From: an uncultured Lewinella sp.
Lineage (GTDB): Bacteria; Bacteroidota; Bacteroidia; Chitinophagales; Saprospiraceae
Direction of reading: 5' to 3'
Assembly: GCA_964616365.1 (NCBI GenBank)
Contig: CAZTTF010000117.1
Span: 156-64,155, forward strand
Length of the DNA: 64,000 bases
Position numbers and translations under genes: made by a program. Every line of letters starts with the position of its first letter. Positions within the stretch are counted from its first letter, which is position 1. Below, one piece after another: positions 1-64,000 of the stretch. Under the pieces are notes generated by a model. That model was not told the origin of the DNA and did not search any database. It was given only the letters and a program-made list of their open reading frames with translations.

Positions 1-1519
<1,519 letters not shown>

Positions 1520-1590
1520 GTCTTTCTAAAGATTTATGCAAAGGTCTTTGTCCCATGTCTTGCAAACGGTGATCTGAATCACACAAGCGC

Positions 1591-1905
1591 TTAAGCGGGC
1601 AACTGTGCTTTTACGTTCTGCCAGCTTCCGCCATTGATGGTCTCAATACCCGTACCCTGTAACCTGCGGTGAGCCATGCCACTACGATTGCCCGAGGCAC
1701 AGCACAAAATGACTGGTGTCTTTAATTTGCTTAGCTTTTTTTGCTGCTGATCGAGGCGTTGGAGGGGGATGTTAATGCTACCGGGAACGTGGCCTCCACG
1801 GAACTCTCCGGGAGTACGAACGTCAACAACGGTGCCCTGAGCGAGGTCTTCAGGAGAAAGGGTAGGGCCGCTGAGGCCTAAGAGTTTTTTTAAAAGACCG
1901 AACAT
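1591..1905 (-). CDS. Single-domain rhodanese-like sulfurtransferase
   Basis: 104 aa. Has the GHVPGSINIPL motif and the active-site loop CCASGNRSG. Confidence 0.85.
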   Translation of the reverse strand: MFGLLKKLLGLSGPTLSPEDLAQGTVVDVRTPGEFRGGHVPGSINIPLQRLDQQQKKLSKLKTPVILCCASGNRSGMAHRRLQGTGIETINGGSWQNVKAQLPA

Positions 1906-1990
1906 AGGTGGTAATAATTTACTGTTTCAAACAGGTTTGTCAACTGCTTGTGGCAGTTTGGGTAAAGTTAACCACCCGGTATACTAACTT

Positions 1991-2008
1991 TTGTGATCGA
2001 CCACACAA
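1991..2008. promoter_or_regulatory. CRP/FNR-like palindrome TTGTGA-N6-ACACAA upstream of the rhodanese gene
   Basis: ttGTGAtcgaccACACaa matches TGTGA-N6-TCACA at 9/10 positions. It lies ~90 bp upstream of the rhodanese start and next to the Crp/Fnr gene. Confidence 0.3.
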
Positions 2009-2163
2009 AGCAAAGGGCAATCGTTAAGTCTACTTTTTTCTAGCGCTTAGCGTCATTAGCTGAGGTTTTTCGGTTGCGCAAAGTCGCAACAACACAACGA
2101 TCTACCGCTAATCAGGACCCCTATACGAAAAGTTTCATCCGGTAGGCGCTACTGCCTTAGACT

Positions 2164-2817
2164 TCAAACAGCTGTGCCGATCAACTTAATTCGGTTTCGA
2201 CTCAGCTCAATTATTCCGCGCTTCTCGAGGTTCTTTAACAGACGGGATATGGCTTCCCGGCTGGCATTGAGATCGTTGGCAATAGTCTGGTGGGTAGTAC
2301 TGATCGTTTGATCCTCCTTAATGGCGGCACGTTTGGTGATGTACTCTACGAGGCGGTCATCCAACTGATTGAAGGTGACTTGGTCGATCGTTGCAATAAG
2401 CTCAGCCATGCGTTGGTCGTAAGCACGCATTACGAAGTTTTTCCAGCTTTTATAGCGCATCATCCACTCATCCAGTCGCTGCTGAGGCAGCGCAAGAATG
2501 GTAGTGTCTTCCTCTGCTACCGCCCGGATCTCACTTTGCCGATCAGACATACAACAGGAAAAGGTCATGGTGCAGGACTCTCCTCTGGTTAGGTAATATA
2601 AAAATAGCTCTGCCCCGTCGTCCGATAAACGGCTTACCTTGATCGTCCCGCTAATAATTAAGGGGAGCATCTTCACGTAATTACCGTAATCCATTATCAT
2701 ATCCCCCTCCCTGAAATGGTGGATACGCCCCTGGTCAGCAATGACTTGCTGCAGTCCAGGCTCTTTGAAGCCAGGAAATATCTGTTGGATTTCCTCAGTG
2801 GATAGTTGGTTTTTCAT
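2164..2817 (-). CDS. Crp/Fnr-family transcriptional regulator
   Basis: cNMP-binding-like beta-roll followed by a C-terminal HTH (TIANDLNASREAISRLLKNLEKRG). Start moved to MKNQLS (2817) from the track start at 2859. Confidence 0.8.
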   Translation of the reverse strand: MKNQLSTEEIQQIFPGFKEPGLQQVIADQGRIHHFREGDMIMDYGNYVKMLPLIISGTIKVSRLSDDGAELFLYYLTRGESCTMTFSCCMSDRQSEIRAVAEEDTTILALPQQRLDEWMMRYKSWKNFVMRAYDQRMAELIATIDQVTFNQLDDRLVEYITKRAAIKEDQTISTTHQTIANDLNASREAISRLLKNLEKRGIIELSRNRIKLIGTAV

Positions 2818-2920
2818 AGTAGGGCCATTGCTGGCATAGCAAACGCCACGAACACTCATCTTGTTGACTAAACTGTTAGCTACCTATTGCACTAGCCTTT
2901 ACTATCTCCGGACGTCTGGC

Positions 2921-4726
2921 TTAACCAAAATCATCCGAGTCGAGGTCTCCAAAAAAGCCGCTGTCAACACGCTCATCTCCGAGTAATACCTGAGGCCAGA
3001 CCACCTTTTTCTTCAACTTGAAGGTTGATAGCCGGTTATGGTAGTAGTGCAATAGAGCGAAACTCTCTGAAACAATTCGTCCGTTTCTGTCCGTAGTCAA
3101 CGGCTTGTTGATGTGGAAATTTCCTACAGCCCCCAGGCCATGATGAATGATACTTGCAGGGCTTCCGTATAGCTCAGGGGAAACTTTTGCTTTGTCTTTC
3201 TGGGACAAGTCAAGGAGCTGGTCTCGCAGCTGCCCCACTACGCTTTCAAGTGCGCCGGACTGAAAGTAAAAGTCTTCGTTAGGGAGCCGTAACAAGGCGT
3301 AAAGGTCGCTGCTTGGGAAGGCACGTTCCACCATCGCCCAGGCCGCATAAGTCACTAGATGACTGGGAAGAATAATGCCGTCGGCATGGTAGCGTTTTAC
3401 AATACAGCCACCTAGCATCCGGGTATACTCGCTTTCCCGTTGATAATCCTGGTTAATCTCTCCGTGCTGATCACGGAAATACTCTCGCGTGGATACGCTT
3501 CGTCCGCTCTTGGTGTAGCTTTTACCATCTTCATCTACTCGGTTACCCAACACATCCATGGGTTGTCCAAGAGAAATTGTAATCTGGTTGCCTTTGCTGA
3601 ATACCCCCCAAATGAATTTCAGGATAGAACGCAGGCTGTGAAAGCTGTCTTTGGCTTTGATGTATCGATCCTGACCTACCTTTTTCAGGTGTTGTTCGAT
3701 CAGAAACTGGGCTTCGAGTACAAAAGGATAACTCAGAATGACAGGGACCAAAAAGACCTTGTCGTCTCTACCTTGCTGGTAACGTGTACGCTGAGCTTCA
3801 ACGGCAGTACCCAGCAAACCAAGTTTTAGTTTCGTCTCCAGGGCCCCTGAACGGGAGCGGGTACCTCCCGGGAAAAACAGACTGGGTACACCTTTTTCAA
3901 TAATCAGTTTGCTGAATAGCTTCAGCGTGGTCATATAGACAGGGTTTCGCTTCCTGCGGTCCACCCGGTAAGCCCCAAGTCGGTTCATGAAATAGGCCGT
4001 GTAACCAGTGTTGTATAAATTCAGCCCCGCACCAAAAGACACTGCAGGTAAGCCCGCAACCTGGTCCATAGCATAACCAATCAAGATAGAGTCCAGGTTG
4101 CTAAAATGCGTCGGTACGAATACCACCGTTCCTTTCTTACTCAAGGCCCTCACCTGCTCTACGTAGCCCCTTACGATCAGTTTTTCCTGCAAGAGGATAC
4201 GTTTACTGAACAGACTACGGAAACTTCGGCCGTCAGCAGCATTGAGTAATCTACCAAAAAAGAACGTCAGAAATCTACGGGCAAATTTAAAGGTCGGAAT
4301 CTTGAAATGCCCCACGATTTCGTCGGCATAACGGTGGACGACTTTCCTAAGCAGTCCCTTCGCTACTCGGTCAGCTGTGGTCTCTTCTTCTTCATCCAGC
4401 GATTTTGTCGCCAGCATTTTGGCAAGTCGTTTCCAGTAGCGACGCTCCTTGGGAGGATCAACCTTCCAGGGCTCTTCCTTGGTGCGCTGTTGTTCGCTGA
4501 ATAACGTCTTGCTCAACAACTCATCTAGTTGTTTGCCGTGCTCCTCCAGGAGCCGCTGATAGCTAGTATATTCTAACTCCTTTACGAAATGCTCTCTGTC
4601 GTCATGTAAACGAAAGATGGCCCAATCGGCAACGTTCGGGGAGATGTGCGCACGCTCTCGGCCCTCATGCTCAAAGGCAGCATCTGCGGGTGGAGAAAAA
4701 GGAGTATTGATATTGGAATCAGACAC
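2921..4726 (-). CDS. Long-form glycerol-3-phosphate/lysophospholipid acyltransferase (PlsB/PlsC superfamily)
   Basis: 601 aa. Acyltransferase block I VPTHFSNLDS (HX4D) and block III FFPGGTRSRSG. Confidence 0.7.
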   Translation of the reverse strand: MSDSNINTPFSPPADAAFEHEGRERAHISPNVADWAIFRLHDDREHFVKELEYTSYQRLLEEHGKQLDELLSKTLFSEQQRTKEEPWKVDPPKERRYWKRLAKMLATKSLDEEEETTADRVAKGLLRKVVHRYADEIVGHFKIPTFKFARRFLTFFFGRLLNAADGRSFRSLFSKRILLQEKLIVRGYVEQVRALSKKGTVVFVPTHFSNLDSILIGYAMDQVAGLPAVSFGAGLNLYNTGYTAYFMNRLGAYRVDRRKRNPVYMTTLKLFSKLIIEKGVPSLFFPGGTRSRSGALETKLKLGLLGTAVEAQRTRYQQGRDDKVFLVPVILSYPFVLEAQFLIEQHLKKVGQDRYIKAKDSFHSLRSILKFIWGVFSKGNQITISLGQPMDVLGNRVDEDGKSYTKSGRSVSTREYFRDQHGEINQDYQRESEYTRMLGGCIVKRYHADGIILPSHLVTYAAWAMVERAFPSSDLYALLRLPNEDFYFQSGALESVVGQLRDQLLDLSQKDKAKVSPELYGSPASIIHHGLGAVGNFHINKPLTTDRNGRIVSESFALLHYYHNRLSTFKLKKKVVWPQVLLGDERVDSGFFGDLDSDDFG

Positions 4727-4853
4727 AGGGCAAAAGTAGGGAATAGAATGGCCCCGATCTGATAGCGGGCCCCGAAGATTTAACTTAAATACAAAGTTGA
4801 AAAAAATATATGTGTTAATGTTTTTATCAATTAATTTATTTTAATTCCGTAGT

Positions 4854-4916
4854 ATGTTGAAAATGAGTATGTTGGTGCTTAATGTTGTTCGTTCATATGT
4901 TGTTTTTTTCATGTTT
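4854..4916 (+). promoter_or_regulatory. Array of five ATGTT(G/T) hexamers at 13-15 bp spacing in the AT-rich divergent promoter upstream of sulfite reductase
   Basis: ATGTTG at 4854, 4869, 4882 and 4897, and ATGTTT at 4911. The last copy is 41 bp before the sir ATG. Confidence 0.35.
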
Positions 4917-4956
4917 TGAGTCGACTGGTTTCTGCGTTGGCGGGTAGTTTGGTCAT

Positions 4957-7077
4957 ATGGAAACGATAGTTACGCAAACCCAGAACCAATTAAACGCTGC
5001 TGATCGGGCAGATATCGATGAGTTGACCAGCCGCATTTATGCTTACCAGCGTGGCCAGGAAGATGAGGATCGCTTCAAACACTACCGGCTTACACGTGGT
5101 GTCTACGGACAGCGCCAGCTTGGCGTGCATATGTTTCGGACCAAGATCCCTTTTGGACACTTGACCCCGGACCAGCTAATAGCCCTGGCTGATATCTCAG
5201 AACGTTATACCAACGGTCGCCTGCACATTACTACACGCCAGAATGTGCAGCTGCATTACGTCAAGTTGAATGACAGTCCCGCAATATGGAAAGATCTAGC
5301 CGCCGCCGGAATGACCGCACGCGAAGCCTGCGGAAACACTGTTCGTAACCTCACCGCCAGCCCCCTGGCTGGCGTCGACCCTGATGAACCTTTCGACGTC
5401 AGTCCATATGTGTACGCAGCCTTTGATTACTTCCTGCGCAACCCGATCTGCCAGGAAATGGGCCGTAAGATCAAGCCTGCCTTCTCTAGCAGTGAGAAAG
5501 ACTCTGCTTTCACTTACTTCCATGATTTCGGCTTCATTCCCCGAATTCAGGAAGGGGTGAAGGGCTTCAAAGTCGTCATCGGCGGCGGCCTTGGCGCCGT
5601 TTCCATGATTGCTCCTACGGCCTACGAGTTTTTGCCGGCTTCCAGCATCATCCCATTCATGGAGGCTGCGATCAGGGTTTTTGATCGCTACGGAGAGCGG
5701 GAGAAGCGCATGAAAGCCCGGATGAAATACCTGTTGAAAGATTTGGGACTGGAAAAATTGATGGCTCTGATCGAAGAAGAGATGCCAGCTGTTGCTCATA
5801 AAACCTATACCATCGATGAGCAGCTGGTTCCCGCCCTCGGAAATGTTCCTGGTGATAACTTCCCGGAGGTAGCTCCTTTACATGCCGGCCTGTACGCCGA
5901 ATGGTTGAAAACCAACGTGCTGGAACAAAAGCAGGGCGGCTACCGGGCAGTTGCCATTCGGATTCCCCTCGGTAATCTTGAGGCAGAACAGGCCCGGCTA
6001 CTCGCCGGCCTTATCAAAGAGTTTGCCTCCGACGACATTCGACTCAGCGTACAGCAGGGGATGGTCCTGCGCTACGTTCCTCCAAGTGCACTACCGCACC
6101 TGTTTAACGGTCTTTACGCCCTCAACCTAGGGCTGCCCGGCTACGATACCACCGCTGACATCACGGCTTGCCCGGGAACGGATACCTGCGCCCTGGGCGT
6201 AACTAATTCCACGGGCCTTGCGCGGGTGCTGGAAGACCTCATCCGTGACGAGTTTCCCGAGATGGTTACGGAAGATGATATCCGGATCAAAATATCCGGA
6301 TGTATGAATGGCTGTGGCCAGCACATGGCGGCCAATATTGGTTTCCATGGTAGTAGCATTCGGGTTGGCCAACGAATTGCACCTGCTATGCAGGTCGTTG
6401 TTGGCGGAGGCATCACTGACGACGGGCGCGGCTTCGTCGCGCAAAAAGTAATCAAAGTACCCACCCGGCGGGTCCCTCAGGTCATCAGAGACCTCTTTGC
6501 CGATTATAAAGACAATGCTGCCGAAGGAGAGTACTACAACGATTACGTTGTCCGGCAGGGCAAACGCTACTTCTACGATGTGCTCAAGCCGCTGGGTGAC
6601 AGCAAGACCATTACCGAAGAAGAATACTACGATTGGGGGCAGGACCACGAATACCGCCAGGAAATCGGAGTAGGGGAGTGTGCCGGTGTTTCTATCGACG
6701 TCATTGGCGCCATTCTGAACGACGCTTCTAACAAGATTATCGCTGCGGGCAAGTCCGCAGACAATGCCGCCTGGGCAGACGCAGGTTACCACGCTTACTC
6801 AGCCATGATTACGGCAGCAAAGGCCTTAATGCTTGCCGAGGATAAGAAGTGTAATACCCACATTGGTATCCTGCGCGATTTCTCCGAACACTTCGGAGAC
6901 CGCTTCTCCGAAGCAATGCCTTTTGAACAGTTCGTATTGCGCATCAAGCGCAATGAACCTACTAAAGACTTCGTGTCTGCCTACCTCGCTGACGCACGCG
7001 CATTTGTCTCTAAAGCTATCCGCGAGCGGGAGAGCCAATTGGATAAAACCGTGATCTCCGAATACTACAAAGCCTAG
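4957..7077 (+). CDS. Assimilatory sulfite reductase hemoprotein (siroheme/[4Fe-4S]) with a C-terminal extension
   Basis: 706 aa. Cys cluster TACPGTDTCALG ... SGCMNGCGQH typical of nitrite/sulfite reductases. Heads an operon with siroheme-synthesis genes and cysH. Confidence 0.85.
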   Translation: METIVTQTQNQLNAADRADIDELTSRIYAYQRGQEDEDRFKHYRLTRGVYGQRQLGVHMFRTKIPFGHLTPDQLIALADISERYTNGRLHITTRQNVQLHYVKLNDSPAIWKDLAAAGMTAREACGNTVRNLTASPLAGVDPDEPFDVSPYVYAAFDYFLRNPICQEMGRKIKPAFSSSEKDSAFTYFHDFGFIPRIQEGVKGFKVVIGGGLGAVSMIAPTAYEFLPASSIIPFMEAAIRVFDRYGEREKRMKARMKYLLKDLGLEKLMALIEEEMPAVAHKTYTIDEQLVPALGNVPGDNFPEVAPLHAGLYAEWLKTNVLEQKQGGYRAVAIRIPLGNLEAEQARLLAGLIKEFASDDIRLSVQQGMVLRYVPPSALPHLFNGLYALNLGLPGYDTTADITACPGTDTCALGVTNSTGLARVLEDLIRDEFPEMVTEDDIRIKISGCMNGCGQHMAANIGFHGSSIRVGQRIAPAMQVVVGGGITDDGRGFVAQKVIKVPTRRVPQVIRDLFADYKDNAAEGEYYNDYVVRQGKRYFYDVLKPLGDSKTITEEEYYDWGQDHEYRQEIGVGECAGVSIDVIGAILNDASNKIIAAGKSADNAAWADAGYHAYSAMITAAKALMLAEDKKCNTHIGILRDFSEHFGDRFSEAMPFEQFVLRIKRNEPTKDFVSAYLADARAFVSKAIRERESQLDKTVISEYYKA

Positions 7078-7163
7078 ACTCCGGAGGAGTCGAATTTACT
7101 TTATCCCCGGATGGAGGCATCGGCGTAGCCGAGCCGTCATCCGGGGAGCTTAAGCCAAGAAAC

Positions 7164-7928
7164 ATGCCCACCCCTCATCTTACCCTCGTCGGCGCCGGTC
7201 CCGGAGACCCTGACCTGATCACCCGCAAGGGAATCAGGGCACTGCAAACAGCGGATGTAATCCTATACGATGCTTTAAGCAGTGAGGAGCTGCTGACAGA
7301 AGCGCCCCCGCATTGCCGGAAGATTTTTGTCGGGAAACGCGCTGGCTGTCACTACAAAAAGCAGGAGCAAATCAATGAGTTGATCGTTGAATGTGCCCTG
7401 ACGCATGGTCACGTCGTTCGCCTGAAAGGCGGAGACCCTTTTGTTTTTGGCCGGGGGCAGGAAGAAATCGCTTTTGCTCGCAAACACGGCATCTCTACCA
7501 CCACTATTCCTGGAATCAGTAGCTGTATTAGCCTCCCGGAGCTGCAAGGCGTTGCGCCTACGAGCCGGGGCTATGCTGATAGCTTTTGGGTGATGACTGC
7601 GCACACCAGAGACCACGGCATTAGCCAGGACCTACTCCTGGCGCCCAAATCGTCGGCAACGGTGATTATTCTGATGGGGATGGGGCGACTGGACCAAATC
7701 TGCGCCCTTTGGGATGCAGAAGGCAAGGGCGCCCTCCCGGCAATGGTGATTCAGAACGGTAGCCGGCCTGATGAAAAGTGTTGGGTGGGAACGGTAAATG
7801 ATATTGCTCCGCGGGTAAGGGCTGAGCGGGATCAGGGACCAGGAATCATTGTACTGGGGAAAACAGTTGCCCAGCACCCCGCCTTTGTGGGCCACATAAT
7901 GGCCACGGTAAATGCCTCAACACATTAA
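7164..7928 (+). CDS. cobA: Uroporphyrinogen-III C-methyltransferase
   Basis: 254 aa. Tetrapyrrole methylase motifs LVGAGPGDPDLITRKG and GGDPFVFGRG. Confidence 0.9.
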   Translation: MPTPHLTLVGAGPGDPDLITRKGIRALQTADVILYDALSSEELLTEAPPHCRKIFVGKRAGCHYKKQEQINELIVECALTHGHVVRLKGGDPFVFGRGQEEIAFARKHGISTTTIPGISSCISLPELQGVAPTSRGYADSFWVMTAHTRDHGISQDLLLAPKSSATVIILMGMGRLDQICALWDAEGKGALPAMVIQNGSRPDEKCWVGTVNDIAPRVRAERDQGPGIIVLGKTVAQHPAFVGHIMATVNASTH

Positions 7929-7931
7929 GCC

Positions 7932-8762
7932 ATGACGAATCAATTATACCCCGCTTTTTTTCGGCTCGACCGACTCGAAATTCTCGTTGTGGGCGCCGGA
8001 GAAGTAGGAGAGGAAAAACTGAAGTTTATCCTTAAGTCAAGCCCCAACGCCCGGGTCACCATCGTGGCTCCGTGGATGGGAGAGGAGCTGCGGGACCTCC
8101 TTGACGGATACGATCGGGCTACTCATCTCGAAGGAGGAGAAGGCGCGCGGACGCAGGATGCAAGACAGAACCCCTTGGAAGGGCAAAGTAAGTCCCTGGC
8201 TGATGAACAGGCGGGGTACTGGAAGACTCCCGCTGGTGGCCGGGTATCCTGGGCTAAGCGGAAGTTTGATCCGGCGGATGTCCAGGTCGCTGACCTGATC
8301 GTTGCCGCTACCAACTTCCCCGAAATCAACAAGGCCGTCTACGCGGCGGCGAAGACGCACCGCCGCCTGTGCAACATCGCGGATACTCCGGAGCTCTGTG
8401 ATTTCTATTTGGGCAGCATCGTCACCAGAGGGCCACTGAAGGTGGCCATCTCCACAAACGGACAAAGCCCTACCTTTGCCAAGCGTTTCCGGCAATTCCT
8501 GGAAGCGGAGTTACCCGATTTTGAAACCACCAATTTGCTGAATAATCTTAAAGTTTTTAGGGATCGTTTAACGGGCAATTTTGCCGCTAAGGTCCGGCAG
8601 TTGAATGCCGTGACCAGTAACCTGCTCTCTGCAACAGATAGCGATCAACGCCCCTGTGGATGCCCCGAAGGAGAGTGCCTTGTCGCAGCAGCTTCCACTG
8701 CTTCCACAACCTCCTGCGCACCTGCGGCCACGCCCCCAAAAGCTATTGAAAAGAAAGTATGA
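7932..8762 (+). CDS. Precorrin-2 dehydrogenase / sirohydrochlorin ferrochelatase (CysG N-domain / SirC / Met8 type)
   Basis: 276 aa. Rossmann motif LVVGAGEVGEEK and LIVAATN. 3-bp gap after cobA and an ATGA overlap with cysH. Confidence 0.7.
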   Translation: MTNQLYPAFFRLDRLEILVVGAGEVGEEKLKFILKSSPNARVTIVAPWMGEELRDLLDGYDRATHLEGGEGARTQDARQNPLEGQSKSLADEQAGYWKTPAGGRVSWAKRKFDPADVQVADLIVAATNFPEINKAVYAAAKTHRRLCNIADTPELCDFYLGSIVTRGPLKVAISTNGQSPTFAKRFRQFLEAELPDFETTNLLNNLKVFRDRLTGNFAAKVRQLNAVTSNLLSATDSDQRPCGCPEGECLVAAASTASTTSCAPAATPPKAIEKKV

Positions 8763-9445
8763 ATACTACTTCCAAAACTGTCCTAAGAGTAGACATCGAT
8801 GCATTAAATACTGAATTTGCCACCCTTGGTTTTCAGGAGCGTATCGAACGGCTCTACGAATACTTCCCCGTAAATAGTGTTCTTTTTACGAGCTCCTTCG
8901 GCACCAAGTCAGTCGTCATGCTGACCCTGGTAAGCCGCGCAAATAGTGCTCAGAAAGTACACATGTTGAATACGGGATACCACTTTCCTGAAACACTGGC
9001 TTATAAAGATACCTTGAGTGAGCTTACTGGTCTGGAGGTCGTGGAAATTCATCCTGATGCTGCCCGGCATCAACAAACACTCGACGTGGAAATGTGGGAG
9101 AACCAACCAAGTCGTTGCTGCCACTACAATAAGGTGATGCCACTCAAGGCGGTTAAAGCGCAGCATACGGTTTGGATGTCTGGGGTGCACAGCTACCAGA
9201 CCATGAATCGGGCCGCAATGAAAATCTTTGAGGAAGTAGAGGGGCTTATCCACTTTCACCCGCTGATTGATATCACCGAAGGGGAGTTCCTTTATCACCT
9301 GGAGAAGGATAAATTGCCCCGCCACCCGCTGGAGGCAAAAGGATATGGCTCCATCGGGTGCCACCACTGCACCCGGCCCGGGCAGGGTCGTGCCGGACGT
9401 TGGGCCGGAAAGGATAAGGACGAATGCGGGCTGCACGTGAGTTAA
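8759..9445 (+). CDS. cysH: Adenylylsulfate (APS)/PAPS reductase, Fe-S cluster subtype
   Basis: 228 aa. C-terminal catalytic motif KDECGLH. Cys pair RCCHYN plus GCHHCT matches the CC...CxxC [4Fe-4S] ligands of APS reductases. Confidence 0.85.
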   Translation: MNTTSKTVLRVDIDALNTEFATLGFQERIERLYEYFPVNSVLFTSSFGTKSVVMLTLVSRANSAQKVHMLNTGYHFPETLAYKDTLSELTGLEVVEIHPDAARHQQTLDVEMWENQPSRCCHYNKVMPLKAVKAQHTVWMSGVHSYQTMNRAAMKIFEEVEGLIHFHPLIDITEGEFLYHLEKDKLPRHPLEAKGYGSIGCHHCTRPGQGRAGRWAGKDKDECGLHVS

Positions 9446-9647
9446 ACTACAAGCGAGCCGGTCATCAGAAGTATCCTCTGCTGATACAGCCGTAGTAATT
9501 CAGCAAATGTCTCGACGTCATATGTCGTGGCCTTTCTTTCAAATTGTTACAACCATTCAACACTGGATGTCGCATCTTTGCATCTCCGGTTAGAATTGTC
9601 CGCAACTTTGCCATCAGGGCGATGTTTTTAACTGAAAATTTATCAAA

Positions 9648-10682
9648 ATGATCCAAACTGATATTCTCATCATTGGCGCCGGCCCGGTAGGGTTATTTAC
9701 CGTGTTTGAAGCCGGGCTGCTTAAACTGCGCTGTCACTTAATTGATAGCCTGGGGCAACCCGGTGGACAGTTAACTGAGATCTATCCCAAGAAGCCGATT
9801 TATGATATTCCCGGCTATCCTAGTGTATTAGCCGGAGAGTTGGTAGATAACCTGATGGAGCAGATTAAGCCTTTTAACCCTGGTTTTACCCTCGGAGAAT
9901 CTGCCGCTACCATTGAAACGGTTGGGGAGAAAGTGTATCAGGTAACGACCGATAAAGGAACCGTGCACCAGGCACCGGTTATCATGATTGCTGGAGGATT
10001 GGGTGTATTCACCCCCCGGAAGCCTCCTATTCCTGGTATTGCTGATTTTGAAGATAAAGGCGTTGCTTACGTAATTCGGGACCCGGAGGTGTACCGCAAC
10101 AAGCGGGTTCTGTTAGCAGGTGGTGGCGACTCTGCCCTTGACTGGACCATCTTCCTGGCCGACGTTGCCAGCGAAGTAACCCTCGTTCACCGCCGCGATA
10201 GCTTCCGGGGAGCGCTGGACAGCGTGGAGAAAGTCATGGAACTGGCAGAATCAGGTAAGATCAACCTCATCACGAAGGCGCAGGCCGTAGGGATTGAAGG
10301 CAATGATCACGTGGAAGGCATTACCATCAAGCATAAGTCCGGAGAGGAAGAGACCATTGCGGTAGACGATTTTATCCCACTCTTTGGTCTCGCCCCTAAG
10401 CTGGGACCGATTGCTGAATGGGGACTGGACATTCATAAGAATGCCATCAAGGTGGACACCCGGGATTACTCGACCGGAATCCCCGGTATTTATGCCATCG
10501 GAGATATCAACCATTACGAAGGCAAGCTTAAGCTGATTTTGTGTGGTTTCCACGAGGGAACGATTGCGGTGCAATCGGCCTTCAGCTACATTTACCCCGA
10601 TAAGAAGCTGAGCTTCAAGTACACTACCGTAAACGGTGTACAGGGACTGCCAAAAGAAGAAGAGGCCGCCGCAACAGCATAG
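9648..10682 (+). CDS. Thioredoxin-reductase-like ferredoxin-NADP+ reductase (YumC type)
   Basis: 344 aa. FAD motif IIGAGPVGLF and NADPH motif LAGGGDSALD. No CxxC redox-active disulfide. N-terminus DSLGQPGGQLTEIYPKKPIYDIPGYP is typical of this FNR class. Confidence 0.8.
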   Translation: MIQTDILIIGAGPVGLFTVFEAGLLKLRCHLIDSLGQPGGQLTEIYPKKPIYDIPGYPSVLAGELVDNLMEQIKPFNPGFTLGESAATIETVGEKVYQVTTDKGTVHQAPVIMIAGGLGVFTPRKPPIPGIADFEDKGVAYVIRDPEVYRNKRVLLAGGGDSALDWTIFLADVASEVTLVHRRDSFRGALDSVEKVMELAESGKINLITKAQAVGIEGNDHVEGITIKHKSGEEETIAVDDFIPLFGLAPKLGPIAEWGLDIHKNAIKVDTRDYSTGIPGIYAIGDINHYEGKLKLILCGFHEGTIAVQSAFSYIYPDKKLSFKYTTVNGVQGLPKEEEAAATA

Positions 10683-10710
10683 TGACCGATTCGCTTTTAG
10701 CGTATCCCAT

Positions 10711-10745
10711 AACAGGTCGGTTCTGGAAAACGGGGCCGACCTGTT
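10711..10745. terminator. Hairpin between convergent FNR and O-methyltransferase genes (no clear U-tract)
   Basis: aacaggtcgg (10711-10720) pairs with ccgacctgtt (10736-10745). Confidence 0.4.
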
Positions 10746-10811
10746 GCATTTAGTACCCCGAATATCCCGTATTAGACCTTACTGGCGATTGGGCGTAGGG
10801 CATCCCTTGCG

Positions 10812-11450
10812 CTACAACTTGCGGCCCACACTCAGCCCGTCTCTGATCGGTAGCACCACCACTTCTATCCTGGGATCAGTGAGCAGAAGCTCATTATAGG
10901 ATTTCAAGGCCTTGACGTCGGGGTCCTTATCTGCCGGGACTTTGACCCGGCCATCCCAGAGGATATTATCTGCTAGCAACAATCCGCCGGGCGTAAGCCG
11001 GTCAATCAGTTGGTGGAAGTAATCAGGGTAGCCGCGTTTATCGCCGTCGAGGAAGATCAGGTCAAAGTACTCGGGTAGGCCGGGCAGGATTTCGGCAGCC
11101 TGCCCTTGATGGAGCTCGATCTGGTTCGCAAAGGGGCTGGCGGCAAAGTTTTGCTTGGCGAGGAATGCCGTTTCGGCATTGCCCTCAATGGTATGAATTT
11201 TTCCTCCTCGGGCCAGGCCTTCGGCCAGGCAGAGAGAAGCGTACCCGGTAAAAGTGCCGAGTTCTAGTACGGTGCTGGGCTGTTGAATTTTTGCCAACAT
11301 GGCCAACAGGCGGCCCTGCAGGCGGCCGCTGAGCATCTGCGGTGCCATGGTTTTAAGAAAGGTCTGCCTTTCTACGTCCATCAGGTAGTCAGGGATTGGC
11401 CCTGAGATGGATTCGGCGTATTCGTGGCGGGGGTCAATGTCGTCGCGCAT
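10812..11450 (-). CDS. Class I SAM-dependent O-methyltransferase (caffeoyl-CoA OMT-like family 3)
   Basis: 212 aa. Motifs LELGTFTGYASL and FLDGDKRGY. Confidence 0.8.
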   Translation of the reverse strand: MRDDIDPRHEYAESISGPIPDYLMDVERQTFLKTMAPQMLSGRLQGRLLAMLAKIQQPSTVLELGTFTGYASLCLAEGLARGGKIHTIEGNAETAFLAKQNFAASPFANQIELHQGQAAEILPGLPEYFDLIFLDGDKRGYPDYFHQLIDRLTPGGLLLADNILWDGRVKVPADKDPDVKALKSYNELLLTDPRIEVVVLPIRDGLSVGRKL

Positions 11451-11498
11451 GGTCAGCTTTATTAAGAGGGGTAGGTGACAGGTGGGTATCGCTCTCGC

Positions 11499-12032
11499 TT
11501 AATGATTGGAGCCATTGGTGAGTTCCACAAGGTCTTCCAGCGGTACGTTTACGTCTACAACGTAGCCGTCCGGGTCAATCAAAAAATTCGTCGGAACTTG
11601 CTTGACACCGTAGAGGGAGGCAACCTCGCCGCCGAGGAATTTGAGGCTTTCGGTTTTATCCATCACTTGGTAAGGCCACAACCTGGCATCCTGCGTCCGC
11701 GCCCTTTGCCACCTGCTGGAATCTTTCTCAATGGCGATACTCACGATGGTTACCTCGTCTTGAAGCGCCACCAAGGCCGGACTCTCGCGCCGGCAAGGGC
11801 CACACCACGAACCCCAGAAGTCAAGCAGTACGTATGATCCCCGCAAGTCACTCAGCGAGAAGGTTTGCCCATCAGCTCTTATTGCCGTAAAGTCCTTTGC
11901 TAAGTCCTCGTTCCCAACCGAAGGCGTGAAATACCAGGCCCGGCCACTAAAATAAGCGGCTAAGAGGAAGAGCGGGATAAAGAATTTTTGCGGTGCAGTA
12001 CTGCGCGCTCTACCAAGCATCCTCATCGTCAA
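11499..12032 (-). CDS. TlpA-family thiol:disulfide oxidoreductase (thioredoxin fold)
   Basis: 177 aa. N-terminal signal/anchor and WCGPC active site. Confidence 0.85.
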   Translation of the reverse strand: MTMRMLGRARSTAPQKFFIPLFLLAAYFSGRAWYFTPSVGNEDLAKDFTAIRADGQTFSLSDLRGSYVLLDFWGSWCGPCRRESPALVALQDEVTIVSIAIEKDSSRWQRARTQDARLWPYQVMDKTESLKFLGGEVASLYGVKQVPTNFLIDPDGYVVDVNVPLEDLVELTNGSNH

Positions 12033-12213
12033 GTGGTTTAGGTTTATACTTCTCTTTAGTCTTTAAGCGGGCCAGCTGGCGGCGGTAGAGTAAGCGCGCT
12101 AAGCCGATGTTGGCCGGTTCGGGGGCCGAGGGATGGAAAGCCGTCGCTACAAATGCTTCGTCAACGTCAAGGGTATAACACAAACTCATCAGCTGCTCCA
12201 TTCGGTGCTGCAT
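12010..12213 (-). CDS. Hypothetical protein (reading frame stays open upstream to 12390 without an ATG/GTG/TTG)
   Basis: Track ORF of 67 aa. The same frame continues upstream with protein-like sequence (AFPKIYAIDFHEQSIALLADSLELGLPEDEQLIDEETTVRWLADVVDYW). The true start is uncertain. Confidence 0.35.
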   Translation of the reverse strand: MQHRMEQLMSLCYTLDVDEAFVATAFHPSAPEPANIGLARLLYRRQLARLKTKEKYKPKPLDDEDAW

Positions 12214-12384
12214 CCAGTAGTCGACTACGTCGGCAAGCCAGCGGACGGTCGTTTCTTCGTCGATCAGTTGCTCATCCTCCGGAAGACCCAGCTCCAGGGA
12301 GTCAGCCAGTAAGGCGATGGATTGCTCGTGGAAATCGATGGCGTAAATTTTGGGGAAAGCAAAGGTAGGCAGCGAAGCATTAAT

Positions 12385-12452
12385 GACCCACTACCTGATT
12401 ACCCACTACCTACTACTTGACTATCCACTACCCACTACCTACTATTTGACTA
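12385..12452 (+). repeat. Direct array of CCCACTACC-type short repeats (family A)
   Basis: gaCCCACTACCtgattaCCCACTACCtactacttgactatCCACTACCCACTACCtactatttgac. Confidence 0.85.
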
Positions 12453-12486
12453 AAAAAAGGGCCGCAGACTCACCGTCCACGACCCT
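12452..12486 (-). terminator. Rho-independent terminator of the coiled-coil gene
   Basis: Minus-strand RNA is AGGGUCGUGGAC-GGUGA-GUCUGCGGCCCU followed by U7. The stem is 12 bp including G-U pairs. Confidence 0.8.
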
Positions 12487-12519
12487 CTTTCAATCTTCCG
12501 GGCTAGGCCCGTTTTCTGT

Positions 12520-13545
12520 TTACTTCAGCGTTACTTCTCCTACACCAACAAAGTACCCTTTGTTGTAGAGTTCGGCAACGTAAGTACCTTCAGTGTACTG
12601 CTGGCTGGCCACGTTCCATTCGGCGCAATGGCTTGCCGCACTTCCGTCGAAGGCAAAGGTTACTGACTTAGTGTAAGGAACCTGTTCCCCGCTAACGGCA
12701 TTAGTCATGATACCACCACCTTCTGCATCGATCTTGATCGTCTCACCGTTAGGGTTGATGATCCGGAGCTGGAAAGCTTCCTCTCCAGCATCAGCTACTT
12801 CGTTACCCAGGCTATTGAAACAAACGTAGAGGCGGTTGACGCTTTTCGCGCGGGTACGGTCTACCCATTTGCCATTACCACGCTCCTTCTGGCCAACGAT
12901 AGAAACGTTGTTTGCCTTAATGACGCTGGCAATGTTCACCTTACGGCTGAGTTCATGGTTAGCGCTGGTGAGCTGCTCGCGCTCGCTGACGAGCACCGCG
13001 CGCTCATTGTTGAGGCTTTCGTTCTGCTGGCGGCTGACCTGAAGGTCGCTGCTCAAGAGGTCACGTTCAGTGCTCAGGGTCTCGTTTTGTTCGGCAAGCT
13101 GTGCATTGGCAGCCTTGAGGTCTTCAATCTCTACCAGGTAGCTGTCGGTCTGGGACCGAAGCTCTTTGAGCTCCTTACGGGCAGCCGAGAGGTTACGACT
13201 GTCACGGGTCAACGAGGTGATCTTGTCTTTTTGCTCGCGCAATTCCTCTTTCTGCTGGTCAATCAGGGCATTCAGCTCTTCATTGCTGCCGCGCATCTCT
13301 TCCAGTTCAGCAAGACTTTCGTAGTACTGCTTCTCTGTTTGCGCTTTCAATTGTTCCAGCTCCATCTTGTCGCTGGAGAGTTCTGCGTTTTCTGTGCCAC
13401 GGTTAGCGTAACCGATACCGAGGCCGATCAGGGCAATCAGTAGGACCGCAATGATGCCGGCGAACAAGGGCGTCCGGTTGGGCTTCTCCGCTGGTGCTGG
13501 CGTAAACTTGGGGGTGTTGGATGGATTATTCTGAATAGTAGCCAT
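12520..13545 (-). CDS. Membrane-anchored coiled-coil protein, function unknown
   Basis: 341 aa. One TM (LFAGIIAVLLIALIGLGIGYA), a ~200-aa heptad-rich E/L/Q/S segment and a beta-rich C-terminal domain. Followed by a strong intrinsic terminator. Confidence 0.6.
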   Translation of the reverse strand: MATIQNNPSNTPKFTPAPAEKPNRTPLFAGIIAVLLIALIGLGIGYANRGTENAELSSDKMELEQLKAQTEKQYYESLAELEEMRGSNEELNALIDQQKEELREQKDKITSLTRDSRNLSAARKELKELRSQTDSYLVEIEDLKAANAQLAEQNETLSTERDLLSSDLQVSRQQNESLNNERAVLVSEREQLTSANHELSRKVNIASVIKANNVSIVGQKERGNGKWVDRTRAKSVNRLYVCFNSLGNEVADAGEEAFQLRIINPNGETIKIDAEGGGIMTNAVSGEQVPYTKSVTFAFDGSAASHCAEWNVASQQYTEGTYVAELYNKGYFVGVGEVTLK

Positions 13546-13995
13546 ATGGCGTTGGTTTAATGATGGTCTCGTAAGTCCGGGGCTGGTGCAACAACCATCG
13601 GCGAGAGCCGAAATACGTTCCAGTTATGTGTCCATTGGTTGGTCGGAACGGGGGTATTAACGCGTTGTTTGCCTTCCGTATTACCGCAAAATGTTAAAGT
13701 TTCTCTGTTGCAACGATTATTTCGTCCTGTCCTTCAGGGGTAATTCTGGTAAAAAAACGATGAGCATAGCCTGTTTGGGAGATTGGATCGCCAAGAAGTA
13801 CGACCAAGGAAAGTTACTTAGCAGTTCTGCCAAATATGACCTTCGATTGTGTTCATGCGTGGAATAGCTTCTTCTTAAAAAAGCGTTGGTTTTGGGCGGG
13901 AACGCAGGTGCAGAGAAAGGACCAATTAAACAGCGTTTTCCGGGTATGTCATGCCCCGCGATGCACGCTGCTGCTTTTGCGGTCAAAGACTAGCG

Positions 13996-14754
13996 TTAGC
14001 CCTCTTCAGCTTTTCGGGCTACGTAAAAGCCGTAGCTGTAGTAGGCGCCATATTGTTCGTATAAATCTATCTCTTCCTGTTGGTCCCGCACCACTTTCTG
14101 CGCAAGCTCCGCATAATGGTTAGCAGCTAAAAAGCCCGGGAATCGGGCGCTTAGCGGCCCGTAATATTCCTCCGTCCAGCAGGACTGTGGTAAGTAGAAG
14201 TAGCCAGCCAGGGTGTAGCCATTTTGCTCTAACTGCTCGATTTTTTTGCCTGCGGTATTAATTTCAGTATAGGCATTGAGCCAGAAGTCCTCAACGGCCT
14301 TGGGCCTTTCGTTGGTAATCCAGGTGATTTCACTGACGACCAGGTAACCGCCGGGCTTCAGGAACTCCCTCCATTGCTGGATCCCATTTTGGAAGCCGAC
14401 ATTATAAATGGCTCCTTCAGACCAAATCAAGTCAAGTGAAGCAGGCGCAAAGGAAAGCTCCGCCATTGATTGCTCCCGGGTAGCGACACGCTCGGATAGT
14501 CCTAGCTTCAATGCCCTTTTTTCAAGCTCCCGGAGAAACTCGGGGAACAAATCAACGGCAGTGATTTGACCGTCCAGGTGACGTGCCAGGGTCAGCGTTG
14601 GGCCTCCATTGCCACAACCAAGATCAGCTACCCTGAGCGAGGTCGCCTCCGTCAGTCCGGTCAGCTGCAGCGCGCGTAAGGTAGCTGCATCACTACCCGG
14701 ACCTTGCCGGGATGTCTTCCGGTGGAGATCTATGATTAGCTCCAGCTCTGTCAT
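13996..14754 (-). CDS. Class I SAM-dependent methyltransferase
   Basis: 252 aa. Motif I VADLGCGNGGPT. Confidence 0.8.
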   Translation of the reverse strand: MTELELIIDLHRKTSRQGPGSDAATLRALQLTGLTEATSLRVADLGCGNGGPTLTLARHLDGQITAVDLFPEFLRELEKRALKLGLSERVATREQSMAELSFAPASLDLIWSEGAIYNVGFQNGIQQWREFLKPGGYLVVSEITWITNERPKAVEDFWLNAYTEINTAGKKIEQLEQNGYTLAGYFYLPQSCWTEEYYGPLSARFPGFLAANHYAELAQKVVRDQQEEIDLYEQYGAYYSYGFYVARKAEEG

Positions 14755-14796
14755 TGGAGAAATGGGAGATTTACGGAGAAAGCCTGTCGAAAGCGA

Positions 14797-15636
14797 TTAT
14801 AACTGTTCTTCCTCCTCGTACTGAAGCGTCGGCCGTTTCTTAAACGGAATGCCTAACATCGTACCGATGTTTTCGTGGTCTGCTCTGTCCATGTGCGTAT
14901 CTACCCCGTAAACTAGTTTACGATTGTCTACCGCACTGTAGGTGCCAAATACCTTGTCCCAGAAACTGAAGATGTTACCGAAGTTGGTGTCCGTATAAGG
15001 CATCCGGTAATGGTGGTGTACCCGGTGCATGTCTGGCGTGACGAAGACAACGCCCAGGGCTTTGTTCAACCAGCTTGGAACTACGATATTAGCGTGGTTG
15101 AACTGACTCAGCACCACGCTCATACTCTGGTAGAGAAAAACCAACCAGATAGGGGCGCCAACGATCAGCACCGCAAGCGTTGTAAAAACGAAACGGATGA
15201 CGCTTTCACCGGGGTGATGACGGTTGGCCGTAGTTGTGTCTACGTGCTGATCTGTATGGTGTACCAGATGAAATCGCCACAGTACAGGGATGCGGTGTTC
15301 GGTCCAGTGGGCCAGGTAGGCACCAATCAGGTCCAGTAAAGGTAGACCAACCACCAGCATCGCCCAGGTAGGAGCATCCATCCATTGTAGCAAACCGAAG
15401 TTGGCTGCAACGACCCAATCACTGGATTGTACCAGAATGAAGGCCAGGGTGAAATTGACCAAAATGGTCGTGAAGGTGAAGAAGAAGTTGATGCCGGCGT
15501 GTTTCCACTTGCGGTAACTTCCACTAAAGAGTGGCACCGCGCTCTCAATCAACCAAAAGATAGTTATCCCTCCGACCAGAATCAGACTTCGATGACTGGA
15601 AGGGATGTTTGTAAAGTAATGCACAATCGAATCCAT
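14797..15636 (-). CDS. Fatty acid hydroxylase / sterol desaturase family membrane protein
   Basis: 279 aa. Multiple TM segments. Histidine boxes HWTEH, HLVHH and HRVHHH. Confidence 0.8.
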   Translation of the reverse strand: MDSIVHYFTNIPSSHRSLILVGGITIFWLIESAVPLFSGSYRKWKHAGINFFFTFTTILVNFTLAFILVQSSDWVVAANFGLLQWMDAPTWAMLVVGLPLLDLIGAYLAHWTEHRIPVLWRFHLVHHTDQHVDTTTANRHHPGESVIRFVFTTLAVLIVGAPIWLVFLYQSMSVVLSQFNHANIVVPSWLNKALGVVFVTPDMHRVHHHYRMPYTDTNFGNIFSFWDKVFGTYSAVDNRKLVYGVDTHMDRADHENIGTMLGIPFKKRPTLQYEEEEQL

Positions 15637-15715
15637 GCTGCAATTTACGATGATGAGGGGGAATTCTTAGATTTTCAGGTTTGCAGAGGGTGTACTACCT
15701 TAAGGGCAATATCAA

Positions 15716-17137
15716 ATGTCAATTATGCCAAAGTCCACTAACCGAAGGAAGTTTTTAAAAACAGCTGGCACTGCCGCCGCCGGATTCATGATCGTTCCCC
15801 GCCACGTACTTGGGGGGAAAGGCTACACTGCCCCTAGTGACATTGTTAACGTCGCCGCCATTGGCGCCGGAGGAAAAGGGCGCAGTGGCCTGCGCGCGGT
15901 AGAGAGTCAGAATATCGTCGCCTTGTGTGATGTGGACGATAATATGGCAGCCGACGCCCGTAAGGCCTATCCCAAGGCAAGTTATCACCGGGATTACCGG
16001 GTAATGCTGGAGGAAATGGGCAATGATATCGACGCAGTAATCATTTCCACTCCCGATCATACCCATGCCATTACGGGGTTGGCTTGCATGGACCTGGACA
16101 AACACGTCTACATTGAAAAACCACTCGCCCATAGTATCGAGGAGGTACGGGCACTGTCCGAAGCTGCCAAGGCCAAGCCTCACCTGATTACCCAAATGGG
16201 TAACCAGGGAGCCAGTGGAGAAGGTATTCGGAAAACCCAGGAGATTTATGAGGCCGGCTTACTCGGTGATGTACACACGGTTTATGCGTTCACTAACCGG
16301 CCGGTTTGGCCACAGGGTGGGGCAGCACCCACCGAAGCGCAGCCCGTTCCGGACCATATTGACTGGAACCTGTGGCAGGGCCCTGCTGCAGCTAGAGACT
16401 ACAATGAAGCTTTCCATCCCTTCGCCTGGCGTGGATACTGGGATTATGGAACCGGGGCACTAGGTGATATGGGGTGCCATATTCTCGATACTCCGTTTTA
16501 TATCCTCGAGTTGGGTTACCCACTGTCTGCCGAAGCCAGTGTCGGACAGGTGTTTAGCCGTAACTGGTCTCCGGATTATAACCCCGAGAGCTGCCCGCCC
16601 TCTTCCAAGATTCATATCAACTTCCCCGCCCGGGGTGACAAACCACCCGTGAAACTCATCTGGACTGATGGCGGAATTTTACCTGAGCGTCCGGAAGGAA
16701 TGGGTAAGGATGAGAAATTAGGAGATGGCCGTGGTAATGGTATCATCATGGAAGGTACCCGCGGAACGCTGGTGGCAGACGTCTATGGCGCAAACCCCCG
16801 CCTGCTTCCAACTTCGCTCATGGATAATATCAATGTTCCAGAACGCTTACCTCGGGTAACGACCAGTCATGGCATGGACTGGATCAACGGTATCAAAGAG
16901 AACTACCAGCCGAGTAGCCATTTCGGGAAGGCTGGACCACTCACCGAAACCGTGCTCATGGGTAACCTTGCGGTGCGCGGATACACTTACCGATTCCCTG
17001 ATCCTCAGGGCAAGGATAAGGATGCCTACATCGTACCAGGCCGTACGCGCCTGGAGTGGGATGGTGCCAAAATGGAGGTCACTAACGTCCCAGAGATGAA
17101 TTACTTCGTCAAAAACCAGAAGAACCGGAAGTTTTAG
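15716..17137 (+). CDS. Gfo/Idh/MocA-family oxidoreductase with twin-arginine signal
   Basis: 473 aa. Tat motif NRRKFLKTAGTAAAGF and Rossmann motif VAAIGAGGKG. Confidence 0.8.
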   Translation: MSIMPKSTNRRKFLKTAGTAAAGFMIVPRHVLGGKGYTAPSDIVNVAAIGAGGKGRSGLRAVESQNIVALCDVDDNMAADARKAYPKASYHRDYRVMLEEMGNDIDAVIISTPDHTHAITGLACMDLDKHVYIEKPLAHSIEEVRALSEAAKAKPHLITQMGNQGASGEGIRKTQEIYEAGLLGDVHTVYAFTNRPVWPQGGAAPTEAQPVPDHIDWNLWQGPAAARDYNEAFHPFAWRGYWDYGTGALGDMGCHILDTPFYILELGYPLSAEASVGQVFSRNWSPDYNPESCPPSSKIHINFPARGDKPPVKLIWTDGGILPERPEGMGKDEKLGDGRGNGIIMEGTRGTLVADVYGANPRLLPTSLMDNINVPERLPRVTTSHGMDWINGIKENYQPSSHFGKAGPLTETVLMGNLAVRGYTYRFPDPQGKDKDAYIVPGRTRLEWDGAKMEVTNVPEMNYFVKNQKNRKF

Positions 17138-17145
17138 TCAACATG

Positions 17146-17268
17146 GTCGAATAGTGGGTAGTCAATTAGTAGGTAGTCAAATAGTGAGTAGTCAAATAGT
17201 CTCTGTTGTCACTACTTGACTACCCACTAATTGTCTACCCACTACCCACTACTTGACCACCCACTACC
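17146..17268. repeat. Family A repeats in inverted arrangement (long imperfect hairpin between convergent genes)
   Basis: The left arm aatagtgggtagtcaattagtaggtagtcaaatagtgagtagtcaaatagt is the reverse complement type of the right arm cactacttgactacccactaattgtctacccactacccactacttgaccacccactacc. Confidence 0.85.
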
Positions 17269-18525
17269 TCACCGCCGCTCAATCGGACAGGTCATACAAT
17301 GACTGCCTCCGCGTCCTCTACTAAGTTCTCCGCTGGGAAGCGTGATGATTGTCTTACGAACAGTGTCTGGGTTGAGCCCCTCATTATCAATGTCATCAAT
17401 GAGTTTGAGGGCGCCGGTAATGGTGTACCCTGCACGATGGAGTGTTTGGGCTGTTACGGGGTTCCGGTCGTAGGTGATCGCGACTCCCGGTCGTAATGCT
17501 ACGAGGTTACAGCCGTCAGTCCATTGCTCCCGCTCTTGGTACGGGCTCTCCCCTCCGCCGGATGGGATGAAGCGGGCAACGGGGTCAATCTCTGTCAGAA
17601 TACATTCCTTGAGGCTGGTGTAGCTTGCTGAAGGACCTTCGGCACGCCATACTTCAACTCCAGAAGGCCGTCCTCCCTCACAAATAATGGGAGCATAGCA
17701 AACGTAGTCATGCTCATCAATCTGGGTGAATATGGTGTCCAAGTGCATAAAACTGCGTTCCGCAGGAACGCTTACCCGGACTACGTTTTTCACGACTCCC
17801 CGGGCAAACAGCTCGTCGGCCAGGGCACGCAGGGAGAAGCTGCTTGAGCGCTCACTCTCACCGATTAACAGGTAATCTTTGTTAAGCAGCATCACGTCAC
17901 CTCCTTCAATAGCCATCTTCTCCGCCAATGGACTTGGGGGAAAGGCCTCAACGTCGTTGAGGTTGATCACGCGATCATTTTTCCACAGATCCGTAAAGAA
18001 AGGGTGAGCAAAAATGACGAGGCGGGTAAGGAAATTCTCCCGGCTACGCGCCATCTTGGCGGCCTTGGTGATTAGCAGGTGGTCGTTAATCGTAACGGCG
18101 ATGTCACGGGTGAAAATGAAGTTGGGGATAGGGTCGAAAAGACGACGGCCATCCTTTGGCATTGAGCCCGTGATGAGCACATCAGTCAACTCTCGTGGAG
18201 AAAGCTCCGAGAGCGTCTCAACGTAGCTTTTGGGCAACTCCTCCCAGTTGATGATCAGTTCAAGCACTTCTCTGGTCGCTTCGGGAGAGGCGGCAATAGC
18301 TTCAGATAACAAATCTGCTATCTCCAGTACTCCTTCCGGGCCCAAAAACCGACGGAGTAACCGACTGAAGATGTCATGCTCGCGTTGCATCTGGGGAAGG
18401 TATACGATATCGTCAAAGAGTAATTCTTCCGCACGCTGGGGGGTAATTGATGCCGTGCCTGCATCCGGCCGGTGGATAAGTACACGTTTGAGTGGGGCAA
18501 TCTCTGAGTTCACCTTAATGGGCAT
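17269..18525 (-). CDS. arcA: Arginine deiminase
   Basis: N-terminus MPIKVNSEIAPLKRVLIHRPD and C-terminal catalytic Cys motif GGSHCMTCPIER. Start set to 18525; the 27 extra upstream codons of the track ORF look non-coding. Confidence 0.85.
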   Translation of the reverse strand: MPIKVNSEIAPLKRVLIHRPDAGTASITPQRAEELLFDDIVYLPQMQREHDIFSRLLRRFLGPEGVLEIADLLSEAIAASPEATREVLELIINWEELPKSYVETLSELSPRELTDVLITGSMPKDGRRLFDPIPNFIFTRDIAVTINDHLLITKAAKMARSRENFLTRLVIFAHPFFTDLWKNDRVINLNDVEAFPPSPLAEKMAIEGGDVMLLNKDYLLIGESERSSSFSLRALADELFARGVVKNVVRVSVPAERSFMHLDTIFTQIDEHDYVCYAPIICEGGRPSGVEVWRAEGPSASYTSLKECILTEIDPVARFIPSGGGESPYQEREQWTDGCNLVALRPGVAITYDRNPVTAQTLHRAGYTITGALKLIDDIDNEGLNPDTVRKTIITLPSGELSRGRGGSHCMTCPIERR

Positions 18526-18903
18526 AATCGATATTTGGTTAGGGAGGCGCGTAGTATGCAGTCTACCAGCGTGGCGGCCTGTAGGTTTGAATAATATTCG
18601 CCGCAAGGTATCATTTAGTGAGCTGTTTACGAATTTTCTTTCCGGACTACGGGAAATTCTATTCTCTGGTGATCTCAGTGAAGAAATGGTGTAGAGCAGT
18701 CCGCTACACTAAGCGGGCGCTGCATTCGGGTATGAAAAAGAATTAAGGTTGGACCAAGGATGGAGGTGTATTTAAACCGATAATTCAGGCAGTGTATCGA
18801 CATTTTTGGTACTGCCGTCGTACATTGACCACTGTCCCGGAAACTTTTGTTACTTTAGGACATATTTAGAGCTTACCTATGACACCGTAAAGGATCTACC
18901 ACC

Positions 18904-19770
18904 ATGCGCCAACTAAAGATCAGCAACAAAATCACTTCCCGCGAAAGCATCGCGCTGGAAAAGTATTTGACCGATATCGGAAAGATCGATCTGTTGACGC
19001 CTGAGGACGAGGCCATGTTAGCTGCCCGTATCCGCGAAGGTGATCAGGTTGCCCTCGAAAGATTGACAAAGGCAAATCTTCGTTTCGTTGTCTCCGTAGC
19101 TAAGCAGTACCAAAACCAGGGGCTGAGTCTTGCGGACCTCATCAATGAAGGAAATGTTGGTTTGATCAAAGCCGCAAAGCGCTTTGATGAAACCCGTGGT
19201 TTTAAGTTCATATCCTATGCTGTTTGGTGGATTCGCCAAAGCATTATGCAAGCCATCGTAGAATACAGCCGCTTGGTAAGAATGCCGAACAATAAAGCGG
19301 CTGGCTATACGAAGGTCAGCCAGGCTATTGCCAGTTTTCAGCAGGAGTTCGAGCGGGACCCTGAACCGGAAGAATTAGCGGATGTACTCAACGTATCCTT
19401 AGCGGACGTCGAGCGAGCCTTACGTGGTCGCCAGCGCCATTTGTCTTTCGATGCTCCTGTGGCCGGAGACGACTCTGATATCACGATGCTGGATACCATG
19501 TCCACCGATGCCACTAGCAGCCCTGATCTGAAGATCATGGGTGAATCACTGTCTAAAGAGGTGATCTCGAACCTTAATATGTTGGCACCACGGGAAAGAA
19601 CAGTACTAGCCTGTTACTTTGGTCTTGACGGGGAGGAACAACTTAACCTCGAAGAAATCGGGGAGCGTTTCGATCTGACCCGGGAGCGTGTTCGTCAGAT
19701 CAAGGAAAGAGCTATTCGTCGGCTGCGGCGCAGCCGCAACAAGCATTTGCTGAAGAGCTACCTCGGCTAA
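18904..19770 (+). CDS. rpoD: Primary RNA polymerase sigma-70 factor (short Bacteroidota type)
   Basis: 288 aa. Region 2 [12 protein letters not shown] / [10 protein letters not shown] and region 4.2 [17 protein letters not shown]. Confidence 0.85.
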
Positions 19771-19906
19771 TCCGGGAAGTGTTGTGCAACAATAAGCCAG
19801 GCGTTCTACGGGGTAGCAAAGTATCGCTATATACCTGAGAAATCGGAGGGGCCGTTCGCTACGTTACTAGTAGACGGTGCCGTCGCCTTGGCAGAACAAG
19901 CTCGCT

Positions 19907-20821
19907 TTAGGCAACTTCGTGCCCCCGGGCAGCTTCCAGGATGGCAAACCAGTCTTCACGACTAAGGTCAAGTTCCAAAGCACTCAAGGTTGCCGTTAAA
20001 CGTTCCTTTTTCGTCGTACCTACCACTGGTAGCATTTGAGCAGGATGGCTCAGAATCCAGGCGAGTAGGATGATGTCTTCAGAAACATTACCGTATTTTT
20101 TTGCCAACCGCTTCACGGTATCCCGCAAGCGTAAAACACTGGTTCCTTCGCCGGCAAAATACTTACTACCACCAAGCGGACTCCAGATCATTGGGTGCAA
20201 TTTGGCTTGCATTAACTGGTCAGTAGTTCCGTCAAAAAGTACACCCGGCTCAAGGGGATTACATTCTACCTGGTTAGTTACCAGTGCGGTCCGGCTGTTT
20301 AGCAGGGAGAACTGAGTTGGGGTGAAATTGCTTACCCCGAAAGCGCGTACTTTACCGGAGGCCCGCAGTGCTTCAAACGCCTCGGCAACTTCATCGGGGT
20401 GCATCAGTGGGTCAGGGCGGTGAATCAGAAACAAGTCCAGGTAATCTGTTTGCAGCTGCTGCAAACTGGCTTCTGCACTTGCAATGATGTAGTCCTTACT
20501 GGTGTCGTAGCTTTTGATCTTGTTGTTAGGCCGTCGGTGGGTAGTTAGCCGGATGCCGCACTTGGTGACGAGCTGCATCTGGGCGCGGACGCTGGAGCCA
20601 AGGGAGGACAGGGCTTCGCCGAATGTAGCTTCCGTTGAGTAGTGACCGTAGATGTCGGCATGGTCGAAGGTCGTAATGCCGAGGCTCAGGCTGTGTTGGA
20701 TCATTTCTGCCATTTTGCTGGCAGGATAATCAGCTCCCCATTCTCCCCAGGTCATGGTGCCGGCAACAATTCTGGATAGTGTCGGCCCCTTCGGGGCCAG
20801 CTTGATCTGCGAAATACTCAT
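19907..20821 (-). CDS. Aldo/keto reductase family oxidoreductase
   Basis: 304 aa. FDHADIYG motif and typical AKR length and layout. Confidence 0.8.
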   Translation of the reverse strand: MSISQIKLAPKGPTLSRIVAGTMTWGEWGADYPASKMAEMIQHSLSLGITTFDHADIYGHYSTEATFGEALSSLGSSVRAQMQLVTKCGIRLTTHRRPNNKIKSYDTSKDYIIASAEASLQQLQTDYLDLFLIHRPDPLMHPDEVAEAFEALRASGKVRAFGVSNFTPTQFSLLNSRTALVTNQVECNPLEPGVLFDGTTDQLMQAKLHPMIWSPLGGSKYFAGEGTSVLRLRDTVKRLAKKYGNVSEDIILLAWILSHPAQMLPVVGTTKKERLTATLSALELDLSREDWFAILEAARGHEVA

Positions 20822-20951
20822 GGGGCTAAGGTAGACTTTGTCGGGCGGATATTATACCACCCATAGTTGATGCCAGTGCAGCCGTATGCCGCGCCCGTAA
20901 ATTTTACTGCATCAGAAGAATGCTCACTATCTTCCCGGAAAAACAACCATT

Positions 20952-22895
20952 ATGCTACGCTACTTGCTTTGCTTAATCCTAATCTCGGCGGCAGGGAGTT
21001 CACTGCAAGCACAGGAACTATCATTATTCGAATCTTTCACGGACCACGCAATTTTACAGCGGGAGGCTCCGCATCCGCTATGGGGGTGGGCCAGGCGAGG
21101 ACGTAAGGTGACGGTAAGCTTTAATGGCACGGAGTACAAGACCAAGGCAGATCGTAGCGGGCGTTGGGAGGTGGTACTACCCGCAACGCCCGCTGGCGGA
21201 CCGTTTACGATCACTGTTTCTTCCGGCCGGCAGCGTCGGACGCTAAAGGACATTTTCTTCGGCGACGTGTACCTCCTTTCCGGCCAGTCAAATATGGAGT
21301 GGCTGCTCCGGAATTCTGACCCTGATGGTAGTAGGGCAGCTGCAATTGCGGACCCACTTATTCGGGAGCTGAAGGTACAGAAGTCTTATGCCGCGAAGCC
21401 CCAGGAACACCTGGATATCGATGAGGGATACTCCCTTAACTGGATGCGGGGTGATGAGGATATGTCGGATTTTAGTGCTGTCGGAAGCCATTTTGCGCAC
21501 TATCTGCGTAAGGACGTAGATGTACCCATCGGCTTGCTGCACGCAAGCTGGGGAGGAAGCCGGATTGAACCCTGGATGAGCCCGGAGGCACTTGGTGTTG
21601 ATCCTGAAACGGCGCTTCGTGAACACGATGATGCGATGGCGAGTGCTGGCCGTGAAGGCATGGCGGCATTCAAACAGCATTTCCCGGGAAGAACACTGCC
21701 CAAGGAGGATAATGGGGAAGCAATGGGCTGGCTGCTGCCAGACCATAATGACGTGCGCTGGCCTTCCATGCAATTACCCACCTTCTGGGAGGCGGCAGGC
21801 TATCCTAACGTAGATGGGGTATTCTATTTTCGTGGGACTTTCTTCCTGACCGAAGAACAAGCGAAAGGTGATGCTACCCTTTATCTGGGGGCTATTGATG
21901 ACGGTGACTGGACTTACATTAACGGTTCACTGGTAGGATCAACCCCAAATGCTTACTCAGAACCCCGGGAATATGTAATCAAGCCCGGTGTGCTGAAAGC
22001 AGGCACCAACAAAATTGCTTTCCGCATTTTTGACGGACAGGGCGGCGGAGGCTTCAGCGCAGACCCTGGGTCCTTCTTTTTGAAAACGGCAGCTGGAAAA
22101 GTTATGCTGGCGGGGGACTATAAATACAACATCGGAGAGTTCCGCGTAGGCGCACAACCCAACCAAATAGCGACCATCCTCTACAATGCCATGATTGCTC
22201 CCTTAGAGGGCTATCCATTGACAGGTGTGCTTTGGTATCAGGGAGAATCCAATGCCGGTTCAGGAGATAATCTCGCATATGCCGAGCTCAAGAAAAGTCT
22301 GATTACCTCCTGGAGGGCGTTTTTCCGCCAGCCCGACCTGCCTTTTTACTGGGTACAGTTAGCTAACTTCATGGACCCGGTCAGGACGGCCAACGAACCC
22401 GGTTGGGCAATTTTGCGGCAAAGCCAGACACAGGCCTTGGAACTACCTCACACGGGGCAGGCCGTAATTACTGACATTGGTGAAGCCAATGATATCCACC
22501 CACGCAACAAATGGGAAGTAGGGCGACGCTTGTCTTTACACGCTCTGAAGAATATTTATGGTAAGGAAGTACAAGCGAGTAGCCCCATGATCAAAGAAGC
22601 AGTAGCCTACGAGGGCATGGCCTTCCTTGAGTTCTCTGAAATTGGAAAGGGATTGATGGTCAAGGCAGAAGATCGCTATGGCTACCCCACTGGGTTTACT
22701 GTGATGGATGACTCCGGAGAGTGGCATTTTGCGCAAGCGCTGCTGCAGAAGAAAGACAACCTTGTTGTACTCGTAAATCCTGCCGGAACGGGCATAAAGA
22801 AAGTCCGCTACAACTGGGCCAATAATCCTGATGGCAATTTATTCAGCAAAGAAGGGCTGCCGGTTACCCCTTTTGAGGTGACGGTCGAAAATTAA
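20952..22895 (+). CDS. Sialate O-acetylesterase-like (SASA/DUF303) secreted esterase
   Basis: 647 aa. Signal peptide, LLSGQSNMEW motif near the N-terminus, WYQGESN in the second half and a central beta-sandwich-like insert. Confidence 0.7.
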   Translation: MLRYLLCLILISAAGSSLQAQELSLFESFTDHAILQREAPHPLWGWARRGRKVTVSFNGTEYKTKADRSGRWEVVLPATPAGGPFTITVSSGRQRRTLKDIFFGDVYLLSGQSNMEWLLRNSDPDGSRAAAIADPLIRELKVQKSYAAKPQEHLDIDEGYSLNWMRGDEDMSDFSAVGSHFAHYLRKDVDVPIGLLHASWGGSRIEPWMSPEALGVDPETALREHDDAMASAGREGMAAFKQHFPGRTLPKEDNGEAMGWLLPDHNDVRWPSMQLPTFWEAAGYPNVDGVFYFRGTFFLTEEQAKGDATLYLGAIDDGDWTYINGSLVGSTPNAYSEPREYVIKPGVLKAGTNKIAFRIFDGQGGGGFSADPGSFFLKTAAGKVMLAGDYKYNIGEFRVGAQPNQIATILYNAMIAPLEGYPLTGVLWYQGESNAGSGDNLAYAELKKSLITSWRAFFRQPDLPFYWVQLANFMDPVRTANEPGWAILRQSQTQALELPHTGQAVITDIGEANDIHPRNKWEVGRRLSLHALKNIYGKEVQASSPMIKEAVAYEGMAFLEFSEIGKGLMVKAEDRYGYPTGFTVMDDSGEWHFAQALLQKKDNLVVLVNPAGTGIKKVRYNWANNPDGNLFSKEGLPVTPFEVTVEN

Positions 22896-23086
22896 ACGGA
22901 GACATTTATAGGAATGCCCAAAGGTAACTCCAGGTTTTTGCGATTAAATGTGCACAAGGTGAGCGTAGGAAATCTTACTATTCCCAGCGTGCTGCTGGCG
23001 GTATTTCCCGTATTCAGGCTACCTTACGCCTGGCAGCAGTGGACCCTGCTGTAAGTTTGTCACCTATTGATCAATAACTCAATGCT

Positions 23087-23104
23087 GCACCTGCGGCCGC
23101 GCCC
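23087..23104 (+). repeat. Family B 18-mer GCACCTGCGGCCGCGCCC (contains a NotI site), abutting the qor start codon
   Basis: Exact 18-mer, immediately followed by the ATG at 23105. Confidence 0.9.
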
Positions 23105-24085
23105 ATGAAGTATATTCAGCATAACGACCCCACTCCCGGAGCATTTTCAATTCAGGAAGCACCAGACCCAACCCCTGGTCCGAATGAAGTAGTTATCTAC
23201 GTAGCTGCAGCAGCCTTGAATCGAGCGGACTTACTGCAGGTGGCTGGCCTTTATCCACCGCCCGCAGGGGAAAGTGAAATTTTAGGACTTGACGTAGCCG
23301 GAACGGTAATTGAGGTTGGTGCTGAGGTTACAGATTTTGCGGTAGGGGATAATGTCTGCGCCTTGGTCGGTGGTGGCGGCTACGCGCAACTACTTGCTAT
23401 CGACGCATCAATGCTGCTGCGCTTGCCAGAGCGCTTGTCTTTCACCAAAGCTGCGGCCGTCCCTGAAGTGTTTCTTACCGCTTTTCAGGCGCTTCAGTGG
23501 GTTGCAGGGGTTAAAGCCGGAGACAATGTCCTGATTCATGCAGGGGCAAGTGGGGTCGGCACGGCTGCCATTCAACTTTGTAATTACTACGGCGCCACAC
23601 CAATTGTCACGGCTTCAGCGAGCAAGCATGAACGCTTGCGAGAACTTGGGGCGGCACACTGCATCGATTACCGGGCGCAGGATTTTGCCGAACAAGTACG
23701 CGCAATTACTAACGGTAAGGGTGCGAATATTGCGCTTGATTTTGTGGGGGCACGTTACCTCAAACAAAACATGGAGGCGCTGGCTATGGACGGCCACCTG
23801 GTATGCCTTGGATTTCTGGGCGGTAGCTACCTGGAAGGGGCCAGCCTTGCTCCTTTAGTAATGAAGCGCCTGCACATTACCGGTACCACTTTGCGTTCGC
23901 GTGACCAAGCCTACCGGGAAGCCCTAGTTGCTGATTTTCGTAATGACATCTGGCCTCAGTTTGCCAACGGCACCTTGCGCCCGGTGGTCGACATGATCTA
24001 CGACTGGGAGTTAGTTGCTGAAGCACACGCTTACATGGCAGCAAACGCTAACGTCGGCAAAATCATCCTGACAATCGGAGAGTAG
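23105..24085 (+). CDS. NAD(P)H:quinone oxidoreductase (MDR superfamily, PIG3/QOR type)
   Basis: 326 aa. Cofactor motif HAGASGVGTAAIQL and typical MDR layout. Confidence 0.8.
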   Translation: MKYIQHNDPTPGAFSIQEAPDPTPGPNEVVIYVAAAALNRADLLQVAGLYPPPAGESEILGLDVAGTVIEVGAEVTDFAVGDNVCALVGGGGYAQLLAIDASMLLRLPERLSFTKAAAVPEVFLTAFQALQWVAGVKAGDNVLIHAGASGVGTAAIQLCNYYGATPIVTASASKHERLRELGAAHCIDYRAQDFAEQVRAITNGKGANIALDFVGARYLKQNMEALAMDGHLVCLGFLGGSYLEGASLAPLVMKRLHITGTTLRSRDQAYREALVADFRNDIWPQFANGTLRPVVDMIYDWELVAEAHAYMAANANVGKIILTIGE

Positions 24086-24107
24086 CCTTCCAAATAAATT
24101 GGATGAT

Positions 24108-25349
24108 TTATTCGTAGCGAAGACTTTCGATGGGATCCAGTGCCGCTGCCCGCAGGGCAGGGTAGAGGCCTGAGAGCAAGCCTACCACCGTACAGACAAT
24201 CAGGGCAATCCCGATCCATAACCACGGTATGATGAACGAGCCTCCGGCGAGCAGGGCAACGCCGTTACCGGCCAATACACCCAGGATGATGCCCAGGATA
24301 CCGCCCAATTGGCAGATAAAGATGGTTTCGATAAGGAACTGGAGCATCACGTTCCGGCGCGTAGCGCCGAGGGCTTTGCGTACACCGATTTCACGGGTCC
24401 GCTCCGTAACCGATACAAGCATGATGTTCATCAGACCAATTGCAGCCCCAAGCAGAGTCATTAAGCCAATGGCTACCGCTGCAAGGCGCAGGGTGACAGT
24501 ATTCTCTTTAATGATACCTACCAGGTCAGAGCTGTTTTCAATTTCGAAGTCATTTTCTTCTCCGGCTTTCAGTCGGCGGACTTTCCGCATCGTGATGGTC
24601 GCTTCGGCAATGGCGGCCTCAATTTTGGTAGGGTCGCGGACGGCGATCAATATATCATAGCTCTTTCTGCTGTTACCATAGTAGCGTTTGGCCGTCTGCA
24701 GTGGAATAATTACCCGATTGTCCTGGTTGCCGTTCATGGCGCTTCCCCGGCTTTCCAGGGTGCCAACTATGACCAAGCGAAGTGGTCCGGTAGTAATCTC
24801 TTTACCGATTGCATTACTTGCTTTTCCTTCGAAGAGGTTTTCTACAATTTCTGAACCGACAATGGCAATATTGCCTCCCTCTAAGGTTTCTCGCTCAGTA
24901 AAGTTCCGGCCAGATTTTACTTCGTATCCTTTACTGTTAAGGTAGTTGTTGCTGGCGCCCCAAATCGATACGTTGGGGTTTGTTTTCCGGTCCTGATAAC
25001 TCACTTCAGCTGCGCCAGAGGCGAAGGCGCTTACACTTACGTCTGCCGGGAAGTTGAACCGCTCCATGAACTCCATGGCCTGGTCATAAACGAAGGGGTC
25101 AGATTGTTTCCGTGGCCCGCGGCGGCCACCGCCGCCACGCAGGTTAGTACTTACCCGCTCAATCTCAATGGTGTTGGCGCCGAGGCTCGAGAGATTGGAG
25201 GATAGTGAGTAGATAGCAGCGTCGATTGCTGTCAGGATCCCTACAAGTGCCATAATGCCAACAGCAATGATTAAGGTTGTTAGTAGGGCACGCAGCAGGT
25301 TTGCCTGTACACTGCGAAAAGCCACCCGAAAGTTTTCTAGTAATCCCAT
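24108..25349 (-). CDS. ABC transporter permease, MacB/FtsX type
   Basis: 413 aa. N-terminal TM, large extracytoplasmic domain and C-terminal FtsX-type TM bundle with REIGVRKALGA. No ATPase gene adjacent. Confidence 0.8.
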   Translation of the reverse strand: MGLLENFRVAFRSVQANLLRALLTTLIIAVGIMALVGILTAIDAAIYSLSSNLSSLGANTIEIERVSTNLRGGGGRRGPRKQSDPFVYDQAMEFMERFNFPADVSVSAFASGAAEVSYQDRKTNPNVSIWGASNNYLNSKGYEVKSGRNFTERETLEGGNIAIVGSEIVENLFEGKASNAIGKEITTGPLRLVIVGTLESRGSAMNGNQDNRVIIPLQTAKRYYGNSRKSYDILIAVRDPTKIEAAIAEATITMRKVRRLKAGEENDFEIENSSDLVGIIKENTVTLRLAAVAIGLMTLLGAAIGLMNIMLVSVTERTREIGVRKALGATRRNVMLQFLIETIFICQLGGILGIILGVLAGNGVALLAGGSFIIPWLWIGIALIVCTVVGLLSGLYPALRAAALDPIESLRYE

Positions 25350-25596
25350 AGCGTCCCAAAGGTAATTTATCCACTGAGCTGATTTGGCCGTTTTCGACGA
25401 ACGACAACTTTTGGAGGATATTTGTGACGATCGGCCCTAGTATAGCGTAACATACATTGGGTGTGGCCGCTGCGCTTTGAATTTATTCAGCCATGAAGTG
25501 ACATGTTTGGTAATTTTCAGCCGCTATCGACGGATGTCTGGTAATAGGCCATAAACCTTGCCGCCTTTTGCGTTCAGTATCATATAATCGTTCACT

Positions 25597-27087
25597 ATGA
25601 AGACCGTTTTCTTTTTGCTTTTATTACCCGTGTCACTGCTGGCTCAGTTTGTTGCCCCTTCAGCAAGCCCTGCTGCGCTTTCTCGTACCGTAGTTGGCTA
25701 CACCGCATTGGAGGTAGAATACCACCGGCCAGCACTGCGCGGTCGTAAGATATTTGGAGAGCTCATTCCCTGGGGTGAGGTTTGGCGGGCAGGTGCCAAT
25801 CGTAATTCATTGATTCGTTTTGAACAACCGGTATCTATTGCCGGAGAGATGGTCCCCGCCGGGACTTATGCTATCTTCGTCATCCCTCAAGCTGAAGGTA
25901 ACTGGACCTGGATCGTCAACCGCAAAACAGATCATTGGGGAGCGCGTGGTTACGATGAAAGCGAGGATGTGGTTCGTCTCGAGGCAAAGCCGGTAAAACT
26001 TAGAGAACGGATAGAGAGTCTGGAATTCCGCTGGCTGAATGCCTATCCGCAGTCGGTAGAATTGGCCCTGGAGTGGGAATGGACCCGTGTCGTTCTGCCG
26101 ATCGGGCTTACTACAGATGAGGAAGTTGCCCAGCGGGCAACCGAGCACCTGAATCCCGCTAAAGATCCCAAGGAGTACTATGCTGCCGCACGGTATTATC
26201 TTGACAACGGGCTCGATCTCCGGCAGGCGAAAGCCTGGATGGACCGTTGGGCTGCCGAAGATGAAGAGCAGTTTGGCCGCATGCGTTATCAGGCCATTAT
26301 CGAATATAAACTGGGCAACGAGGCGGCTGGCCGCCGCCTGATGGAGCGCAGTCTCGAGCTGGCGCGCACTGCAGGTAACGCGCATTACGTACGGATGAAT
26401 GAGCAGAGCTTGCGGGACTGGACCCGCACCCCGGTTTCCATCACTGCTGAGCTACTCCTGGACAATAGCATTAAATACCATGACCCACAGGGGAAATGGG
26501 GGAGTCAGCCTCACGACCTCCGGTTGGCGGAAAGCCGCCCCTCAGGCGGAGTGAACCACACAAAGCTCACCATGTACCCAGCCAATGGTGATTTTGCCAT
26601 GACGCAATCACGGGGAAAGAACAACATCGAACTAAGCTACCTCAACGGAGCATTCTCGGCGAGCCATCAGGGTAATTCAAACCTAGATCCTGCGAAGCTG
26701 GAACAGTTGCGATTGACTAAAGACCGTACACTCTGGCTTCGGGATTACTACACTTACCTGTTTGGATTGCCCATGAAGCTCAAAGACCCTGGTACCGAGA
26801 TCCAACCACAGGTGCACCAGGTATGGTTTAACCACCAGGAAATGCTGGAGCTGGAGGTGCACTATGCTCCTGAAACGGGAAGGGATATCTGGTTCTTCTA
26901 CTTCAATCTTAACACCTATGCGCTGGAGGGCTACGCTTTTTACCACGAGAAAGATGGTCCGGGTACCGGCGAATACATTATCCTGGAGGGAGAGGCGATC
27001 GTCGATGAAATGCGCTTACCCGCCGAGCGGCATTGGTACTTTACGCACAACAACCTTTATTTGGGTACTGACGAAATACTCCACTGA
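25597..27087 (+). CDS. Secreted DUF2911-like protein with uncharacterised C-terminal domain
   Basis: 496 aa. Signal peptide. The GEVWRAGAN motif recalls DUF2911. Family assignment is from memory only. Confidence 0.5.
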   Translation: MKTVFFLLLLPVSLLAQFVAPSASPAALSRTVVGYTALEVEYHRPALRGRKIFGELIPWGEVWRAGANRNSLIRFEQPVSIAGEMVPAGTYAIFVIPQAEGNWTWIVNRKTDHWGARGYDESEDVVRLEAKPVKLRERIESLEFRWLNAYPQSVELALEWEWTRVVLPIGLTTDEEVAQRATEHLNPAKDPKEYYAAARYYLDNGLDLRQAKAWMDRWAAEDEEQFGRMRYQAIIEYKLGNEAAGRRLMERSLELARTAGNAHYVRMNEQSLRDWTRTPVSITAELLLDNSIKYHDPQGKWGSQPHDLRLAESRPSGGVNHTKLTMYPANGDFAMTQSRGKNNIELSYLNGAFSASHQGNSNLDPAKLEQLRLTKDRTLWLRDYYTYLFGLPMKLKDPGTEIQPQVHQVWFNHQEMLELEVHYAPETGRDIWFFYFNLNTYALEGYAFYHEKDGPGTGEYIILEGEAIVDEMRLPAERHWYFTHNNLYLGTDEILH

Positions 27088-27602
27088 TGTCTACCCTAAA
27101 TTCCCCTCAGGATCCACGCTACCAGGTTGCTAACCCTATGGACAAAGGCCTTTTCAGACTGCTGCCGCTGGCAGCGGTTATTTTGGCATTTGTACTTGTT
27201 GCGGCCAACTATCAGTCGCTCGCCGACTCCATTCCAACTCACTTTAACGGACGGGGGGAAGTAGACGGTTACGGGAGCAAGGTGATGCTGTGGGTGTTAC
27301 CCGTCCTCAATCTTGGCCTGTTCTACTTTTTGGGACTTGCGGCGAAATCTGATTTCCGTTGGTTCAACTACCCGGTAAAAATCACCGAAGAGAACGCAGC
27401 CATCCAGCATGCCATCTCTCTCGAGTTGGTTGCTACAATGCGGGCGGTGCTTTGCCTGATGATTGCCTACCTCGTATTTGCCATCATTCGGTCTGCTCAG
27501 ATGGAAATGAGTATGCTCAATATGTGGTTTTTTGGAAGTTTTCTCCTGGCCTTGTTCGGTGCTATCGGGTGGGGAACTTTAAAGGCGCTCAGGGCCAGGT
27601 AA
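27087..27602 (+). CDS. DUF1648/SdpI-like integral membrane protein
   Basis: 171 aa. 4 predicted TM segments and IPTHFNGRGEVDGYGSK motif. Its ATG overlaps the upstream stop (TGATG). Confidence 0.5.
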   Translation: MSTLNSPQDPRYQVANPMDKGLFRLLPLAAVILAFVLVAANYQSLADSIPTHFNGRGEVDGYGSKVMLWVLPVLNLGLFYFLGLAAKSDFRWFNYPVKITEENAAIQHAISLELVATMRAVLCLMIAYLVFAIIRSAQMEMSMLNMWFFGSFLLALFGAIGWGTLKALRAR

Positions 27603-27672
27603 ATAGCAGAGGGGAAGTTATACCCGCTAAAGAGTTGTGACAAGAGGCGGGGTCGCAGGTGCAAAGTAGAGC

Positions 27673-27785
27673 TATCGCAAAGTAAGAGCGGAAGTCGTCC
27701 AACGCGTTGTTTTGGTCTGGCGTAGCCGGGAAAACCTCGTTTGACGGCTAGAAGCATTGGAAGAGTGTAGACTTTGTGATAGCAC
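27673..27785 (+). repeat. Family C ~110-bp structured intergenic element, copy 1 (upstream of purD)
   Basis: About 75-80 percent identical to 34931-35032. The ends form a 13-bp stem, gctatcgcaaagt / actttgtgatagc. Conserved inner hairpin CTGGC-GTA-GCCGG. Confidence 0.8.
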
Positions 27786-27903
27786 TGAGGTGCAAAGGGA
27801 TGATAGCTGGGCAGAAGCGCTCCTTGTCCTATATTGTCAGCTCACGGAAGGGGCTAAGCCCAAACTCTTTTCCTACCTTCGCCATCAGTAGCAAAATACT
27901 GAC

Positions 27904-29175
27904 ATGAATATTCTTCTTCTGGGCGGTGGTGGCCGCGAGCATGCTTTAGCTTGGCGACTGAGTCAAAGTCCCCTTTGTCATTCTTTGTACATCGCACCGG
28001 GTAATGCTGGCACGGCAGCATACGGGACCAACCTGGCGGTCAATCCGAATGATTTTCCGGCCCTCAAGGCTGTAGTGCTTGAGCATGAGATTGGCTTGGT
28101 TATCTGTGGGCCAGAGGAGCCACTTGTCCGTGGGGTACAAGACTTTTTTAAGCAGGATTCAGCCTTGGCCAACGTACGGTTTATCGGACCCAGCGCCGAA
28201 GCGGCTCAACTCGAAGGGTCTAAAGCCTACGCGAAGGAATTTATGGCGGAGTTCAATATTCCTACTGCCGGCTACCGGAAGTTTACCCGGGAGACCCTGG
28301 AGCAGGGAAAGGCTTACTTGCAGGATTGCAGCACACCGATCGTACTCAAAGCTGATGGCCTTGCCGCAGGCAAGGGAGTTGTTATCCTCAACGACTGCGG
28401 GGAAGCACAGGAAGAGTTGACCGAGATGCTCGGAGGGAAGTTTGGATCCGCCAGCGAGGAGGTTGTTATCGAGGAGTTTCTGGATGGTATTGAGTTTTCA
28501 GTATTTGTCCTGACTGATGGCAAAGACTACCGGGTGCTGCCCGTTGCCAAAGATTATAAGCGCATTGGCGTTGGTGATACCGGGCCGAATACCGGCGGTA
28601 TGGGGTCAGTAAGTCACCCGCCATTTGTCGATGCAGACATGATGGCCAAAGTAGAGCAAAAGGTTATTAAGCCTACCCTGGAGGGGATTCAGGCCCGTAA
28701 CCTGGACTACAAAGGCTTCATTTTTATTGGTCTGATTTCGGTAGAAAACGAACCCTACGTCATTGAATACAACTGCCGGATGGGAGATCCTGAAACGCAG
28801 TCCGTCATGGCACGCCTAAACACCGATATGGTTCAACTTTGTCTTGAAACGGCTGATGGCGAACTTGCCACTGCTACCGTCGATATTGACAGCCGTCAGA
28901 CAGCCACGGTGGTTCTGGTAAGCGGCGGTTATCCGGGGGCATACGAAAAAGGGAAGGTCATTTCCGGAGTTGAGCACGTCAAGGATAGCATGGTATTTCA
29001 TGCAGGCACCAAACGCAACGAAGCCGGAGCACTGGTCACCAGCGGAGGGCGCGTGCTGGCAGTGACCAGTTACGGAAAAACCTTTGAAGAGGCCCTCGCC
29101 CTTAGCTATGATAATGCAAAGAAAATCGTCTTTGAGGGCGTAAACTACCGGGGTGACATTGGCTTTGACCTTTAA
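27904..29175 (+). CDS. purD: Phosphoribosylamine--glycine ligase
   Basis: 423 aa. NILLLGGGGREHALAW N-terminus, ATP-grasp core and GGRVLAVT near the C-terminus. Confidence 0.95.
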   Translation: MNILLLGGGGREHALAWRLSQSPLCHSLYIAPGNAGTAAYGTNLAVNPNDFPALKAVVLEHEIGLVICGPEEPLVRGVQDFFKQDSALANVRFIGPSAEAAQLEGSKAYAKEFMAEFNIPTAGYRKFTRETLEQGKAYLQDCSTPIVLKADGLAAGKGVVILNDCGEAQEELTEMLGGKFGSASEEVVIEEFLDGIEFSVFVLTDGKDYRVLPVAKDYKRIGVGDTGPNTGGMGSVSHPPFVDADMMAKVEQKVIKPTLEGIQARNLDYKGFIFIGLISVENEPYVIEYNCRMGDPETQSVMARLNTDMVQLCLETADGELATATVDIDSRQTATVVLVSGGYPGAYEKGKVISGVEHVKDSMVFHAGTKRNEAGALVTSGGRVLAVTSYGKTFEEALALSYDNAKKIVFEGVNYRGDIGFDL

Positions 29176-29271
29176 TACGAATCCATAGCCTGGCACCACC
29201 CATTTTTTGCCTATTTACTCTTTAGAAGTGGTTTTTTCTGATAGCATTTGCCTGCCTGGCAACTGTCCTGG

Positions 29272-29289
29272 GCACCTGCGGCCCCGCCC
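29272..29289 (+). repeat. Family B 18-mer, 17/18 variant (GCACCTGCGGCCCCGCCC)
   Basis: Intergenic, between purD and the PorP/SprF gene. Confidence 0.8.
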
Positions 29290-29600
29290 ACATGTATGCT
29301 CATGAAAGTGAGTCGTGAATTATGCAATTGGGAACGGGACGTCATCAACTGTACAGAAATAGGACATCTTTTCTTACTTCCCTGCAGGTTTCCTGTCGTA
29401 TCACCGACCCAAGGGGGGGAACATTTCGTCCGAATTCAAGACTAAAGACGTTCTAGTGACGTACATCCGTTACCTTGACCGGTAGTTGTTCTGCGGACGT
29501 TTTGGCCATTCGTCAAAACCAGGCGAGCACTATCTTCGTTAGGCCAACAACAACTGCCAACCGTGAACCGCTACCTGATAATAGCCAATTAACCTTACCC

Positions 29601-30572
29601 ATGACCAAACGCCTCCTTATACTTTTGCCACTTATGGCCGTCGGGCTGGTCATGTCCGCACAACAGTTACCACGCTACAGTATGCCATGGCTGGACCCCG
29701 TGCAATTTAACCCTGCTTACGCTGGCCTAGACAATAGCCTTAGTATTACCGGGACCTACCGTTCCCAGTGGACGGGGCTGGAAGGGCAGCCCGTAGGGCA
29801 GCGAGTCAGCGCTCATTTACCAATCTACTACCTCAGCAGTGGGGTAGGGGTAGAGGTGGAACTTGATGAAATCGGAGCCCGTGGGCTGAATAGTTTTGGT
29901 TTGTCCTACAATTACCAACTGGTCACCGGGCAGTCCGTCTGGTCTTTTGGTGTGTCAGCACGGATGCTGCAGTTAAGCCTCAACGGTCAGTTATTACGAA
30001 CACCAGAAGGTAACTATGAAGATCCTAACACGATCATTCACAACGATGCCTTGTTGCCGGTAGGCAACATCAATGACGGGTCATTGTCCCTGGGCGCTGG
30101 TGTTTTTTACCAATCAGAAAATCTTGAAGGTGGACTATCCGTCCGCAACCTCAATAATCCGGTTATTGCTTTTCCCGGCATCGATTACTCCCTGGAACAA
30201 CAGTATCACGGTTACCTCCGGGCACGATTTGACTTAATCAGGTCCTGGGAGGTGCTACCAATGGCCTATGCCGTTGTAGCCGGGCCGCAGCAGCAATTCT
30301 CCCTTGGGGCGATTGTCCGCTACGACGAGAATTTCTTCGCCGGCGCCCACTACCGGGGGCACAGCGGGCAGACTACGGACGCCGTAGTGCTAAGTGGTGG
30401 CCTGAACTTGAGTGAGAAGGTTACCCTTGCTTACTCCTTTGATCTGACGTTGTCTGACCTGCGTACGGTCCAGGACGGAAGCCACGAAATAACCATAAAA
30501 TATAACCTGCGACAACGCATCGGTGCGGGCGTGCTACCGCCCAGAATTTACCATCCGCGAGCCAAAGAATAG
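29601..30572 (+). CDS. PorP/SprF-family type IX secretion system membrane protein
   Basis: Signal peptide then QQLPRYSMPWLDPVQFNPAYAGL ... YRSQWTGLEG, the PorP/SprF N-terminal signature. Start moved to MTKRLL (29601). Confidence 0.8.
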   Translation: MTKRLLILLPLMAVGLVMSAQQLPRYSMPWLDPVQFNPAYAGLDNSLSITGTYRSQWTGLEGQPVGQRVSAHLPIYYLSSGVGVEVELDEIGARGLNSFGLSYNYQLVTGQSVWSFGVSARMLQLSLNGQLLRTPEGNYEDPNTIIHNDALLPVGNINDGSLSLGAGVFYQSENLEGGLSVRNLNNPVIAFPGIDYSLEQQYHGYLRARFDLIRSWEVLPMAYAVVAGPQQQFSLGAIVRYDENFFAGAHYRGHSGQTTDAVVLSGGLNLSEKVTLAYSFDLTLSDLRTVQDGSHEITIKYNLRQRIGAGVLPPRIYHPRAKE

Positions 30573-30786
30573 ATGGTAAAAGTCGTGCGGGACACGAAAG
30601 GAATGTTAAAAGTTGGTTTATGTTCCATCTTTAATACTAAGCCTGCCCTTTCCCGCGTTTCGGTCGGGAAGATGTCAGTAGGCTTGTTAAATACTTTCTC
30701 AATTTCAGGGAAAGTTGTTACTGCCAGCTAACATTTTCTATCTTTGTCTCGCTTTTTGAAATATAGAGGAAAACTCGGGTCTTTTA

Positions 30787-32019
30787 ATGAAGAACTTTTT
30801 CTACCCCACTCTGGCCGCATCCCTAATGGCCCTCATCCTATCCAGCTGCGGCGCCAGCGAAACCGGCGAACTCGTCGGTGCACTTGATCGTCCTGATTGG
30901 ATAGGTGTTCAACCTTACGGCATGGTATACGTGCCACCAGGGACTGCTCACGTCGGTAACAGTGATCAGGACATCACAGGAACTTACATCCAGCGTCCTA
31001 AATCCATTACGATCAATGGCTTTTTCATGGATGACACCGAGATCACTAATAACGAATACCGTCAGTTCCTGAACTGGGTACGCGACTCTATCGCTATCGA
31101 CATGATGGGGTGGTTCGATCCAGAAGGTAACCTCGACTGGGAAGCACGTGAGGACCTCGACTTTACTGCCGACGAACTTCAGGACCTATGGTTGGAGGAG
31201 CGTTTTGCCGGTAAGCGTCAGGTAAATACCGATTTGTACAACTACGTCTATAAGACGGTGGATTGGGGCGCTGCTGCCCGGGCACGCCCTAACGGCCAAA
31301 GCGGCCGTGGTATGGACCCTTACATCTCCGAGCACACTGTTAATATCTACCCTGATACCTTGGTGTGGGTGCGCGACTTCGCCTACAGCTACAACGAGCC
31401 TATGGCCCGTAGCTACTTCAGCCACCCGGCTTACGACAACTACCCAATCGTTGGTGTGGATTGGCATATGGCCAATGCTTTCAGCTACTGGCGTACCAGC
31501 CTCTGGAACGAGTACAACGATGTACTGGTTGAGGAGTTCCGCCTGCCGACTGAGTACGAATTTGAGTACGCTGCCCGTGGTGGTAAAGAACACGCTCCTT
31601 ACCCATGGGGTGGTCCTTACGTTCGCAACTCTAAAGGCTGTCTGCTGGCTAACTTCAAGCCTGGTCGCGGTAACTACCCAGACGATGGTGGTGCTTACAC
31701 TGTAGCAGCTGATGCCTACTATCCGAACGATTACGGTCTGTACAACATGGCGGGTAATGCTGCTGAGTGGACAATCACTGCTTTCTACGAAAACGCAAAC
31801 AGCTTTGTACACGACTTTAACCCAGACGTGCGCTACAACGCTAAGGACGATGATCCTATCACTAAGAAGCGTAAAGTTACCCGTGGCGGTAGCTGGAAAG
31901 ATATCAGCTTCTACCTCCAGTGTGGTACCCGTAACTACGAATACCAAGACTCTACAAAGTCTTACGTAGGCTTCCGTAACGTAATGTCCTACACCGGTCG
32001 TTCTATTAATGACTTCTAG
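30787..32019 (+). CDS. GldJ/GldK-family SUMF1-domain gliding/T9SS lipoprotein
   Basis: 410 aa. Lipobox LILSSCG, GELVG...PYGMVYVPPG N-terminus and FGE/SUMF1-type motifs (TRGGSW). I cannot discriminate GldJ-short from GldK by eye. Confidence 0.65.
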   Translation: MKNFFYPTLAASLMALILSSCGASETGELVGALDRPDWIGVQPYGMVYVPPGTAHVGNSDQDITGTYIQRPKSITINGFFMDDTEITNNEYRQFLNWVRDSIAIDMMGWFDPEGNLDWEAREDLDFTADELQDLWLEERFAGKRQVNTDLYNYVYKTVDWGAAARARPNGQSGRGMDPYISEHTVNIYPDTLVWVRDFAYSYNEPMARSYFSHPAYDNYPIVGVDWHMANAFSYWRTSLWNEYNDVLVEEFRLPTEYEFEYAARGGKEHAPYPWGGPYVRNSKGCLLANFKPGRGNYPDDGGAYTVAADAYYPNDYGLYNMAGNAAEWTITAFYENANSFVHDFNPDVRYNAKDDDPITKKRKVTRGGSWKDISFYLQCGTRNYEYQDSTKSYVGFRNVMSYTGRSINDF

Positions 32020-32061
32020 ATCGGCTTTCTAACTGATCTTGAAAACGGTCGCTTCCCATCG

Positions 32062-32098
32062 GAAGCGGCCGTTTTTTGTTGGAACCCGCCAAGTGATG
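32062..32098 (+). terminator. Rho-independent terminator after the GldJ/K-like gene
   Basis: aaaacggtcgcttcc-catc-ggaagcggccgtttt followed by tttg. Confidence 0.85.
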
Positions 32099-32297
32099 GA
32101 GTGAGGATTCCTCACTCGTCTGAAGCGTAGCGTTGCTAAGTTTTGTAGTTTTGGATCTCCTGGAGATGGCTCGCTGTCTGTTTCCTTTTTTGGCCCCTCG
32201 GGTCGGTGTACTTTTTCTTCAGCGCTTCCCTGCTGCCTTTAGGCTATCTGTCGTATTGGCTGGAGGGGCTAAATCATACTAAAATGCTCTGCCTGAC

Positions 32298-33218
32298 GTG
32301 TCCTCTGCTATCGTAAAATCTTCTGCTCTGGCTGCTGGTTTTTCCTTCGTCGGAATTGCTCGCGCTGAGCGTATGGAGCCCGAAGAGCGTAGATTGGAAG
32401 AATGGCTAAACCAGGGCAGGCATGGTACCATGCACTGGATGGAAAACCATTTTGATAAGCGGGTTGATCCAACAAAGCTTGTTCCGGGGGCAAAGTCAGT
32501 TATTTCTTTGCTTTATAACTATTTCCCGGAGGATGATGGACCGAGTCAGGAGGCGCCCAAGATCAGCCGGTATGCTTACGGTGAAGATTACCACAAGGTG
32601 ATACGCGCGAAGCTGCGTGACCTGGTAGCCGAGCTTGAAGAAAAGCTGGTGCGGCCCATTGAAGGCCGCGTGTTCGTGGATAGCGCTCCGGTACTGGAGC
32701 GCGACTGGGCTAAGCGCGCCGGGGTAGGGTGGACGGGGAAAAATACTTTGCTCATCAACCCCAAGGCAGGGAGCTATTTTTTTCTGGCCGAAATTATTTC
32801 GGACCTTGATTTGGCGCCAGATCAGGCGATCAAGGATTACTGCGGCACGTGCACAGCCTGTATTGATGCTTGCCCAACCGACGCCATCAGCCCGTCGGGC
32901 TACCTGCTTGATGCTAGCAAGTGTATCAGTTACCTGACCATAGAACTGAGGGAATCAATTCCGGAAGAATTTGCCGGTAGAATGGAAGGCTGGGCCTTCG
33001 GCTGTGATATTTGCCAGGAGGTATGCCCCTGGAACCGTTTCAGTACACCCCACAAGGAACCCGCTTTTGATCCTCATCCTGACCTGCCGGCGCTTAGCGC
33101 CCGGGAGATGACCGAGATGACGGAGGAGGTATTTCGAAGGGTGTTTCGAAAGTCTGCGGTGAAGCGAACGAAGTTCATCGGTTTGCAACGGAATATTGAT
33201 TTTTTAGATTTGGAATGA
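32298..33218 (+). CDS. queG: tRNA epoxyqueuosine(34) reductase
   Basis: 306 aa. GTG start. Two ferredoxin-type motifs, CGTCTACIDACP and CDICQEVCPWN. Confidence 0.85.
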   Translation: MSSAIVKSSALAAGFSFVGIARAERMEPEERRLEEWLNQGRHGTMHWMENHFDKRVDPTKLVPGAKSVISLLYNYFPEDDGPSQEAPKISRYAYGEDYHKVIRAKLRDLVAELEEKLVRPIEGRVFVDSAPVLERDWAKRAGVGWTGKNTLLINPKAGSYFFLAEIISDLDLAPDQAIKDYCGTCTACIDACPTDAISPSGYLLDASKCISYLTIELRESIPEEFAGRMEGWAFGCDICQEVCPWNRFSTPHKEPAFDPHPDLPALSAREMTEMTEEVFRRVFRKSAVKRTKFIGLQRNIDFLDLE

Positions 33219-33306
33219 TTGCTTATTCGGGAAGGCCAAGTGTTTGGTCTACTGCAACAAGAAGCAACCAGGAATATTTGCCCAACCTTACGTTAAAATA
33301 CTACCT

Positions 33307-33687
33307 ATGCTCCGCACAATCACCTTGCTGCTCGTCTTGTTCATAGCACCTGCGTGCGCGCCCGATCATACGTATGATGAGGCTGGTACTGAAGTAGACG
33401 ACACTCAGATTCCACTCGTGTTGTTGACCGATGCTTCAACCTGGGAGAAGGAAGACTTACAGGCCCTGAAGGATAGCCTTACCGAGCAGCGTTATCGGGT
33501 AATAGTAAGTGGTTTTACCGGCGAAACGGCAGCAGCGCTTACCGCAAGACTTCCCTGGCTACTACAACCGGGAGTAGGCTTGTTTCTGTATGATGAACGA
33601 CTTTCCGGAGCTGGGGCTGCTGACAGTTTACGCAGTGCACTTGACCGGCTTGGCAAGGAAACACCAGTGCAATTGCTCCGGCGCTAG
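33307..33687 (+). CDS. Hypothetical small secreted/lipoprotein
   Basis: Signal-like MLRTITLLLVLFIAPACA. No recognisable domain. Start moved from 33244. Confidence 0.4.
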   Translation: MLRTITLLLVLFIAPACAPDHTYDEAGTEVDDTQIPLVLLTDASTWEKEDLQALKDSLTEQRYRVIVSGFTGETAAALTARLPWLLQPGVGLFLYDERLSGAGAADSLRSALDRLGKETPVQLLRR

Positions 33688-33785
33688 GGTAGTACATTAC
33701 CAAACTAACGTCAGCTTTGAACAATGAAATAACGCAAGTTGCTGACTATCATGGTCAAACTCCCGGAATCATCAAATCTGTTGGT

Positions 33786-33829
33786 CTGTTGGTCTTTTAG
33801 GCTGTCATGACTGCCTAAAAGACCAACAG
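33786..33829. repeat. 44-bp near-perfect palindrome between convergent genes
   Basis: ctgttggtcttttaggc-tgtcatgact-gcctaaaagaccaacag (17-bp arms). Confidence 0.85.
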
Positions 33830-33974
33830 CCGAAATAAACCAAGCACAAATGTTTGGTCCACTTCAACAAGAAGCGATCAAGCATTGTCACCAAACCTCG
33901 CGTTATCTATTCAGTCTCCATGCTGAATTACCAGGGCGATCAGCCCATTTTTTGAATACTAACTGACGCTCATT

Positions 33975-34808
33975 TTATAGCTTTGGGATCAGGACATAGC
34001 CCGATTGGGCGAGGCGGCCGAAGTTGTCGTATGAAATTCTGACGTAGCCAGCATCGGCCCAGTCTCTGCCTTTGATTCCGCGTAATTCGAAAAACTGGTT
34101 TTGGTTATCAAAGCCGACTACGGTAAGATAGTGAAGTTCCGCTCCGGGGTTGTTGGTGGAGTAGGAGGAAGTCCGCAGAGCGTTAAAGGTATTGTCGGTA
34201 CTTAGCTGAATGATGACTGGGTTTCCTCGGGTGAGTGCTTTTTTCGCTTCGAAAACTTTGTTGCGGGGGCGTGTTTCCGGGCGAAACAGAAAGCCGTAGT
34301 TGTCGATTCCGTATTTCGGGACGGAATAAACAGCATTGGGGATCGTGGCACTGCCGTAGGGAACGATGGCTGCAGAAACGGTACCCTGTTGGACGAGGAG
34401 TTTCAGGCCATCTTCAATGTTGGGCGCTGTGCCTCCGCGCGCCAGAGAAAGCGCCAGGTAGTCCGGGCTGAGATTGTCTTTAAAATTGTTATTGAGGTTG
34501 AGGTAGTACTCAAGTCCGCCCGCAAGGGCATAGGCCCACTCCATCCGGGCGTCTGTTGTTTCCCGGATAGGCATCATGTAGGACTTGATGTTTTGCCGGG
34601 AGAGGTCGGAACTTGGCGTTCCGATCCCCGGAATGAATAACATCATCTGATCGAGGGTCTGCATGTCTGATACACCGAGCAAAGCAGTGGCTTGGCGGGC
34701 ATCCATTTTGTCGACCTCGTTTGGTTGCTGGGCGCGGACGCCGGTGCAAAGAGAGAAGGCAAGCAGCAGAGAAAGTAGGACACGCATCTGGAATTGGTTA
34801 TTTGGCAC
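33975..34808 (-). CDS. Secreted papain-like (C1 peptidase fold) protein lacking the catalytic Cys
   Basis: 277 aa. The signal peptide starts at MRVLLSLLL, so an alternative start is 34787. DARMEWAYALAGGLEY aligns to QGxCGSCWAFSatGalE. His context AELHYLTVVGFD. WADAGYVRISY resembles the WGxxGYirm motif. Confidence 0.55.
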   Translation of the reverse strand: MPNNQFQMRVLLSLLLAFSLCTGVRAQQPNEVDKMDARQATALLGVSDMQTLDQMMLFIPGIGTPSSDLSRQNIKSYMMPIRETTDARMEWAYALAGGLEYYLNLNNNFKDNLSPDYLALSLARGGTAPNIEDGLKLLVQQGTVSAAIVPYGSATIPNAVYSVPKYGIDNYGFLFRPETRPRNKVFEAKKALTRGNPVIIQLSTDNTFNALRTSSYSTNNPGAELHYLTVVGFDNQNQFFELRGIKGRDWADAGYVRISYDNFGRLAQSGYVLIPKL

Positions 34809-34930
34809 CTAACTGAAACGTCGGCACCAGGTGATTTCGTTTGTCGTAAGACTGCTCGATGAGGGAAAGGTAGTTATAGCGAGGCTAGTGGTTTTCTCGG
34901 GGTGATATAAAAGTGCTTCGCTCCCAGAGT

Positions 34931-35032
34931 TGTTGCAAAGTAGGGGCGGAGGTCATCCGAAGCGTTGTTTTAGCCTGGCGTCGCCGGAGAACCTAGTCTG
35001 ACGCAAAGCAGAGAGCAGACTTTGCGATAGCC
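34931..35032 (+). repeat. Family C structured intergenic element, copy 2 (upstream of gluQ)
   Basis: ttgcaaagtaggggcggaggtcatccgaagcgttgttttagcctggcgtcgccgg...agactttgcgatagc aligns with copy 1. Confidence 0.8.
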
Positions 35033-35089
35033 CTGGCTTCACTCCTTGGTATCTGGGAATGGACGATGGAATCAGTGTACCTTTAACGC

Positions 35090-35908
35090 ATGAAGGCCCG
35101 CCTCGCACCTACACCTTCCGGTTACCTGCATTACGGCAATGCGGTGAATTTTGCACTCAATAGCCTGTTGGCAAATGGAGATGAACTGTTACTGCGTATT
35201 GATGACCTTGATCGGTCGCGCTTCCGCGAAGTGTACGTAGAGGATATTTTTCGGGTGATTACCTGGCTTGGAATCAAAGTAACGGAAGGACCTTCCTCAA
35301 CGCGGGATTTTCTGGATTCCTGGAGCCAGCGACACCGGATGTGGTTGTATCAGGAGGCACTGGCGCTTCTTAGGTCGCAATCCGTAGTCTTCGCTTGTCC
35401 TTGTACCCGCAAGGAGCTGGCCTCAGGCCAGCATCGCCACCACTGTAAGACCACCCGGATTGATTTGGACACGCCCAATGTTGCGTGGCGAATTGACACT
35501 GAGGCACTTCCTGCTTTGGTCAGTGTGCCTGACCTTGTCTCCAAGGCCGTTTTTGAAGTCCGGGTAGCTACCTCGATTCCCGACTTTGTCGTCCGGAAGA
35601 AAGACGGCAGCCCGAGCTATCAACTGGCCTGTACCGTTGACGATGTTCACTTTGGAGTTAGCCATGTCGGGCGGGGACAAGACTTACTGGCCAGTACCGC
35701 TGCCCAGTCGATTTTGTCTGACCTACTCGGGTATACTCCTCTATTTACCCGAATCGATTTTGTACATCACCCTTTGATTCCATCAGCCGACGGCGGGAAG
35801 CTAAGTAAAAGCGCCGGGGCCAAAGGAGTTTCAGCGCTCTTGGATGAGACTTCCCCCGCGGAAGTATTTGCTCAGGCGAAGAGCTGGCTGACTGGGTCGA
35901 GTCATTGA
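35090..35908 (+). CDS. gluQ: Glutamyl-Q tRNA(Asp) synthetase (GluRS catalytic-domain paralog)
   Basis: 272 aa. HIGH-like PSGYLHYGN, KMSKS-like KLSKSAG and a CPC...HHC zinc knuckle. No anticodon-binding domain. Confidence 0.7.
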   Translation: MKARLAPTPSGYLHYGNAVNFALNSLLANGDELLLRIDDLDRSRFREVYVEDIFRVITWLGIKVTEGPSSTRDFLDSWSQRHRMWLYQEALALLRSQSVVFACPCTRKELASGQHRHHCKTTRIDLDTPNVAWRIDTEALPALVSVPDLVSKAVFEVRVATSIPDFVVRKKDGSPSYQLACTVDDVHFGVSHVGRGQDLLASTAAQSILSDLLGYTPLFTRIDFVHHPLIPSADGGKLSKSAGAKGVSALLDETSPAEVFAQAKSWLTGSSH

Positions 35909-35965
35909 TTTACAGGTTTCACGCAAAAGGTTTGTACCTAAGCAGGGATTTCGGACCTTTGCGGC

Positions 35966-37651
35966 ATGTCCCAAAGTGACACCAATTTTCACGTATTGTC
36001 TTTTCCAGATGAAAAGGTGCCAGCGCTTCCTGAGCGTTTCACCTTCCCTTTCCACTATCAGGTGCACCCGCTGGCCCGTCGTGCCAGCGAACTTCTACAG
36101 CAGCACCTTGCTGAGCAAGAAACATGGGTTCATGATTTTGGTCTTGGCCGGGAAGATGTAGGGGCCAGGGGGAAAATGTTTGGCGTGCTCGTAGTGCGTG
36201 ACGCCGCAGGCATATTGGGCTTTTTGGCAGCCTATTCTGGAAAATTGGCCAACAGTAATCATCTGCCTGGTTTCGTCCCTCCTGTATACGACACTTTACT
36301 GAGCGAGGGCTTCTACAAACAGGGAGAAAAACGCCTGGTAGTGATCAATGCCGAGGTAAAGCGTTTGCTGGCTTCAGAAGCGTTGGCGGCGGCGAAACAG
36401 CAGGTTGTAGAGGTTAGGGAAAATGCTACCGGAGCTCTGGCGGAAGAGAAAAAGTCGTTGAAGGCCGCTAAAGCCAAAAGAAGGGAAATCCGGGCTACCC
36501 AAAAAGCTATCTTATCTGAAGAAGCTTACGCTGAACTTGAACGTTCTTTAGCCCGTGAGAGTGTTGGTCGACACTTTGCTTACAAAGACCTTGTGGGGGT
36601 ATGGGACAAGCGTATTGCCACCGCTGAGGATAATCTGGCAAAGATTACAGGACGTATTGATCGGTTGAAAGACCTCCGGAAGGGCTACTCTAACTACCTC
36701 CAACACCGAATTTTTCGACAGTATCGATTTTTAGATGGGGAGGGCGTTTTCCGGGATCTGACCGACATATTCAGGGAGACCATCTTTAAGACGCCCCCAG
36801 CGGGGGCGGGGGAGTGTGCAGCTCCCAAACTTCTGCAATATGCCTATCAGCAGGGCTATCAACCGGTATGTATGGCGGAGTTCTGGTGGGGGCAGTCTCC
36901 TGCTTCAGCGATCAGGAAGCATGGGCACTATTATCCTGCTTGCCGGGGGAAGTGTGAGCCCATTCTCGGGCACATGCTCCAGGGGCTTTCCGTAGATCCA
37001 AACCCCATGCTCAATAACCCCGCTGAGGGTAAAACACTGGAGATTGTCTTTGAAGATGACCACTTGCTGGTGGTCAATAAACCCGCTGATTTTCTTTCCG
37101 TTCCCGGAAAGACTATTGAAGATTCCGTCTGGTTCAGAATCAGAAAGCGTTATCCCGATGCTACGGGGCCGCTAATTGTCCACCGTCTTGACATGAGTAC
37201 CAGTGGTTTGTTGTTACTGGCAAAAACCAAAGAAGTACATAAGTTGCTGCAACATCAGTTTTTCAAACGGTCCGTCAAGAAACGCTATGTTGCCCTGCTA
37301 GAGGGGACAGTTCAAGGAGATCAAGGGACGATCGATCTTCCCTTGCGGCTGGACATTGAGGATCGTCCCCGCCAGATAGTGTGTTTCGAGCACGGAAAAA
37401 CAGCCAGGACTCACTGGAAGGTGGTGGAACGGCTGCCGGGAAAAACCAGGGTGCACTTATGGCCGGTTACCGGCCGTACCCATCAGCTACGGGTGCATTG
37501 TGCTCATCCACACGGTTTAAATGCCGCTATGGTTGGCGATGACCTTTACGGCCAGAGCGGCGAGCGTTTACACCTGCATGCCGAAGAGATTGCCTTCGCG
37601 CATCCTGCGTCCCGTGCCGAAGTGAAATTTTTGGTTCCTGCTGCATTTTAG
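35966..37651 (+). CDS. RluA-family pseudouridine synthase fused to a ~340-aa N-terminal domain
   Basis: 561 aa. C-terminal catalytic motif HRLDMSTSGLLLLAK. The N-terminal part contains a ~130-aa coiled-coil and Cys motifs GECAAPK / ACRGKCEP. Confidence 0.8.
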   Translation: MSQSDTNFHVLSFPDEKVPALPERFTFPFHYQVHPLARRASELLQQHLAEQETWVHDFGLGREDVGARGKMFGVLVVRDAAGILGFLAAYSGKLANSNHLPGFVPPVYDTLLSEGFYKQGEKRLVVINAEVKRLLASEALAAAKQQVVEVRENATGALAEEKKSLKAAKAKRREIRATQKAILSEEAYAELERSLARESVGRHFAYKDLVGVWDKRIATAEDNLAKITGRIDRLKDLRKGYSNYLQHRIFRQYRFLDGEGVFRDLTDIFRETIFKTPPAGAGECAAPKLLQYAYQQGYQPVCMAEFWWGQSPASAIRKHGHYYPACRGKCEPILGHMLQGLSVDPNPMLNNPAEGKTLEIVFEDDHLLVVNKPADFLSVPGKTIEDSVWFRIRKRYPDATGPLIVHRLDMSTSGLLLLAKTKEVHKLLQHQFFKRSVKKRYVALLEGTVQGDQGTIDLPLRLDIEDRPRQIVCFEHGKTARTHWKVVERLPGKTRVHLWPVTGRTHQLRVHCAHPHGLNAAMVGDDLYGQSGERLHLHAEEIAFAHPASRAEVKFLVPAAF

Positions 37652-38586
37652 GATGCATCGGGAGGGGAGGGGGTGTTTTCCAGCGTGATTATTTCCTTTC
37701 GTATACGTACGGCATCGTCTTTGGGAATGATAGGATTACCTCTTCTTTTGGCCCAAACCTGTGTGAATTCTGCTCCGAGAAATAAGATTAGGCTATTGTA
37801 ATAAGTCCAAACCAGTAAGGTGATTAATGCTCCGGCAGCCCCGTAGCTGTTGGAAAAGTTGCTATTACCTATGTAGTAGCCAATGACAAATCTGCCTAAT
37901 CCGAAGAGCAGCGCTGTGAAAATCGCCCCTGCCCATAGGTCTTTCCACCGGGCCCGTGCGTCCGGTAAAAATCGGAACAGGAGTAAAAATATAAGCGTGT
38001 TGATTGCTGTAGTGATGAGCCAACTTGAAACAGCGATAACAAGTGGACCAACTCCCGGTAATAAGGTGGCCACCTGTTCGATAGAACCGATAATGACAGC
38101 ATTAACAAATAGCGTTACCATGAGTAGGAAGCCAAGCCCCACCACAAAACTGAAGCTAAGGAACCTGCTAGCGATAATGTAGGTAAGGCCATTGCTTGGT
38201 ACTGCTTTTACCTCCCAGATTTTATTTAAGCTGAGCCTTAGCGCGTTAAAAACTCCAGTGGCGGCAAATAAAAGCGTCGCGAAACCAACTAAGCTGGCCA
38301 GCAGGGTATCTCCGGACTTGTAAGCGCTACTGATAATCTTCTGTAACGTCGTAGCGGCCTCCGGACCAAGAAGACTCGACAATTCCGCCATAAGGCGCCC
38401 TTCGATGGCTTCAGGTCCGAAAAAATAGCTCCCTACCGAAGTAGCTATCAGGAGCATGGGCGCGAAACTGAAAACAGTATAGTAAGCTAAGGCCGCACTC
38501 AGGGTGAAGGCATCATCGTCAAAGAATGCGTTAAAAACATCCCGGACAAATGTCCATAATTGACGCAGTGGACGGGGTATCTGCAA
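37648..38586 (-). CDS. YihY/BrkB-family membrane protein
   Basis: 312 aa. About 6 TM segments. N-terminal FNAFFDDDAFTLSAALAYYTVFSFAPML is typical of the family. Confidence 0.75.
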   Translation of the reverse strand: MQIPRPLRQLWTFVRDVFNAFFDDDAFTLSAALAYYTVFSFAPMLLIATSVGSYFFGPEAIEGRLMAELSSLLGPEAATTLQKIISSAYKSGDTLLASLVGFATLLFAATGVFNALRLSLNKIWEVKAVPSNGLTYIIASRFLSFSFVVGLGFLLMVTLFVNAVIIGSIEQVATLLPGVGPLVIAVSSWLITTAINTLIFLLLFRFLPDARARWKDLWAGAIFTALLFGLGRFVIGYYIGNSNFSNSYGAAGALITLLVWTYYNSLILFLGAEFTQVWAKRRGNPIIPKDDAVRIRKEIITLENTPSPPDAS

Positions 38587-38651
38587 AGCGGTTTTTCAAG
38601 CTATAACCTGTCCGTACGTGTGAGGTTCGACCGGCCCGTGGAAGCAAGATG

Positions 38652-39473
38652 CTATACTTCGTTCAATCTGCCGGCACAGTATTTACAGTAAACTGCATCG
38701 TCATCGTGACCTTCCTCAGTACAGTATCTGCAGACCTGGGTGTTGTTTTTCTGGGACTTGCCGAAGTTCATCATCTCGTTAGTGACTATGCCAGTAGGGA
38801 CGGCAATGATGGCGTAGCCAAGAATCATGACGAGGGCAGAGAAGAACTGACCGATGTTTGTTTGGGGAGTAATGTCCCCATAGCCGACCGTAGTTAAAGT
38901 GACAATAGCCCAGTAGACAGCCCTGGGGATAGAACTGAAGCCTTCATTGGTGCCACCTTCGACGAGATACATGAAGGCCCCGATGATGACAACGAGCAGG
39001 CTTACCGCAAATAAGAATACCGTGATCTTATTACGGCTGGCAATCAGGGCTTTTCGGAGCTGATCTCCCTCGTTCAAGAATTTACCCAGCTTAAAAACCC
39101 GGAAGACCCGCAACAGCCTGAGGATACGGATTACAACTAAGTACTGAGTGCCGGCAAAAACAAGGCTGATGTAAGTTGGCATAATGGCCAACAGGTCTAT
39201 GATGCCGTAAAAGCTCAGTGCATACTTCATTGGCCGGATAGTTACCCACAGCCGCAAAAGGTACTCAAAAGTGAAAATGATGGTGAAAAACCATTCCAGG
39301 ACTACGAAGACATCGTGGTAGCGATTGTTCCATTCATCGGAACTCTCCAGACTTACGATCACAACCGAAAAGATGATCAGGACCATCAGGCTGATGTCGA
39401 AGATCTTCCCAAATCGGGTGTCAGCTTCAAAAATAACCTCATGGATACGGTCGCGTACCGGACGATCAGGCAT
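38652..39473 (-). CDS. Voltage-gated K+ channel (6-TM) with C-terminal zinc-ribbon
   Basis: 273 aa. S4 segment RILRLLRVFRVFKLGK, selectivity filter TTVGYGD and C-terminus CRYC-x11-CKYC. Confidence 0.85.
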   Translation of the reverse strand: MPDRPVRDRIHEVIFEADTRFGKIFDISLMVLIIFSVVIVSLESSDEWNNRYHDVFVVLEWFFTIIFTFEYLLRLWVTIRPMKYALSFYGIIDLLAIMPTYISLVFAGTQYLVVIRILRLLRVFRVFKLGKFLNEGDQLRKALIASRNKITVFLFAVSLLVVIIGAFMYLVEGGTNEGFSSIPRAVYWAIVTLTTVGYGDITPQTNIGQFFSALVMILGYAIIAVPTGIVTNEMMNFGKSQKNNTQVCRYCTEEGHDDDAVYCKYCAGRLNEV

Positions 39474-39704
39474 CGGGAATTACTTGTATTGACTCAAATG
39501 TAAGTAAAACGAGCTTGTCTGCAAGCTTTAAGGCCCGCCGCGATAGTGGGCAAAACTACTAATAGAAAAATCGTACATTTGTTTTCAGGCGACGTAGCGG
39601 CAACCCTCCTTCTTGGTTGGGTAACCTTACCTTGTTCCTGCGTCCGCGCACTAATTGCCACATGGCTTACAAAATGCTTTTCTGTACCTGATTAATTATT
39701 CTTT

Positions 39705-40469
39705 ATGCTCTTGAATGCAGTCATCGTCGAGGACGAGTTAAACGGCCTGATCAACCTCAAGCACTTGCTGGCAGAACACTGCAAAGATGTAGAGGTTATT
39801 GGGGATGCAGACGGTGTGGAAAGTGGTTTGAAATTGTTTGCCCAGGATGATATTACACCAGACGTAGCCTTTCTTGATATCAATCTACAGGATGGCAAGG
39901 TGTTTCAGTTACTGAATCGCCTTAATGAGGTCAATTTTGACATCATCTTCGTTACGGCTTACGACCAGTTTGCCATGAAGGCCTGCGAGTATTCCAGTAT
40001 CGGATATATTCTTAAACCCATTGATCCCGATAAATTAGTCGAAGCAGTTTCCCGGGTACGGCCACGGAATTCCGGGCGTACGGAGGAGCGTTTGAAGGTG
40101 ATGCAGAACTTCACTAATCACCCTAACTCGTTCGATAAGATGTCAATTGCGGCACTTGACGGCATCCACTTTGTGAAGATTAGGGACATTGTGCGCTTCG
40201 AAGCTGAAGATAATTATACCCACATCATGCTACGTGGAGGCAATCGGATCACGGCTTCCAAGACGATCAAAGCCTATGAGGACATGCTGTCACCGTTTAA
40301 TTTCTATCGTGTCCATAAACGTCACGTGATCAACATGAATTATATGAAAAAATTCGTCAAGGGAGAGGGGGGATACCTCGTGATGGATGATGACGTGAAG
40401 ATTGAAGTGAGCCGTCGGAGAAGGCCGGCATTCATGACGAGACTACGAGAACTTCAGGAAGTTCTTTAG
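39705..40469 (+). CDS. LytTR-family two-component response regulator
   Basis: 254 aa. Receiver domain (IVEDE, AFLDINL, FVTAY, ILKP) followed by a LytTR DNA-binding domain (FVKIRDIVRFEAEDNYTHI...YRVHKRHVIN). Confidence 0.9.
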   Translation: MLLNAVIVEDELNGLINLKHLLAEHCKDVEVIGDADGVESGLKLFAQDDITPDVAFLDINLQDGKVFQLLNRLNEVNFDIIFVTAYDQFAMKACEYSSIGYILKPIDPDKLVEAVSRVRPRNSGRTEERLKVMQNFTNHPNSFDKMSIAALDGIHFVKIRDIVRFEAEDNYTHIMLRGGNRITASKTIKAYEDMLSPFNFYRVHKRHVINMNYMKKFVKGEGGYLVMDDDVKIEVSRRRRPAFMTRLRELQEVL

Positions 40470-40581
40470 GTTCTTTGAGTTTTTTGAGCTATTTTTGTTT
40501 CGGTATATAATAACGGCTGAAAGGCGTCTCTAGCAAAGAGACCGGATTATTTTCAACGTGTACTTTATTAAGAATTATCCA

Positions 40582-40731
40582 ATGTCTAAAAACGGGAAAA
40601 AAACTATTGCGGAACTTCGGGGTGACCATAAGGATAACATCCTCGATTCCGACAAGATGGACCAGGTAACTGGAGGTAAGCGCAGTGGCACTTGGTTGCG
40701 TCGTGTTTACCACAGTATTGTCCCTCAATAA
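40582..40731 (+). CDS. Unannotated 49-aa peptide with double-glycine (GG) leader
   Basis: Hand-translated: MSKNGKKTIAELRGDHKDNILDSDKMDQVTGG|KRSGTWLRRVYHSIVPQ*. KxTIAxL...xGG resembles Bacteroidota GG-type precursor leaders. Lies between the RR and HK genes on the same strand. Below the length cut-off of the ORF track. Confidence 0.55.
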   Translation: MSKNGKKTIAELRGDHKDNILDSDKMDQVTGGKRSGTWLRRVYHSIVPQ

Positions 40732-40785
40732 TTAGAACTGGATGGCTCCGCGCGGTCTTTTTTCGGTTTAAAGGCCCTGCCAAAC

Positions 40786-42735
40786 ATGCAAACATCCGGT
40801 TCAGTCACTATTGAAGTAGGTACTCTTCAACGCAAGATTGCTGAATCCACTTCGGTGGAAGAAATCCTGATCTACCTCGAGCGGTTGATCAGGATTTTTA
40901 TTTACGTTGACCCTAAACAGGCCCATAACCATCTGCACGCAATGCAGGAGCTCCACGAGCGGGAGCGCGGAGGAGGCTTACCATTTTATTACCATCTGCA
41001 TCGGGCGAACCTTGCCAGCCTTGAATACGACGTTGAGCGCGCGCTCGATGAATTGGAGGCTGCCGTGAAAACCGTAGACCAGTACGGAGATATTACCGAA
41101 AAGATAGAGGTGTACCTCGATTACGTAGGGGTGCTGATCAACAACAAGGATTTGAAGAAAGCCCGGGATTATTTTGACCGGGCCGAGCGTCTCTTGGAGT
41201 CTTACCCCGATGAAATTCTGAAGGGTAGAGCTCTGGTTCGGGAGGGCTTCTTGTACGTTCACTCTTTCAGTTACGCGAAGGCAACACCCAAATTTCTGGA
41301 AGCTGATGGTATTTTTACGGCCAAGGAAGAGGCACTGTCGATTAAAGATCATTATTTCTATACCCTCTTGCACTCTGGTTTGGGCACCCTGCAGCTTCGA
41401 CCCGGAAACCTTTCTAAAGCGGCAGCCTCATTTCGTAAGGCCATTGAACGTTGTGAGGAAAAGGGCTTACGTGCACGTTTGGCCTGGCACCAGTTGAAGC
41501 TAGCTGACACTTTAGCGGCTGGCCTGGAATACGAGGAGGCTGTAGCCATTTACAACAGTGTACTCGCTCATTCTGGCTATGGGAGCCAGCAGGCTTTGGC
41601 CGCTACCTGCCATAACCTGGCCCTTTGTAAGTACCAGGCATCAGCGACCGTCGATCACCAAGAGATCAAAGGACTTCTTGATCAGGCAGAGGCACTCTTT
41701 CAGGCCTTGCCCAATCCGGACAAACAGAAATTGACTGCCATCGAAATTCTCCGGGCACAACTTGCTTTTGATGATGGAGACTATGATGGCGCTTCCTCTG
41801 CCCTCTGGCAGAGATTGCGGGAGCTGGAGCCAGACCAGAATCTTGATAATCCGATTGTCGTCGGGGCCACGGCTGAGATCTACCGCATCCTGGCCGAGTG
41901 CCATGCCAAGATGGAGGATTACAAATCGGCCTACACCCTACGCTTAATGTTCGATTACTACAACGAACAGCAGAACGGGCTGGAGGATTCACGATTACAG
42001 GAGGAATTTGCGGCGCGGTTTGCTGCCGCAACTTGGGAAAAAGAACGGGAAAGCTTGCAACTCCGGGCGTCCCAGTTGCAGCTCCGGGCATTGCGGGCGC
42101 AGATGAACCCCCATTTTCTTTTTAATGCCCTTAATAGCATCCAGTCGTTTATTACTACGCACGAGGCAAGCACCGCATCACGCTATCTGGCCAAGTTTGC
42201 CATGTTGATGCGACGCAGCCTCGAATATTCTAACCGGGAGTTCATCAGCCTTGAAGACGAAGTTCAGTTTCTGACGGAATACCTGGACGTCAACTGTAAA
42301 TTAAGATTCAGAGACAAGCTGCAATATTCCATTAAGGTTTCTCCGGAATTGGAGGAAGATGTTATCGGAGTCCCAACAATGATTATCCAACCCTACGTTG
42401 AGAATGCTATTGAGCACGGTTTGCGCTCAAGGCAGGAGGGGCGGATCACCGTCGAATTCGCCGTTGATCCCGAAGATGATGATAGCATTATCGCTACCAT
42501 CCTTGATGATGGAATCGGGCGAGAACAGGTTGCGAGAATGCATGCCGCTGACACCACGAGGAGCCAGCATCAGTCTCGTGGTACCAGCATTACCCAGTCG
42601 CGTCTGGAGTTGTTGTCCGGCACTAAGGAAGAACGCGTTGCCATAGATGACTTGTATCATGCTGATGGTAGAGCGGCAGGAACTTTAGTCCGGGTCAGAA
42701 TTCCCGTGGTTGACGTTGTTCCCAGGCGGGGGTAA
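40786..42735 (+). CDS. Soluble TPR-domain sensor histidine kinase (LytS/YehU-type His_kinase + HATPase)
   Basis: 649 aa. Phospho-His box MNPHFLFNALNSIQ, N box QPYVENAIEHG and G1 box LDDGIG. The ~430-aa N-terminal part is TPR-like repeats. No hydrophobic segment long enough for a TM helix. Confidence 0.85.
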   Translation: MQTSGSVTIEVGTLQRKIAESTSVEEILIYLERLIRIFIYVDPKQAHNHLHAMQELHERERGGGLPFYYHLHRANLASLEYDVERALDELEAAVKTVDQYGDITEKIEVYLDYVGVLINNKDLKKARDYFDRAERLLESYPDEILKGRALVREGFLYVHSFSYAKATPKFLEADGIFTAKEEALSIKDHYFYTLLHSGLGTLQLRPGNLSKAAASFRKAIERCEEKGLRARLAWHQLKLADTLAAGLEYEEAVAIYNSVLAHSGYGSQQALAATCHNLALCKYQASATVDHQEIKGLLDQAEALFQALPNPDKQKLTAIEILRAQLAFDDGDYDGASSALWQRLRELEPDQNLDNPIVVGATAEIYRILAECHAKMEDYKSAYTLRLMFDYYNEQQNGLEDSRLQEEFAARFAAATWEKERESLQLRASQLQLRALRAQMNPHFLFNALNSIQSFITTHEASTASRYLAKFAMLMRRSLEYSNREFISLEDEVQFLTEYLDVNCKLRFRDKLQYSIKVSPELEEDVIGVPTMIIQPYVENAIEHGLRSRQEGRITVEFAVDPEDDDSIIATILDDGIGREQVARMHAADTTRSQHQSRGTSITQSRLELLSGTKEERVAIDDLYHADGRAAGTLVRVRIPVVDVVPRRG

Positions 42736-42762
42736 CCAAGGCAAGGAGATACGTAAGGTCAC

Positions 42763-42780
42763 GGGCGCGGCCGCAGGTGC
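42763..42780 (-). repeat. Family B 18-mer, reverse orientation
   Basis: GGGCGCGGCCGCAGGTGC, between the convergent histidine kinase and beta-helix genes. Confidence 0.9.
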
Positions 42781-42818
42781 GATGAACGATGAAGTAGCAG
42801 GGTAGGGGCTTAGAAGGA

Positions 42819-43901
42819 CTATTTCTTAGTCTTCGCTCCGGAGATGATAATGCCGATATTATTGCTCTCTTTCTTCAACTGAGCGAGGGATTTTTTGCCT
42901 CCTTTGGTCGCAACATCATCTCCAAGAATGGAGGTATTTCCTTCGAAAAGACAGGATTCGGTGATGATACTACACTCACCAACCTCATTGGTCATATTGT
43001 AGACTGAGGAACCGTTGGACTTGGCAACGTTGTTTACAAATTGACAGCCTACGAGAAGCGGGACGGCAACGCCGTTCTCTCCATTATTGGTCATGGCTCC
43101 GCCGTATTTTGCTGCATTGTCTTGGAAGTAACAGTCCAGGAACTTTGCGTGTAGCTCCGTACCTTCTCCCATATTGTAGATGGCACCTCCTTTTGAATCA
43201 GCATGGTTATAGAGGAAGCGACAGTTTTCAAAGCTTGTAGCACCGGCACTTACATAAATCGCACCTCCGTTATGTGCCTTGTTCCGGGTGAACTCACAGT
43301 TTATCACCTGATGGGTAGGAAGGATGGAGGGCGTAGCTTCTATGTAGAGTGCTCCTCCGGCATTGCTGGCGCCAAAGCCATGCGTAAAGCCCCTCGCAGT
43401 ACCCTCAGTTATTTTAAAACCGTCAATCAGTGAAGGCTGACCACCACCAATGCGTAGTGTGACGACGGTGTAGGCGTTGTCACTATCTACTTGCTTATCT
43501 CCAATGTTGCCGGAAAGAATTGACCGGGTGTCGTGATGACGATCTGTTGGTCGTTGTTCATTGCCGTGAAAACCTCCGTAGACCTTAGTACCTGCGGGAA
43601 TAACGAAGCTGGCCAGTCGATCGTAGCCCTTGGTAGGGTAGTAGGTCCCCTTCATCACCCAGATTTCATCACCTGGCAAAGCAATAGCCAGTGCATTGGT
43701 GAGTGTGGTTGGAGCAGTCCAGGAATTACCAGCTTTCCCCTCGTCTCCCGCAGGAGAAACGAAGATTGTTGAGGCAGAGGTCGTACCACCAACAAGTGTG
43801 AGGAAAATAAATAACGCTAGATGCTTCAAAGCTGAATCCAATTTGCAAAGTCCCAAAAAATAGGTCGTCCTGTTTGGGAACCAGGAATAAGAAAAGAGCA
43901 A
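42819..43901 (-). CDS. Secreted parallel beta-helix repeat protein (Pmp-like GGAI repeats)
   Basis: 360 aa. Hydrophobic signal region LALFIFLTLVGG. Repeated GGALYIEA / NGGAIYVSA / KGGAIYNMG / YGGAMTNNG / NGSSVYNM. The true start may lie downstream of 43901. Confidence 0.55.
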   Translation of the reverse strand: MLFSYSWFPNRTTYFLGLCKLDSALKHLALFIFLTLVGGTTSASTIFVSPAGDEGKAGNSWTAPTTLTNALAIALPGDEIWVMKGTYYPTKGYDRLASFVIPAGTKVYGGFHGNEQRPTDRHHDTRSILSGNIGDKQVDSDNAYTVVTLRIGGGQPSLIDGFKITEGTARGFTHGFGASNAGGALYIEATPSILPTHQVINCEFTRNKAHNGGAIYVSAGATSFENCRFLYNHADSKGGAIYNMGEGTELHAKFLDCYFQDNAAKYGGAMTNNGENGVAVPLLVGCQFVNNVAKSNGSSVYNMTNEVGECSIITESCLFEGNTSILGDDVATKGGKKSLAQLKKESNNIGIIISGAKTKK

Positions 43902-44302
43902 ATGGAATTATACAGAGATAAGGTCCTGCGAATTAATGCTGGCAACACTCAAGCAGTAGAGGGTTGCATCGCAGATTTGGTAGTGTAAAATACTCTCTTA
44001 GTGTCAAACTCGAACAGCCCGTTGTCATCCGGGTCTGTAAATATACCATTTCTCGGTAAAAGCGGATCTATAATCGAAATAATTGCTGTTTTCGTTAGGG
44101 AACGGTATTGAAAATTTAAGGACCGGAATTATGTAAATTTCTCTAAAGCGTCGTACATTGCTGTCATATTCATATTCTGACATGGGAGGCGCGGCTCTTT
44201 TAGCCGTTTGAAATTAACTATTAACCAAGTGTGACCCTCTGGGGTCGACATCGTCGAACACTGTGTCAACACATGCGAATATTCTCATCTTTTATCGAAA
44301 AA

Positions 44303-45373
44303 ATGGCTATGTCTCATCTGCGCCTAGTGCTGGTGGTACTCCTTTTGGGGGTGCTGCCCAATCTTGTTGTTGCCCAAGATTTTCATTATTCCCAATTCTA
44401 CAGTGCCCCTCTTCACCTTAACCCTGCTTTGACCGGAATTTTTCGTGGAGATGTCAGGCTGATGGGCAATTATAAGTCTCAGTGGACAGACGTCCCCGTA
44501 GATTACAAGACGGTTACGCTGGCTGTTGATAAGAAGTTCCTGAAAGTTGCCGGAGAAAACAACAGCTTCTTCTCAGGAGGAATGGCCTTTAACTACGATC
44601 GGGCAGGGGATAGCAAGATGACCTGGGCAAACCTTGATCTTAATGCTTCCTACACGAAAGCCTTCTCTCCAAAGGTAATTATCAGTGGCGGAGCTAAAGC
44701 AGCTATCGTTCAACGGAGTTTTGACACAGGAAACCTGCGCTACAACAACCAGTTTGACGAAGTCCGGGGCAGTGTGAACCCCGACCTTCCGACCGGAGAG
44801 AATTTTAACAACGACGGCAATCTCTTCCCTGACTTTAGCCTGGGAGTAAACCTTCGTCTACAGGCAGAGCAGACCAGTGACCTTGTTTTCAGAAATGACC
44901 GGCGGTCTAAACTTGATCTCGGAGTCGCTCTTCATCACCTGTTCGCCCCGGATCAGTCCTTTTTTGATGACATCAAGGTTCCGATTGAGAGAAGACTCAG
45001 TCCTTACGCCATTGCTACGCTGCAAGTCCTTCCTGCTGTGGACATCCGCGCGGCAGTTACGTACCAGAATCAAGGCCCTTTCTACGACGAATTGGTGGCT
45101 ACTTTGGGCGGACAGTTTTGGGTAAAGAACACACTTGGCAAACAAGTAAGTATCATGGCAGGAATGGGACTACGCAGGGATAAGATTCAGGATTCCTACT
45201 GGCCAACCTTTGAGGTGACTTACAATAATTGGCAGGTCGGGTTGAATTATGATTTTAACACCAGTCCGTTTGACATTGCAACCGAAAACCGTGGCGGCTT
45301 AGAACTTTCTGTACGCTACATCATCAGAAAGATCCGACCTCTCCCCGAATTCAAAGTTTGTCCTTTGCTTTAA
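44303..45373 (+). CDS. PorP/SprF-family type IX secretion system membrane protein
   Basis: Signal peptide then QDFHYSQFYSAPLHLNPALTGIF...YKSQWT signature. Start moved to MAMSHL (44303) from the GTG at 44231. Confidence 0.85.
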   Translation: MAMSHLRLVLVVLLLGVLPNLVVAQDFHYSQFYSAPLHLNPALTGIFRGDVRLMGNYKSQWTDVPVDYKTVTLAVDKKFLKVAGENNSFFSGGMAFNYDRAGDSKMTWANLDLNASYTKAFSPKVIISGGAKAAIVQRSFDTGNLRYNNQFDEVRGSVNPDLPTGENFNNDGNLFPDFSLGVNLRLQAEQTSDLVFRNDRRSKLDLGVALHHLFAPDQSFFDDIKVPIERRLSPYAIATLQVLPAVDIRAAVTYQNQGPFYDELVATLGGQFWVKNTLGKQVSIMAGMGLRRDKIQDSYWPTFEVTYNNWQVGLNYDFNTSPFDIATENRGGLELSVRYIIRKIRPLPEFKVCPLL

Positions 45374-45408
45374 TCATCAATCCCTAGAATACATCCCAAC
45401 TACTGAAT

Positions 45409-48165
45409 ATGTCCAGATTACTCTTAATCATCTTAGCTATATTACTCTTATTTGGCGGACTGAGCGCTCAGAACCAAGGGTTTGATAGTTACATCGCAGC
45501 TGGGGACACCGCTGTGGCTAAAAGGAACTTTTATAACGGTTACAAATACTACTCAATCGCCAGCGAGGATGGCTGGTCAGAGTCCAAAAATTACGAAGCA
45601 CGTATTGCAGAGGTATTGTATAAGGCAGGATTATCTGCTTACCATGCCACGGCCTATGTGCCAGCTGAACAGTACTTCCTGAAGTTACTAGCTCGTCCTG
45701 ATGGTGATAAATACGAGCTAGCAAGATTTTATCTTGCACAATCTACTTTCCGCCAGGGGCGCTATGATCAGGCAGTAGTGCATTACGAGGACTTCCTGGA
45801 GAACTCCCCAAGTGCTCCCATCATCTTCCGTAAGCGCGCGGAAACGCAGATCAGTGATGCTGATCAGGCCATTATTAGAATGTCTCGCGGTACCGAAGCA
45901 CAAATGATGCATTTACCCAATGGTATCAATACGGAGGATTCAGATTTTATGTATGTCCATGGACCGAAAGGTACACGTTTCTACTCCTCTAACAATTTCA
46001 AGTTTAAGGGGGATAAACTGATTTCTAAAAGATTGCTCTCCCGGATCATGAAAAGAACGGGAGAGGCTAGTGGAGAACCTCTTCCTAAAACCATCAATAT
46101 TCCCAATAAAAACGTTAGTCATACTTCCTTTAATACGGATATGAGTAAAGTGTATTACTCTGTTTGTGAGTGGGTAGCTTATGATGAACTGCGTTGTGAT
46201 CTTTACGTAGCGGATGTAGATAAAGATGCCAACTGGACCAACCCGGTAAAACTTCCCATCAATCAGGAAGGGTTTTCCACGACGATGCCAAGCTTTGGTC
46301 ACTCACAGGCGGATGGAAAAGACTATCTATATTTTTCCTCTAACCGCCCCGGGACCATAGGCGAGTTCGACCTCTATCGGGCGGAGGTTCAATCGAATAA
46401 TACATTTGGTGAAATAGAGCCACTGACAAATATCAACACCGTCGGGAACGACGTTGCACCCTTCTGGTACAATAAACTTCAGACGCTTTATTTCGCTACT
46501 GATGGACGATTTTCTTTTGGTGGACTCGACATCTATAAGTCGTTCAATATCAAAGGAGAATTTAAGGATCCGGTCAACATTGGTTTGCCAGTAAACAGTT
46601 CCGCAGACGATGCTTATTACACCAGATTTGATGACCCGGGAAGAGGATATGTTGCAAGTCGTAATGCTACCAGTGACGCTCTTTATTACACAGAAGAGCG
46701 AGACGTTTGTTGTTACGATATTTATGAGTTCGAACCTGATCCCCGGGTAGCTCTTCGTGCGCTTACCATTAATGGACTTACCGACGAAGAATTGATCGGA
46801 GCAACGGTGAAACTGTGTAAGATCACGCCCAACGGGCCGGTTGAAGTAGATGAAATCACTAACCTTGACGGCAATAACTTTGACTTTCAGGTAGAACCAG
46901 GTGAAATGTACCAGCTAAAGGCGACTTTAGATGGTTTTACCAGCGTAATCGACGAGTTTGACCTCTCAGAAGAACAATATGAAGATGTTCCTTACGTCGA
47001 GCGTATCCTGCCTATGGTTCCCGCAGTTAAGCTGGACGTCTACACCTTCAATAATATTGACGGACAAAGCCTTCCTGGAGCCCCGGTTACGATTTACGAG
47101 GTAACTGAATCCGGGGAACTCGTTAAAGTAGCTGAAAAGATTAACCCACTAGCTAATGACACGCATTTTGAACTGGAAATAGGCAAGAAGTACAAAGTTG
47201 TTGGCAAAAAGCCTGGTTTCGGTGAAGATTACGAAATAGTCGATCTTACTGACTATGACCCTAATGAAGGTTCAGGTACCATGCGCGTTGACCTTAGCCT
47301 GGGGCAACTGCTCGATGTCTATGTCATTGATGCTAAAACTGAGCTACCGCTCAGTTCGGCTACAGTCGCGCTGACAATTATGGAAATTTCCAAGACTGAG
47401 TCTTCCACAAATACTTCAGGGAACGATTTCCATTATGTCGTTAACCTGGATCAGGAGTTCAAAATTGAGGTGACCAGAAACGGTTACTTCCCCCGTGACG
47501 TCACTCTTCGGTTCTCAGAAGAGGACGTAGAACGTTTTGATGGCCGCCTGGCAGTTACCATCCCTATGGTAAACGATGATATCAATGCATTCCTTGATTT
47601 CCGTGTCTACTTCGATAACGATCACCCTGATCCGGACGCCTATCGTTCTACTACGAATAAGTCTTACGATGAAACTTTTGGCCCTTACCTGGAGCGGAGA
47701 GATACTTTCGTTGCTCGGATAGCGCGAGGGATGGAAGCTGAAGAAGGTTTCTTACTGAGTCAGGAGGTAAGTGAGTTTTTTGACGAGCAGGTAATCGCTG
47801 GATATGACGACTTGCTCAAGTTGGCCGATGCACTTGTAGTGCATATGGAAAACGGACGTACATACCAGATCAACATGGTTGGTTTTGCCAGCCCCAGAGC
47901 CCCGGATTATTACAACATGTTACTTAGTGGACGTAGGAATGCCTGCCTCAGAAACTTCTTTGAAAGGTATGAAGAAGGCGCCCTGTCGGAGTACATGGAC
48001 AGCGAACAGCTATCATTTACCTCTGAAAGAAGGGGAGAAGAAAAAGACCTCGGTCGAATCTATGAGTTGATCGAAGAGGAGCGTGTTTCGATATTTAGCG
48101 TTGAGGCTTCCCTTGAGCGTCGGGTTGAATTCCCGAAGATTTTCAATAATAATTCAAGAAAATAA
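45409..48165 (+). CDS. OmpA-family protein with TPR, TolB-like beta-propeller and CarboxypepD_reg-like domains
   Basis: 918 aa. Signal peptide. PD40-like YFSSNRPGTIGEFDLYRAEV. Repeated ~80-aa beta-sandwich modules. C-terminal OmpA-like MVGFASPRAPDYYNMLLSGRRNACLRNFF. Confidence 0.7.
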   Translation: MSRLLLIILAILLLFGGLSAQNQGFDSYIAAGDTAVAKRNFYNGYKYYSIASEDGWSESKNYEARIAEVLYKAGLSAYHATAYVPAEQYFLKLLARPDGDKYELARFYLAQSTFRQGRYDQAVVHYEDFLENSPSAPIIFRKRAETQISDADQAIIRMSRGTEAQMMHLPNGINTEDSDFMYVHGPKGTRFYSSNNFKFKGDKLISKRLLSRIMKRTGEASGEPLPKTINIPNKNVSHTSFNTDMSKVYYSVCEWVAYDELRCDLYVADVDKDANWTNPVKLPINQEGFSTTMPSFGHSQADGKDYLYFSSNRPGTIGEFDLYRAEVQSNNTFGEIEPLTNINTVGNDVAPFWYNKLQTLYFATDGRFSFGGLDIYKSFNIKGEFKDPVNIGLPVNSSADDAYYTRFDDPGRGYVASRNATSDALYYTEERDVCCYDIYEFEPDPRVALRALTINGLTDEELIGATVKLCKITPNGPVEVDEITNLDGNNFDFQVEPGEMYQLKATLDGFTSVIDEFDLSEEQYEDVPYVERILPMVPAVKLDVYTFNNIDGQSLPGAPVTIYEVTESGELVKVAEKINPLANDTHFELEIGKKYKVVGKKPGFGEDYEIVDLTDYDPNEGSGTMRVDLSLGQLLDVYVIDAKTELPLSSATVALTIMEISKTESSTNTSGNDFHYVVNLDQEFKIEVTRNGYFPRDVTLRFSEEDVERFDGRLAVTIPMVNDDINAFLDFRVYFDNDHPDPDAYRSTTNKSYDETFGPYLERRDTFVARIARGMEAEEGFLLSQEVSEFFDEQVIAGYDDLLKLADALVVHMENGRTYQINMVGFASPRAPDYYNMLLSGRRNACLRNFFERYEEGALSEYMDSEQLSFTSERRGEEKDLGRIYELIEEERVSIFSVEASLERRVEFPKIFNNNSRK

Positions 48166-48224
48166 TTACGCCTTAGCGTATTTAACTAAAGCATTTTATC
48201 GTGAAACCAATGCTGACACTTACA

Positions 48225-51200
48225 ATGAAACACCTTGGACGTATACTAGGATTATTCCTGGTGGCACTCTGTGTTTTTCCTTCTTCTGTAGTAGCGACCG
48301 GTATTCAGGACGTAGCCCCAACAGCTGCTGATGCACCAGTTATGTTGGAAGCCGGCCGCCCTGGATTTGGCATTTTTGCCGAGTTTAATGGCCCCGAGGA
48401 TGGACGCCTCGTCGTTTCCATCGGTGATGCTTCAGAAGTACTTTATATTGGCCTGGCGCCAGAATACCGGGACAACGGGAGCCCTTTTAGCAGTGATAAC
48501 TTCTCACGTTATCGCTTTCAGATTCGTCAAATCACCTCTGATGGGACCAACCCGGTCGTTCACGGCCCCTTTACGATTGATAACGACAATGCTAACGTAA
48601 ACAGCTATGCTGAAGCAGCTTTTGGCGTGTATGAACTTGGGGAGACTCAGTTTGGAGATTCAATCTACGTTTTCCGGCCAGATGCTGCAGGAGAGTACTC
48701 TATTGAATTTGATGAATTCACTAATGATGGTAGCGCAAGGGTGACTATTCCTTTCTGGGATTTTACGGTTGTTCGTAACGGTTCACCGGTGGAAGGCCGC
48801 CTATGGTCACGGGGCTGGGCTTTTCGGACTCCGCAGGTAGATGGCTCAATCCAGCCAGATTGTGTTTGGGACCGTGAATTCAACGGCAACCTGTATAGCT
48901 ATACCGATGACGGGTTTGTATCCAGAATTAACTTTGTTAACTCGGGGCTGCAAGGCCTGTCGTTCAATATGGCATTTAACGAGAGAGGACCAGGGCAGAG
49001 TGGCGATATTGCTGCTGACAGGCAATCAATACCTGATGCGAACGGTACGGATGATGCAGCGCAACATCGAATCTTCCTTGATCTACCAGACATTAATCTA
49101 TTCCCTGATGGGGTATGTGGAGAAATCGACGCAGCACAAACTTTTACTTGTGATGGCGCTGCACCTTACTGTCTCGATGTGGCTGTGACTCGTCCTGGGC
49201 AGGTTAACATCATCCTCGATTTCAATGGGAATGGCGTTCTCGATGACAATAGCGAAGACGTCGCACTTGTGTATGATTTTGCCCCAGATGAACTTTCGAC
49301 TTGTGTCCCTTGGGACGGGCTTCGTGGAGATAGTACAGTCGCGGATTTTACTGATACTGTGGACATCATCATTACTTACTCTCAAGGTATTCAGCACTGG
49401 TCAGCATTTGATGTAGAATTCATGCGAAATGGTTTCTGTGTTGAAACCATCCGGCCAATTTGTCCGGGAACCATCTCGAGTGATATACTTTACTGGGACG
49501 ATCGTAATATCACTGAGGACCCAGGAACCGGATCCCCTAAGGATAACCGCAGCGGCAGTACTTGTCTTTTGACACCTCGTACCTGGGACTTCTTCGAGTT
49601 GAACAGTCCACAGTGTGATGACTTCGACGATGCCCTTACGAACGGTTACGGTGATAAGAATACGCTTAACACGTGGTGGTTCGCAAACAGTAGGTCTGAA
49701 TTCAGAGCTCGAGTTCCGGTGGTTTCTGCCAACATTACTGGTAGGACTGATTTCTGTTCTGGTGATGTATCCACGCTCGTTGCCTCTGATCCGGTTGCAA
49801 CCGGTCCGCTGACCTACCTATGGTCGGGCCCTGGAGTTGACGGCATGACCAATGATTCCATTGATGTTTCAGTAACCGGGCAGTACTGTGTAGTGGTGAG
49901 CGACGAGCTTGGTTGCTCAAACCAAACCTGTGTTGATGTGACGGTATTCGAGTTTGATTCTGATCAATTTCCTCCTGGCCTCTCGATCTGTTTTGGTGAC
50001 TCTATTCAAATGCCGGTTGCAGGTGATCCTACATTCACTTACGTCTGGACTCCGTCAATTGGTATTAGCTCAACTACATCAAACCAACCAACTTTTAGTC
50101 CGCAAGTAACAACAACTTATATTGCTACCATCAGTGGGGCATCCACTACGGGAGAGATATGTGAAATAACGGAAGAAATCACCATTGAGGTTGCTCCAGA
50201 AATAGGCCTTCAGGTCTTCGGTGGAGGCCCTATCTGCGACGAAACAACAACCATCATTGCTACAACGGTGAACCCAGCTACTGTTGAACTATTTGGCCCT
50301 GACGGTACGCTTATTGGCACCGGTAATGAATTTACCGTTCCGGTTAGTGGAGAGACAGATTATAGCCTGATTGCAACTAACACCCAGGGCTGTGTGGACT
50401 CAGCAAGCTTTACCGTTAGTGGCGGACCAGTAAATATTGAGGTGCCAGACTCAGTACTTACTTGTGTAAGTGATGGCGTGATGCTGGGGGTTACGAACCT
50501 TGACCCTAATGATATGCTCACTTACACGTGGTCTCCGGCAAACCTTTTCAGTCCTGCTTCCGTCAATACCGCAAACCCTGTGTTTGTCGGAGAACAAGGA
50601 GATTATACTGTTTCCGTTGTGGTGGAAAACCAGTACGGTTGTAGCGTTGAAGAGCAAGTTCAACTAATCGTTATTGACGATAACACAACGCTCTCCTTTG
50701 AGCCGGTTATTGATTGTGATGGTAGGACTGTAACCTTTGACAATACCAGTTCCGTAACCTTTGGTTATGTATACGACTTTGGGGATGGAACAATGAGTAA
50801 TGATGCTTCCCCGACCCACGTTTACCAGACTGCAGGAACCTTTACAGTGACTTTGGATCTTATCTATGATCAGGATTGTGTCGCTAGCTTTAGCCGCGAG
50901 GTTACCACCTTCGAAACACTAGTTGAAGCTGACTTCTCTATCGACTTCGGCAATTGTGATAATGGTAGTGCAACACTTCAATTTTTCGATCAGTCTGTGA
51001 ACCAGACAGGAGAACCATTGAACTACGCATGGACTTTCACCGGAGCCTCTCCGGCAAGCTCCTCGCTGGCAAATCCTATCGTTACTGTTGGTAACTCGGG
51101 CACGGTCACGGCCACGCTTATGGTGACTACAGTGGATGATTGTCCTTCTTCTTTGGATACGACAGTCACGGTTAATTTAGCAGTCGTTAACCTTCAGGAT

Positions 51201-54200
51201 GAGATTATCATCTGCCCGGGAGAGACAACACCATTAAATCCCGGTGGTAATCCGGATCTGATTTATAGCTGGTCACCAGCGCCTGATTTTGACGCAGATG
51301 CAGTTAACCCAGTTACTGGAACAGCTGGTACTTACATCGTAACGGTTACTAGTAATACTGCAGACTTCAACTGTGAAACTACAGACACAGTTACGGTTAT
51401 CATTCCTGATGATATTGGACTTGTAGTAAGTGGTCCCGATGGGCCAATCGATGATGATCCATTCTTACTCTCGCAGCTCCAAACTTGTGGAAATGCAATA
51501 GACTTGAGCATCGACCTTATGGTTAATGATGGTGTGACCGTTACCTACACCAGTACCGACGGAACGGTACTAGGCACAGGAAGTACTTTCTCCCTCAATC
51601 CTGATTCCAGAGATACCGTAATCATTACGGCGGTCAATGAATTCGGGTGTATTGAAAGCGATACGGTGGCGGTAATCAACCGCCAGGTTGATGCAGGCAT
51701 TGATATCGGTGCCGACGGCATCACCCTTTGTTCTGATGTAGATACTACGCTCAGCGTAGTTAACTTCGACCTTAGAGATACGCTTAGCTACCAGTGGGAG
51801 CCCAATGCGATTATCAACGGTCCTCTGGATGGGCCTACTGTAAGCATTACCAGCCCACTAGATGGAATCATCGACTTAATGGTTACGGTGACTAACCAGT
51901 TCGACTGTGATACCATGATCACAGTTCCAGTAATAGTGATACCTTTTACGCCTAACGACTATCCAGACGTTATCGAACCATGTTTTAGAGAACCATTCAC
52001 TATTGTAGGAGGTCCTGCACTTGATGGTTACACTTACGTATGGACGCCTAACGGTGACCTCGATTTAACGGATCCGGCAAATCCGGTGGGAACTTTTACC
52101 GAGGATGGTTCACTTGAGGTTGTCATCACTGATGAGACGACTGGCTGTACAATTACCAGGACGATCATCGTCGATACTGCTCCTGAGATCAGCTTTAGCG
52201 TTGATCCCGTTGAAACTGACATTTGTGGTACTGGGGTGGTTACAGTCACGGGGACTTCTGTGAATAGCAATGTAGTCATCACGTGGTACAACGATCCCGG
52301 ATTAACCGATGTCGCAGGTGTCGGTGCTACCATTGATATCAACGCTGATGTGATGGGCCAAACCTTCACCATCTTCGGCCAGGCACTGGATCCTTCAACC
52401 GGTTGTTCGCAGGTTGTTTCTGCTTCGGTAAATGCATTGGTATTCACGCCAAATATGTACCCTGAAGTTGTGACTCCATGTTTCGGAGACCCAATTACAA
52501 TTGAGGGCGGTGACGCAGTCGCTGGTTACACTTATGAGTGGACGCCTAACGGAGATTTAGATTTAACGGACCCCGCCAACCCGGTTGGCGTCTTTACCGA
52601 AGACGTGGAGCTTGTAGTGGTCATTACCGATCCAGTTACGGGCTGTTCCGTAAATGATACGGTATTCGTTGATACTGCCCCGGAAATCAGCTTTAGTGTG
52701 GAGCCTGAGCAAACAGACATCTGTGGTACTGGTGTAGTAACGGTCACCGGTTCATCCGTAAACGACAATATTGTTATCACTTGGTACAATGATGCTGCAC
52801 TTACTGATGTAGCTGGTGTTGGTCCGACGTTTGATATTGACGCGAATGCCATGGGACAAACCTTTACCATATTCGGACAGGCGGTAGATCCAACTACCGG
52901 ATGTGCGCAGGTTGTTTCAGCTTCCGTTAATACCCTGATTTTTACACCAAATATGTATCCTGAGGTTGTAACACCTTGTTACGGCGAACCGATTACCATC
53001 GTAGGAGGGGCTACTGTTGCCGGTTACACTTACGAGTGGACACCCAATGGTGATCTTGATCTTTCTGACCCGGCAAACCCCATCGGTGTATTTACCGAGG
53101 ATGTTGAATTAGTTGTGGTAATCACAGACCCGGTTACGGGTTGTACCGTAAACGACACTGTATTCGTTGACACCGCTCCGGAAATCAGCTTCAATGTTGA
53201 CCCTGCAGAAACGAACATCTGTGGAACAGATGTAATCACCGTAACGGGCACTTCAGTAAATGATAATGTTGTCATTACCTGGTACAGTGATGAAGACTTG
53301 ACCAATGCAGTTGGCACAGGCCCAACCTTCGATATTGACGCCAATGTGATGGGATCTACCTTCACCGTATACGGTGAGGCCCTTGACCCTGCAACGGGTT
53401 GTTCTCAGGTTCTGCCTGCTATGGTCAATACAATCATCTTCATGCCAAATGATTTCCCAGATACGGTGACACCGTGTTTTGGAGAGCAATTCACGATTGT
53501 TGGCGGAGATGCAGTAGCTGGCTACACCTACGACTGGATGCCCAGCGATGGATTAGACCTTTCCGATCCCGCTAACCCCGTTGGTGTGTTTACGGAAGAT
53601 GTAGAGCTGGTAGTTACCATTACTGATCCACTAACGAATTGTTCTATTAACGATACCATCTTTGTGGACACCGCTCCTGAGATAGCCTTTACGGTTGATC
53701 CCCCACTGACAAACATTTGTGGTACGGGTATAGTGAATGTTGATGGTGCTTCTCCCAACGAAGACGTCGTGATCACCTGGTATAATGACCCTGAGTTAAC
53801 GGATGTGGCAGGTACCGGACCACGCTTCACCATTTTCGCTGATGTTATGGGGCAAACTTATACCATTTACGGTGAGGCGGTTGATACCATCACGGGCTGT
53901 TCTCAATCGCTACCCGCATCGGTAGTAACCACCGAATTTACGCCAAACCAGTACGAAGATGTTGTGACGCCTTGTTTTGCGGAAGCCTTCACGCTTGTTG
54001 GAGGGGATATCATTGATGGGTACACCTATACTTGGAACCCAAGTGACAACCTCGATTTGACTGATCCGGCAAACCCCGTCGGCATATTTACGGAGGACAC
54101 TGATATTTCCGTAACCATCACTGATCCTGAAACGGGATGTACTGAAACGCAGAATATTTCGGTGCAAGTACTCCCCGAAATCAGTTTCATGGCGAGCTCC

Positions 54201-55217
54201 GTGGATACTACGCTATGTGAACCAGGAATGGTTACCATTACCGGTTCTTCCGTTAATGAAGCCGTTGAGATCGTATGGTATGATGATCAGGAATTGACTA
54301 ATGAAATTGGTCAGGGACCTGTTTACATCATCGACGCTGCCGAACCAGGCCAGGGCTATGTGATTTACGGAGTAGCCACTGATACTAATACTGAGTGTCA
54401 GCAGGTGCTTCCGATCAAAGTAACGGTATCGGAACTTACCCTTGGCCTACCGCTCGATTCAATCGCAGCTTGTGCCGGCGAAACACCACCAATTTTTGGT
54501 GAGTTGGGTGCCTCCGGTAACCTGGAATACACCTTCACACCGGCTGATCTTGTCGATGACTCCGATCCGTTAAACCCAATATTTATCGGTAGTGCTTCTG
54601 CTGAAATTGTCGTAAACGTTTTTGACCCGGCAACAGAGTGTAGCGCAGAGAATACGGTTGTCGTTGATATTACGGACTTGACGATGCTGCAAGGTTTTGC
54701 CAACCCCACTGAAATCTTTGTTGGAGATCAGTCTGAGCTTACCGTCACCGGTTGTGATGGTTGTGAATATGAGTGGTTCCCACAGGACGGTACCGTTAGT
54801 CCAACCACTGGTTCAACGGTCATTGCTACGCCCACCGAGCCCGGCGATTACGTTTATGAGGTTGATGTAACCCAAAATGGCTGTCTCGAAACGGTACTGA
54901 TCGAGCTAAGGGTAGAAGATCCGATTTGTGATACCGATCGAATCTTTGTGCCTAACGCGTTCACACCAAACGGTGACAACATGAACGACGTCCTTCGGGT
55001 GAGGTCAAACTTTGCTGAGCTTCTGACGGAATTCCGCTTCATTATCTACAACCGGTGGGGCCAGGAAGTATTCAGTAGCGATGATATCAATAATGGCTGG
55101 GACGGAACAGCAGAAGGTGATGACCTCGAACCTGACGTCTACGGTTACTGGCTAAGAGTCCGGTGTCCTTCCGGAGAAGAATTGATTCAACGCGGAAACG
55201 TTACGATTCAACGATAA
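48225..55217 (+). CDS. Giant cell-surface adhesin-like protein with T9SS type-B sorting domain (gliding motility-associated C-terminal domain)
   Basis: About 2,330 aa. Signal peptide MKHLGRILGLFLVALCVFPSSVVA. PKD-like module (YDFGDGT...THVY). Many Ig-like Cys-containing modules. C-terminus FVPNAFTPNGDNMNDVL...IYNRWGQEVF...GWDG...YGYWL is the type-B CTD signature. The track start (GTG 48201) is also possible. Confidence 0.9.
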   Translation: MKHLGRILGLFLVALCVFPSSVVATGIQDVAPTAADAPVMLEAGRPGFGIFAEFNGPEDGRLVVSIGDASEVLYIGLAPEYRDNGSPFSSDNFSRYRFQIRQITSDGTNPVVHGPFTIDNDNANVNSYAEAAFGVYELGETQFGDSIYVFRPDAAGEYSIEFDEFTNDGSARVTIPFWDFTVVRNGSPVEGRLWSRGWAFRTPQVDGSIQPDCVWDREFNGNLYSYTDDGFVSRINFVNSGLQGLSFNMAFNERGPGQSGDIAADRQSIPDANGTDDAAQHRIFLDLPDINLFPDGVCGEIDAAQTFTCDGAAPYCLDVAVTRPGQVNIILDFNGNGVLDDNSEDVALVYDFAPDELSTCVPWDGLRGDSTVADFTDTVDIIITYSQGIQHWSAFDVEFMRNGFCVETIRPICPGTISSDILYWDDRNITEDPGTGSPKDNRSGSTCLLTPRTWDFFELNSPQCDDFDDALTNGYGDKNTLNTWWFANSRSEFRARVPVVSANITGRTDFCSGDVSTLVASDPVATGPLTYLWSGPGVDGMTNDSIDVSVTGQYCVVVSDELGCSNQTCVDVTVFEFDSDQFPPGLSICFGDSIQMPVAGDPTFTYVWTPSIGISSTTSNQPTFSPQVTTTYIATISGASTTGEICEITEEITIEVAPEIGLQVFGGGPICDETTTIIATTVNPATVELFGPDGTLIGTGNEFTVPVSGETDYSLIATNTQGCVDSASFTVSGGPVNIEVPDSVLTCVSDGVMLGVTNLDPNDMLTYTWSPANLFSPASVNTANPVFVGEQGDYTVSVVVENQYGCSVEEQVQLIVIDDNTTLSFEPVIDCDGRTVTFDNTSSVTFGYVYDFGDGTMSNDASPTHVYQTAGTFTVTLDLIYDQDCVASFSREVTTFETLVEADFSIDFGNCDNGSATLQFFDQSVNQTGEPLNYAWTFTGASPASSSLANPIVTVGNSGTVTATLMVTTVDDCPSSLDTTVTVNLAVVNLQDEIIICPGETTPLNPGGNPDLIYSWSPAPDFDADAVNPVTGTAGTYIVTVTSNTADFNCETTDTVTVIIPDDIGLVVSGPDGPIDDDPFLLSQLQTCGNAIDLSIDLMVNDGVTVTYTSTDGTVLGTGSTFSLNPDSRDTVIITAVNEFGCIESDTVAVINRQVDAGIDIGADGITLCSDVDTTLSVVNFDLRDTLSYQWEPNAIINGPLDGPTVSITSPLDGIIDLMVTVTNQFDCDTMITVPVIVIPFTPNDYPDVIEPCFREPFTIVGGPALDGYTYVWTPNGDLDLTDPANPVGTFTEDGSLEVVITDETTGCTITRTIIVDTAPEISFSVDPVETDICGTGVVTVTGTSVNSNVVITWYNDPGLTDVAGVGATIDINADVMGQTFTIFGQALDPSTGCSQVVSASVNALVFTPNMYPEVVTPCFGDPITIEGGDAVAGYTYEWTPNGDLDLTDPANPVGVFTEDVELVVVITDPVTGCSVNDTVFVDTAPEISFSVEPEQTDICGTGVVTVTGSSVNDNIVITWYNDAALTDVAGVGPTFDIDANAMGQTFTIFGQAVDPTTGCAQVVSASVNTLIFTPNMYPEVVTPCYGEPITIVGGATVAGYTYEWTPNGDLDLSDPANPIGVFTEDVELVVVITDPVTGCTVNDTVFVDTAPEISFNVDPAETNICGTDVITVTGTSVNDNVVITWYSDEDLTNAVGTGPTFDIDANVMGSTFTVYGEALDPATGCSQVLPAMVNTIIFMPNDFPDTVTPCFGEQFTIVGGDAVAGYTYDWMPSDGLDLSDPANPVGVFTEDVELVVTITDPLTNCSINDTIFVDTAPEIAFTVDPPLTNICGTGIVNVDGASPNEDVVITWYNDPELTDVAGTGPRFTIFADVMGQTYTIYGEAVDTITGCSQSLPASVVTTEFTPNQYEDVVTPCFAEAFTLVGGDIIDGYTYTWNPSDNLDLTDPANPVGIFTEDTDISVTITDPETGCTETQNISVQVLPEISFMASSVDTTLCEPGMVTITGSSVNEAVEIVWYDDQELTNEIGQGPVYIIDAAEPGQGYVIYGVATDTNTECQQVLPIKVTVSELTLGLPLDSIAACAGETPPIFGELGASGNLEYTFTPADLVDDSDPLNPIFIGSASAEIVVNVFDPATECSAENTVVVDITDLTMLQGFANPTEIFVGDQSELTVTGCDGCEYEWFPQDGTVSPTTGSTVIATPTEPGDYVYEVDVTQNGCLETVLIELRVEDPICDTDRIFVPNAFTPNGDNMNDVLRVRSNFAELLTEFRFIIYNRWGQEVFSSDDINNGWDGTAEGDDLEPDVYGYWLRVRCPSGEELIQRGNVTIQR
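51944..54433 (+). repeat. Five tandem 498-bp (166-aa) coding repeats inside the giant adhesin gene
   Basis: Units start with FTPN(D/M/Q)YP(D/E)V(I/V)xPCF at about 51944, 52442, 52940, 53438 and 53936. A periodic ladder of antisense shadow ORFs in the track shows the same spacing. Confidence 0.9.
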
Positions 55218-55235
55218 TCGCTACCGGTTGACTAC

Positions 55236-55276
55236 AAAAAAGGCTGTTACTCGTCAGAGTAACAGCCTTTTTCTTT
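55236..55276 (+). terminator. Rho-independent terminator after the giant adhesin gene
   Basis: aggctgttactc-gtca-gagtaacagcct followed by ttttctttg. Confidence 0.85.
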
Positions 55277-55391
55277 GCCGCGGTTGTACCGGTTTGCTGG
55301 ATAGGATAGACCTTGGGCCGAATTCTATTAGCAGGTGATCGAGTGATACACTATTGGCCGGTATGCAGTAATACCCGCGCCGGGCTATGCA

Positions 55392-55970
55392 TTACTCTCC
55401 GTAGGTTTCTCTTGAAAGTCCGAAGCGAACAAGGTCAACCAGCATCCCACCCGGTTTTCTGAACTCATTCCGCAGATCTCCTTCCCGGCTAAAGCCAACC
55501 TTACGCACTACGCGCTGGCTGCCAAAGTTATCGGACAGGGTCTTGAGATAGATCTTTTCGAGTTCTAATTGCTTGAATCCAAAGCGGACTACCCGAGCGA
55601 GTACCTCGGTCATGATACCGTTTTCTTCGAGGGATTTGTCCAGGAAAAAGCTGATCTCAGCTTTAGGTACTCCCCAGTCGATTTCGAAGAAATGGACAAA
55701 GCCAATCAGTTCAGTTGTCTCATTACTCCAGATGCCGAAGGCGAAATCGTATTGCAACAACCAGTTGGCAATACGTTCGCGAATGAAAACTTCAGCAGCA
55801 TGCTTATCTTCGGTTACCTCGGCAATCAGGATAGGGAAGTGGTCCATCAGATTGTCACGATTACGATCCACCAACTCGAAAAATGCCTTTCCGTCATTTT
55901 CACGGAACCTTCGGACTACACACCGCTGTGTTAGCAGAGCAGTATCGATATTGAATAGTTTCGCAAGCAT
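55392..55970 (-). CDS. GNAT-family N-acetyltransferase (RimJ/RimL-like)
   Basis: 192 aa. GNAT fold motifs including SQRVVRKVGFSREG. Confidence 0.75.
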   Translation of the reverse strand: MLAKLFNIDTALLTQRCVVRRFRENDGKAFFELVDRNRDNLMDHFPILIAEVTEDKHAAEVFIRERIANWLLQYDFAFGIWSNETTELIGFVHFFEIDWGVPKAEISFFLDKSLEENGIMTEVLARVVRFGFKQLELEKIYLKTLSDNFGSQRVVRKVGFSREGDLRNEFRKPGGMLVDLVRFGLSRETYGE

Positions 55971-56016
55971 AGCATAGTAGATTATAGGACAATCAGGGAA
56001 GGAAGGTGTAGCTCTG

Positions 56017-56580
56017 CTAGTCGATCCAGGTTACTTTTTCCTCCCACGCTCCGCGTGGGCGAGGGAGTTCTGGTGCATCGTGATGGCCTAGGTAGAACAG
56101 ACCCATGCAACGCTCATTCGCAGCTGTTCCCGGCCACTGACCGTAGTGATCACAGAGGAAGGTGGGGCTGGACCAGTAGCCGCCCAAATTGTAGGCTTCA
56201 AGGCTTGTCCATAAATTCTCCATCGCGCAGCCTACGGCTGCAACCTCTTCCCACTCCGGAACACTCTCAGCGGGGTCACGGTGCAGAAATACTGCAATGA
56301 CCACTGGTGACTGATCAAATTTCTGACCGAATTTTTTAGCGAGCTTCTCACTCCAACTGGCTTCAGGTTGGCGCAAGGCATTGTAAATATCCGCTACCTC
56401 AGCTTTGAGTTTTTCTTTTCCATCTCCCATATAGACTCGAAAACGCCAGGGCTCCGTTTTCTTGTGGCTGGGCGCATGGTTCGCAGCGTCCAATAAGGCG
56501 CTGACGACCTCCTTGCCCACGGGTTTGTCGGTGAAAAACTGTGGGAAAATGGAGCGACGGTTCTTAATGTGGGGGAGCAT
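56017..56580 (-). CDS. Nitroreductase-family protein
   Basis: 187 aa. N-terminus IKNRRSIFPQFF...LLDAANHAPSHKKTEPWRF. Confidence 0.8.
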   Translation of the reverse strand: MLPHIKNRRSIFPQFFTDKPVGKEVVSALLDAANHAPSHKKTEPWRFRVYMGDGKEKLKAEVADIYNALRQPEASWSEKLAKKFGQKFDQSPVVIAVFLHRDPAESVPEWEEVAAVGCAMENLWTSLEAYNLGGYWSSPTFLCDHYGQWPGTAANERCMGLFYLGHHDAPELPRPRGAWEEKVTWID

Positions 56581-56715
56581 GGTTGTTTACTTTGGTCTTT
56601 AAAAGGGACGCCTCGCTAATGGGCTGGTCAGATAGTCCCACAAAGAAAGAAAAAAACTCAGAGCAAAAGGTATTATTGCCTAACCACTTTGACTTGGGCG
56701 AACCCCACATCAAGA

Positions 56716-57465
56716 TTACTGTACTGCCTCGACGAGTGGAACAAGCAGACCGTAAACTACAGCAGCAAGGGCACCTCCCGCGATGGGCCCAAGAATCGGA
56801 ATCCAGGAATATGACCAATTGCTATCACCTTTGCCGGGAATGGGGAGAATAGCGTGAGCGATCCTGGGGCCAAGATCACGGGCAGGGTTGATCGCATAGC
56901 CGGTTGTGCCCCCGAGTGATAGTCCGATCGCGAGTACAACGAGTGCTACCGGTAGGGCGTCAAGAGAGCCTAGTTTTCCGTCGGGCGTACCAAAATTGGG
57001 TGCAGTTAGATATAGAACTGCAATAGCAAAGGCGAAGGTCCCTAAAAACTCCGAGATAAAGTTGGCAGATGTATCCTTGATAGCAGGGCCGGTAGAAAAT
57101 GTTCCTAACACCGCTGCTGGGTCAGGCTCCGCTGCGTAGTGAGGTCGGTATTGCAACCAGCAGAGGGTAGCCCCGGTAATCGCTCCCAGTAACTGAGCAA
57201 GGAAATACATGGGAACCTGTGCCCAGGTAAAAGCTCCTCCTTTGATCGCCAGAGCTACGGTAACGGCAGGATTAAGGTGGGCACCAGAGCCAAAGCTCGC
57301 GGCTACAAAAACGGCTACGAAAACGGCCATCGCCCAACCAAAGGCAGTAACTATCCAGCCACTACTCTGACCGTATGTGCCTTTCAGCGTTGTATTTGCG
57401 TTGACTCCGCAGCCAAGCAGGATGAGTAGTGCGGTACCAATGAATTCGCCGAGAAATGCCGTCAT
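56716..57465 (-). CDS. MIP-family channel, GlpF-like aquaglyceroporin
   Basis: 249 aa. Two NPA boxes (HLNPAVT and INPARDLGPR). Confidence 0.85.
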   Translation of the reverse strand: MTAFLGEFIGTALLILLGCGVNANTTLKGTYGQSSGWIVTAFGWAMAVFVAVFVAASFGSGAHLNPAVTVALAIKGGAFTWAQVPMYFLAQLLGAITGATLCWLQYRPHYAAEPDPAAVLGTFSTGPAIKDTSANFISEFLGTFAFAIAVLYLTAPNFGTPDGKLGSLDALPVALVVLAIGLSLGGTTGYAINPARDLGPRIAHAILPIPGKGDSNWSYSWIPILGPIAGGALAAVVYGLLVPLVEAVQ

Positions 57466-57639
57466 GCGTGTGGGAGGTTGAAGTCAGAAAATGCGTTACT
57501 GGGGCATAATTTATGCATTTATCCTACATTGAGAAGTCTTTTGCTATTAAACCACGGGATTTACGGGTAAATGCCATCCATTTAGTCGCACGAGCGTTTC
57601 TTGTTTAACTAAGAATCATCCTTTAATAAATCTACGACT

Positions 57640-58419
57640 ATGCGTCGCATCCTATTGTTTTTACTTGTTGGAGTAGGCTCCATCGCACTTTCTTCCTGCC
57701 TGACTATCGAGGAGCGTATTTCACTGAACAGTGACGGCTCGGGCAAGCAGGTCACTACCGTTGACATGAGCGGCTTGCTGGATAACCCCTTCGTTAAGAT
57801 GGCGATGGCGGAAGAATTCGATAAAGAAGACAACGCTGTGCTGAGCGCCAAGATGGATTCCTCTTTCATGGTTGCTAGTGAATTGCTTCCCCTCAACCCT
57901 CAGTGGAGTAGCGCCGAAAAGGAACTTGTTAACCGCGTATCGGGAAACATTAAAATGGACGTGGAAAGCGGCGTTGGCCTCGTAACCACCACGTTCGATT
58001 TTAACTCCATCGAAGAAATTGAGAAGCTAACCGAGCTCCTTAATAACGCTAATAAACCTGCGGAGAATGAAGGTAACCCACTTGCCGGCCTCTCAAATGG
58101 GAATTTCCTGCTCTCCTCCATGATGATCAAAGGGACTAAGTTTTCCCGTAACACCCAAAAGGCCCCTAACTTCTCCAATCCGCTGGAAGAAAATGAGGAG
58201 CTGGACGCAGGTATGCTATCCATGATGAAGGAAATGTTCGGCGATGCTGCAGTGATTTATCAGGTAGACTTTCCCGGAAAAATCAAGAAAGTAAGTGGTT
58301 TTGACGGGCATGAAGTTCAGGATAACTCACTGATCATGATGTTCGACTTCATGGAGCTCATGGAAGATCCTGAGGTAGCAGCACGCGCACTTACTGGTCA
58401 GGTGAAATTCAAAAACTAA
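57640..58419 (+). CDS. Hypothetical lipoprotein
   Basis: 259 aa. Lipobox IALSSC. No recognisable domain. Confidence 0.5.
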   Translation: MRRILLFLLVGVGSIALSSCLTIEERISLNSDGSGKQVTTVDMSGLLDNPFVKMAMAEEFDKEDNAVLSAKMDSSFMVASELLPLNPQWSSAEKELVNRVSGNIKMDVESGVGLVTTTFDFNSIEEIEKLTELLNNANKPAENEGNPLAGLSNGNFLLSSMMIKGTKFSRNTQKAPNFSNPLEENEELDAGMLSMMKEMFGDAAVIYQVDFPGKIKKVSGFDGHEVQDNSLIMMFDFMELMEDPEVAARALTGQVKFKN

Positions 58420-58451
58420 GCAGTACTTCCATTGCTTATCACTCCAATTTG

Positions 58452-58493
58452 GCACCTGCGGCCGCGCCCCAATGTGGGCGCGGCCGCAGGTGC
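58452..58493. repeat. Two family B 18-mers as a perfect inverted pair (18-bp stem, 6-nt loop)
   Basis: GCACCTGCGGCCGCGCCC-caatgt-GGGCGCGGCCGCAGGTGC, 33 bp after the stop of the lipoprotein gene. Confidence 0.9.
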
Positions 58494-58673
58494 ATTAAGT
58501 AGGATCAAGAAGCTATAAACGAAAGCGCTCCTGTCGGTCTACGACATCCAGTTAAGCGCTGGGTTGTTGCCTAAAGCAGAATGGTATACCTTGTGGCAAA
58601 ACAAGCTACAGCAGCCGGCAGGAGTAATCAATATCCCATTTCATTGCCTGCTGATCTTGAAAACATTGCTGCC

Positions 58674-59093
58674 ATGACCATCAACTTACACCGGATTGAT
58701 AACGATTTCCACCTGCAAGCCACTAATGAGGACGGACTAACGATGTCCTTCGATGGAGGCACCGCCATCGGCGGTCACAATCAGGCATTCAGCCCTATGC
58801 AGACCGTGTTGTCAGCCGTAGGCGCTTGCTCTTCGATTGATATCATCCTGCTGCTGCGCAAGCAGCGCCAGGAGCTTAAGGACCTCCGCATCAAACTCAC
58901 CGCAGAACGGCGCGAAGAATCACCCCGGCTTTTTACCAAGATCCATGTAGATTACACGCTGGTGGGAGATATTGATGACAAGAAAGCCGAGCGCGCCTGT
59001 CGCCTCAGCATGGAGAAGATGTGCTCGGTTAGCCTGATGCTTAAAGCCGGAGGTGTGGAGATCACCTGGGCTTATGAAGTTGTCGCCGAATAG
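58674..59093 (+). CDS. OsmC-family peroxiredoxin-like protein
   Basis: About 139 aa from MTINLH. Motifs AVGACSSIDIILLL and KMCSVS. Start moved from 58581. Confidence 0.75.
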   Translation: MTINLHRIDNDFHLQATNEDGLTMSFDGGTAIGGHNQAFSPMQTVLSAVGACSSIDIILLLRKQRQELKDLRIKLTAERREESPRLFTKIHVDYTLVGDIDDKKAERACRLSMEKMCSVSLMLKAGGVEITWAYEVVAE

Positions 59094-59113
59094 TCGTCCG
59101 GAAATGAAATGAT

Positions 59114-59620
59114 ATGGAAACTTCACGCCTTCATCTGCGTCCCTTTCTCATCGAAGATGCACCTGAAATATTTCGCTTAAACGGCAATCCTGAAGTGATG
59201 CGCTACCTCGGGAAACGCGAGGTTTATGAGCGTTTGGAACAAGCCGCTGGCTTCCTGGAAGCATATATCCCAAATTCGGCATCATTACCATACTGCCGCT
59301 GGGCCGTCATCCGAAAGTCGGATGATTCATGGCTGGGATGGTGCGGCCTTAAATTGAATGAGGATGGCAGGACTGACCTCGGTTTCCGCTTTCACGAGGA
59401 ATACTGGGGGCAGGGATACGCAACCGAATCAGGAGAAGCCTGGCTTCGCCGAGGCTTCGGGGAATTCAAACTGCCTAAAATTGTGGCCCAAACGACTTCT
59501 GAAAACCTGGGGAGCCAACGCGTGATCACAAAACTCGGCTTTAGCCGGGAACCGGAAGCTGATCACGACGAAGGAGAATTCCGGTGGTGGAATTACGCTC
59601 TGTTGAACCCTGGCCTGTAA
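59114..59620 (+). CDS. GNAT-family N-acetyltransferase
   Basis: 168 aa. RLHLRPF...EYWGQGYATE...SQRVITKLGF. Confidence 0.75.
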   Translation: METSRLHLRPFLIEDAPEIFRLNGNPEVMRYLGKREVYERLEQAAGFLEAYIPNSASLPYCRWAVIRKSDDSWLGWCGLKLNEDGRTDLGFRFHEEYWGQGYATESGEAWLRRGFGEFKLPKIVAQTTSENLGSQRVITKLGFSREPEADHDEGEFRWWNYALLNPGL

Positions 59621-59628
59621 ACAAGATT

Positions 59629-60456
59629 TTACTTACCCAAACGGTCAATGGCAGCACTCAGCCGGTTGATCATCTTGCCTTGATTGGCAATGGTCTCTTT
59701 CAGCCCCACCATCTCGTCGTGGACGTAACGCTGAATATTCTGGGGGGAGGGGAGGAAGGGCGTAATTCTGGCCCGAACGTACCAGATCTCCCGCAGGTCA
59801 GCAAGGGATACCCGGTAGGGCTCGTAGAAGTTGTTGTCAGCTACTAGTTCAAGCTCCTTACTTTCTCCAATAAAGTTTTGTACCCGGCGTACGACTACGT
59901 CACTCCGCGTAACGATGACGTAGGCATAGTTATCTTTTATTCCGGACTCCCAGAGCGTTGGCTCTAAAAAGGAGCAAATTACCTTGTCACCTTCAAAAAG
60001 AGTAGGCTCCATACTGTCTCCCGGAACATCAAAACTGCGGTGGGTACCAACCTTGTATTTGTAGTCCGGAAGGCTATAGGTTGGCAGGTCCTGTACAAAA
60101 GAGGGGTCACCTAGCTCAGCTGCATAGACTGCCTGTGCAGGCAGCGGAACGTGGACAATAAGTTCGTCGTCGTTAGGGGTCTGGATCGTGGTCAGTACCC
60201 GGAAACTCTGGTTGGTCTCTTCCGTCATGAACATTGGCCCGTCGCCGGTCATGATGTAAACCGGATTCATCTTATACTTGGCAATGGCCTTGCGAAGCAG
60301 CTCGATCGTAACGTCCCGGCGCCCTTTAAGGATTTCAGAAAGCGATTGGGGTAAGTAGTCGAGGCTAAGGGCAAACTGACGACTGGAACGGACACGTTTC
60401 TCCTCTCTGAGTTTATTATGGCACTTGATAAAGCGCTGGGAGACGACGTTATTCAT
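59629..60456 (-). CDS. HTH + S24 (LexA/CI-like) peptidase-domain transcriptional regulator
   Basis: 275 aa. N-terminal HTH (SSRQFALSLDYLPQSLSEIL), S24 nucleophile motif VPGDSMEPTL and C-terminal helical tail. Confidence 0.7.
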   Translation of the reverse strand: MNNVVSQRFIKCHNKLREEKRVRSSRQFALSLDYLPQSLSEILKGRRDVTIELLRKAIAKYKMNPVYIMTGDGPMFMTEETNQSFRVLTTIQTPNDDELIVHVPLPAQAVYAAELGDPSFVQDLPTYSLPDYKYKVGTHRSFDVPGDSMEPTLFEGDKVICSFLEPTLWESGIKDNYAYVIVTRSDVVVRRVQNFIGESKELELVADNNFYEPYRVSLADLREIWYVRARITPFLPSPQNIQRYVHDEMVGLKETIANQGKMINRLSAAIDRLGK

Positions 60457-60557
60457 AAATATGGCAGTGTTTCAATCCAAGTGAGGACCCAAAGATAGGA
60501 GGTCTTTCCGTAATGGCAATGTTTATGAATGCTTTTTGTTGCAACTTTTTGCGAACT

Positions 60558-61649
60558 TTAGTCCACAGACAGAATTGTGTCCTTTTTTCCTGCCTCCCCG
60601 AGCTTCTTTATCGCAATGGCTTGCTCAACGTCCTCCTTTTTTGTGGTAGGCCCGGCACAATCACTTGCCGAAGGCTCATAGTTGAAAGCAATGAAAATGG
60701 GGAAGTGGTCTGAGCCTACATAGGGTAATCTTTCCAGGTGCGCCACGGTAAAGTCGGGGTTGTGGAATACGTGATCCAGTGGCCAGCGGGCCCACCAGTG
60801 CTCTGCGTGGAAAGTGGCAAAAAGCCCCCGCCCGCGGCGGGGATCACAAAGTTTACTGATCCGCTGGAATAAGCGGGAAGAGTAAGACCAGGCAACATCG
60901 TTCATGTCGCCTGCCACGATTGCAGGCCTGCCCTTTGCTTTGATTTCTAGTCCAACCTTAGCGAGTTCTGCGTCACGCCCAGTGCTGGCATAGGCCTCCG
61001 TCGGGCTGGGGGGAAGGGGATGTAAAAAGTACAAGTCAACTTCGGGACCATCGTCTAGCGCAATGGTTACGTCGATGCTGGGGATGTCCTCTTTGATCCG
61101 ATAATTGATGGATGAACTGGCAAATGGTATGCGGCTAAACAGGTGCATGCCGTAGAGATTGTCTTGCGGAACGTCAATATGATAAGCGTAGTGGGCATCA
61201 AGTCCGCTGTGTAGCGCCTGCCCCCAGTCCTCATCGGATTCCAGCGTAAGGACCATGTCGGGCTGCTGCTCAAGTACGAGGTCGATAACGCGCTGGTACT
61301 GCTTATTCGGTTGTAGGACATTACAAACCATGAGACTGAGATCGGGTGCTGTTGCTTTACGGACTGTTGTCCTTGACTGGACAGGGTAAAGGGAGGTGTA
61401 GGGCAAAATGCGTGCCACCTGATAGATCAGGGCAAGGGTCAAAACACCATTAACAATGAGGCTAAAGGTTGTCCGTTGAGTATTGCTAAACTGCCACAGG
61501 ATGATACTTGCCAGAAGGATAACTACAATTTGGACCCGAGGATAGTCGAACCCACGAATCCAGTAATCATCCTGTCTGATGAATGGTATCAATGTACCTA
61601 GTATACCAAGAATGCCAAGTAAATATGCTGTGCCAGTGAGGATGATCAA
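60558..61649 (-). CDS. Membrane-anchored endonuclease/exonuclease/phosphatase (EEP) family protein
   Basis: 363 aa. 3-4 N-terminal TM segments. EEP motifs GDMNDV and GSDHFP. Confidence 0.75.
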   Translation of the reverse strand: MIILTGTAYLLGILGILGTLIPFIRQDDYWIRGFDYPRVQIVVILLASIILWQFSNTQRTTFSLIVNGVLTLALIYQVARILPYTSLYPVQSRTTVRKATAPDLSLMVCNVLQPNKQYQRVIDLVLEQQPDMVLTLESDEDWGQALHSGLDAHYAYHIDVPQDNLYGMHLFSRIPFASSSINYRIKEDIPSIDVTIALDDGPEVDLYFLHPLPPSPTEAYASTGRDAELAKVGLEIKAKGRPAIVAGDMNDVAWSYSSRLFQRISKLCDPRRGRGLFATFHAEHWWARWPLDHVFHNPDFTVAHLERLPYVGSDHFPIFIAFNYEPSASDCAGPTTKKEDVEQAIAIKKLGEAGKKDTILSVD

Positions 61650-61750
61650 GGAGGTTTTTATTGTTGTAACGGGGAAATGGCGTTGATTTGTTCGGTGGAT
61701 GAACCCTCTCCTTTTCCAGTTTGTAACCTATATATTAAAACTAATTAGCC

Positions 61751-62644
61751 GTGATCCATACCATCGACCTGAAGTTTCTTAATGAACCAGCAGCCATCGC
61801 AGCTTTTGCGGTGGAGGACGATGCCGGCATCACCTTAGTGGAATGCGGGCCATTCTCGACCCATGATAACCTGATTGCCGGATTGGAGGCGAAAGGGCTT
61901 AATCCGAATACTGTTCACACCCTGTTGTTGTCTCATATCCACTTTGACCATGCTGGTGCAGCCTGGTGGTGGGCGCGGCGCGGTACCCGGATTTATGTTC
62001 ACCCCAAAGGACTTAAGCACATGATTGACCCTACGAAGCTTTACGGTTCGGCGGCCCGTATTTATGGGGAAGACAACATGGAACAGTTGTGGGGGAAAAT
62101 GGATAAAATTGATCCCTACGACATCGGTTCAGTGGAGGACCGTACCCGACTCACCATCGGTGGGCAGACCTGGGTAGCCCACCATACACCGGGGCACGCT
62201 AGCCATCACATCGCCTGGCAGCTGGGTAAAACTGTATTTACCGGAGATGTCGGTGGCGTCATGATTAAAGGCGGCCCGGTGGTGCCGCCCTGCCCGCCGC
62301 CCGATATCAACGTATCGCACTGGCGGTCGTCAATCGACCGCCTGCGGAGCCTGCGCGCGGAGGAGTTTTACCTGACCCACTACGGGGCCGTCAGTGCTAA
62401 AGGCGATCACCTGAATCAACTGTTGACGCGGCTGGATGCCTACGTTGACTTTGTCTTACAGGCACATGATTCAGGCAAGACGGAAGAGGAGATCGTCCCT
62501 GCTTTTACGGAGTTCGTCGAGTCTGAGCTCCAGGAAAAAGGGGTAGGGGAGGATACTATTGGCGCCTACCGGGCAGCCAACCCACCGTACATGAGTGTTG
62601 CGGGGATTCTGCGCTGGTTGAAATTGAGCGGTCAGATCACCTAG
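61751..62644 (+). CDS. MBL-fold metallo-hydrolase
   Basis: 297 aa. GTG start. HxHxDH motif SHIHFDHAG. Confidence 0.8.
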   Translation: MIHTIDLKFLNEPAAIAAFAVEDDAGITLVECGPFSTHDNLIAGLEAKGLNPNTVHTLLLSHIHFDHAGAAWWWARRGTRIYVHPKGLKHMIDPTKLYGSAARIYGEDNMEQLWGKMDKIDPYDIGSVEDRTRLTIGGQTWVAHHTPGHASHHIAWQLGKTVFTGDVGGVMIKGGPVVPPCPPPDINVSHWRSSIDRLRSLRAEEFYLTHYGAVSAKGDHLNQLLTRLDAYVDFVLQAHDSGKTEEEIVPAFTEFVESELQEKGVGEDTIGAYRAANPPYMSVAGILRWLKLSGQIT

Positions 62645-62694
62645 GGGCTAATGCTTCGTTATCCAAGCGGTTTTCGCATCGGATGCGGAGATGC

Positions 62695-63972
62695 TTAGGA
62701 GGGAACGGTCGTGATAGACAACACCATTTCATCGGTTGGTTGCACTTTGAACGTATTGGAAATGCAGTAGCCGGGAATAGCCATGATCTCGTCCTGGTCA
62801 TTGGTGAGCAGGTAAATGCGGTCGCGTAGCCAGACGGGGATTTTGGCGTCAATCATATAGTCTTTGACCTTTTTCGTCTTCCCACCCAGACCGAGAGGGG
62901 CGAAGCGGTCGCCATTTTTGCGCGGCCGCAGGTGCAAGGGGAAGGACGAAGGAGCAAGGTAGAGCACGCCGGGTTGGTTCAGCGTTGCGGGGCGGGGGAT
63001 GAGGTTTACCTGAAAATGAATATGCCCCGTATCGCAGGAGGTTGGGGTACCATCCACCTCTGTGGTAGCAAGAGGAGTAGATTCAACATTTTCCTGAGCA
63101 ATAAAGCTGAAGCGTTCTGGCTCAACGAAAACCTGATGCGTTGGACTCTCAATAACCCTGGAACCAGTAACCGAGAGCATTTGCTGAATCTGATCAGGTG
63201 TAAACCCAAACGGCTGGACAGCCTCGTGTAAAAAGGTGGAGAGCAAGCTGTCTGATAGGTCCTGGTGGCGTTGGACTATCCAGACATCCCCTTGAGTAGC
63301 GGTGTATTGCTGCCTGATGTGCGCTAAACTACGCTCGTATAAAGACAGTGCTGCACGTAAGTGCCTGGCCGTTTTAATCCAGCTCTCGGAAGCAAGGCCT
63401 AACTCCTTTAGTGAGGGCGTCAGGTGGTGCCGGACACGGTTGCGCAGGTAGTCATCGGATTGGTTGCTTTGGTCCTCCCTCCATACGAGCGACTTAGCCG
63501 AGGCATACTGTTCTACCTGTGCTTTGGTACACTCCAGGAGGGGTTTTCGTGTTGGTTTCATTCCGGCCAGTCCACTGAGTCCGGTGCCTCTGATGAGGTT
63601 AATCAGCGATGTCTCCAGATTGTCCTCGGCATGGTGGGCAGTGAGTAGCTGTGTGTAGTGAGTAGTTTGCAGGATGTCATCAAACCAGTCATACCGTAGT
63701 CGCCTGGCGGTCATCTGGGTGCTCTCCCCGGGCTGGGCCCGGGCTTTGGTGTCCACTGCTTTGTAATAAAACTTGGCATCCAGCGTACGCGCCAACTCCT
63801 CCACGAAGGCTGCGTCTCCGTCGGAGGCTGCGTCCCGCAGCTGAAAATTCATGTGCGCGATGGCGAAGTCGTAGCCCTCTGCGTGCAGCGCGTGCGCCAA
63901 TACGGTACTGTCCAGCCCGCCGGAGCAGGCAAGTAACAATTTATCCGCGTGCGTGAAGAGTTGCTCCCGCAT
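62695..63972 (-). CDS. tilS: tRNA(Ile)-lysidine synthetase
   Basis: 425 aa. PP-loop LLACSGGLDSTVL and C-terminal RPRKNGDRFAPLG motif. Confidence 0.9.
   Translation of the reverse strand: MREQLFTHADKLLLACSGGLDSTVLAHALHAEGYDFAIAHMNFQLRDAASDGDAAFVEELARTLDAKFYYKAVDTKARAQPGESTQMTARRLRYDWFDDILQTTHYTQLLTAHHAEDNLETSLINLIRGTGLSGLAGMKPTRKPLLECTKAQVEQYASAKSLVWREDQSNQSDDYLRNRVRHHLTPSLKELGLASESWIKTARHLRAALSLYERSLAHIRQQYTATQGDVWIVQRHQDLSDSLLSTFLHEAVQPFGFTPDQIQQMLSVTGSRVIESPTHQVFVEPERFSFIAQENVESTPLATTEVDGTPTSCDTGHIHFQVNLIPRPATLNQPGVLYLAPSSFPLHLRPRKNGDRFAPLGLGGKTKKVKDYMIDAKIPVWLRDRIYLLTNDQDEIMAIPGYCISNTFKVQPTDEMVLSITTVPS
62920..62935 (-). repeat. Family B 16/18 copy inside the tilS coding sequence
   Basis: GCGCGGCCGCAGGTGC on the + strand. 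On the minus strand it encodes HLRPRK of TilS. Confidence 0.7.
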
Positions 63973-64000
63973 GACGAACTCCCGAAAAGTGGTGATGAGG

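What the first reader, a model, noticed from the sequence alone, without database searches (positions are those of the whole stretch)
39705..42735. ComCDE-like three-gene module in Bacteroidota: LytTR regulator, hidden GG-leader peptide and soluble TPR histidine kinase
Seen: three co-directional genes separated by short gaps. The first is a LytTR response regulator (39705-40469) with an intact receiver domain (AFLDINL, FVTAY, ILKP). The second is an ORF too short for the supplied track (40582-40731, MSKNGKKTIAELRGDHKDNILDSDKMDQVTGG|KRSGTWLRRVYHSIVPQ). The third is a 649-aa histidine kinase (40786-42735; MNPHFLFNALNSIQ, QPYVENAIEHG, LDDGIG). Its ~430-aa sensor region is TPR-like and has no membrane-spanning stretch. 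Established: Firmicute pheromone circuits (ComCDE, BlpCHR, PlnABCD) consist of a GG-leader peptide, a kinase and a LytTR regulator. RRNPP receptors bind re-imported peptides with cytoplasmic TPR domains. Inference: this locus combines both logics. I do not know of a described peptide-sensing circuit with this architecture in Bacteroidota.
Basis: partly seen in the sequence, partly recalled or inferred. Interest (0 to 1): 0.85.

Follow-up and report, generated by a model that had tools for sequence, protein, structure and literature searches.

The report
Conserved peptide gene wedged in kinase pair
A tiny unannotated gene for a secretion-leader-type peptide is kept between a DNA-binding response regulator and a membrane-free TPR sensor kinase in most relatives sampled from a bacterial order, which suggests (but does not prove) peptide signalling of a kind not described for Bacteroidota.

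Summary
The LytTR response regulator (39705-40469), the 49-codon ORF (40582-40731) and the 649-aa kinase (40786-42735: TPR array, PF06580 and HATPase core, no membrane segment) are all as described.

The small ORF is a real gene. A homologous 45-57-codon ORF sits just upstream of the kinase gene in 28 of 36 ortholog loci from Saprospirales. It is absent from 44 loci of unrelated PF06580 kinases. dN/dS is 0.02-0.04. In most loci it has its own promoter box and its own terminator.

Family consensus: MGKSKK..L.DLKKD.....DMKKI.GG, a basic core, then NGCGGI[VL]PQ-stop. This fits a double-glycine leader. The window lineage has YHSIVPQ.

A voltage-gated-type K+ channel gene (38652-39473) is a frequent fourth neighbour.

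The function is inferred, not shown. The peptide is most likely the ligand or partner of the cytoplasmic TPR domain. No C39/ABC exporter, importer or modifying enzyme lies near any locus, so export followed by re-import is untested.

The kinase is LytS-type, not ComD-type, and the output is not RRNPP-like. I class it as a new variant of peptide-linked two-component signalling. I found no published description. Interest 0.65.

The parts
38652..39473 (-). Voltage-gated-type K+ channel: S4 with RxxR repeats, TVGYGD filter, C-terminal CxxC...CxxC ribbon. Candidate fourth member or target of the module.
   Evidence: Pfam Ion_trans 2e-35 and Ion_trans_2 1.4e-16. It is adjacent to the module in 16 of 28 loci. 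It stays adjacent when moved to just downstream of the kinase in L001 and L002. The ribbon and filter are conserved. It is also present in L085-L088.
39574..39581 (+). Bacteroidota-type -7 promoter box (TACATTTG) upstream of the regulator gene.
   Evidence: It lies in the block 'tagaaaaatcgtacatttgt', which is conserved with L081 and L083 in an otherwise diverged spacer. That this is a promoter box rests on the known TAnnTTTG consensus.
39705..40469 (+). LytTR-family response regulator, 254 aa, with receiver residues D58, T84 and K104.
   Evidence: Pfam Response_reg plus LytTR. Nearest NCBIfam models are LytR and BtsR, both below cutoff. It lies upstream of the peptide gene in 25 of 28 loci at 50-96% identity.
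40490..40497 (+). -7 promoter box (TATTTTTG) of the peptide gene.
   Evidence: It is conserved in L081, L083 and L002. TAnnTTTG(TAC) stands at the equivalent place in most loci. TATTTTTGTA is the only 10-mer enriched over shuffles, in 11 loci against a shuffle maximum of 7.
40582..40731 (+). Peptide gene, 49 codons plus stop. Leader is 40582-40677 (MSKNGKKTIAELRGDHKDNILDSDKMDQVTGG). Core is 40678-40728 (KRSGTWLRRVYHSIVPQ, net charge +4).
   Evidence: A conserved ORF in 28 ortholog loci, L081 and L083. dN/dS is 0.02-0.04. M1, the GG and the penultimate Pro are invariant. There are 151 protein clusters, with no Pfam family. Weak hits to GG-leader models. No Rfam match.
40740..40763 (+). Short GC palindrome followed by a T-run after the peptide stop codon. 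Terminator-like and weak in this lineage.
   Evidence: At least 15 other loci have a long GC-rich hairpin plus T-run at the same place, for example L005, L009, L012, L013, L015, L020, L025 and L026. The window element did not pass the simple terminator scan.
40786..41910 (+). Kinase residues 1-375: cytoplasmic TPR-like superhelix of 19 helices, about 9 hairpins. Proposed peptide-binding sensor.
   Evidence: AlphaFold2 model with pLDDT mostly 86-97 over this stretch. Top Foldseek PDB matches are Rap-pheromone complexes, LGN/Pins and NprR-NprX. TPR Pfam hits. No membrane segment.
41920..42102 (+). Kinase residues 379-439: one 60-residue helix joining the TPR array to the phospho-accepting region.
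   Evidence: Secondary structure of the model.
42079..42708 (+). Kinase core: PF06580 His_kinase (residues 432-512, invariant H443) and HATPase_c (residues 533-641; N540, D574, G576 and G578 invariant).
   Evidence: Pfam. Invariant columns in 21 orthologs. The profile matches PDB entry 6swj 'Histidine kinase' at 4.6e-18.

Best explanation
This is a vertically inherited signalling module of Saprospirales: a LytTR regulator, a small peptide gene and a soluble TPR kinase, often with a K+ channel gene next to it.

The small gene makes a 45-57-residue precursor with a double-glycine-type leader and a short basic core. In most of the family the core ends in ...NGCGGI[VL]PQ-COOH.

**Proposed mechanism**
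1. The core, through its conserved free C-terminus, binds the concave face of the kinase's cytoplasmic TPR superhelix.
2. Binding is passed along the 60-residue helix and changes autophosphorylation at H443.
3. The phosphoryl group moves to D58 of the LytTR regulator, which then changes transcription. Candidate targets are the neighbouring channel gene and the peptide gene itself.

**Most likely route**
An unlinked C39-peptidase ABC exporter cleaves the precursor after GG and exports it. The mature peptide is sensed after it re-enters cells. This would be an autoinducer-like loop with a cytoplasmic receptor that is a kinase rather than a transcription factor.

**Shown:** gene reality, selection, synteny, domain make-up, solubility of the kinase, and independent transcription signals.

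**Inferred:** cleavage, export, re-entry, TPR binding and the regulon.
For: - **Linkage:** the peptide ORF lies directly upstream of the kinase gene in 28 of 36 ortholog loci and in none of 44 unrelated PF06580 kinase loci. Starting from five peptide clusters, four sit as regulator-peptide-kinase and one as regulator-peptide.
- **Linkage survives rearrangement:** the peptide gene stays with the kinase where the regulator is not adjacent (L004, L017, L028). It stays with the regulator where the kinase is elsewhere (L084).
- **Selection:** dN/dS is 0.02-0.04 with dS above 1.
- **Leader:** GG is invariant, with consensus (D/E)-M-K-K-I-x-G-G. GG-leader models give weak hits.
- **C-terminus:** its position and motif are conserved, and the stop codon always follows directly.
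- **Sensor:** the kinase has no membrane segment. Its TPR array is confidently modelled and most resembles the peptide-binding TPR proteins Rap, NprR and LGN.
- **Catalytic competence:** kinase invariant columns are. Regulator residues were read from the translation.
- **Divergence pattern:** the regulator is 58-80% identical across distant loci where the kinase is 34-49%. The TPR part averages 39% identity and the kinase core 63%.
- **Weak co-variation:** core-peptide distance tracks TPR distance after controlling for the kinase core (partial r 0.39). Leader distance does not (-0.08).
- **Transcription:** the peptide gene has its own promoter box and terminator.
Against: - No C39/ABC exporter, oligopeptide importer or modifying enzyme lies in the window or in about 90 related loci.
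- Sensing an exported peptide in the cytoplasm of a two-membrane cell needs uptake across both membranes. I know of no precedent for this with a histidine kinase.
- The conserved polar TPR residues (N119, R152, D188, E224, R231, W234, N277) are also kept in kinase clades that have no adjacent peptide gene.
- Close relatives show almost no peptide diversification, unlike many pheromone systems.
- No LytTR-type direct repeats were found upstream of the peptide, regulator or channel genes.
- The structural matches have moderate TM-scores (0.55-0.63) and are what any long TPR solenoid might give.
- The co-variation result has no significance test.
Confidence: 0.4

Rival explanations
1. The small protein acts only inside the cell, either never exported or as an export-coupled checkpoint. 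The uncleaved 45-57-residue protein binds the TPR domain in the cytoplasm and sets kinase activity. Its level is set by transcription, by proteolysis, or by removal through a GG-dependent exporter. The kinase would then report the cytoplasmic pool, much as FlgM export frees sigma-28.
For: - The sensor is cytoplasmic.
- No importer or exporter is linked to the module in any locus.
- The peptide is strongly conserved rather than diversified.
- TPR domains commonly bind the C-terminal tails of partner proteins (general knowledge), and the C-terminus is the most conserved part of the core.
Against: - If the protein is never exported, the invariant GG and the leader-like spacing of hydrophobic and acidic residues have no explanation.
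- The checkpoint version still needs an exporter, and none has been found.
Confidence: 0.25
2. The kinase senses something other than the peptide. Examples are another cytoplasmic protein, such as the zinc-ribbon tail of the neighbouring K+ channel, or a metabolite. The peptide is then an output or a neighbour with a separate role.
For: - Kinase paralogs with no adjacent peptide gene keep the same conserved TPR residues.
- The channel gene is a conserved neighbour with a conserved cytoplasmic Cys4 tail.
- The peptide gene is an independent transcription unit.
Against: - Peptide-kinase adjacency (28 of 28 peptide-bearing loci in the kinase scan) is tighter than channel adjacency (16 of 28).
- There is weak core-TPR co-variation.
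- If the peptide is merely an output, its physical linkage to the kinase where the regulator is not adjacent (L004, L017, L028) is unexplained.
Confidence: 0.2
3. The peptide is a small cationic bacteriocin, and the two-component pair only regulates its production.
For: - Double-glycine leader and a short lysine/arginine-rich core.
- Weak hits to the bactofencin A family model (4 of 19 members, best E 0.014) and to TIGR01847.
- JGI labels some members 'bacteriocin-like'.
Against: - The gene sits at a stable chromosomal position beside housekeeping genes (PBP1C, DoxX, fumarase) across a whole order.
- dN/dS is 0.02-0.04.
- There is one copy per locus.
- No immunity, transporter or accessory gene is adjacent.
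- Bacteriocin loci are usually patchy, mobile and fast-evolving (general knowledge).
Confidence: 0.1

Closest known systems
ComCDE / BlpCHR / PlnABCD three-component pheromone circuits of Firmicutes
   Same: - A double-glycine-leader peptide gene is clustered with a histidine kinase and a LytTR response regulator.
- The peptide gene is small and easily missed in annotation.
   Different: - The kinase here has no membrane sensor and has a PF06580 (LytS/BtsS-type) core, not a ComD/AgrC-type core.
- The sensor is a cytoplasmic TPR array.
- No ComAB-type exporter is nearby.
- No direct-repeat boxes were found.
- The peptide gene is monocistronic.
- The host is a two-membrane Bacteroidota bacterium.
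RRNPP(A) cytoplasmic peptide receptors (Rap-Phr, NprR-NprX, PlcR-PapR, Rgg-SHP, AimR-AimP)
   Same: - A cytoplasmic TPR superhelix is encoded next to a small peptide gene.
- The best structural matches of the sensor are Rap-pheromone and NprR-NprX complexes.
   Different: - The output here is a histidine kinase, not an HTH domain or the Rap N-terminal bundle.
- The propeptide is entirely hydrophilic with a GG leader, not a Sec-type or SHP-type peptide.
- The family is described as a Firmicutes one (PMC9765709 abstract).
- Sequence similarity to Rap is only at the generic TPR level (E 1.8e-5 to 8e-5).
LytS-LytR / BtsS-BtsR / YpdA-YpdB two-component systems
   Same: - A PF06580 plus HATPase_c kinase core is paired with a LytTR regulator.
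- The nearest NCBIfam models for the regulator are LytR and BtsR.
   Different: - Those kinases carry a multi-pass 5TM-Lyt membrane domain and a GAF domain, and sense membrane state or pyruvate (own knowledge).
- Here a 375-residue soluble TPR array replaces that module, and a peptide gene is attached.
TIGR04149-type GG-leader peptides of Bacteroidota (rSAM-modified RiPP precursors) and bacteroidetocin-like GG peptides
   Same: - The leader style is the same (...E/D-M-K-K-I-x-G-G) and so is the phylum.
- 8 of 19 members give sub-threshold TIGR04149 hits.
   Different: - No radical-SAM maturase or transporter is adjacent.
- The core is unrelated.
- The partner genes are a two-component pair.
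Peptide signalling through PCAT-type exporters in a Gram-negative filamentous cyanobacterium (HetC of Nostoc; PatS-type peptides acting on cytoplasmic HetR)
   Same: - It gives a precedent, in a two-membrane and often filamentous bacterium, for a ribosomal peptide signal whose receptor is cytoplasmic.
- PMC10986499 proposes that HetC exports a signalling peptide. The PatS/HetR part is from my own knowledge.
   Different: - The proteins are unrelated.
- The receptor there is a transcription factor, not a kinase.
- No homology was tested here.

Membership tests
ComCDE/BlpCHR-type peptide pheromone three-component system | Precursor peptide with a double-glycine leader, encoded beside the kinase and regulator genes | tested here: met
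   GG is invariant, with hydrophobic residues at -4, -7, -12 and -15 and an acidic residue at -8. Hits to GG-leader models are weak. The gene sits between the regulator and kinase genes.
ComCDE/BlpCHR-type peptide pheromone three-component system | Polytopic membrane kinase of the ComD/AgrC (HPK10) type that senses extracellular peptide | tested here: not met
   No hydrophobic segment in 21 orthologs. The core is PF06580 His_kinase.
ComCDE/BlpCHR-type peptide pheromone three-component system | LytTR-family response regulator | tested here: met
   Response_reg plus LytTR.
ComCDE/BlpCHR-type peptide pheromone three-component system | Dedicated C39-peptidase ABC exporter (ComAB-like) | tested here: inconclusive
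   None among the window ORFs of at least 400 aa that were scanned. No ABC protein of at least 450 aa in the window or the 83 loci held at that point. None in the +/-10 kb gene tables. Whole genomes could not be searched.
ComCDE/BlpCHR-type peptide pheromone three-component system | Autoinduction through direct repeats upstream of the peptide or operon promoter | tested here: inconclusive
   K-mer counting and direct-repeat scans found only the -7 promoter box.
RRNPP(A) peptide receptors | Cytoplasmic TPR domain that binds a short peptide | tested here: inconclusive
   The sensor is soluble. Top fold matches are Rap, NprR and LGN at TM 0.55-0.63. Binding itself cannot be tested with these tools.
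RRNPP(A) peptide receptors | Output through an N-terminal HTH domain or the Rap phosphatase/anti-activator bundle | tested here: not met
   The output is a C-terminal PF06580 plus HATPase_c kinase.
RRNPP(A) peptide receptors | Propeptide exported by Sec or PptAB and re-imported by an oligopeptide permease | not testable with these tools
   The peptide has no hydrophobic signal segment (sequence). No permease gene is nearby.
LytS/BtsS-LytR/BtsR two-component family | PF06580 His_kinase plus HATPase_c core with a LytTR partner | tested here: met
LytS/BtsS-LytR/BtsR two-component family | N-terminal 5TM-Lyt membrane sensor (with or without GAF) | tested here: not met
   No such Pfam hit and no membrane segment. 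The N-terminal 375 residues are TPR.
TIGR04149 GG-leader rSAM-modified RiPP precursors | Match to the family model above its cutoff | tested here: not met
   The window peptide has no hit at E up to 1. 8 of 19 relatives hit only weakly, best E 2.4e-4.
TIGR04149 GG-leader rSAM-modified RiPP precursors | Adjacent radical-SAM/SPASM maturase | tested here: not met
   Conserved neighbours are the K+ channel, DoxX, an FAD oxidoreductase and PBP1C.

The most novel reading that the evidence does not exclude
This is the first peptide-based cell-to-cell signalling circuit of Bacteroidota, and a new receptor class. A double-glycine peptide would be exported and then sensed inside the cell by an RRNPP-like TPR domain fused directly to a histidine kinase. 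The circuit would be coupled to a voltage-gated-type K+ channel, in a largely filamentous lineage. That raises the possibility of communication along filaments.
Probability: 0.3. Interest if true: 0.85.

Novelty: new variant of a known kind. Interest (0 to 1): 0.65.

Why it matters
Peptide pheromone signalling is textbook biology for Firmicutes but essentially undescribed for Bacteroidota. PCAT-exported signalling peptides in Gram-negative bacteria are only now emerging (PMC10986499).

- **A defined, testable candidate.** The module has a peptide of known sequence, a soluble and therefore easily purified sensor domain, and a canonical kinase-regulator pair.
- **Cultured strains carry it.** They include Neolewinella marina MKG-38, Lewinella sp. 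JB7 and Lewinella cohaerens DSM 23179. A MAG labelled Haliscomenobacter hydrossis DSM 1100 (L027) carries it too, and peptide cluster P0125 occurs on an 8.37-Mb contig.
- **If the TPR domain binds the peptide,** this would be a third way of wiring peptide sensing: a cytoplasmic TPR receptor that signals by phosphotransfer.
- **Annotation lesson.** The gene is missing from the source assembly although at least 151 protein clusters of it exist.

Tried and rejected
1. **Co-folding peptide and kinase.** The two genes are in the same frame, separated by one TAA. The tool refuses translations that contain a stop codon, and it returns no contact or PAE data anyway. Abandoned.
2. **LytTR binding sites.** K-mer enrichment over 26 upstream regions gave only the -7 promoter box (the first attempt timed out). 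Direct-repeat scans of the channel-regulator spacers found nothing shared.
3. **Sigma-70 and terminator consensus scan of the window.** Results were at background level.
4. **RNA alternative for 39400-41000.** No Rfam match at E up to 1. An attenuator-uORF reading is rejected because the amino-acid sequence itself is under selection.
5. **Read-through fusion of peptide and kinase.** Only 10 of 27 loci share the frame, which is the chance level.
6. **Linked exporter or maturase.** None was found.
7. **A second peptide copy in L087.** The extra 48-aa call is unrelated sequence.
8. **TPR residues specific to peptide-linked kinases.** The conserved polar residues are shared with the clades that lack a peptide gene.
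9. **Literature.** Six full-text searches found no description of this module.


Full report
**1. Observation**

- Pfam assigns Response_reg plus LytTR to 39705-40469.
- Pfam assigns TPR-type repeats, His_kinase (PF06580, residues 432-512) and HATPase_c (residues 533-641) to 40786-42735.
- Pfam assigns nothing to the 49-residue product of 40582-40731.
- NCBIfam places the regulator nearest LytR and BtsR, below cutoff, and has no model for the peptide.
- The kinase has no membrane segment. The best 19-residue Kyte-Doolittle mean is 1.17, and at most 1.56 in 21 orthologs. A neighbouring membrane protein used as a control scores 2.6.
- The AlphaFold2 model (mean pLDDT 83.8) shows 19 helices in a TPR-like solenoid over residues 4-375. 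A single 60-residue helix follows (379-439), then the kinase core.

**2. Is the small ORF a gene?**

The kinase has hundreds of full-length relatives of about 640-660 residues. All the named ones come from Lewinellaceae, Saprospiraceae, Haliscomenobacter or Phaeodactylibacter, which belong to order Saprospirales, class Saprospiria (PMC10384058 abstract).

A scan of one genome per species returned 36 loci with a full-length ortholog.

- In all 25 loci where the cognate regulator lies upstream, the spacer holds a 45-57-codon ORF with the same design.
- A profile built from these ORFs finds exactly one copy directly upstream of the kinase gene in 28 of the 36 loci. It finds none in 44 loci of unrelated PF06580 kinases.
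- The 8 loci without it fall into two separate kinase clades (6 loci) and three scattered cases. None of the 8 has the cognate regulator next to it either.
- Close relatives (L081 and L083, kinase 79-80% identical) differ from the window peptide gene by 19-20 synonymous and 4-5 non-synonymous changes. This gives dN/dS of 0.025-0.036 with dS above 1.
- Gene callers did call the ORF in those assemblies.
- The exact window peptide is absent from the protein collection, so it was missed in the source record.
- The family comprises at least 151 clusters at 90% identity. They are labelled 'hypothetical' or, by JGI, 'bacteriocin-like', and none has a Pfam domain.
- The reverse test also holds. Starting from five peptide clusters, four lie in regulator-peptide-kinase order and one in regulator-peptide order with the kinase elsewhere.

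**3. Anatomy of the peptide**

The alignment gives M-G-K-x-K-K..L.D-L-K-K-D...(D/E)-M-K-K-I-x-G-G, then a lysine/arginine/asparagine-rich stretch of 8-14 residues, usually with a Trp or Phe, then N-G-C-G-G-I-[VLIM]-P-Q and the stop codon.

- Only M1, the two glycines and the penultimate proline are invariant.
- The residues before GG fit the double-glycine leader consensus: hydrophobic at -4, -7, -12 and -15, acidic at -8. The consensus itself is from my own knowledge.
- Eight of 19 members give sub-threshold hits to TIGR04149, five to TIGR01847 and four to the bactofencin A model.
- The window lineage has Y-H-S in place of C-G-G, so the cysteine is not essential everywhere.

**4. Transcription signals**

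- The peptide gene has its own Bacteroidota-type -7 box, TAnnTTTG (window 40490-40497). This is the only motif enriched over shuffles.
- In at least 15 loci a strong GC hairpin plus T-run follows directly after the stop codon. In the window lineage the equivalent element is weak.
- The peptide gene is therefore a separate, probably monocistronic unit lying between the regulator and kinase genes.
- No Rfam family matches the region.
- No LytTR-type direct repeats emerged.

**5. Surroundings**

- Clustering the ORFs of 28 loci shows one further recurrent partner: a voltage-gated-type K+ channel (window 38652-39473, minus strand). It has an S4 arginine ladder, a TVGYGD filter and a conserved C-terminal CxxC...CxxC ribbon.
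- The channel gene is adjacent in 16 of 28 loci. It is usually divergent from the regulator gene. In L001 and L002 it has moved to just downstream of the kinase gene yet remains adjacent.
- Other recurrent neighbours are housekeeping genes (DoxX, an FAD oxidoreductase, PBP1C, fumarase), which indicates stable vertical inheritance.
- No C39/ABC exporter, permease or maturase lies in the window or in any locus.

**6. What the sensor resembles**

- Foldseek against the PDB ranks Rap proteins bound to their pheromones first (8rsv, 8rst, 8rtc, 8rte, 4gyo). LGN/Pins peptide complexes and NprR-NprX follow (E 5e-7 to 7e-6, target TM 0.55-0.63).
- A sequence profile matches consensus TPRs, kinesin light chain, RapJ (1.8e-5) and Rap105 (8e-5). 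The kinase core matches 6swj.
- This is consistent with a peptide-binding TPR. It is also what any long TPR solenoid might give.
- Across loci the regulator is far more conserved than the kinase: 58-80% against 34-49% for the distant loci.
- Within the kinase the TPR part diverges fastest, at 39% against 63% for the core.
- Core-peptide distances track TPR distances after controlling for the kinase core (partial r 0.39), whereas leader distances do not (-0.08). This is a weak hint with no significance test.
- The conserved polar TPR residues are shared with the clades that lack a peptide gene.

**7. Mechanism**

I commit to the peptide being the ligand or partner of the cytoplasmic TPR domain, controlling phosphotransfer from H443 to D58 of the LytTR regulator.

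- The most likely route (0.4 for the whole chain) is GG-dependent cleavage and export by an unlinked PCAT, followed by sensing after re-entry.
- The main rival (0.25) is that the uncleaved protein acts only in the cytoplasm, possibly as an export-coupled checkpoint.
- Less likely: the kinase senses something else, such as the channel tail (0.2), or the peptide is a bacteriocin (0.1).
- None of the binding, cleavage or transport steps is shown.

**8. Comparison and novelty**

- The module shares the GG peptide and LytTR regulator logic of ComCDE/BlpCHR. It fails the defining membrane-kinase feature.
- It shares the 'cytoplasmic TPR beside a small peptide gene' logic of RRNPP. It fails that family's output and propeptide features.
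- Its kinase core belongs to the LytS/BtsS family but lacks that family's membrane sensor.
- Six full-text searches found no description. An RRNPPA survey speaks only of Firmicutes (PMC9765709).
- I class it as a new variant of a known kind, with interest 0.65. The gene-level finding is solid and gives a testable system in cultured strains. The signalling claim remains inference.

Noticed in passing
window 38652-39473 (-); L001 7797-8648, L002 7926-8753 and 13 other loci: A voltage-gated-type K+ channel gene (TVGYGD filter) with a conserved C-terminal Cys4 ribbon (TQxCRYCxxEGHDDDAxYCKYCGxxL) keeps company with the regulator-peptide-kinase unit in 16 of 28 loci, even after rearrangement. It may be a target or an input of the system.
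   Followed up: partly
window 42819-55217: A type IX secretion-style cluster lies downstream: a beta-helix/PMP-repeat protein (minus strand), PorP/SprF, a 918-aa TPR/PD40 protein and a 2338-aa giant protein whose L081 ortholog has a CHU_C domain. It is conserved only in the close relatives L081 and L083, so it is probably not part of the module.
   Followed up: partly
window 40555-40563; L005, L010, L013, L008, L009, L004, L003 about 25 nt before the peptide ATG: The 5' untranslated region has a conserved block, TCCCGTG-like (AACGTGTAC in the window), and an 'ACTATG' start context. An AAAAAAATGT block lies about 55 nt upstream of the -7 box in four loci. Function unknown; these could be regulator sites.
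   Followed up: partly
L023, between the peptide gene and the kinase gene (about 4940-5050): A tandem array of a 12-nt unit (ACCTTATCAACC), about 14 copies, fills the spacer.
   Followed up: no
window 40729-40788: The peptide and kinase genes are in the same reading frame, separated by a single TAA and 18 sense codons. Only 10 of 27 loci share the frame, so this looks like chance rather than programmed read-through.
   Followed up: yes
L084 9016-10150; L011: In a Haliscomenobacter-like lineage the regulator and peptide genes stay together while the kinase gene lies elsewhere in the genome (L011 holds a lone kinase gene). The peptide gene is therefore linked to both partners, not only to the kinase.
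   Followed up: partly
L087 3092-7885, L088 81-2607; window 24108-25349 (-): A MacB-type ABC/FtsX efflux set with a membrane-fusion protein sits next to the channel gene in L087 and L088. A MacB_PCD/FtsX gene also lies 14 kb upstream in the window. These genes are common in Bacteroidota, and the link to the peptide is unknown.
   Followed up: no

Follow-up and report, generated by a model that had tools for sequence, protein, structure and literature searches.

A conserved double-glycine-type peptide gene between a LytTR regulator and a soluble TPR histidine kinase in Lewinella, a candidate signal precursor

What is the function of a 49-codon open reading frame (ORF) that separates the two genes of a two-component system and appears to carry a double-glycine (GG) leader? 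The ORF (40582–40731, plus strand) lies in a 64,000-nucleotide stretch of DNA from an uncultured Lewinella sp., referred to here as the window, downstream of a LytTR-family response regulator gene (39705–40469, plus strand) and upstream of the gene for a soluble sensor histidine kinase (40786–42735, plus strand). A sequence-only reading of this region had described it as an unannotated GG-leader precursor in an unusual setting. The analyses described below address its coding status, the features of its product, the genes that accompany it in relatives, and the role that these properties suggest.

A conserved gene under purifying selection

Translation of the ORF confirmed an ATG start, 49 amino acids, and a TAA stop, with the Gly-Gly pair at residues 31 and 32 dividing a leader, MSKNGKKTIAELRGDHKDNILDSDKMDQVTGG, from a core, KRSGTWLRRVYHSIVPQ. 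A short ORF can arise by chance within a conserved non-coding intergenic region, and such a reading would account for the missing call in the source record, the small size, and the lack of a Pfam or NCBIfam match for the window peptide. The substitution pattern contradicts it. Homologs of 49 amino acids with 96% and 84% identity occupy the same position in relatives, 21 of the 24 differences between the window ORF and the relative locus L001 fall in codon position 3, and dN/dS against relatives is 0.025–0.25, with synonymous sites saturated. DNA similarity to relatives drops sharply directly 3' of the peptide stop codon, and the length, start, and stop of the ORF are all preserved among relatives down to about 25% identity.

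Homologous ORFs, the search for which had been proposed earlier as a check, are abundant. Among 1.84 billion representatives, searched with a profile, 36 clusters were recovered (E≤1e-3), all of 44–88 amino acids, and 64 distinct family peptides were gathered in all. Gene callers predict the peptide ORF in many other assemblies. The family has no name, and its named members are all annotated as 'hypothetical protein'. A degenerate DNA pattern for CGGIVPQ followed by a stop codon, which samples the Cys-containing subfamily only, yielded 52 matches, 27 of them family members. Taken with the substitution pattern, which already suffices, the clusters and the gene calls mean that a spurious ORF can be regarded as effectively refuted; with its 49 codons, the ORF constitutes a genuine gene, conserved and under purifying selection. 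The exact window peptide is absent from the protein collection, in which the kinase of the same NCBI record is present; this fits a gene left uncalled in the source genome and agrees with its description as unannotated. The source-genome annotation misses a conserved gene.

An overlapping ORF of 79 amino acids does exist on the minus strand (40489–40728), as had been pointed out. It was rejected as a true gene and is judged non-coding: the equivalent frame is interrupted by stop codons in relatives (L001, L002, L007, L096, L015–L017, L093, and L098), and the ORF has no family match in Pfam or NCBIfam.

A double-glycine-type leader and a cationic core

The first 32 residues (40582–40677, plus strand) form a double-glycine-type leader, with Gly-Gly at residues 31–32 closing an N-terminal segment within the 15–35 residues used as the criterion for such leaders. 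In a position table built from the 64 family peptides, Gly occupies position −2 in 64/64 and position −1 in 63/64. Position −4 is Val, Ile, or Leu in 100%, position −7 is hydrophobic in 86% (mostly Met), position −8 is acidic in 66%, position −12 is hydrophobic in 100% (mostly Leu or Ile), and position −15 is hydrophobic in 52%. The family pattern agrees with the recognition rule of the peptidase-containing ABC transporters (PCATs) ComA and LahT, which reads Leu(−12)-X3-Glu(−8)-Leu(−7), a hydrophobic residue at −4, and GG (PMC6363468). Within the window leader, V−4, M−7, and L−12 fit the rule, whereas Lys at −8 and Asp at −15 deviate from it.

The resemblance to Bacteroidota GG leaders that was originally claimed is thus borne out by the family pattern and the PCAT rule, but not by a profile match of the window peptide itself, which has none at E≤10 to the GG-leader models TIGR04149 and TIGR01847. 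At E≤1, TIGR04149 is matched by 16 of 36 family members (best E 1.8e-5) and TIGR01847 by 5 of 36; the relatives inspected individually all fall under the curated cut-offs, with 15.6–19.9 bits against the 25 bits required by TIGR04149, and the best TIGR04149 match stops just short of that value. The layout M-(K-rich)-L..L......L..(D/E)M..I.GG is shared with the precursors of TIGR04149 (GG_sam_targ_CFB) and with other Bacteroidota GG-leader precursors. On these grounds, cleavage after the GG pair and export are predicted.

Unlike TIGR04149 precursors, the gene adjoins neither a radical-SAM enzyme nor a PCAT, as the sequence-only reading had remarked. Among the ORFs of at least 600 amino acids in the 64-kb window (an acyltransferase, a sulfite reductase, a SASA esterase, the kinase, a 918-residue protein, and a 2338-residue adhesin), none encodes a C39 peptidase/ABC exporter, an importer, or a maturase. 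Genes of these kinds were likewise missing from the surrounding 10 kb or so in each of seven contexts, and no Radical_SAM family member was detected among the neighbors there.

The predicted mature core comprises 17 amino acids (40678–40728, plus strand). It is cationic and aromatic, as proposed, with four basic and no acidic residues (net charge +4) and with Trp, Tyr, and His present. Family cores span 16–27 amino acids with a median net charge of +4 (n=64). Their C-terminus is nearly fixed: Pro is found at position −2 in 64/64 and Gln at position −1 in 63/64, the usual ending being CGGIVPQ. Position −7 of the core is Cys in 52/64, and the alignment places Tyr there in the subgroup of the window; Trp is frequent about 11 residues before the C-terminal Pro-Gln. 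A cationic core that ends in CGGIVPQ or YHSIVPQ also sets the family apart from TIGR04149 precursors. The C-terminal heptapeptide is the most conserved part of the core and is common to several genera, a degree of conservation that is not usually seen in strain-specific pheromones.

A short, cationic, Trp-containing core with, as a rule, one Cys could also belong to a secreted antimicrobial peptide, either a GG-leader bacteriocin that stays unmodified or a RiPP whose maturation takes place elsewhere, and the two-component system would only regulate its production. Going by family names, most GG leaders described from Bacteroidota belong to precursors of bacteriocins and RiPPs, and weak matches were obtained to a bactofencin A model (two members), a Chryseobacterium bacteriocin-leader model (one member), and a class I lanthipeptide leader model (six members). 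Yet none of the seven contexts holds an adjacent immunity gene, transporter, or modification enzyme, the conserved neighbors are signaling proteins only, and each locus carries a single copy of the peptide gene. Conservation of the heptapeptide across genera is unlike that of fast-evolving toxins, and the Cys is dispensable, given Tyr in its place in the window's subgroup. We therefore consider an antimicrobial role improbable.

A regulator–peptide–kinase cassette

The two-component system proved to be the conserved partner of the peptide. The response regulator combines the Pfam domains Response_reg and LytTR, and its best NCBIfam matches are LytR and BtsR, both far under the cut-offs. Of 24 distinct family peptides, 22 are immediately preceded by a regulator 60–78% identical to that of the window. 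Among the 17 loci whose sequence extends at least 2.5 kb downstream, 15 have a kinase there. The order regulator–peptide–kinase is kept while the outer flanking genes differ between lineages. Two lineages (L110/L105/L133 and L118/L138) keep the regulator and the peptide with no kinase downstream. Cultured type strains with the cassette are Neolewinella persica, N. marina, N. lacunae, and N. litorea, together with Lewinella sp. IMCC34183; the predicted peptide of the N. persica counterpart is KRRGSWLRRVCGGIMPQ.

The kinases are only 36–40% identical to that of the window. Identities by domain were 76% for the regulator, 60% for the kinase core, and 41% for the TPR region, in a small sample of seven distinct loci from ORF-based triad extraction. 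Further kinase homologs, from Haliscomenobacter and others (L013, L014, and L019–L022; 31–36% identity), have no adjacent regulator or peptide and were set aside as paralogs outside the cassette.

A voltage-gated-type K+ channel gene (38652–39473, minus strand; Ion_trans, TVGYGD filter) is a frequent neighbor of the cassette. In the window and in L001, L018, L099, L111, L115, L131, and L153, its position is upstream of the regulator in divergent orientation; in L154, it follows downstream and on the same strand, and it is missing from the other loci. It is a possible regulatory target of the cassette.

Upstream of the peptide gene, the sequence TATTTTTG (40490–40497, plus strand) resembles the −7-type promoter element of Bacteroidota. 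It is located directly after the regulator stop codon, 92 nt upstream of the peptide ATG, and is invariant in close relatives. The pattern TAnnTTT[GA] occurs within 120 nt upstream in 25 of 30 family loci; shuffled sequences gave 6.2 ± 2.1 and the opposite strand 7/30. A sigma-70-like match is also present at 40484–40511. TATTTTTG is thus promoter-like and may serve as the promoter of the peptide gene. No LytTR-type 9-bp direct repeats (19–23-nt spacing, at least 8/9 matches) recur in the 30 upstream regions, and so nothing supports auto-induction, with the proviso that the motif of this regulator family may differ. A CCGGAT-like motif was spotted by eye in a few loci only.

Downstream of the peptide stop codon, the GC palindrome ccgcgcgg (40748–40755) and the T-run tcttttttc reported earlier are both present, but an intrinsic terminator at this site was rejected. 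The terminator scan was negative, and the T-run pairs with AAAGGCC (40770–40776) inside a weak hairpin, GGUCUUU-(9 nt)-AAAGGCC (40754–40776, plus strand; folding z-score 0.21), which has no U-tail. Relatives form a hairpin in the same spacer with different sequences, and no Rfam element was detected in the region at E≤1. In the window, peptide and kinase share a reading frame, with a single TAA and 17 sense codons between them. Because the spacer measures 53 nt in L001 and 31–410 nt elsewhere, this arrangement is coincidental, and a read-through peptide–kinase fusion was discarded.

The hairpin in the spacer ahead of the kinase, seen in several relatives, raises the alternative of a cis-acting upstream ORF, whose nascent peptide would stall the ribosome through its Trp and Pro-Gln-stop and control the downstream kinase through the hairpin. 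The invariant Pro-Gln and the frequent Trp about 11 residues before it are reminiscent of arrest peptides such as TnaC. However, a spacer that varies from about 30 to 410 nt, a hairpin of unconserved sequence, and the lack of any Rfam element speak against such control. Two lineages retain the peptide with no kinase downstream, and the conserved N-terminal GG-leader pattern would have no role in a cis-acting element. This explanation is very unlikely.

A cytoplasmic TPR sensor and a candidate peptide signal

The kinase begins with a TPR superhelix of about residues 1–378, followed by a long helix and the Pfam domains PF06580 (His_kinase, residues 432–512) and HATPase (533–641). Neither a membrane segment (maximum Kyte–Doolittle 19-residue average of 1.17) nor a signal peptide was detected in the window kinase, and both are likewise missing from its family partners. 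A simple extracellular inducer sensed at the membrane is therefore a poor fit. The AlphaFold2 model, which covers the kinase alone without the peptide, has a pLDDT of 86.1 and contains nine TPR repeats. Among the invariant residues of the TPR domain are Y81, R148, R152, R231, and W234. In the PDB, the structures that Foldseek places highest for the sensor are pheromone-bound Rap proteins (8rtc, E 6.8e-8); further down the list, RapJ–PhrC (4gyo) and NprR (5dbk) fall within the top 35 matches, and a peptide-binding LGN TPR is also present. The predicted sensor therefore resembles Rap receptors in its TPR fold. TM-scores are modest (0.55–0.61 against the target), and TPR superhelices are generically alike. 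Sequence-profile matches to Rap3T, RapJ, and RapF are weak (E about 1e-4).

With a cytoplasmic kinase and cytoplasmic family partners, the peptide might never leave the cell. An uncleaved, unexported 49-residue product could bind the kinase TPR domain directly and inhibit or activate the kinase by feedback, much as MgrB, SafA, Sda, or KipI act on theirs. The absence of a linked exporter or peptidase would be consistent with such an intracellular modulator, the tight linkage of the three genes suits a stoichiometric partner, and C-termini are classical ligands of TPR domains, while this family keeps an invariant Pro-Gln-COOH. A simple binder, however, has no obvious need for the PCAT signature of a near-invariant GG, hydrophobic residues at −4, −7, and −12, and an acidic residue at −8. 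Many members also match the TIGR04149 and TIGR01847 leader models, and a core of variable length behind a fixed leader is what cleaved precursors display. On balance, we regard intracellular modulation by the full-length product as unlikely.

The position of the gene in marine Lewinella-like Bacteroidota, almost always between the LytTR regulator and the TPR kinase, suggests that it probably provides that system's own signal peptide, and we lean toward the ORF encoding the precursor of a small signaling peptide that belongs to the surrounding two-component system. In the mechanism that we propose, the peptide gene would be transcribed from its own promoter-like element directly after the regulator gene. 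A C39-peptidase ABC exporter (PCAT), its gene located at another place in the genome, would cut the 32-residue leader after Gly31-Gly32, freeing the cationic 17-mer KRSGTWLRRVYHSIVPQ. With its N-terminal TPR superhelix, the adjacent kinase, which lacks membrane segments, would then recognize the peptide, probably through the invariant C-terminal Pro-Gln and the residues preceding it, and the bound peptide would alter phosphotransfer to the LytTR regulator. Because the sensor is cytoplasmic, the peptide would have to be re-imported after export, as in RRNPP systems, or else act before or without export. In a bacterium with two membranes, it is awkward for a signal that is exported to be sensed in the cytoplasm. 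Binding to the TPR domain is inferred, as are the direction of the effect on the kinase and any role in sensing cell density.

Peptide pheromone signaling is a textbook Gram-positive trait, and the cassette shares features with two Gram-positive paradigms. As in the ComC/ComD/ComE, BlpC/BlpH/BlpR, and PlnA/PlnB/PlnCD systems of Firmicutes, a gene for a GG-leader precursor adjoins genes for a histidine kinase and a LytTR regulator, and the leader obeys the same −12/−8/−7/−4/GG rule. In those systems, in contrast, the kinases are polytopic HPK10 membrane proteins that detect the extracellular peptide, whereas the kinase described here is of the PF06580 (LytS/YehU) type with a TPR sensor and no membrane segment. 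The gene order (regulator–peptide–kinase), the lack of a linked ComAB-like exporter, the failure to find LytTR direct repeats in the 30 upstream regions, and the Gram-negative Bacteroidota host are further differences. The pairing of a PF06580 and HATPase kinase core with a LytTR regulator is shared with LytS/LytR and BtsS/BtsR (YehU/YehT); those sensors, however, are 5TM-LYT membrane proteins that respond to small molecules or membrane state, and their operons contain no peptide gene.

The second paradigm comprises the RRNPP/RRNPPA systems (Rap/Phr, NprR/NprX, PlcR/PapR, PrgX, and AimR), in which a small peptide gene likewise adjoins the gene of a cytoplasmic TPR-superhelix protein. Binding is only predicted in our case, and by fold the sensor is matched best in the PDB by Rap–pheromone complexes. 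For Phr and PapR, among others, activity resides in the C-terminal end of the propeptide, and the C-terminus is also the invariant part of the present family. Unlike RRNPP receptors, which are transcription factors or phosphatases with an HTH DNA-binding domain or a protein-binding 3-helix bundle as output, the sensor here has a His_kinase and HATPase output, and its sequence similarity to Rap is marginal. RRNPP propeptides carry Sec-type signal peptides, whereas the window peptide has a hydrophilic N-terminus and a GG leader with no hydrophobic signal segment; re-import, too, would be hypothetical here. Two articles describe RRNPP systems for Firmicutes and their mobile elements (PMC10075063, PMC9765709).

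A more far-reaching version of the proposal is that Bacteroidota possess a system merging the two paradigms, in which a GG-leader peptide would be exported, processed, re-imported, and bound by a Rap/NprR-like TPR domain fused to a LytS-type kinase that signals to a LytTR regulator, forming a two-component system that senses a peptide in the cytoplasm and a candidate quorum-sensing circuit of the Lewinellaceae/Saprospiraceae. We put this version forward tentatively and hold it to be rather doubtful as a whole. Full-text literature searches found no report of a peptide–two-component cassette in Bacteroidota. Cultured type strains carry the cassette, and peptides as short as the predicted mature ones can be synthesized, which makes the proposal directly testable. 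If the peptide is the ligand of the kinase, the cassette would represent a sensor of new architecture, in which a soluble TPR domain that receives the peptide is joined to a histidine kinase, and it would link peptide sensing by membrane kinases with that of RRNPP systems in evolution. It would also provide an entry point to cell–cell or feedback signaling in the abundant, particle-associated Bacteroidota of the sea.

A coding gene between regulator and kinase

The 49-codon ORF at 40582–40731 (+) runs from an ATG start to a TAA stop and translates as MSKNGKKTIAELRGDHKDNILDSDKMDQVTGGKRSGTWLRRVYHSIVPQ. Cleavage after Gly31–Gly32 would leave a predicted core, KRSGTWLRRVYHSIVPQ, which has four basic and no acidic residues and includes W, Y and H. 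A word-index protein search retrieved 49-aa homologues of 96% and 84% identity on metagenomic contigs, several from Tara Oceans, with the same regulator on one side and the same kinase on the other. In DNA alignments with relatives, changes within the ORF cluster at third codon positions, and similarity drops directly past the stop codon. Against the related locus L001, Nei–Gojobori counting scored 20 differences as synonymous and 4 as non-synonymous, with codon position 3 accounting for 21 of the 24, and gave a dN/dS of 0.025; the ratio is about 0.025–0.25 over the window's subgroup and 0.009–0.10 in a second subgroup. Rfam holds no family matching the region. Judged by this pattern of substitution, the ORF is a real coding gene. 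It was apparently left uncalled in the source genome, because the exact peptide is missing from a collection of 15 billion proteins that does contain the kinase from the same NCBI record (P0048, 68.6-kb contig). The overlapping 79-aa minus-strand ORF (40489–40728) was rejected as a gene, its frame being broken by stop codons in L001, L002, L007, L096, L015–L017, L093 and L098.

The gene is flanked by a Response_reg–LytTR regulator (39705–40469) and a TPR–His_kinase (PF06580)–HATPase kinase (40786–42735). Translation and the Pfam-type domains of the neighbors thus bear out the ORF, core composition and flanking two-component system described in the sequence-only reading, whose observation and interpretation both stand. 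Of the 24 distinct peptide variants in the fetched loci, 22 are immediately preceded by a LytTR regulator sharing 60–78% identity with that of the window. Where a locus extends 2.5 kb or more downstream (17 cases), a homologous kinase follows in 15 (one match is weak). The exceptions, L110/L105/L133 and L118/L138, keep regulator and peptide (L110 6091–6255; L118 1362–1511) and carry unrelated, oppositely oriented genes at the kinase position. The L118 regulator gene may be interrupted, because an ATG-based ORF finder yields its last 112 residues only, against 254 residues covered by one tblastn HSP. L016 has peptide (3581–3721) and kinase with no recognizable LytTR regulator in 3.5 kb upstream, in which it differs from its close relatives L015 and L017.

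Genes outside this triad vary by lineage: an ion channel/BrkB with a Pel9A-like protein, LemA/TPM-phosphatase with an ECF sigma factor, SAM synthetase with an endonuclease-like protein, SbcC with an RRM protein, or LptC/SurA. No Peptidase_C39/ABC exporter, radical-SAM enzyme, lanthipeptide enzyme or immunity-like gene was found in the flanks examined or among the window's large ORFs. One main alternative holds that the peptide is a secreted cationic bacteriocin or RiPP and the two-component system merely its regulator; the lack of immunity, transport or modification genes nearby argues against this, as does conservation of the C-terminal heptapeptide between genera.

In about half of the loci, the cassette adjoins a voltage-gated-type K+ channel gene (Ion_trans/Ion_trans_2, TVGYGD filter, Cys-rich C-terminal tail; window 38652–39473 (−), L153 3778–4602 (−), L099 6154–6990 (−), L154 8001–8852 (+)). 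It is mostly divergent from the regulator; in Neolewinella marina (L154), the kinase is followed immediately, on the same strand, by the channel gene. The channel may be a regulatory target or a component of the system. Farther downstream in the window, a 2338-aa protein (48201–55217, +) contains several near-identical internal repeats of ~190 aa each; its homologues in L001 and L096 bear PKD/Ig_7/CHU_C domains, which suggests a type IX secretion substrate. ORFs 29475–30572 (+) and 44231–45373 (+) have PorP/SprF-family homologues, and 42819–43901 (−) has a Pel9A-like/Chlam_PMP beta-helix homologue. The block they form is syntenic in close relatives.

The peptide family and its leader

Profile searches recovered 13 proteins at first and then 36 representative clusters, 44–88 aa in length without exception (E≤1e-3; 1.84 billion proteins searched). 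A degenerate DNA pattern for CGGIVPQ-stop gave 52 metagenome matches, 27 of which are further family members, and distant versions were found by searching genomes for the kinase and reading the DNA upstream of it (MRKKRKDLSSYKGKDEIPKEKQDKLKGG|KKNKKWGRGNSCGNIVPQ in L015–L017; MKKKKDQSLERLKSELQVLSKEEMHRIRGG|SREPRFNPKWFHRCEGRMPQ in L018). Every source-named member is annotated "hypothetical protein," including WP_020570984.1 (N. persica), WP_167641616.1 (N. marina) and homologues in N. lacunae, N. litorea and Lewinella sp. IMCC34183. The 90%-identity cluster of the N. persica peptide also holds 348–498-aa Acidimicrobiaceae protoporphyrinogen oxidases, evidently a database clustering artefact.

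Across 64 distinct peptides, leader position −2 is Gly in all and −1 in 63. Position −4 is V/I/L and −12 hydrophobic (chiefly L/I) in 100%; −7 is hydrophobic in 86% (Met in 52), −8 acidic in 66%, and −15 hydrophobic in 52%. Cores span 16–27 aa with a median net charge of +4, and 47 contain Trp. Pro occupies the C-terminal −2 position in all 64 and Gln the last in 63, with Cys seventh from the C-terminus in 52; CGGIVPQ is the most frequent ending. In the window's subgroup, Tyr replaces this Cys (…RRVYHSIVPQ), a substitution that differs from N. persica (…RRVCGGIMPQ) by a single base.

The proposed kinship with Bacteroidota GG leaders is supported by weak profile matches in relatives, but not for the window peptide itself, which has no Pfam/NCBIfam match even at E≤10. 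TIGR04149 is matched by 16 of the 36 family members (best E 1.8e-5), NF038153 (Bacteroidota lanthipeptide leader) by 6 and TIGR01847 by 5; members inspected individually scored 15.6–19.9 bits against a 25-bit TIGR04149 cut-off and 18.1–19.2 bits against a 22-bit NF038153 cut-off. The family positions fit the experimentally derived PCAT recognition rule, Leu(−12)-X3-Glu(−8)-Leu(−7) followed by GG, and PCAT exporters occur in Bacteroidetes (PMC6363468). We accordingly assign the leader to the GG type, with cleavage predicted; the window sequence itself fails formal HMM membership. The near-invariant GG and its upstream hydrophobic register argue against two further main alternatives, namely that the peptide stays uncleaved in the cell and modulates the kinase, or that it acts in cis as an arrest peptide controlling kinase expression.

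A soluble TPR kinase

The window kinase has no membrane segment and no signal peptide (top 19-residue hydropathy average, 1.17). The partner kinases of other members likewise lack both, the lone exception stemming from an upstream ATG chosen by the ORF rule. An AlphaFold2 model (69 homologues, mean pLDDT 86.1) predicts about nine helix pairs (residues 1–378), a long helix (379–458) leading into the phospho-acceptor region with the invariant H443 in NPHF, a second helix and the HATPase domain. Foldseek against the PDB ranked phage phi3T Rap proteins with bound pheromone first (8rtc_A, E 6.8e-8); the top 50 also included RapJ–PhrC (4gyo), RapI, phi105 Rap with peptide, NprR (5dbk) and peptide-binding LGN/Pins TPR domains. 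The modeled likeness to peptide receptors is suggestive, not diagnostic, because searching the PDB with the kinase sequence profile found chiefly generic TPR matches, along with the core of a histidine kinase (6swj) and, weakly, Rap proteins (E ~1e-4).

Conservation is far stronger in the regulator than in the kinase, identity to the window being 60–78% for the former versus 36–40% for the latter. By domain, in a small sample of seven loci, identity is 76% for the regulator, 60% for the kinase core and 41% for the TPR region, the most divergent part, as expected if a sensor co-diversifies with its ligand. Named kinase relatives belong to Neolewinella, Lewinella, Phaeodactylibacter and Saprospiraceae/Saprospirales MAGs. 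The window comes from an uncultured marine relative, with N. lacunae (53%) as the best named match. Full-length homologues of 31–36% identity in L013, L014 (Haliscomenobacter) and L019–L022 have no adjacent LytTR regulator or family peptide and are paralogous soluble TPR kinases.

Expression elements and a model for signaling

A promoter-like element of the form TAnnTTT[GA], the Bacteroidota −7 type, is represented in the window by TATTTTTG (40490–40497, +), which is invariant among close relatives. The pattern occurs within 120 nt upstream of the peptide gene in 25 of 30 loci, a count that overstates independence since many are mutually related, versus 6.2 ± 2.1 in shuffles and 7 of 30 on the opposite strand. 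A perfect 8-nt inverted repeat, AGAACTTC-ag-GAAGTTCT (40448–40465), lies in the regulator's last codons, just before this region. The palindrome ccgcgcgg (40748–40755) and T-run are present after the ORF, and a terminator scan called nothing there; in RNA folding, the T-run (GGUCUUU, 40754–40760) pairs with AAAGGCC (40770–40776) in a weak hairpin with no U-tail (z-score 0.21). Each peptide–kinase spacer folded (window 40730–40785; L001, L007, L096, L153) forms a 5–10-bp hairpin with a 5–15-nt loop, immediately ahead of where the kinase begins. The hairpin sequences differ by lineage, those of L001 and L096 being significantly more stable than shuffles, and the element may be attenuating or stabilizing.

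The findings are most economically explained if the peptide is its cassette's cognate signal or regulator. The GG-type precursor would be processed at Gly-Gly and exported by an unlinked PCAT; after re-uptake, the cationic C-terminal peptide would bind the cytoplasmic TPR sensor and modulate, positively or negatively, phosphotransfer to the LytTR regulator. Within this model, the gene, the makeup of its family, its linkage to regulator and kinase, the solubility of the kinase and its TPR fold are established, and cleavage, export, re-uptake, binding and the sign of the effect are inferred. Closest in working are the ComCDE/Blp/Pln three-component pheromone systems, with their GG peptide, kinase and LytTR regulator, but the cassette is without their defining polytopic membrane receptor kinase. 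With RRNPP systems it shares a cytoplasmic TPR receptor encoded beside a propeptide, yet it has neither their HTH or phosphatase output nor a Sec-type propeptide. The leader is similar to those of TIGR04149-type Bacteroidota precursors, whereas a radical-SAM maturase is missing. Full-text literature searches returned no description of such a cassette in Bacteroidota. Beyond what the sequence-only reading had pointed out, the surprise is a conserved peptide–two-component cassette, unusual for the phylum, with a soluble kinase whose TPR region is predicted to be Rap-like.

Follow-up and report, generated by a model that had tools for sequence, protein, structure and literature searches.

A Membrane-Free TPR Histidine Kinase of Lewinella and an Upstream Double-Glycine Peptide Predicted to Be Its Ligand

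The window analysed here, a 64,000-nucleotide stretch from an uncultured Lewinella sp. (assembly GCA_964616365.1, contig CAZTTF010000117.1, positions 156 to 64,155), encodes a sensor histidine kinase in which a TPR superhelix is joined to the kinase core without any detectable membrane segment. We suggest, leaning only modestly towards this reading, that the kinase is cytoplasmic and that its superhelix acts as a receptor for the C-terminal tail of a small peptide encoded upstream; the binding is predicted by a model and is not supported by any experiment. The features concerned, in window coordinates, are as follows.

38652..39473, minus strand: Kv-type K+ channel, 273 aa, with an Ion_trans domain (Pfam, 2e-35), a TVGYGD filter and a C-terminal four-Cys tail
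39705..40469, plus strand: cognate response regulator, 254 aa, with receiver and LytTR DNA-binding domains (Pfam)
40490..40497, plus strand: putative Bacteroidota-type -7 promoter box TAnnTTTG, read from the sequence, some 85 nt before the start codon of the peptide gene
40582..40731, plus strand: 49-codon precursor peptide gene, encoding a candidate ligand of the TPR domain (conserved ORF, double-glycine leader, complex model)
40582-40677, plus strand: part of the peptide gene encoding the double-glycine leader, residues 1-32
40678-40728, plus strand: part of the peptide gene encoding the basic core, 17 residues (33-49)
40786..42735, plus strand: soluble sensor histidine kinase, 649 aa, TPR superhelix and LytS/YehU-type core (ORF, translation, Pfam)
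40786..42042, plus strand: TPR sensor domain (residues 1-419), a superhelix of about 9-10 helix pairs with a concave groove (AlphaFold2, profile and fold matches)
42043..42159, plus strand: connecting helix, running from the last TPR helix through the linker into the H-box helix (full-length model)
42079..42708, plus strand: kinase core, His_kinase PF06580 (432-512) and HATPase_c (533-641) (Pfam)

Kinase Core and Gene Cassette

The kinase is of the LytS/YehU type (PF06580), as shown by its H-box match, its conserved histidine and the adjoining LytTR regulator. Pfam assigns residues 432-512 to His_kinase (E 7.9e-22, 77.8 bits, cut-off 25.2) and residues 533-641 to HATPase_c (E 1.7e-5, 25.6 bits, slightly below the cut-off of 26.4), and in the full-length model the ATP-binding part adopts an alpha/beta fold at 486-640. 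The NPHF motif containing the phospho-accepting His443 (codon 42112-42114) is invariant in 20 orthologues; N540, D574, G576, G578 and G599 of the core are invariant as well. Full-length orthologues with 43-57% identity were found in 21 of the 24 genomes of the genus.

The regulator matches Response_reg (2e-12) and LytTR (3.3e-18) in Pfam, and its receiver domain possesses E9/D10, D58, T84 and K104. The peptide gene sits between this LytTR response regulator and the kinase, with 54 nt from its end to the kinase start, and the three genes form a conserved cassette. The order regulator-peptide-kinase is kept in all 19 orthologous loci with an upstream flank, the twentieth (L016) being cut short upstream, and it recurs in a second genus. 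The regulator precedes the peptide gene in 19/20 orthologous and 59/80 distant loci, and the cassette is present in most of these 80 loci from Saprospiraceae, Lewinellaceae, Haliscomenobacter and Phaeodactylibacter. Its cultivable bearers include Lewinella/Neolewinella, Flavilitoribacter nigricans and Phaeodactylibacter xiamenensis. Two kinase homologues from other genera of the family (L023 and L024) have no regulator or peptide gene within about 1.5 kb upstream, and no peptide match was obtained in their genomes with the profile used.

The box at 40490..40497 is inferred to be a promoter from the known Bacteroidota consensus; most of the 19 intergenic regions have a recognisable -7 box at the matching position. 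A LytTR site was considered in the tandem 9-10 bp repeats at the regulator stop codon (40461-40488) and dropped, as the repeats are not conserved in the other 18 intergenic regions.

A Kv-type channel is linked to the cassette in at least 15 of the 20 orthologous loci, in two gene orders: divergent and upstream of the regulator (L001, L005-L008, L055), or co-directional and directly after the kinase (L009-L018, with 65-71% identity). When the ORFs flanking the cassette were clustered, first for 20 loci and later for 80, the K+ channel was joined by a convergent PBP1C-type gene (32 loci), a DoxX-like protein (17), an FAD-dependent protein (10) and some others.

A TPR Sensor Domain Joined to the H-Box by One Helix

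The preliminary description of this region, made from sequence alone, had read residues 1 to about 430 as TPR-like units, and this is upheld by Pfam, an orthologue profile and AlphaFold2 (the range 40786-42060 corresponds to residues 1-425). Pfam TPR families span about residues 68-380, with TPR_12 (36 bits) and TPR_14 (24.3 bits) both over their cut-offs, and the two stretches quoted earlier as examples of repeats coincide with the helix pairs 186-202/209-226 and 232-245/249-261. The AlphaFold2 model of the domain (pLDDT 90.2, pTM 0.85) contains 20 helices arranged as a superhelix with a concave groove. The further claim that the linker leads directly into the His box also held: residues 424-439 continue into the H-box with His443, and in the full-length model a single unbroken helix, residues 379-458, joins the TPR domain to the H-box.

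Comparison with known structures was made by HMMER profiles against PDB sequences and by fold searches. A profile built from the 20 orthologues matched consensus TPR proteins with E 4e-34, and RapJ far more weakly than designed TPRs (E 4e-6). In fold searches the domain matched TPR superhelices overall with Z of about 20-26; peptide-bound Rap and NprR structures were among the best matches (8rsv at the first rank in Foldseek; RapF-PhrF with Z 23.6, phi3T Rap with 23.5 and NprR with 22.5), as was LGN, with Z 25.8. LGN and APC subunits (Z 24-26) rank above Rap and NprR (Z 22.5-23.6).

Absence of a Membrane Segment or Signal Peptide

The call on transmembrane segments and signal peptides rests on a hydropathy scan with positive controls. 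The highest 19-residue Kyte-Doolittle mean of the kinase is 1.17, at residues 23-41, modelled with confidence as a TPR helix; stretches without charged or amide residues reach 9 aa at most, and no hydrophobic core was seen at the N-terminus by the scan. A longer N-terminus is impossible because of an in-frame stop at 40729-40731. The positive controls, six other PF06580 kinases of the same genome, each show a segment scoring 1.6-2.6 at 40-50 aa N-terminal of the H-box. With neither a membrane segment nor a signal peptide detected, the earlier claim that no hydrophobic run reaches about 18 residues and that the protein is fully soluble held.

The same description had contrasted this protein with the many Bacteroidota TPR and His_kinase proteins carrying a signal peptide and a membrane segment, and this contrast held as well. 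One of the six control paralogues (L136:440-2302) has the usual layout of a hydrophobic N-terminus, TPR, membrane segment and His_kinase, and a membrane segment scoring 1.8-3.25 is found in 26 of 27 weaker matches to the TPR profile, which are sensor-type proteins of the same class. The usual sensors share with our protein the kinase family, the pairing with LytTR and an N-terminal TPR region; as they possess a hydrophobic N-terminus and a membrane segment about 40 aa before the H-box, their TPR domain faces the periplasm. The soluble family, in contrast, has neither element, and it has a longer TPR array and a continuous helix to the H-box.

None of 35 database relatives of the kinase exceeded 1.43 in the hydropathy scan, no hydrophobic segment was seen in the TPR or linker region at any of the 80 further, distant loci, and no membrane segment or signal peptide was found among the 20 orthologues. 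The soluble TPR architecture is thus shown, on hydropathy evidence, to be a property of the whole kinase family.

The Upstream Peptide Gene and Its Export

The peptide gene was found in all 20 orthologous loci and in 67 of 80 more distant Saprospiraceae-type loci. Its variable sites fall on the three codon positions as 22/17/47, a pattern indicating purifying selection. The precursor lacks a hydrophobic signal sequence and bears in its place a double-glycine leader, which is kept in all peptide-bearing loci. No curated family in Pfam or NCBIfam matched the peptide above threshold; weak sub-threshold leader matches to TIGR04149 (E 0.034) and PF10439 (E 0.15) came from orthologous peptides and not from the copy in the window. 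Mature peptides are mostly cationic, with a median length of 18 aa and a median charge of +4. Their tail, Cys-Gly-Gly-Ile-x-Pro-Gln, is near-invariant across the family (counts in 80 unique peptides: C 69, G 67, G 62, I 65, V/L/M/I 76, P 79, Q 74). When a leader HMM was run on the genome, only the cassette's own ORF was matched, and no further peptides with this leader were found.

The double-glycine leader implies export, an inference from sequence alone. A single C39-peptidase ABC transporter carrying the catalytic Cys motif is encoded in the genome; it is unlinked to the cassette, and no double-glycine or substrate ORF was found beside it. The C39 domain, a hallmark of such transporters, occurs in 23 of the 24 genomes of the genus, and the genome without it is also the sole complete genome without a kinase orthologue. 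The transporter is present in every checked cassette-bearing genome of the genus. Clustering of flanking ORFs over 100 loci revealed no peptide importer or dedicated transporter near the cassette.

Predicted Binding of the Peptide Tail in the TPR Groove

The preliminary description had proposed an intracellular ligand, possibly a peptide. This is supported to the extent that a concrete candidate now exists, the double-glycine peptide encoded upstream, which that description did not connect with the proposal; the binding itself remains a prediction without experiment. Complex prediction for the 49-aa precursor and the TPR domain scored 0.87, 0.88 and 0.87 in three runs, and three control pairs scored 0.38, 0.01 and 0.00. 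The best of these controls (0.38) paired the peptide with an unrelated 426-aa protein, a sign of some stickiness of the peptide in the modelling; unrelated partners placed in the TPR groove reached 0.00 and 0.01. In the calibration of the tool, 58 of 80 solved complexes and 2 of 110 mismatched pairs attained this score level, counts that are only rough for the peptide-TPR pair because custom alignments were used. At least 72% of the contacts were common to the runs, and the pLDDT of the peptide was low, at about 49-50.

In the model the TPR domain contacts only peptide residues 34-49, which follow the Gly-Gly site and lie in the concave groove, and the leader is free. The predicted contacts fall on every second TPR helix, that is, on the concave face. 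Invariance among orthologues is more frequent at contact residues (10 of 50) than at the others (23 of 369; Fisher p 0.003). The predicted tail pocket consists of near-invariant Y81, N119, R152, R231, W234 and N277; these six and G198 are each at least 97% conserved in 100 sequences. The 18 residues predicted around the last four residues of the peptide have a mean conservation of 0.82, versus 0.53 in the remaining TPR domain. The conservation of tail and pocket is shown; their contact with each other is inferred.

The charge of the peptide core runs opposite to that of the groove (Spearman -0.52, n=86), and 1.9% of random sets of 50 non-contact columns gave a correlation that low. At L107 and L118, the two loci whose peptides are acidic, groove positions 159, 245, 246, 284, 322 and 364 are occupied by Lys/Arg, and the last of these six is Glu/Asp in the remaining loci. 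However, the charge of the non-contact part of the TPR domain also correlates with peptide charge (rho -0.46), so part of the signal must be protein-wide or phylogenetic. In 20 orthologues, a partial Mantel test with non-contact TPR distances controlled found no residue-level covariation over background between the core of the peptide and the residues that it contacts (r -0.25, p 0.96); the power of this test was low, since only about three positions of the core vary among these orthologues. The samples behind the conservation and covariation figures are related sequences and not independent. At 13 of the 80 distant loci no peptide gene was detected nearby, and the pocket residues are kept. 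On the strength of the complex prediction with its controls and of the charge covariation, we predict that the TPR groove binds the peptide tail, with no binding data available.

A referee may prefer a scaffold: the TPR domain would hold another protein, for example the cytoplasmic tail of the Kv channel as a membrane co-sensor, the peptide would merely be a regulated product, and the docking would be an artefact of grooves that accept extended peptides. LytS-type systems in other bacteria respond to changes in membrane potential. In favour of this reading, the fold search does not part the TPR domain from LGN, APC subunits and other scaffolds, the channel is linked in the majority of orthologous loci, and homologues without a nearby peptide gene keep the pocket. 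Against it stand the near-zero scores of unrelated partners in the groove, the pairing of a near-invariant pocket with a near-invariant tail at the same loci, the inverse tracking of peptide charge by groove charge, and the presence of the channel within 3 kb in only 27 of the 80 distant loci, as opposed to 67 for the peptide. We regard the scaffold explanation as unlikely.

Less likely still is an ordinary soluble kinase sensing a small metabolite or a cellular state, in which the TPR domain would serve dimerisation or stability only. Histidine kinases that are soluble and carry one or another N-terminal domain are frequent, and no ligand has been shown here. However, the conserved polar and aromatic residues are predicted by the model to line the concave groove and not a dimer interface, and the peptide gene lies inside the operon in most loci; we therefore consider this possibility remote.

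Proposed Mechanism and Route of the Ligand

Returning to the peptide-receptor reading, the post-cleavage core would lie extended along the concave face of the repeats, with its free C-terminal hydrophobic-Pro-Gln end held in the pocket of Tyr81, Asn119, Arg152, Arg231, Trp234 and Asn277. The charged N-terminal half of the core would then face the variable last repeats, which adjoin the helix 379-458 bearing His443. By analogy with the Rap and NprR receptors, occupancy of the groove may change the pitch of the superhelix and so alter autophosphorylation, and the signal would pass to the adjacent LytTR regulator, probably controlling the promoter of the peptide and kinase genes and other targets. 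Peptide binding, the direction of kinase control and the regulon are all inferred.

Two routes may bring the ligand to the groove, and at present we see no ground for preferring the re-imported mature peptide over the unexported precursor or the reverse. The first is quorum sensing: the precursor would be cut after Gly-Gly and exported by the C39 transporter, accumulate outside, re-enter the cell and bind the TPR kinase. Such a scheme would merge two Gram-positive paradigms, the intracellular TPR receptor and the cassette of peptide, kinase and LytTR regulator. It is favoured by the conserved leader, by a C39 transporter that among the genus genomes checked is missing only where the cassette is missing, by the restriction of TPR contacts in the model to the post-cleavage core, and by the short and mostly cationic nature of the mature peptides. 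On the other side, no linked importer exists in 100 loci and two membranes stand in the way; the C39 transporter is unlinked to the cassette; and the tail is nearly identical across genera, so a quorum signal would not be species-specific. Short cationic peptides can cross membranes or use SbmA-type importers, but to our knowledge no route for re-entry across the two membranes is established here. On balance we hold this variant to be possible and rather less than probable.

The second route needs no re-entry. The kinase would read the cytoplasmic, unexported precursor by its tail, a feedback matching synthesis to export capacity, and the secreted peptide would have a separate role outside, for instance acting as an antimicrobial or modulating the linked K+ channel. 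Import being unnecessary, this is consistent with the lack of a linked importer. Precursor binding is sterically allowed, as the full 49-aa precursor is bound through residues 34-49 with the leader free in the model. The conservation of the tail across genera suits a second, conserved target, and the linkage of the Kv channel persists in both gene orders. However, the model does not separate precursor from mature peptide, and the literature searched holds no precedent for a kinase sensing its own unexported double-glycine precursor. This variant, too, is put forward tentatively and falls short of being the expected answer.

Comparison with Known Systems

Descriptions of bacterial peptide signalling come almost wholly from Gram-positive species and fall into two distinct designs. 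In the first, a membrane kinase senses the peptide outside the cell; in the second, a cytoplasmic TPR receptor senses it once it has been imported. The second design is represented by the RRNPP systems of Firmicutes and their phages (Rap-Phr, NprR-NprX, PlcR-PapR, AimR-AimP), which share with our kinase a cytoplasmic TPR superhelix encoded beside a small propeptide gene. Their receptors hold an extended peptide in the concave groove through conserved Asn, Arg and aromatic contacts, much as predicted here, and Rap proteins also act on two-component phosphorylation. The differences are considerable. The kinase has 649 aa with an N-terminal TPR domain fused to a histidine kinase, whereas RRNPP receptors carry an HTH or a phosphatase surface; the propeptide has a double-glycine leader in place of a Sec/PptAB signal; the host is a diderm Bacteroidota without a linked Opp-type importer; and sequence likeness to RRNPP receptors is that of generic TPRs only. 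Published RRNPP criteria specify a cytosolic TPR receptor of 250-500 aa with the TPR C-terminal to the effector (HTH or phosphatase), an adjacent small propeptide, Sec or PptAB secretion, and a Firmicutes host (PMC10075063). The kinase meets the criteria of a cytosolic TPR receptor and an adjoining propeptide gene and fails those of length, domain order and Sec/PptAB secretion.

The first design is represented by ComC/ComD/ComE, BlpC/H/R and PlnA/B/C of Firmicutes, in which, as here, a double-glycine peptide, a histidine kinase and a LytTR regulator form a cassette and the C39-peptidase ABC transporter for processing and export is encoded elsewhere. However, the kinases of these systems are of the HPK10 type with a polytopic membrane domain and sense the peptide outside, whereas ours belongs to PF06580 and has no membrane segment. 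As its sensor is a TPR domain, reading of the peptide would have to take place in the cytoplasm. The tail of our peptide is also conserved across genera, whereas Gram-positive pheromones diverge rapidly.

The TPR domain of LGN/Pins, the best structural match (315 residues aligned, rmsd 3.6 A), is a superhelix wrapping an extended peptide in its inner groove, like the mode predicted for the kinase. LGN is a eukaryotic scaffold with 13-14% identity, and the likeness is confined to fold and binding mode. The literature searched, the coverage of which was incomplete, mentions neither a TPR-fused LytS-type kinase paired with a peptide nor an RRNPP-like system in Bacteroidota, so absence is not proven.

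Implications

The family joins a receptor of the TPR peptide type and a kinase in one soluble protein, within a cassette that also holds a double-glycine peptide and a LytTR regulator, and its hosts are diderm Bacteroidota common in marine, freshwater and wastewater communities. The RRNPP criteria leave out this kinase on four counts (length, domain order, leader type and taxon), so other systems of this sort may have escaped notice.

If the predicted binding is true, the kinase represents a new receptor architecture with a free C-terminal Cys-Gly-Gly-Ile-x-Pro-Gln as the recognition motif in a conserved Arg/Asn/Trp pocket, and a tractable case of TPR-groove binding relayed by a single helix to the H-box of a kinase. 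It would also prompt us to ask whether, and by what route, peptides re-enter a two-membrane cell.

A bolder reading, which we offer as a speculation more apt to fail than to hold, is Gram-negative peptide quorum sensing, in which an exported double-glycine peptide returns and is read by a TPR receptor fused to a kinase. Such a system would be widespread among Bacteroidota of the Saprospiraceae type and would be coupled to a voltage-gated K+ channel. If true, it would give the RRNPP-like receptors their first member outside Firmicutes, and this TPR peptide sensor would be the first to drive two-component phosphotransfer itself. Taken together, a membrane-free TPR kinase and its predicted binding of an upstream-encoded peptide of the exported type may represent a novel type of peptide signalling within a Gram-negative phylum.

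Domain architecture and solubility of the kinase

The sensor kinase carries the following features:

40786-42735 (+): kinase open reading frame, 649 residues
Residues ~68-380: TPR families (Pfam)
Residues 432-512: His_kinase, PF06580 (Pfam, E 7.9e-22)
Residues 533-641: HATPase_c (Pfam)

The region singled out in the preliminary description (40786-42060) corresponds to residues 1-425, and a longer N-terminus is excluded because of an in-frame stop at 40729-40731. Kinase motifs are invariant among the orthologues, and the neighbouring regulator possesses canonical receiver residues together with a LytTR domain.

The peak 19-residue Kyte-Doolittle mean reaches 1.17 at residues 23-41 (usual membrane-segment threshold, 1.6), a stretch modelled as a confident TPR helix; no hydrophobic core was found by hydropathy at the N-terminus. 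In the same scan, six other PF06580 kinases of the genome, serving as positive controls, each show a segment of 1.6-2.6 located 40-50 residues ahead of the H-box; one of them (L136:440-2302) displays the usual arrangement of hydrophobic N-terminus, TPR, transmembrane segment and His_kinase. Among 27 weaker TPR-profile matches, sensor-type proteins of the same class with HisKA_2, HisKA_3, SpoIIE or cyclase outputs, 26 have a transmembrane segment after the repeats. A scan of species-representative genomes with the more distant kinase subfamily yielded 574 relatives, of which 80 loci were kept (Saprospiraceae, Lewinellaceae, Phaeodactylibacter, Flavilitoribacter, Haliscomenobacter); a transmembrane segment is absent from the TPR and linker region of all their kinases. 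The initial claims of a soluble TPR sensor without transmembrane segment or signal peptide, and of its contrast with the usual membrane-anchored TPR kinases of Bacteroidota, therefore held, the former resting on hydropathy with positive controls and the latter on own-genome and same-class controls.

Peptide gene and its distribution

A short gene separates the regulator from the kinase:

40582-40731 (+): peptide gene, 49 codons

Its product consists of a leader of the double-glycine type followed by a basic core of 17 residues. The gene is present in 20/20 orthologous loci of the genus (Lewinella/Neolewinella by database names), the TPR domains of which are only 28-47% identical, and its variable sites are distributed 22/17/47 over the codon positions, so that it is read as translated. 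The peptide profile also picks up a copy in a second genus of the family, where it likewise sits between the regulator and kinase genes. Among the distant loci, 67/80 contain a double-glycine peptide gene upstream and 59/80 the regulator. In a set of 80 unique peptides, variation is seen in the leader and the first half of the core; the C-terminal heptapeptide, Cys-Gly-Gly-Ile-(Val/Leu/Met)-Pro-Gln, hardly changes and is followed by the stop codon.

Orphan soluble TPR kinases, for which a search of 1.5-3 kb of upstream flank revealed neither a regulator nor a peptide gene, occur at loci L023, L024, L068, L071, L072, L079, L080, L083, L094, L106, L117, L122 and L133. Predicted pocket residues (see below) are kept in the 11 aligned orphan loci (L068-L133; L023 and L024 lie outside that set), and such kinases may read a peptide made elsewhere.

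The intergenic region upstream of the peptide gene contains a putative promoter element:

40490-40497 (+): Bacteroidota-type -7 box, recognisable in most orthologous loci

Inferred from sequence alone, it would give the peptide gene and kinase their own promoter. Downstream of the box, in the presumed 5′ leader of the peptide gene, a small hairpin (40526-40542, +) is followed by a T-rich run to about 40553; a hairpin, though not with the same sequence, also occupies this position in other loci (e.g., L004 and L005). It could conceivably act as an attenuator or regulatory RNA element. Three tandem 9-10 bp repeats (40461-40488, +) straddle the regulator stop codon; a conserved LytTR site is unlikely here, since the other orthologous intergenic regions do not conserve the repeats.

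TPR fold and predicted peptide binding

With a profile built from the TPR domains of the 20 orthologues, the hits include consensus TPR proteins at E 4e-34, kinesin light chain at 6e-9 and RapJ at 4e-6. AlphaFold2 run on the 20-orthologue alignment gave a TPR domain of 20 helices (pLDDT 90.2, pTM 0.85), a predicted superhelix with a concave face of the kind that the preliminary description proposed to look for. Phage phi3T Rap with bound pheromone ranked first in Foldseek (E 4e-7), with LGN, RapJ-CSF and NprR close behind.

Structural matches of the TPR domain (VIA-align, Z)
LGN: 25.8
APC subunits: about 24
RapF-PhrF: 23.6
phi3T Rap: 23.5
RapJ: 23.1
NprR: 22.5

These fold matches assign the domain to the peptide-wrapping type of superhelix. 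The Rap and NprR structures proposed at the outset for comparison are good matches, yet LGN and APC subunits score higher in VIA-align, and the RRNPP family is not singled out by fold or profile searches of the domain. The full-length model (pLDDT 84) shows the last TPR helix as part of one continuous helix, residues 379-458, that takes in the linker and the H-box His443, confirming the suggestion that the linker leads straight to the His box; the sensor is predicted to be mechanically coupled to the phosphorylation site.

A single complex job, with the TPR alignment paired to the precursor alignment, scored 0.87, 0.88 and 0.87 (controls 0.00, 0.01 and 0.38). In calibration, 58/80 solved complexes and 2/110 mismatched pairs attained that mark, counts that apply only approximately here since the job used our own alignments. 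At least 72% of contacts recur between the runs, and the partner pLDDT is about 49-50. Contacts are made only by precursor residues 34-49, the part after the Gly-Gly site, and involve helices 4, 6, 8, 10, 12, 15, 17 and 19, which form the concave face. The most confident ones place the last four peptide residues against S78, Y81, G115-N119, R152, F155, L194-T201, R231, W234 and N238.

Invariant positions among orthologues comprise 10/50 contact residues versus 23/369 others (p 0.003). Over 100 family members, mean conservation is 0.82 for the 18 tail-pocket residues versus 0.53 for the rest, and Y81, N119, R152, G198, R231, W234 and N277 each reach 97% or more; the modelled pocket agrees with the near-constant peptide tail. 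Net charges of peptide core and groove residues are anti-correlated (Spearman -0.52, n=86), and when 50 non-contact columns are drawn at random, only 1.9% of the draws give a value this low; non-contact charge also correlates with peptide charge (rho -0.46). Conservation and charge statistics overstate independence, as the sequences are mutually related, and a residue-distance covariation test gave no signal. The cores at two loci, L107 and L118, are acidic rather than basic, a natural charge-swap pair; the kinases encoded there carry Lys or Arg at six predicted groove positions, one of which, 364, is Glu/Asp elsewhere.

On balance we lean towards binding of the peptide in the TPR groove, a model prediction without binding data. 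The early suggestion of an intracellular ligand, possibly a peptide, is supported and still a prediction.

Export or import of the candidate ligand

Leaders of the double-glycine type imply that a C39-peptidase ABC transporter cleaves and exports the peptide. The genome has exactly one such transporter, unlinked to the cassette:

C158:30853-34334 (locus L021, outside the window): C39-peptidase ABC transporter, 731 aa, catalytic Cys motif present

Its neighbour we take to be a HlyD-like protein by size and position alone. No double-glycine substrate gene lies beside the transporter, and a search of the genome with the profile of the peptide's leader returned no ORF other than the cassette peptide itself. 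The C39 domain, a hallmark of such transporters, is found in 23/24 genomes of the genus; the one lacking it is also the sole complete genome without a kinase orthologue.

Since the leader implies export and no conserved importer is found near the cassette, the route remains ambiguous. The kinase may sense the mature peptide after re-import, in which case the system would be one of quorum sensing, or the precursor that has not been exported, in which case it would provide feedback on export; both are possible, of equal standing and not separable on the evidence.

Linked genes

A channel gene accompanies the cassette:

38652-39473 (-): Kv-type K+ channel (Ion_trans, TVGYGD filter, C-terminal four-Cys tail)

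It occurs in two gene orders, either upstream of the regulator and transcribed away from it, or immediately after the kinase in the same orientation (L009-L018); it is also linked in L055 and lies within 3 kb in 27/80 distant loci. At 65-71% identity across loci, it is more conserved than the kinase TPR domain. Because linkage is kept through rearrangement, a functional tie is suggested; possible roles for the channel are those of a regulated target, a co-sensor or a target of the peptide. In a less likely alternative, supported by the persistent linkage in two gene orders, the TPR domain would have the channel tail and not the peptide as its binding partner.

A Pmp-like beta-helix protein with Chlam_PMP repeats (42819-43901, -) is encoded convergently with the kinase, and in the same position in 6/20 orthologous loci, including the distant L020. 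In 32/80 distant loci (L092 and 31 others) a PBP1C-type penicillin-binding gene (Transgly, Transpeptidase and BiPBP_C; L092:5295-7694, -) is convergent downstream of the kinase, likely reflecting lineage synteny rather than a part of the module.

Proposed mechanism and comparison with known systems

Under the preferred reading, groove binding of the peptide, the core would extend along the TPR groove with its free C-terminus clamped near repeats 2-6 and its charged half against the last repeats, beside the long His443-bearing helix. Groove occupancy would change the superhelix and hence kinase activity (the sign of control is not known), and the LytTR regulator would pass the result on to a regulon that is not known.

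The system resembles RRNPP receptors in its cytoplasmic TPR domain, adjacent propeptide and predicted groove binding, but the kinase fails their defining features of receptor length, domain order, leader type and taxon (PMC10075063). Its double-glycine peptide, kinase and LytTR regulator match the wiring of the ComCDE cassette; unlike ComD-type kinases, it has no membrane sensor. No report of such a system was found in the literature searched. As predicted here, this kinase system would depart from both the RRNPP and the ComCDE kinds.
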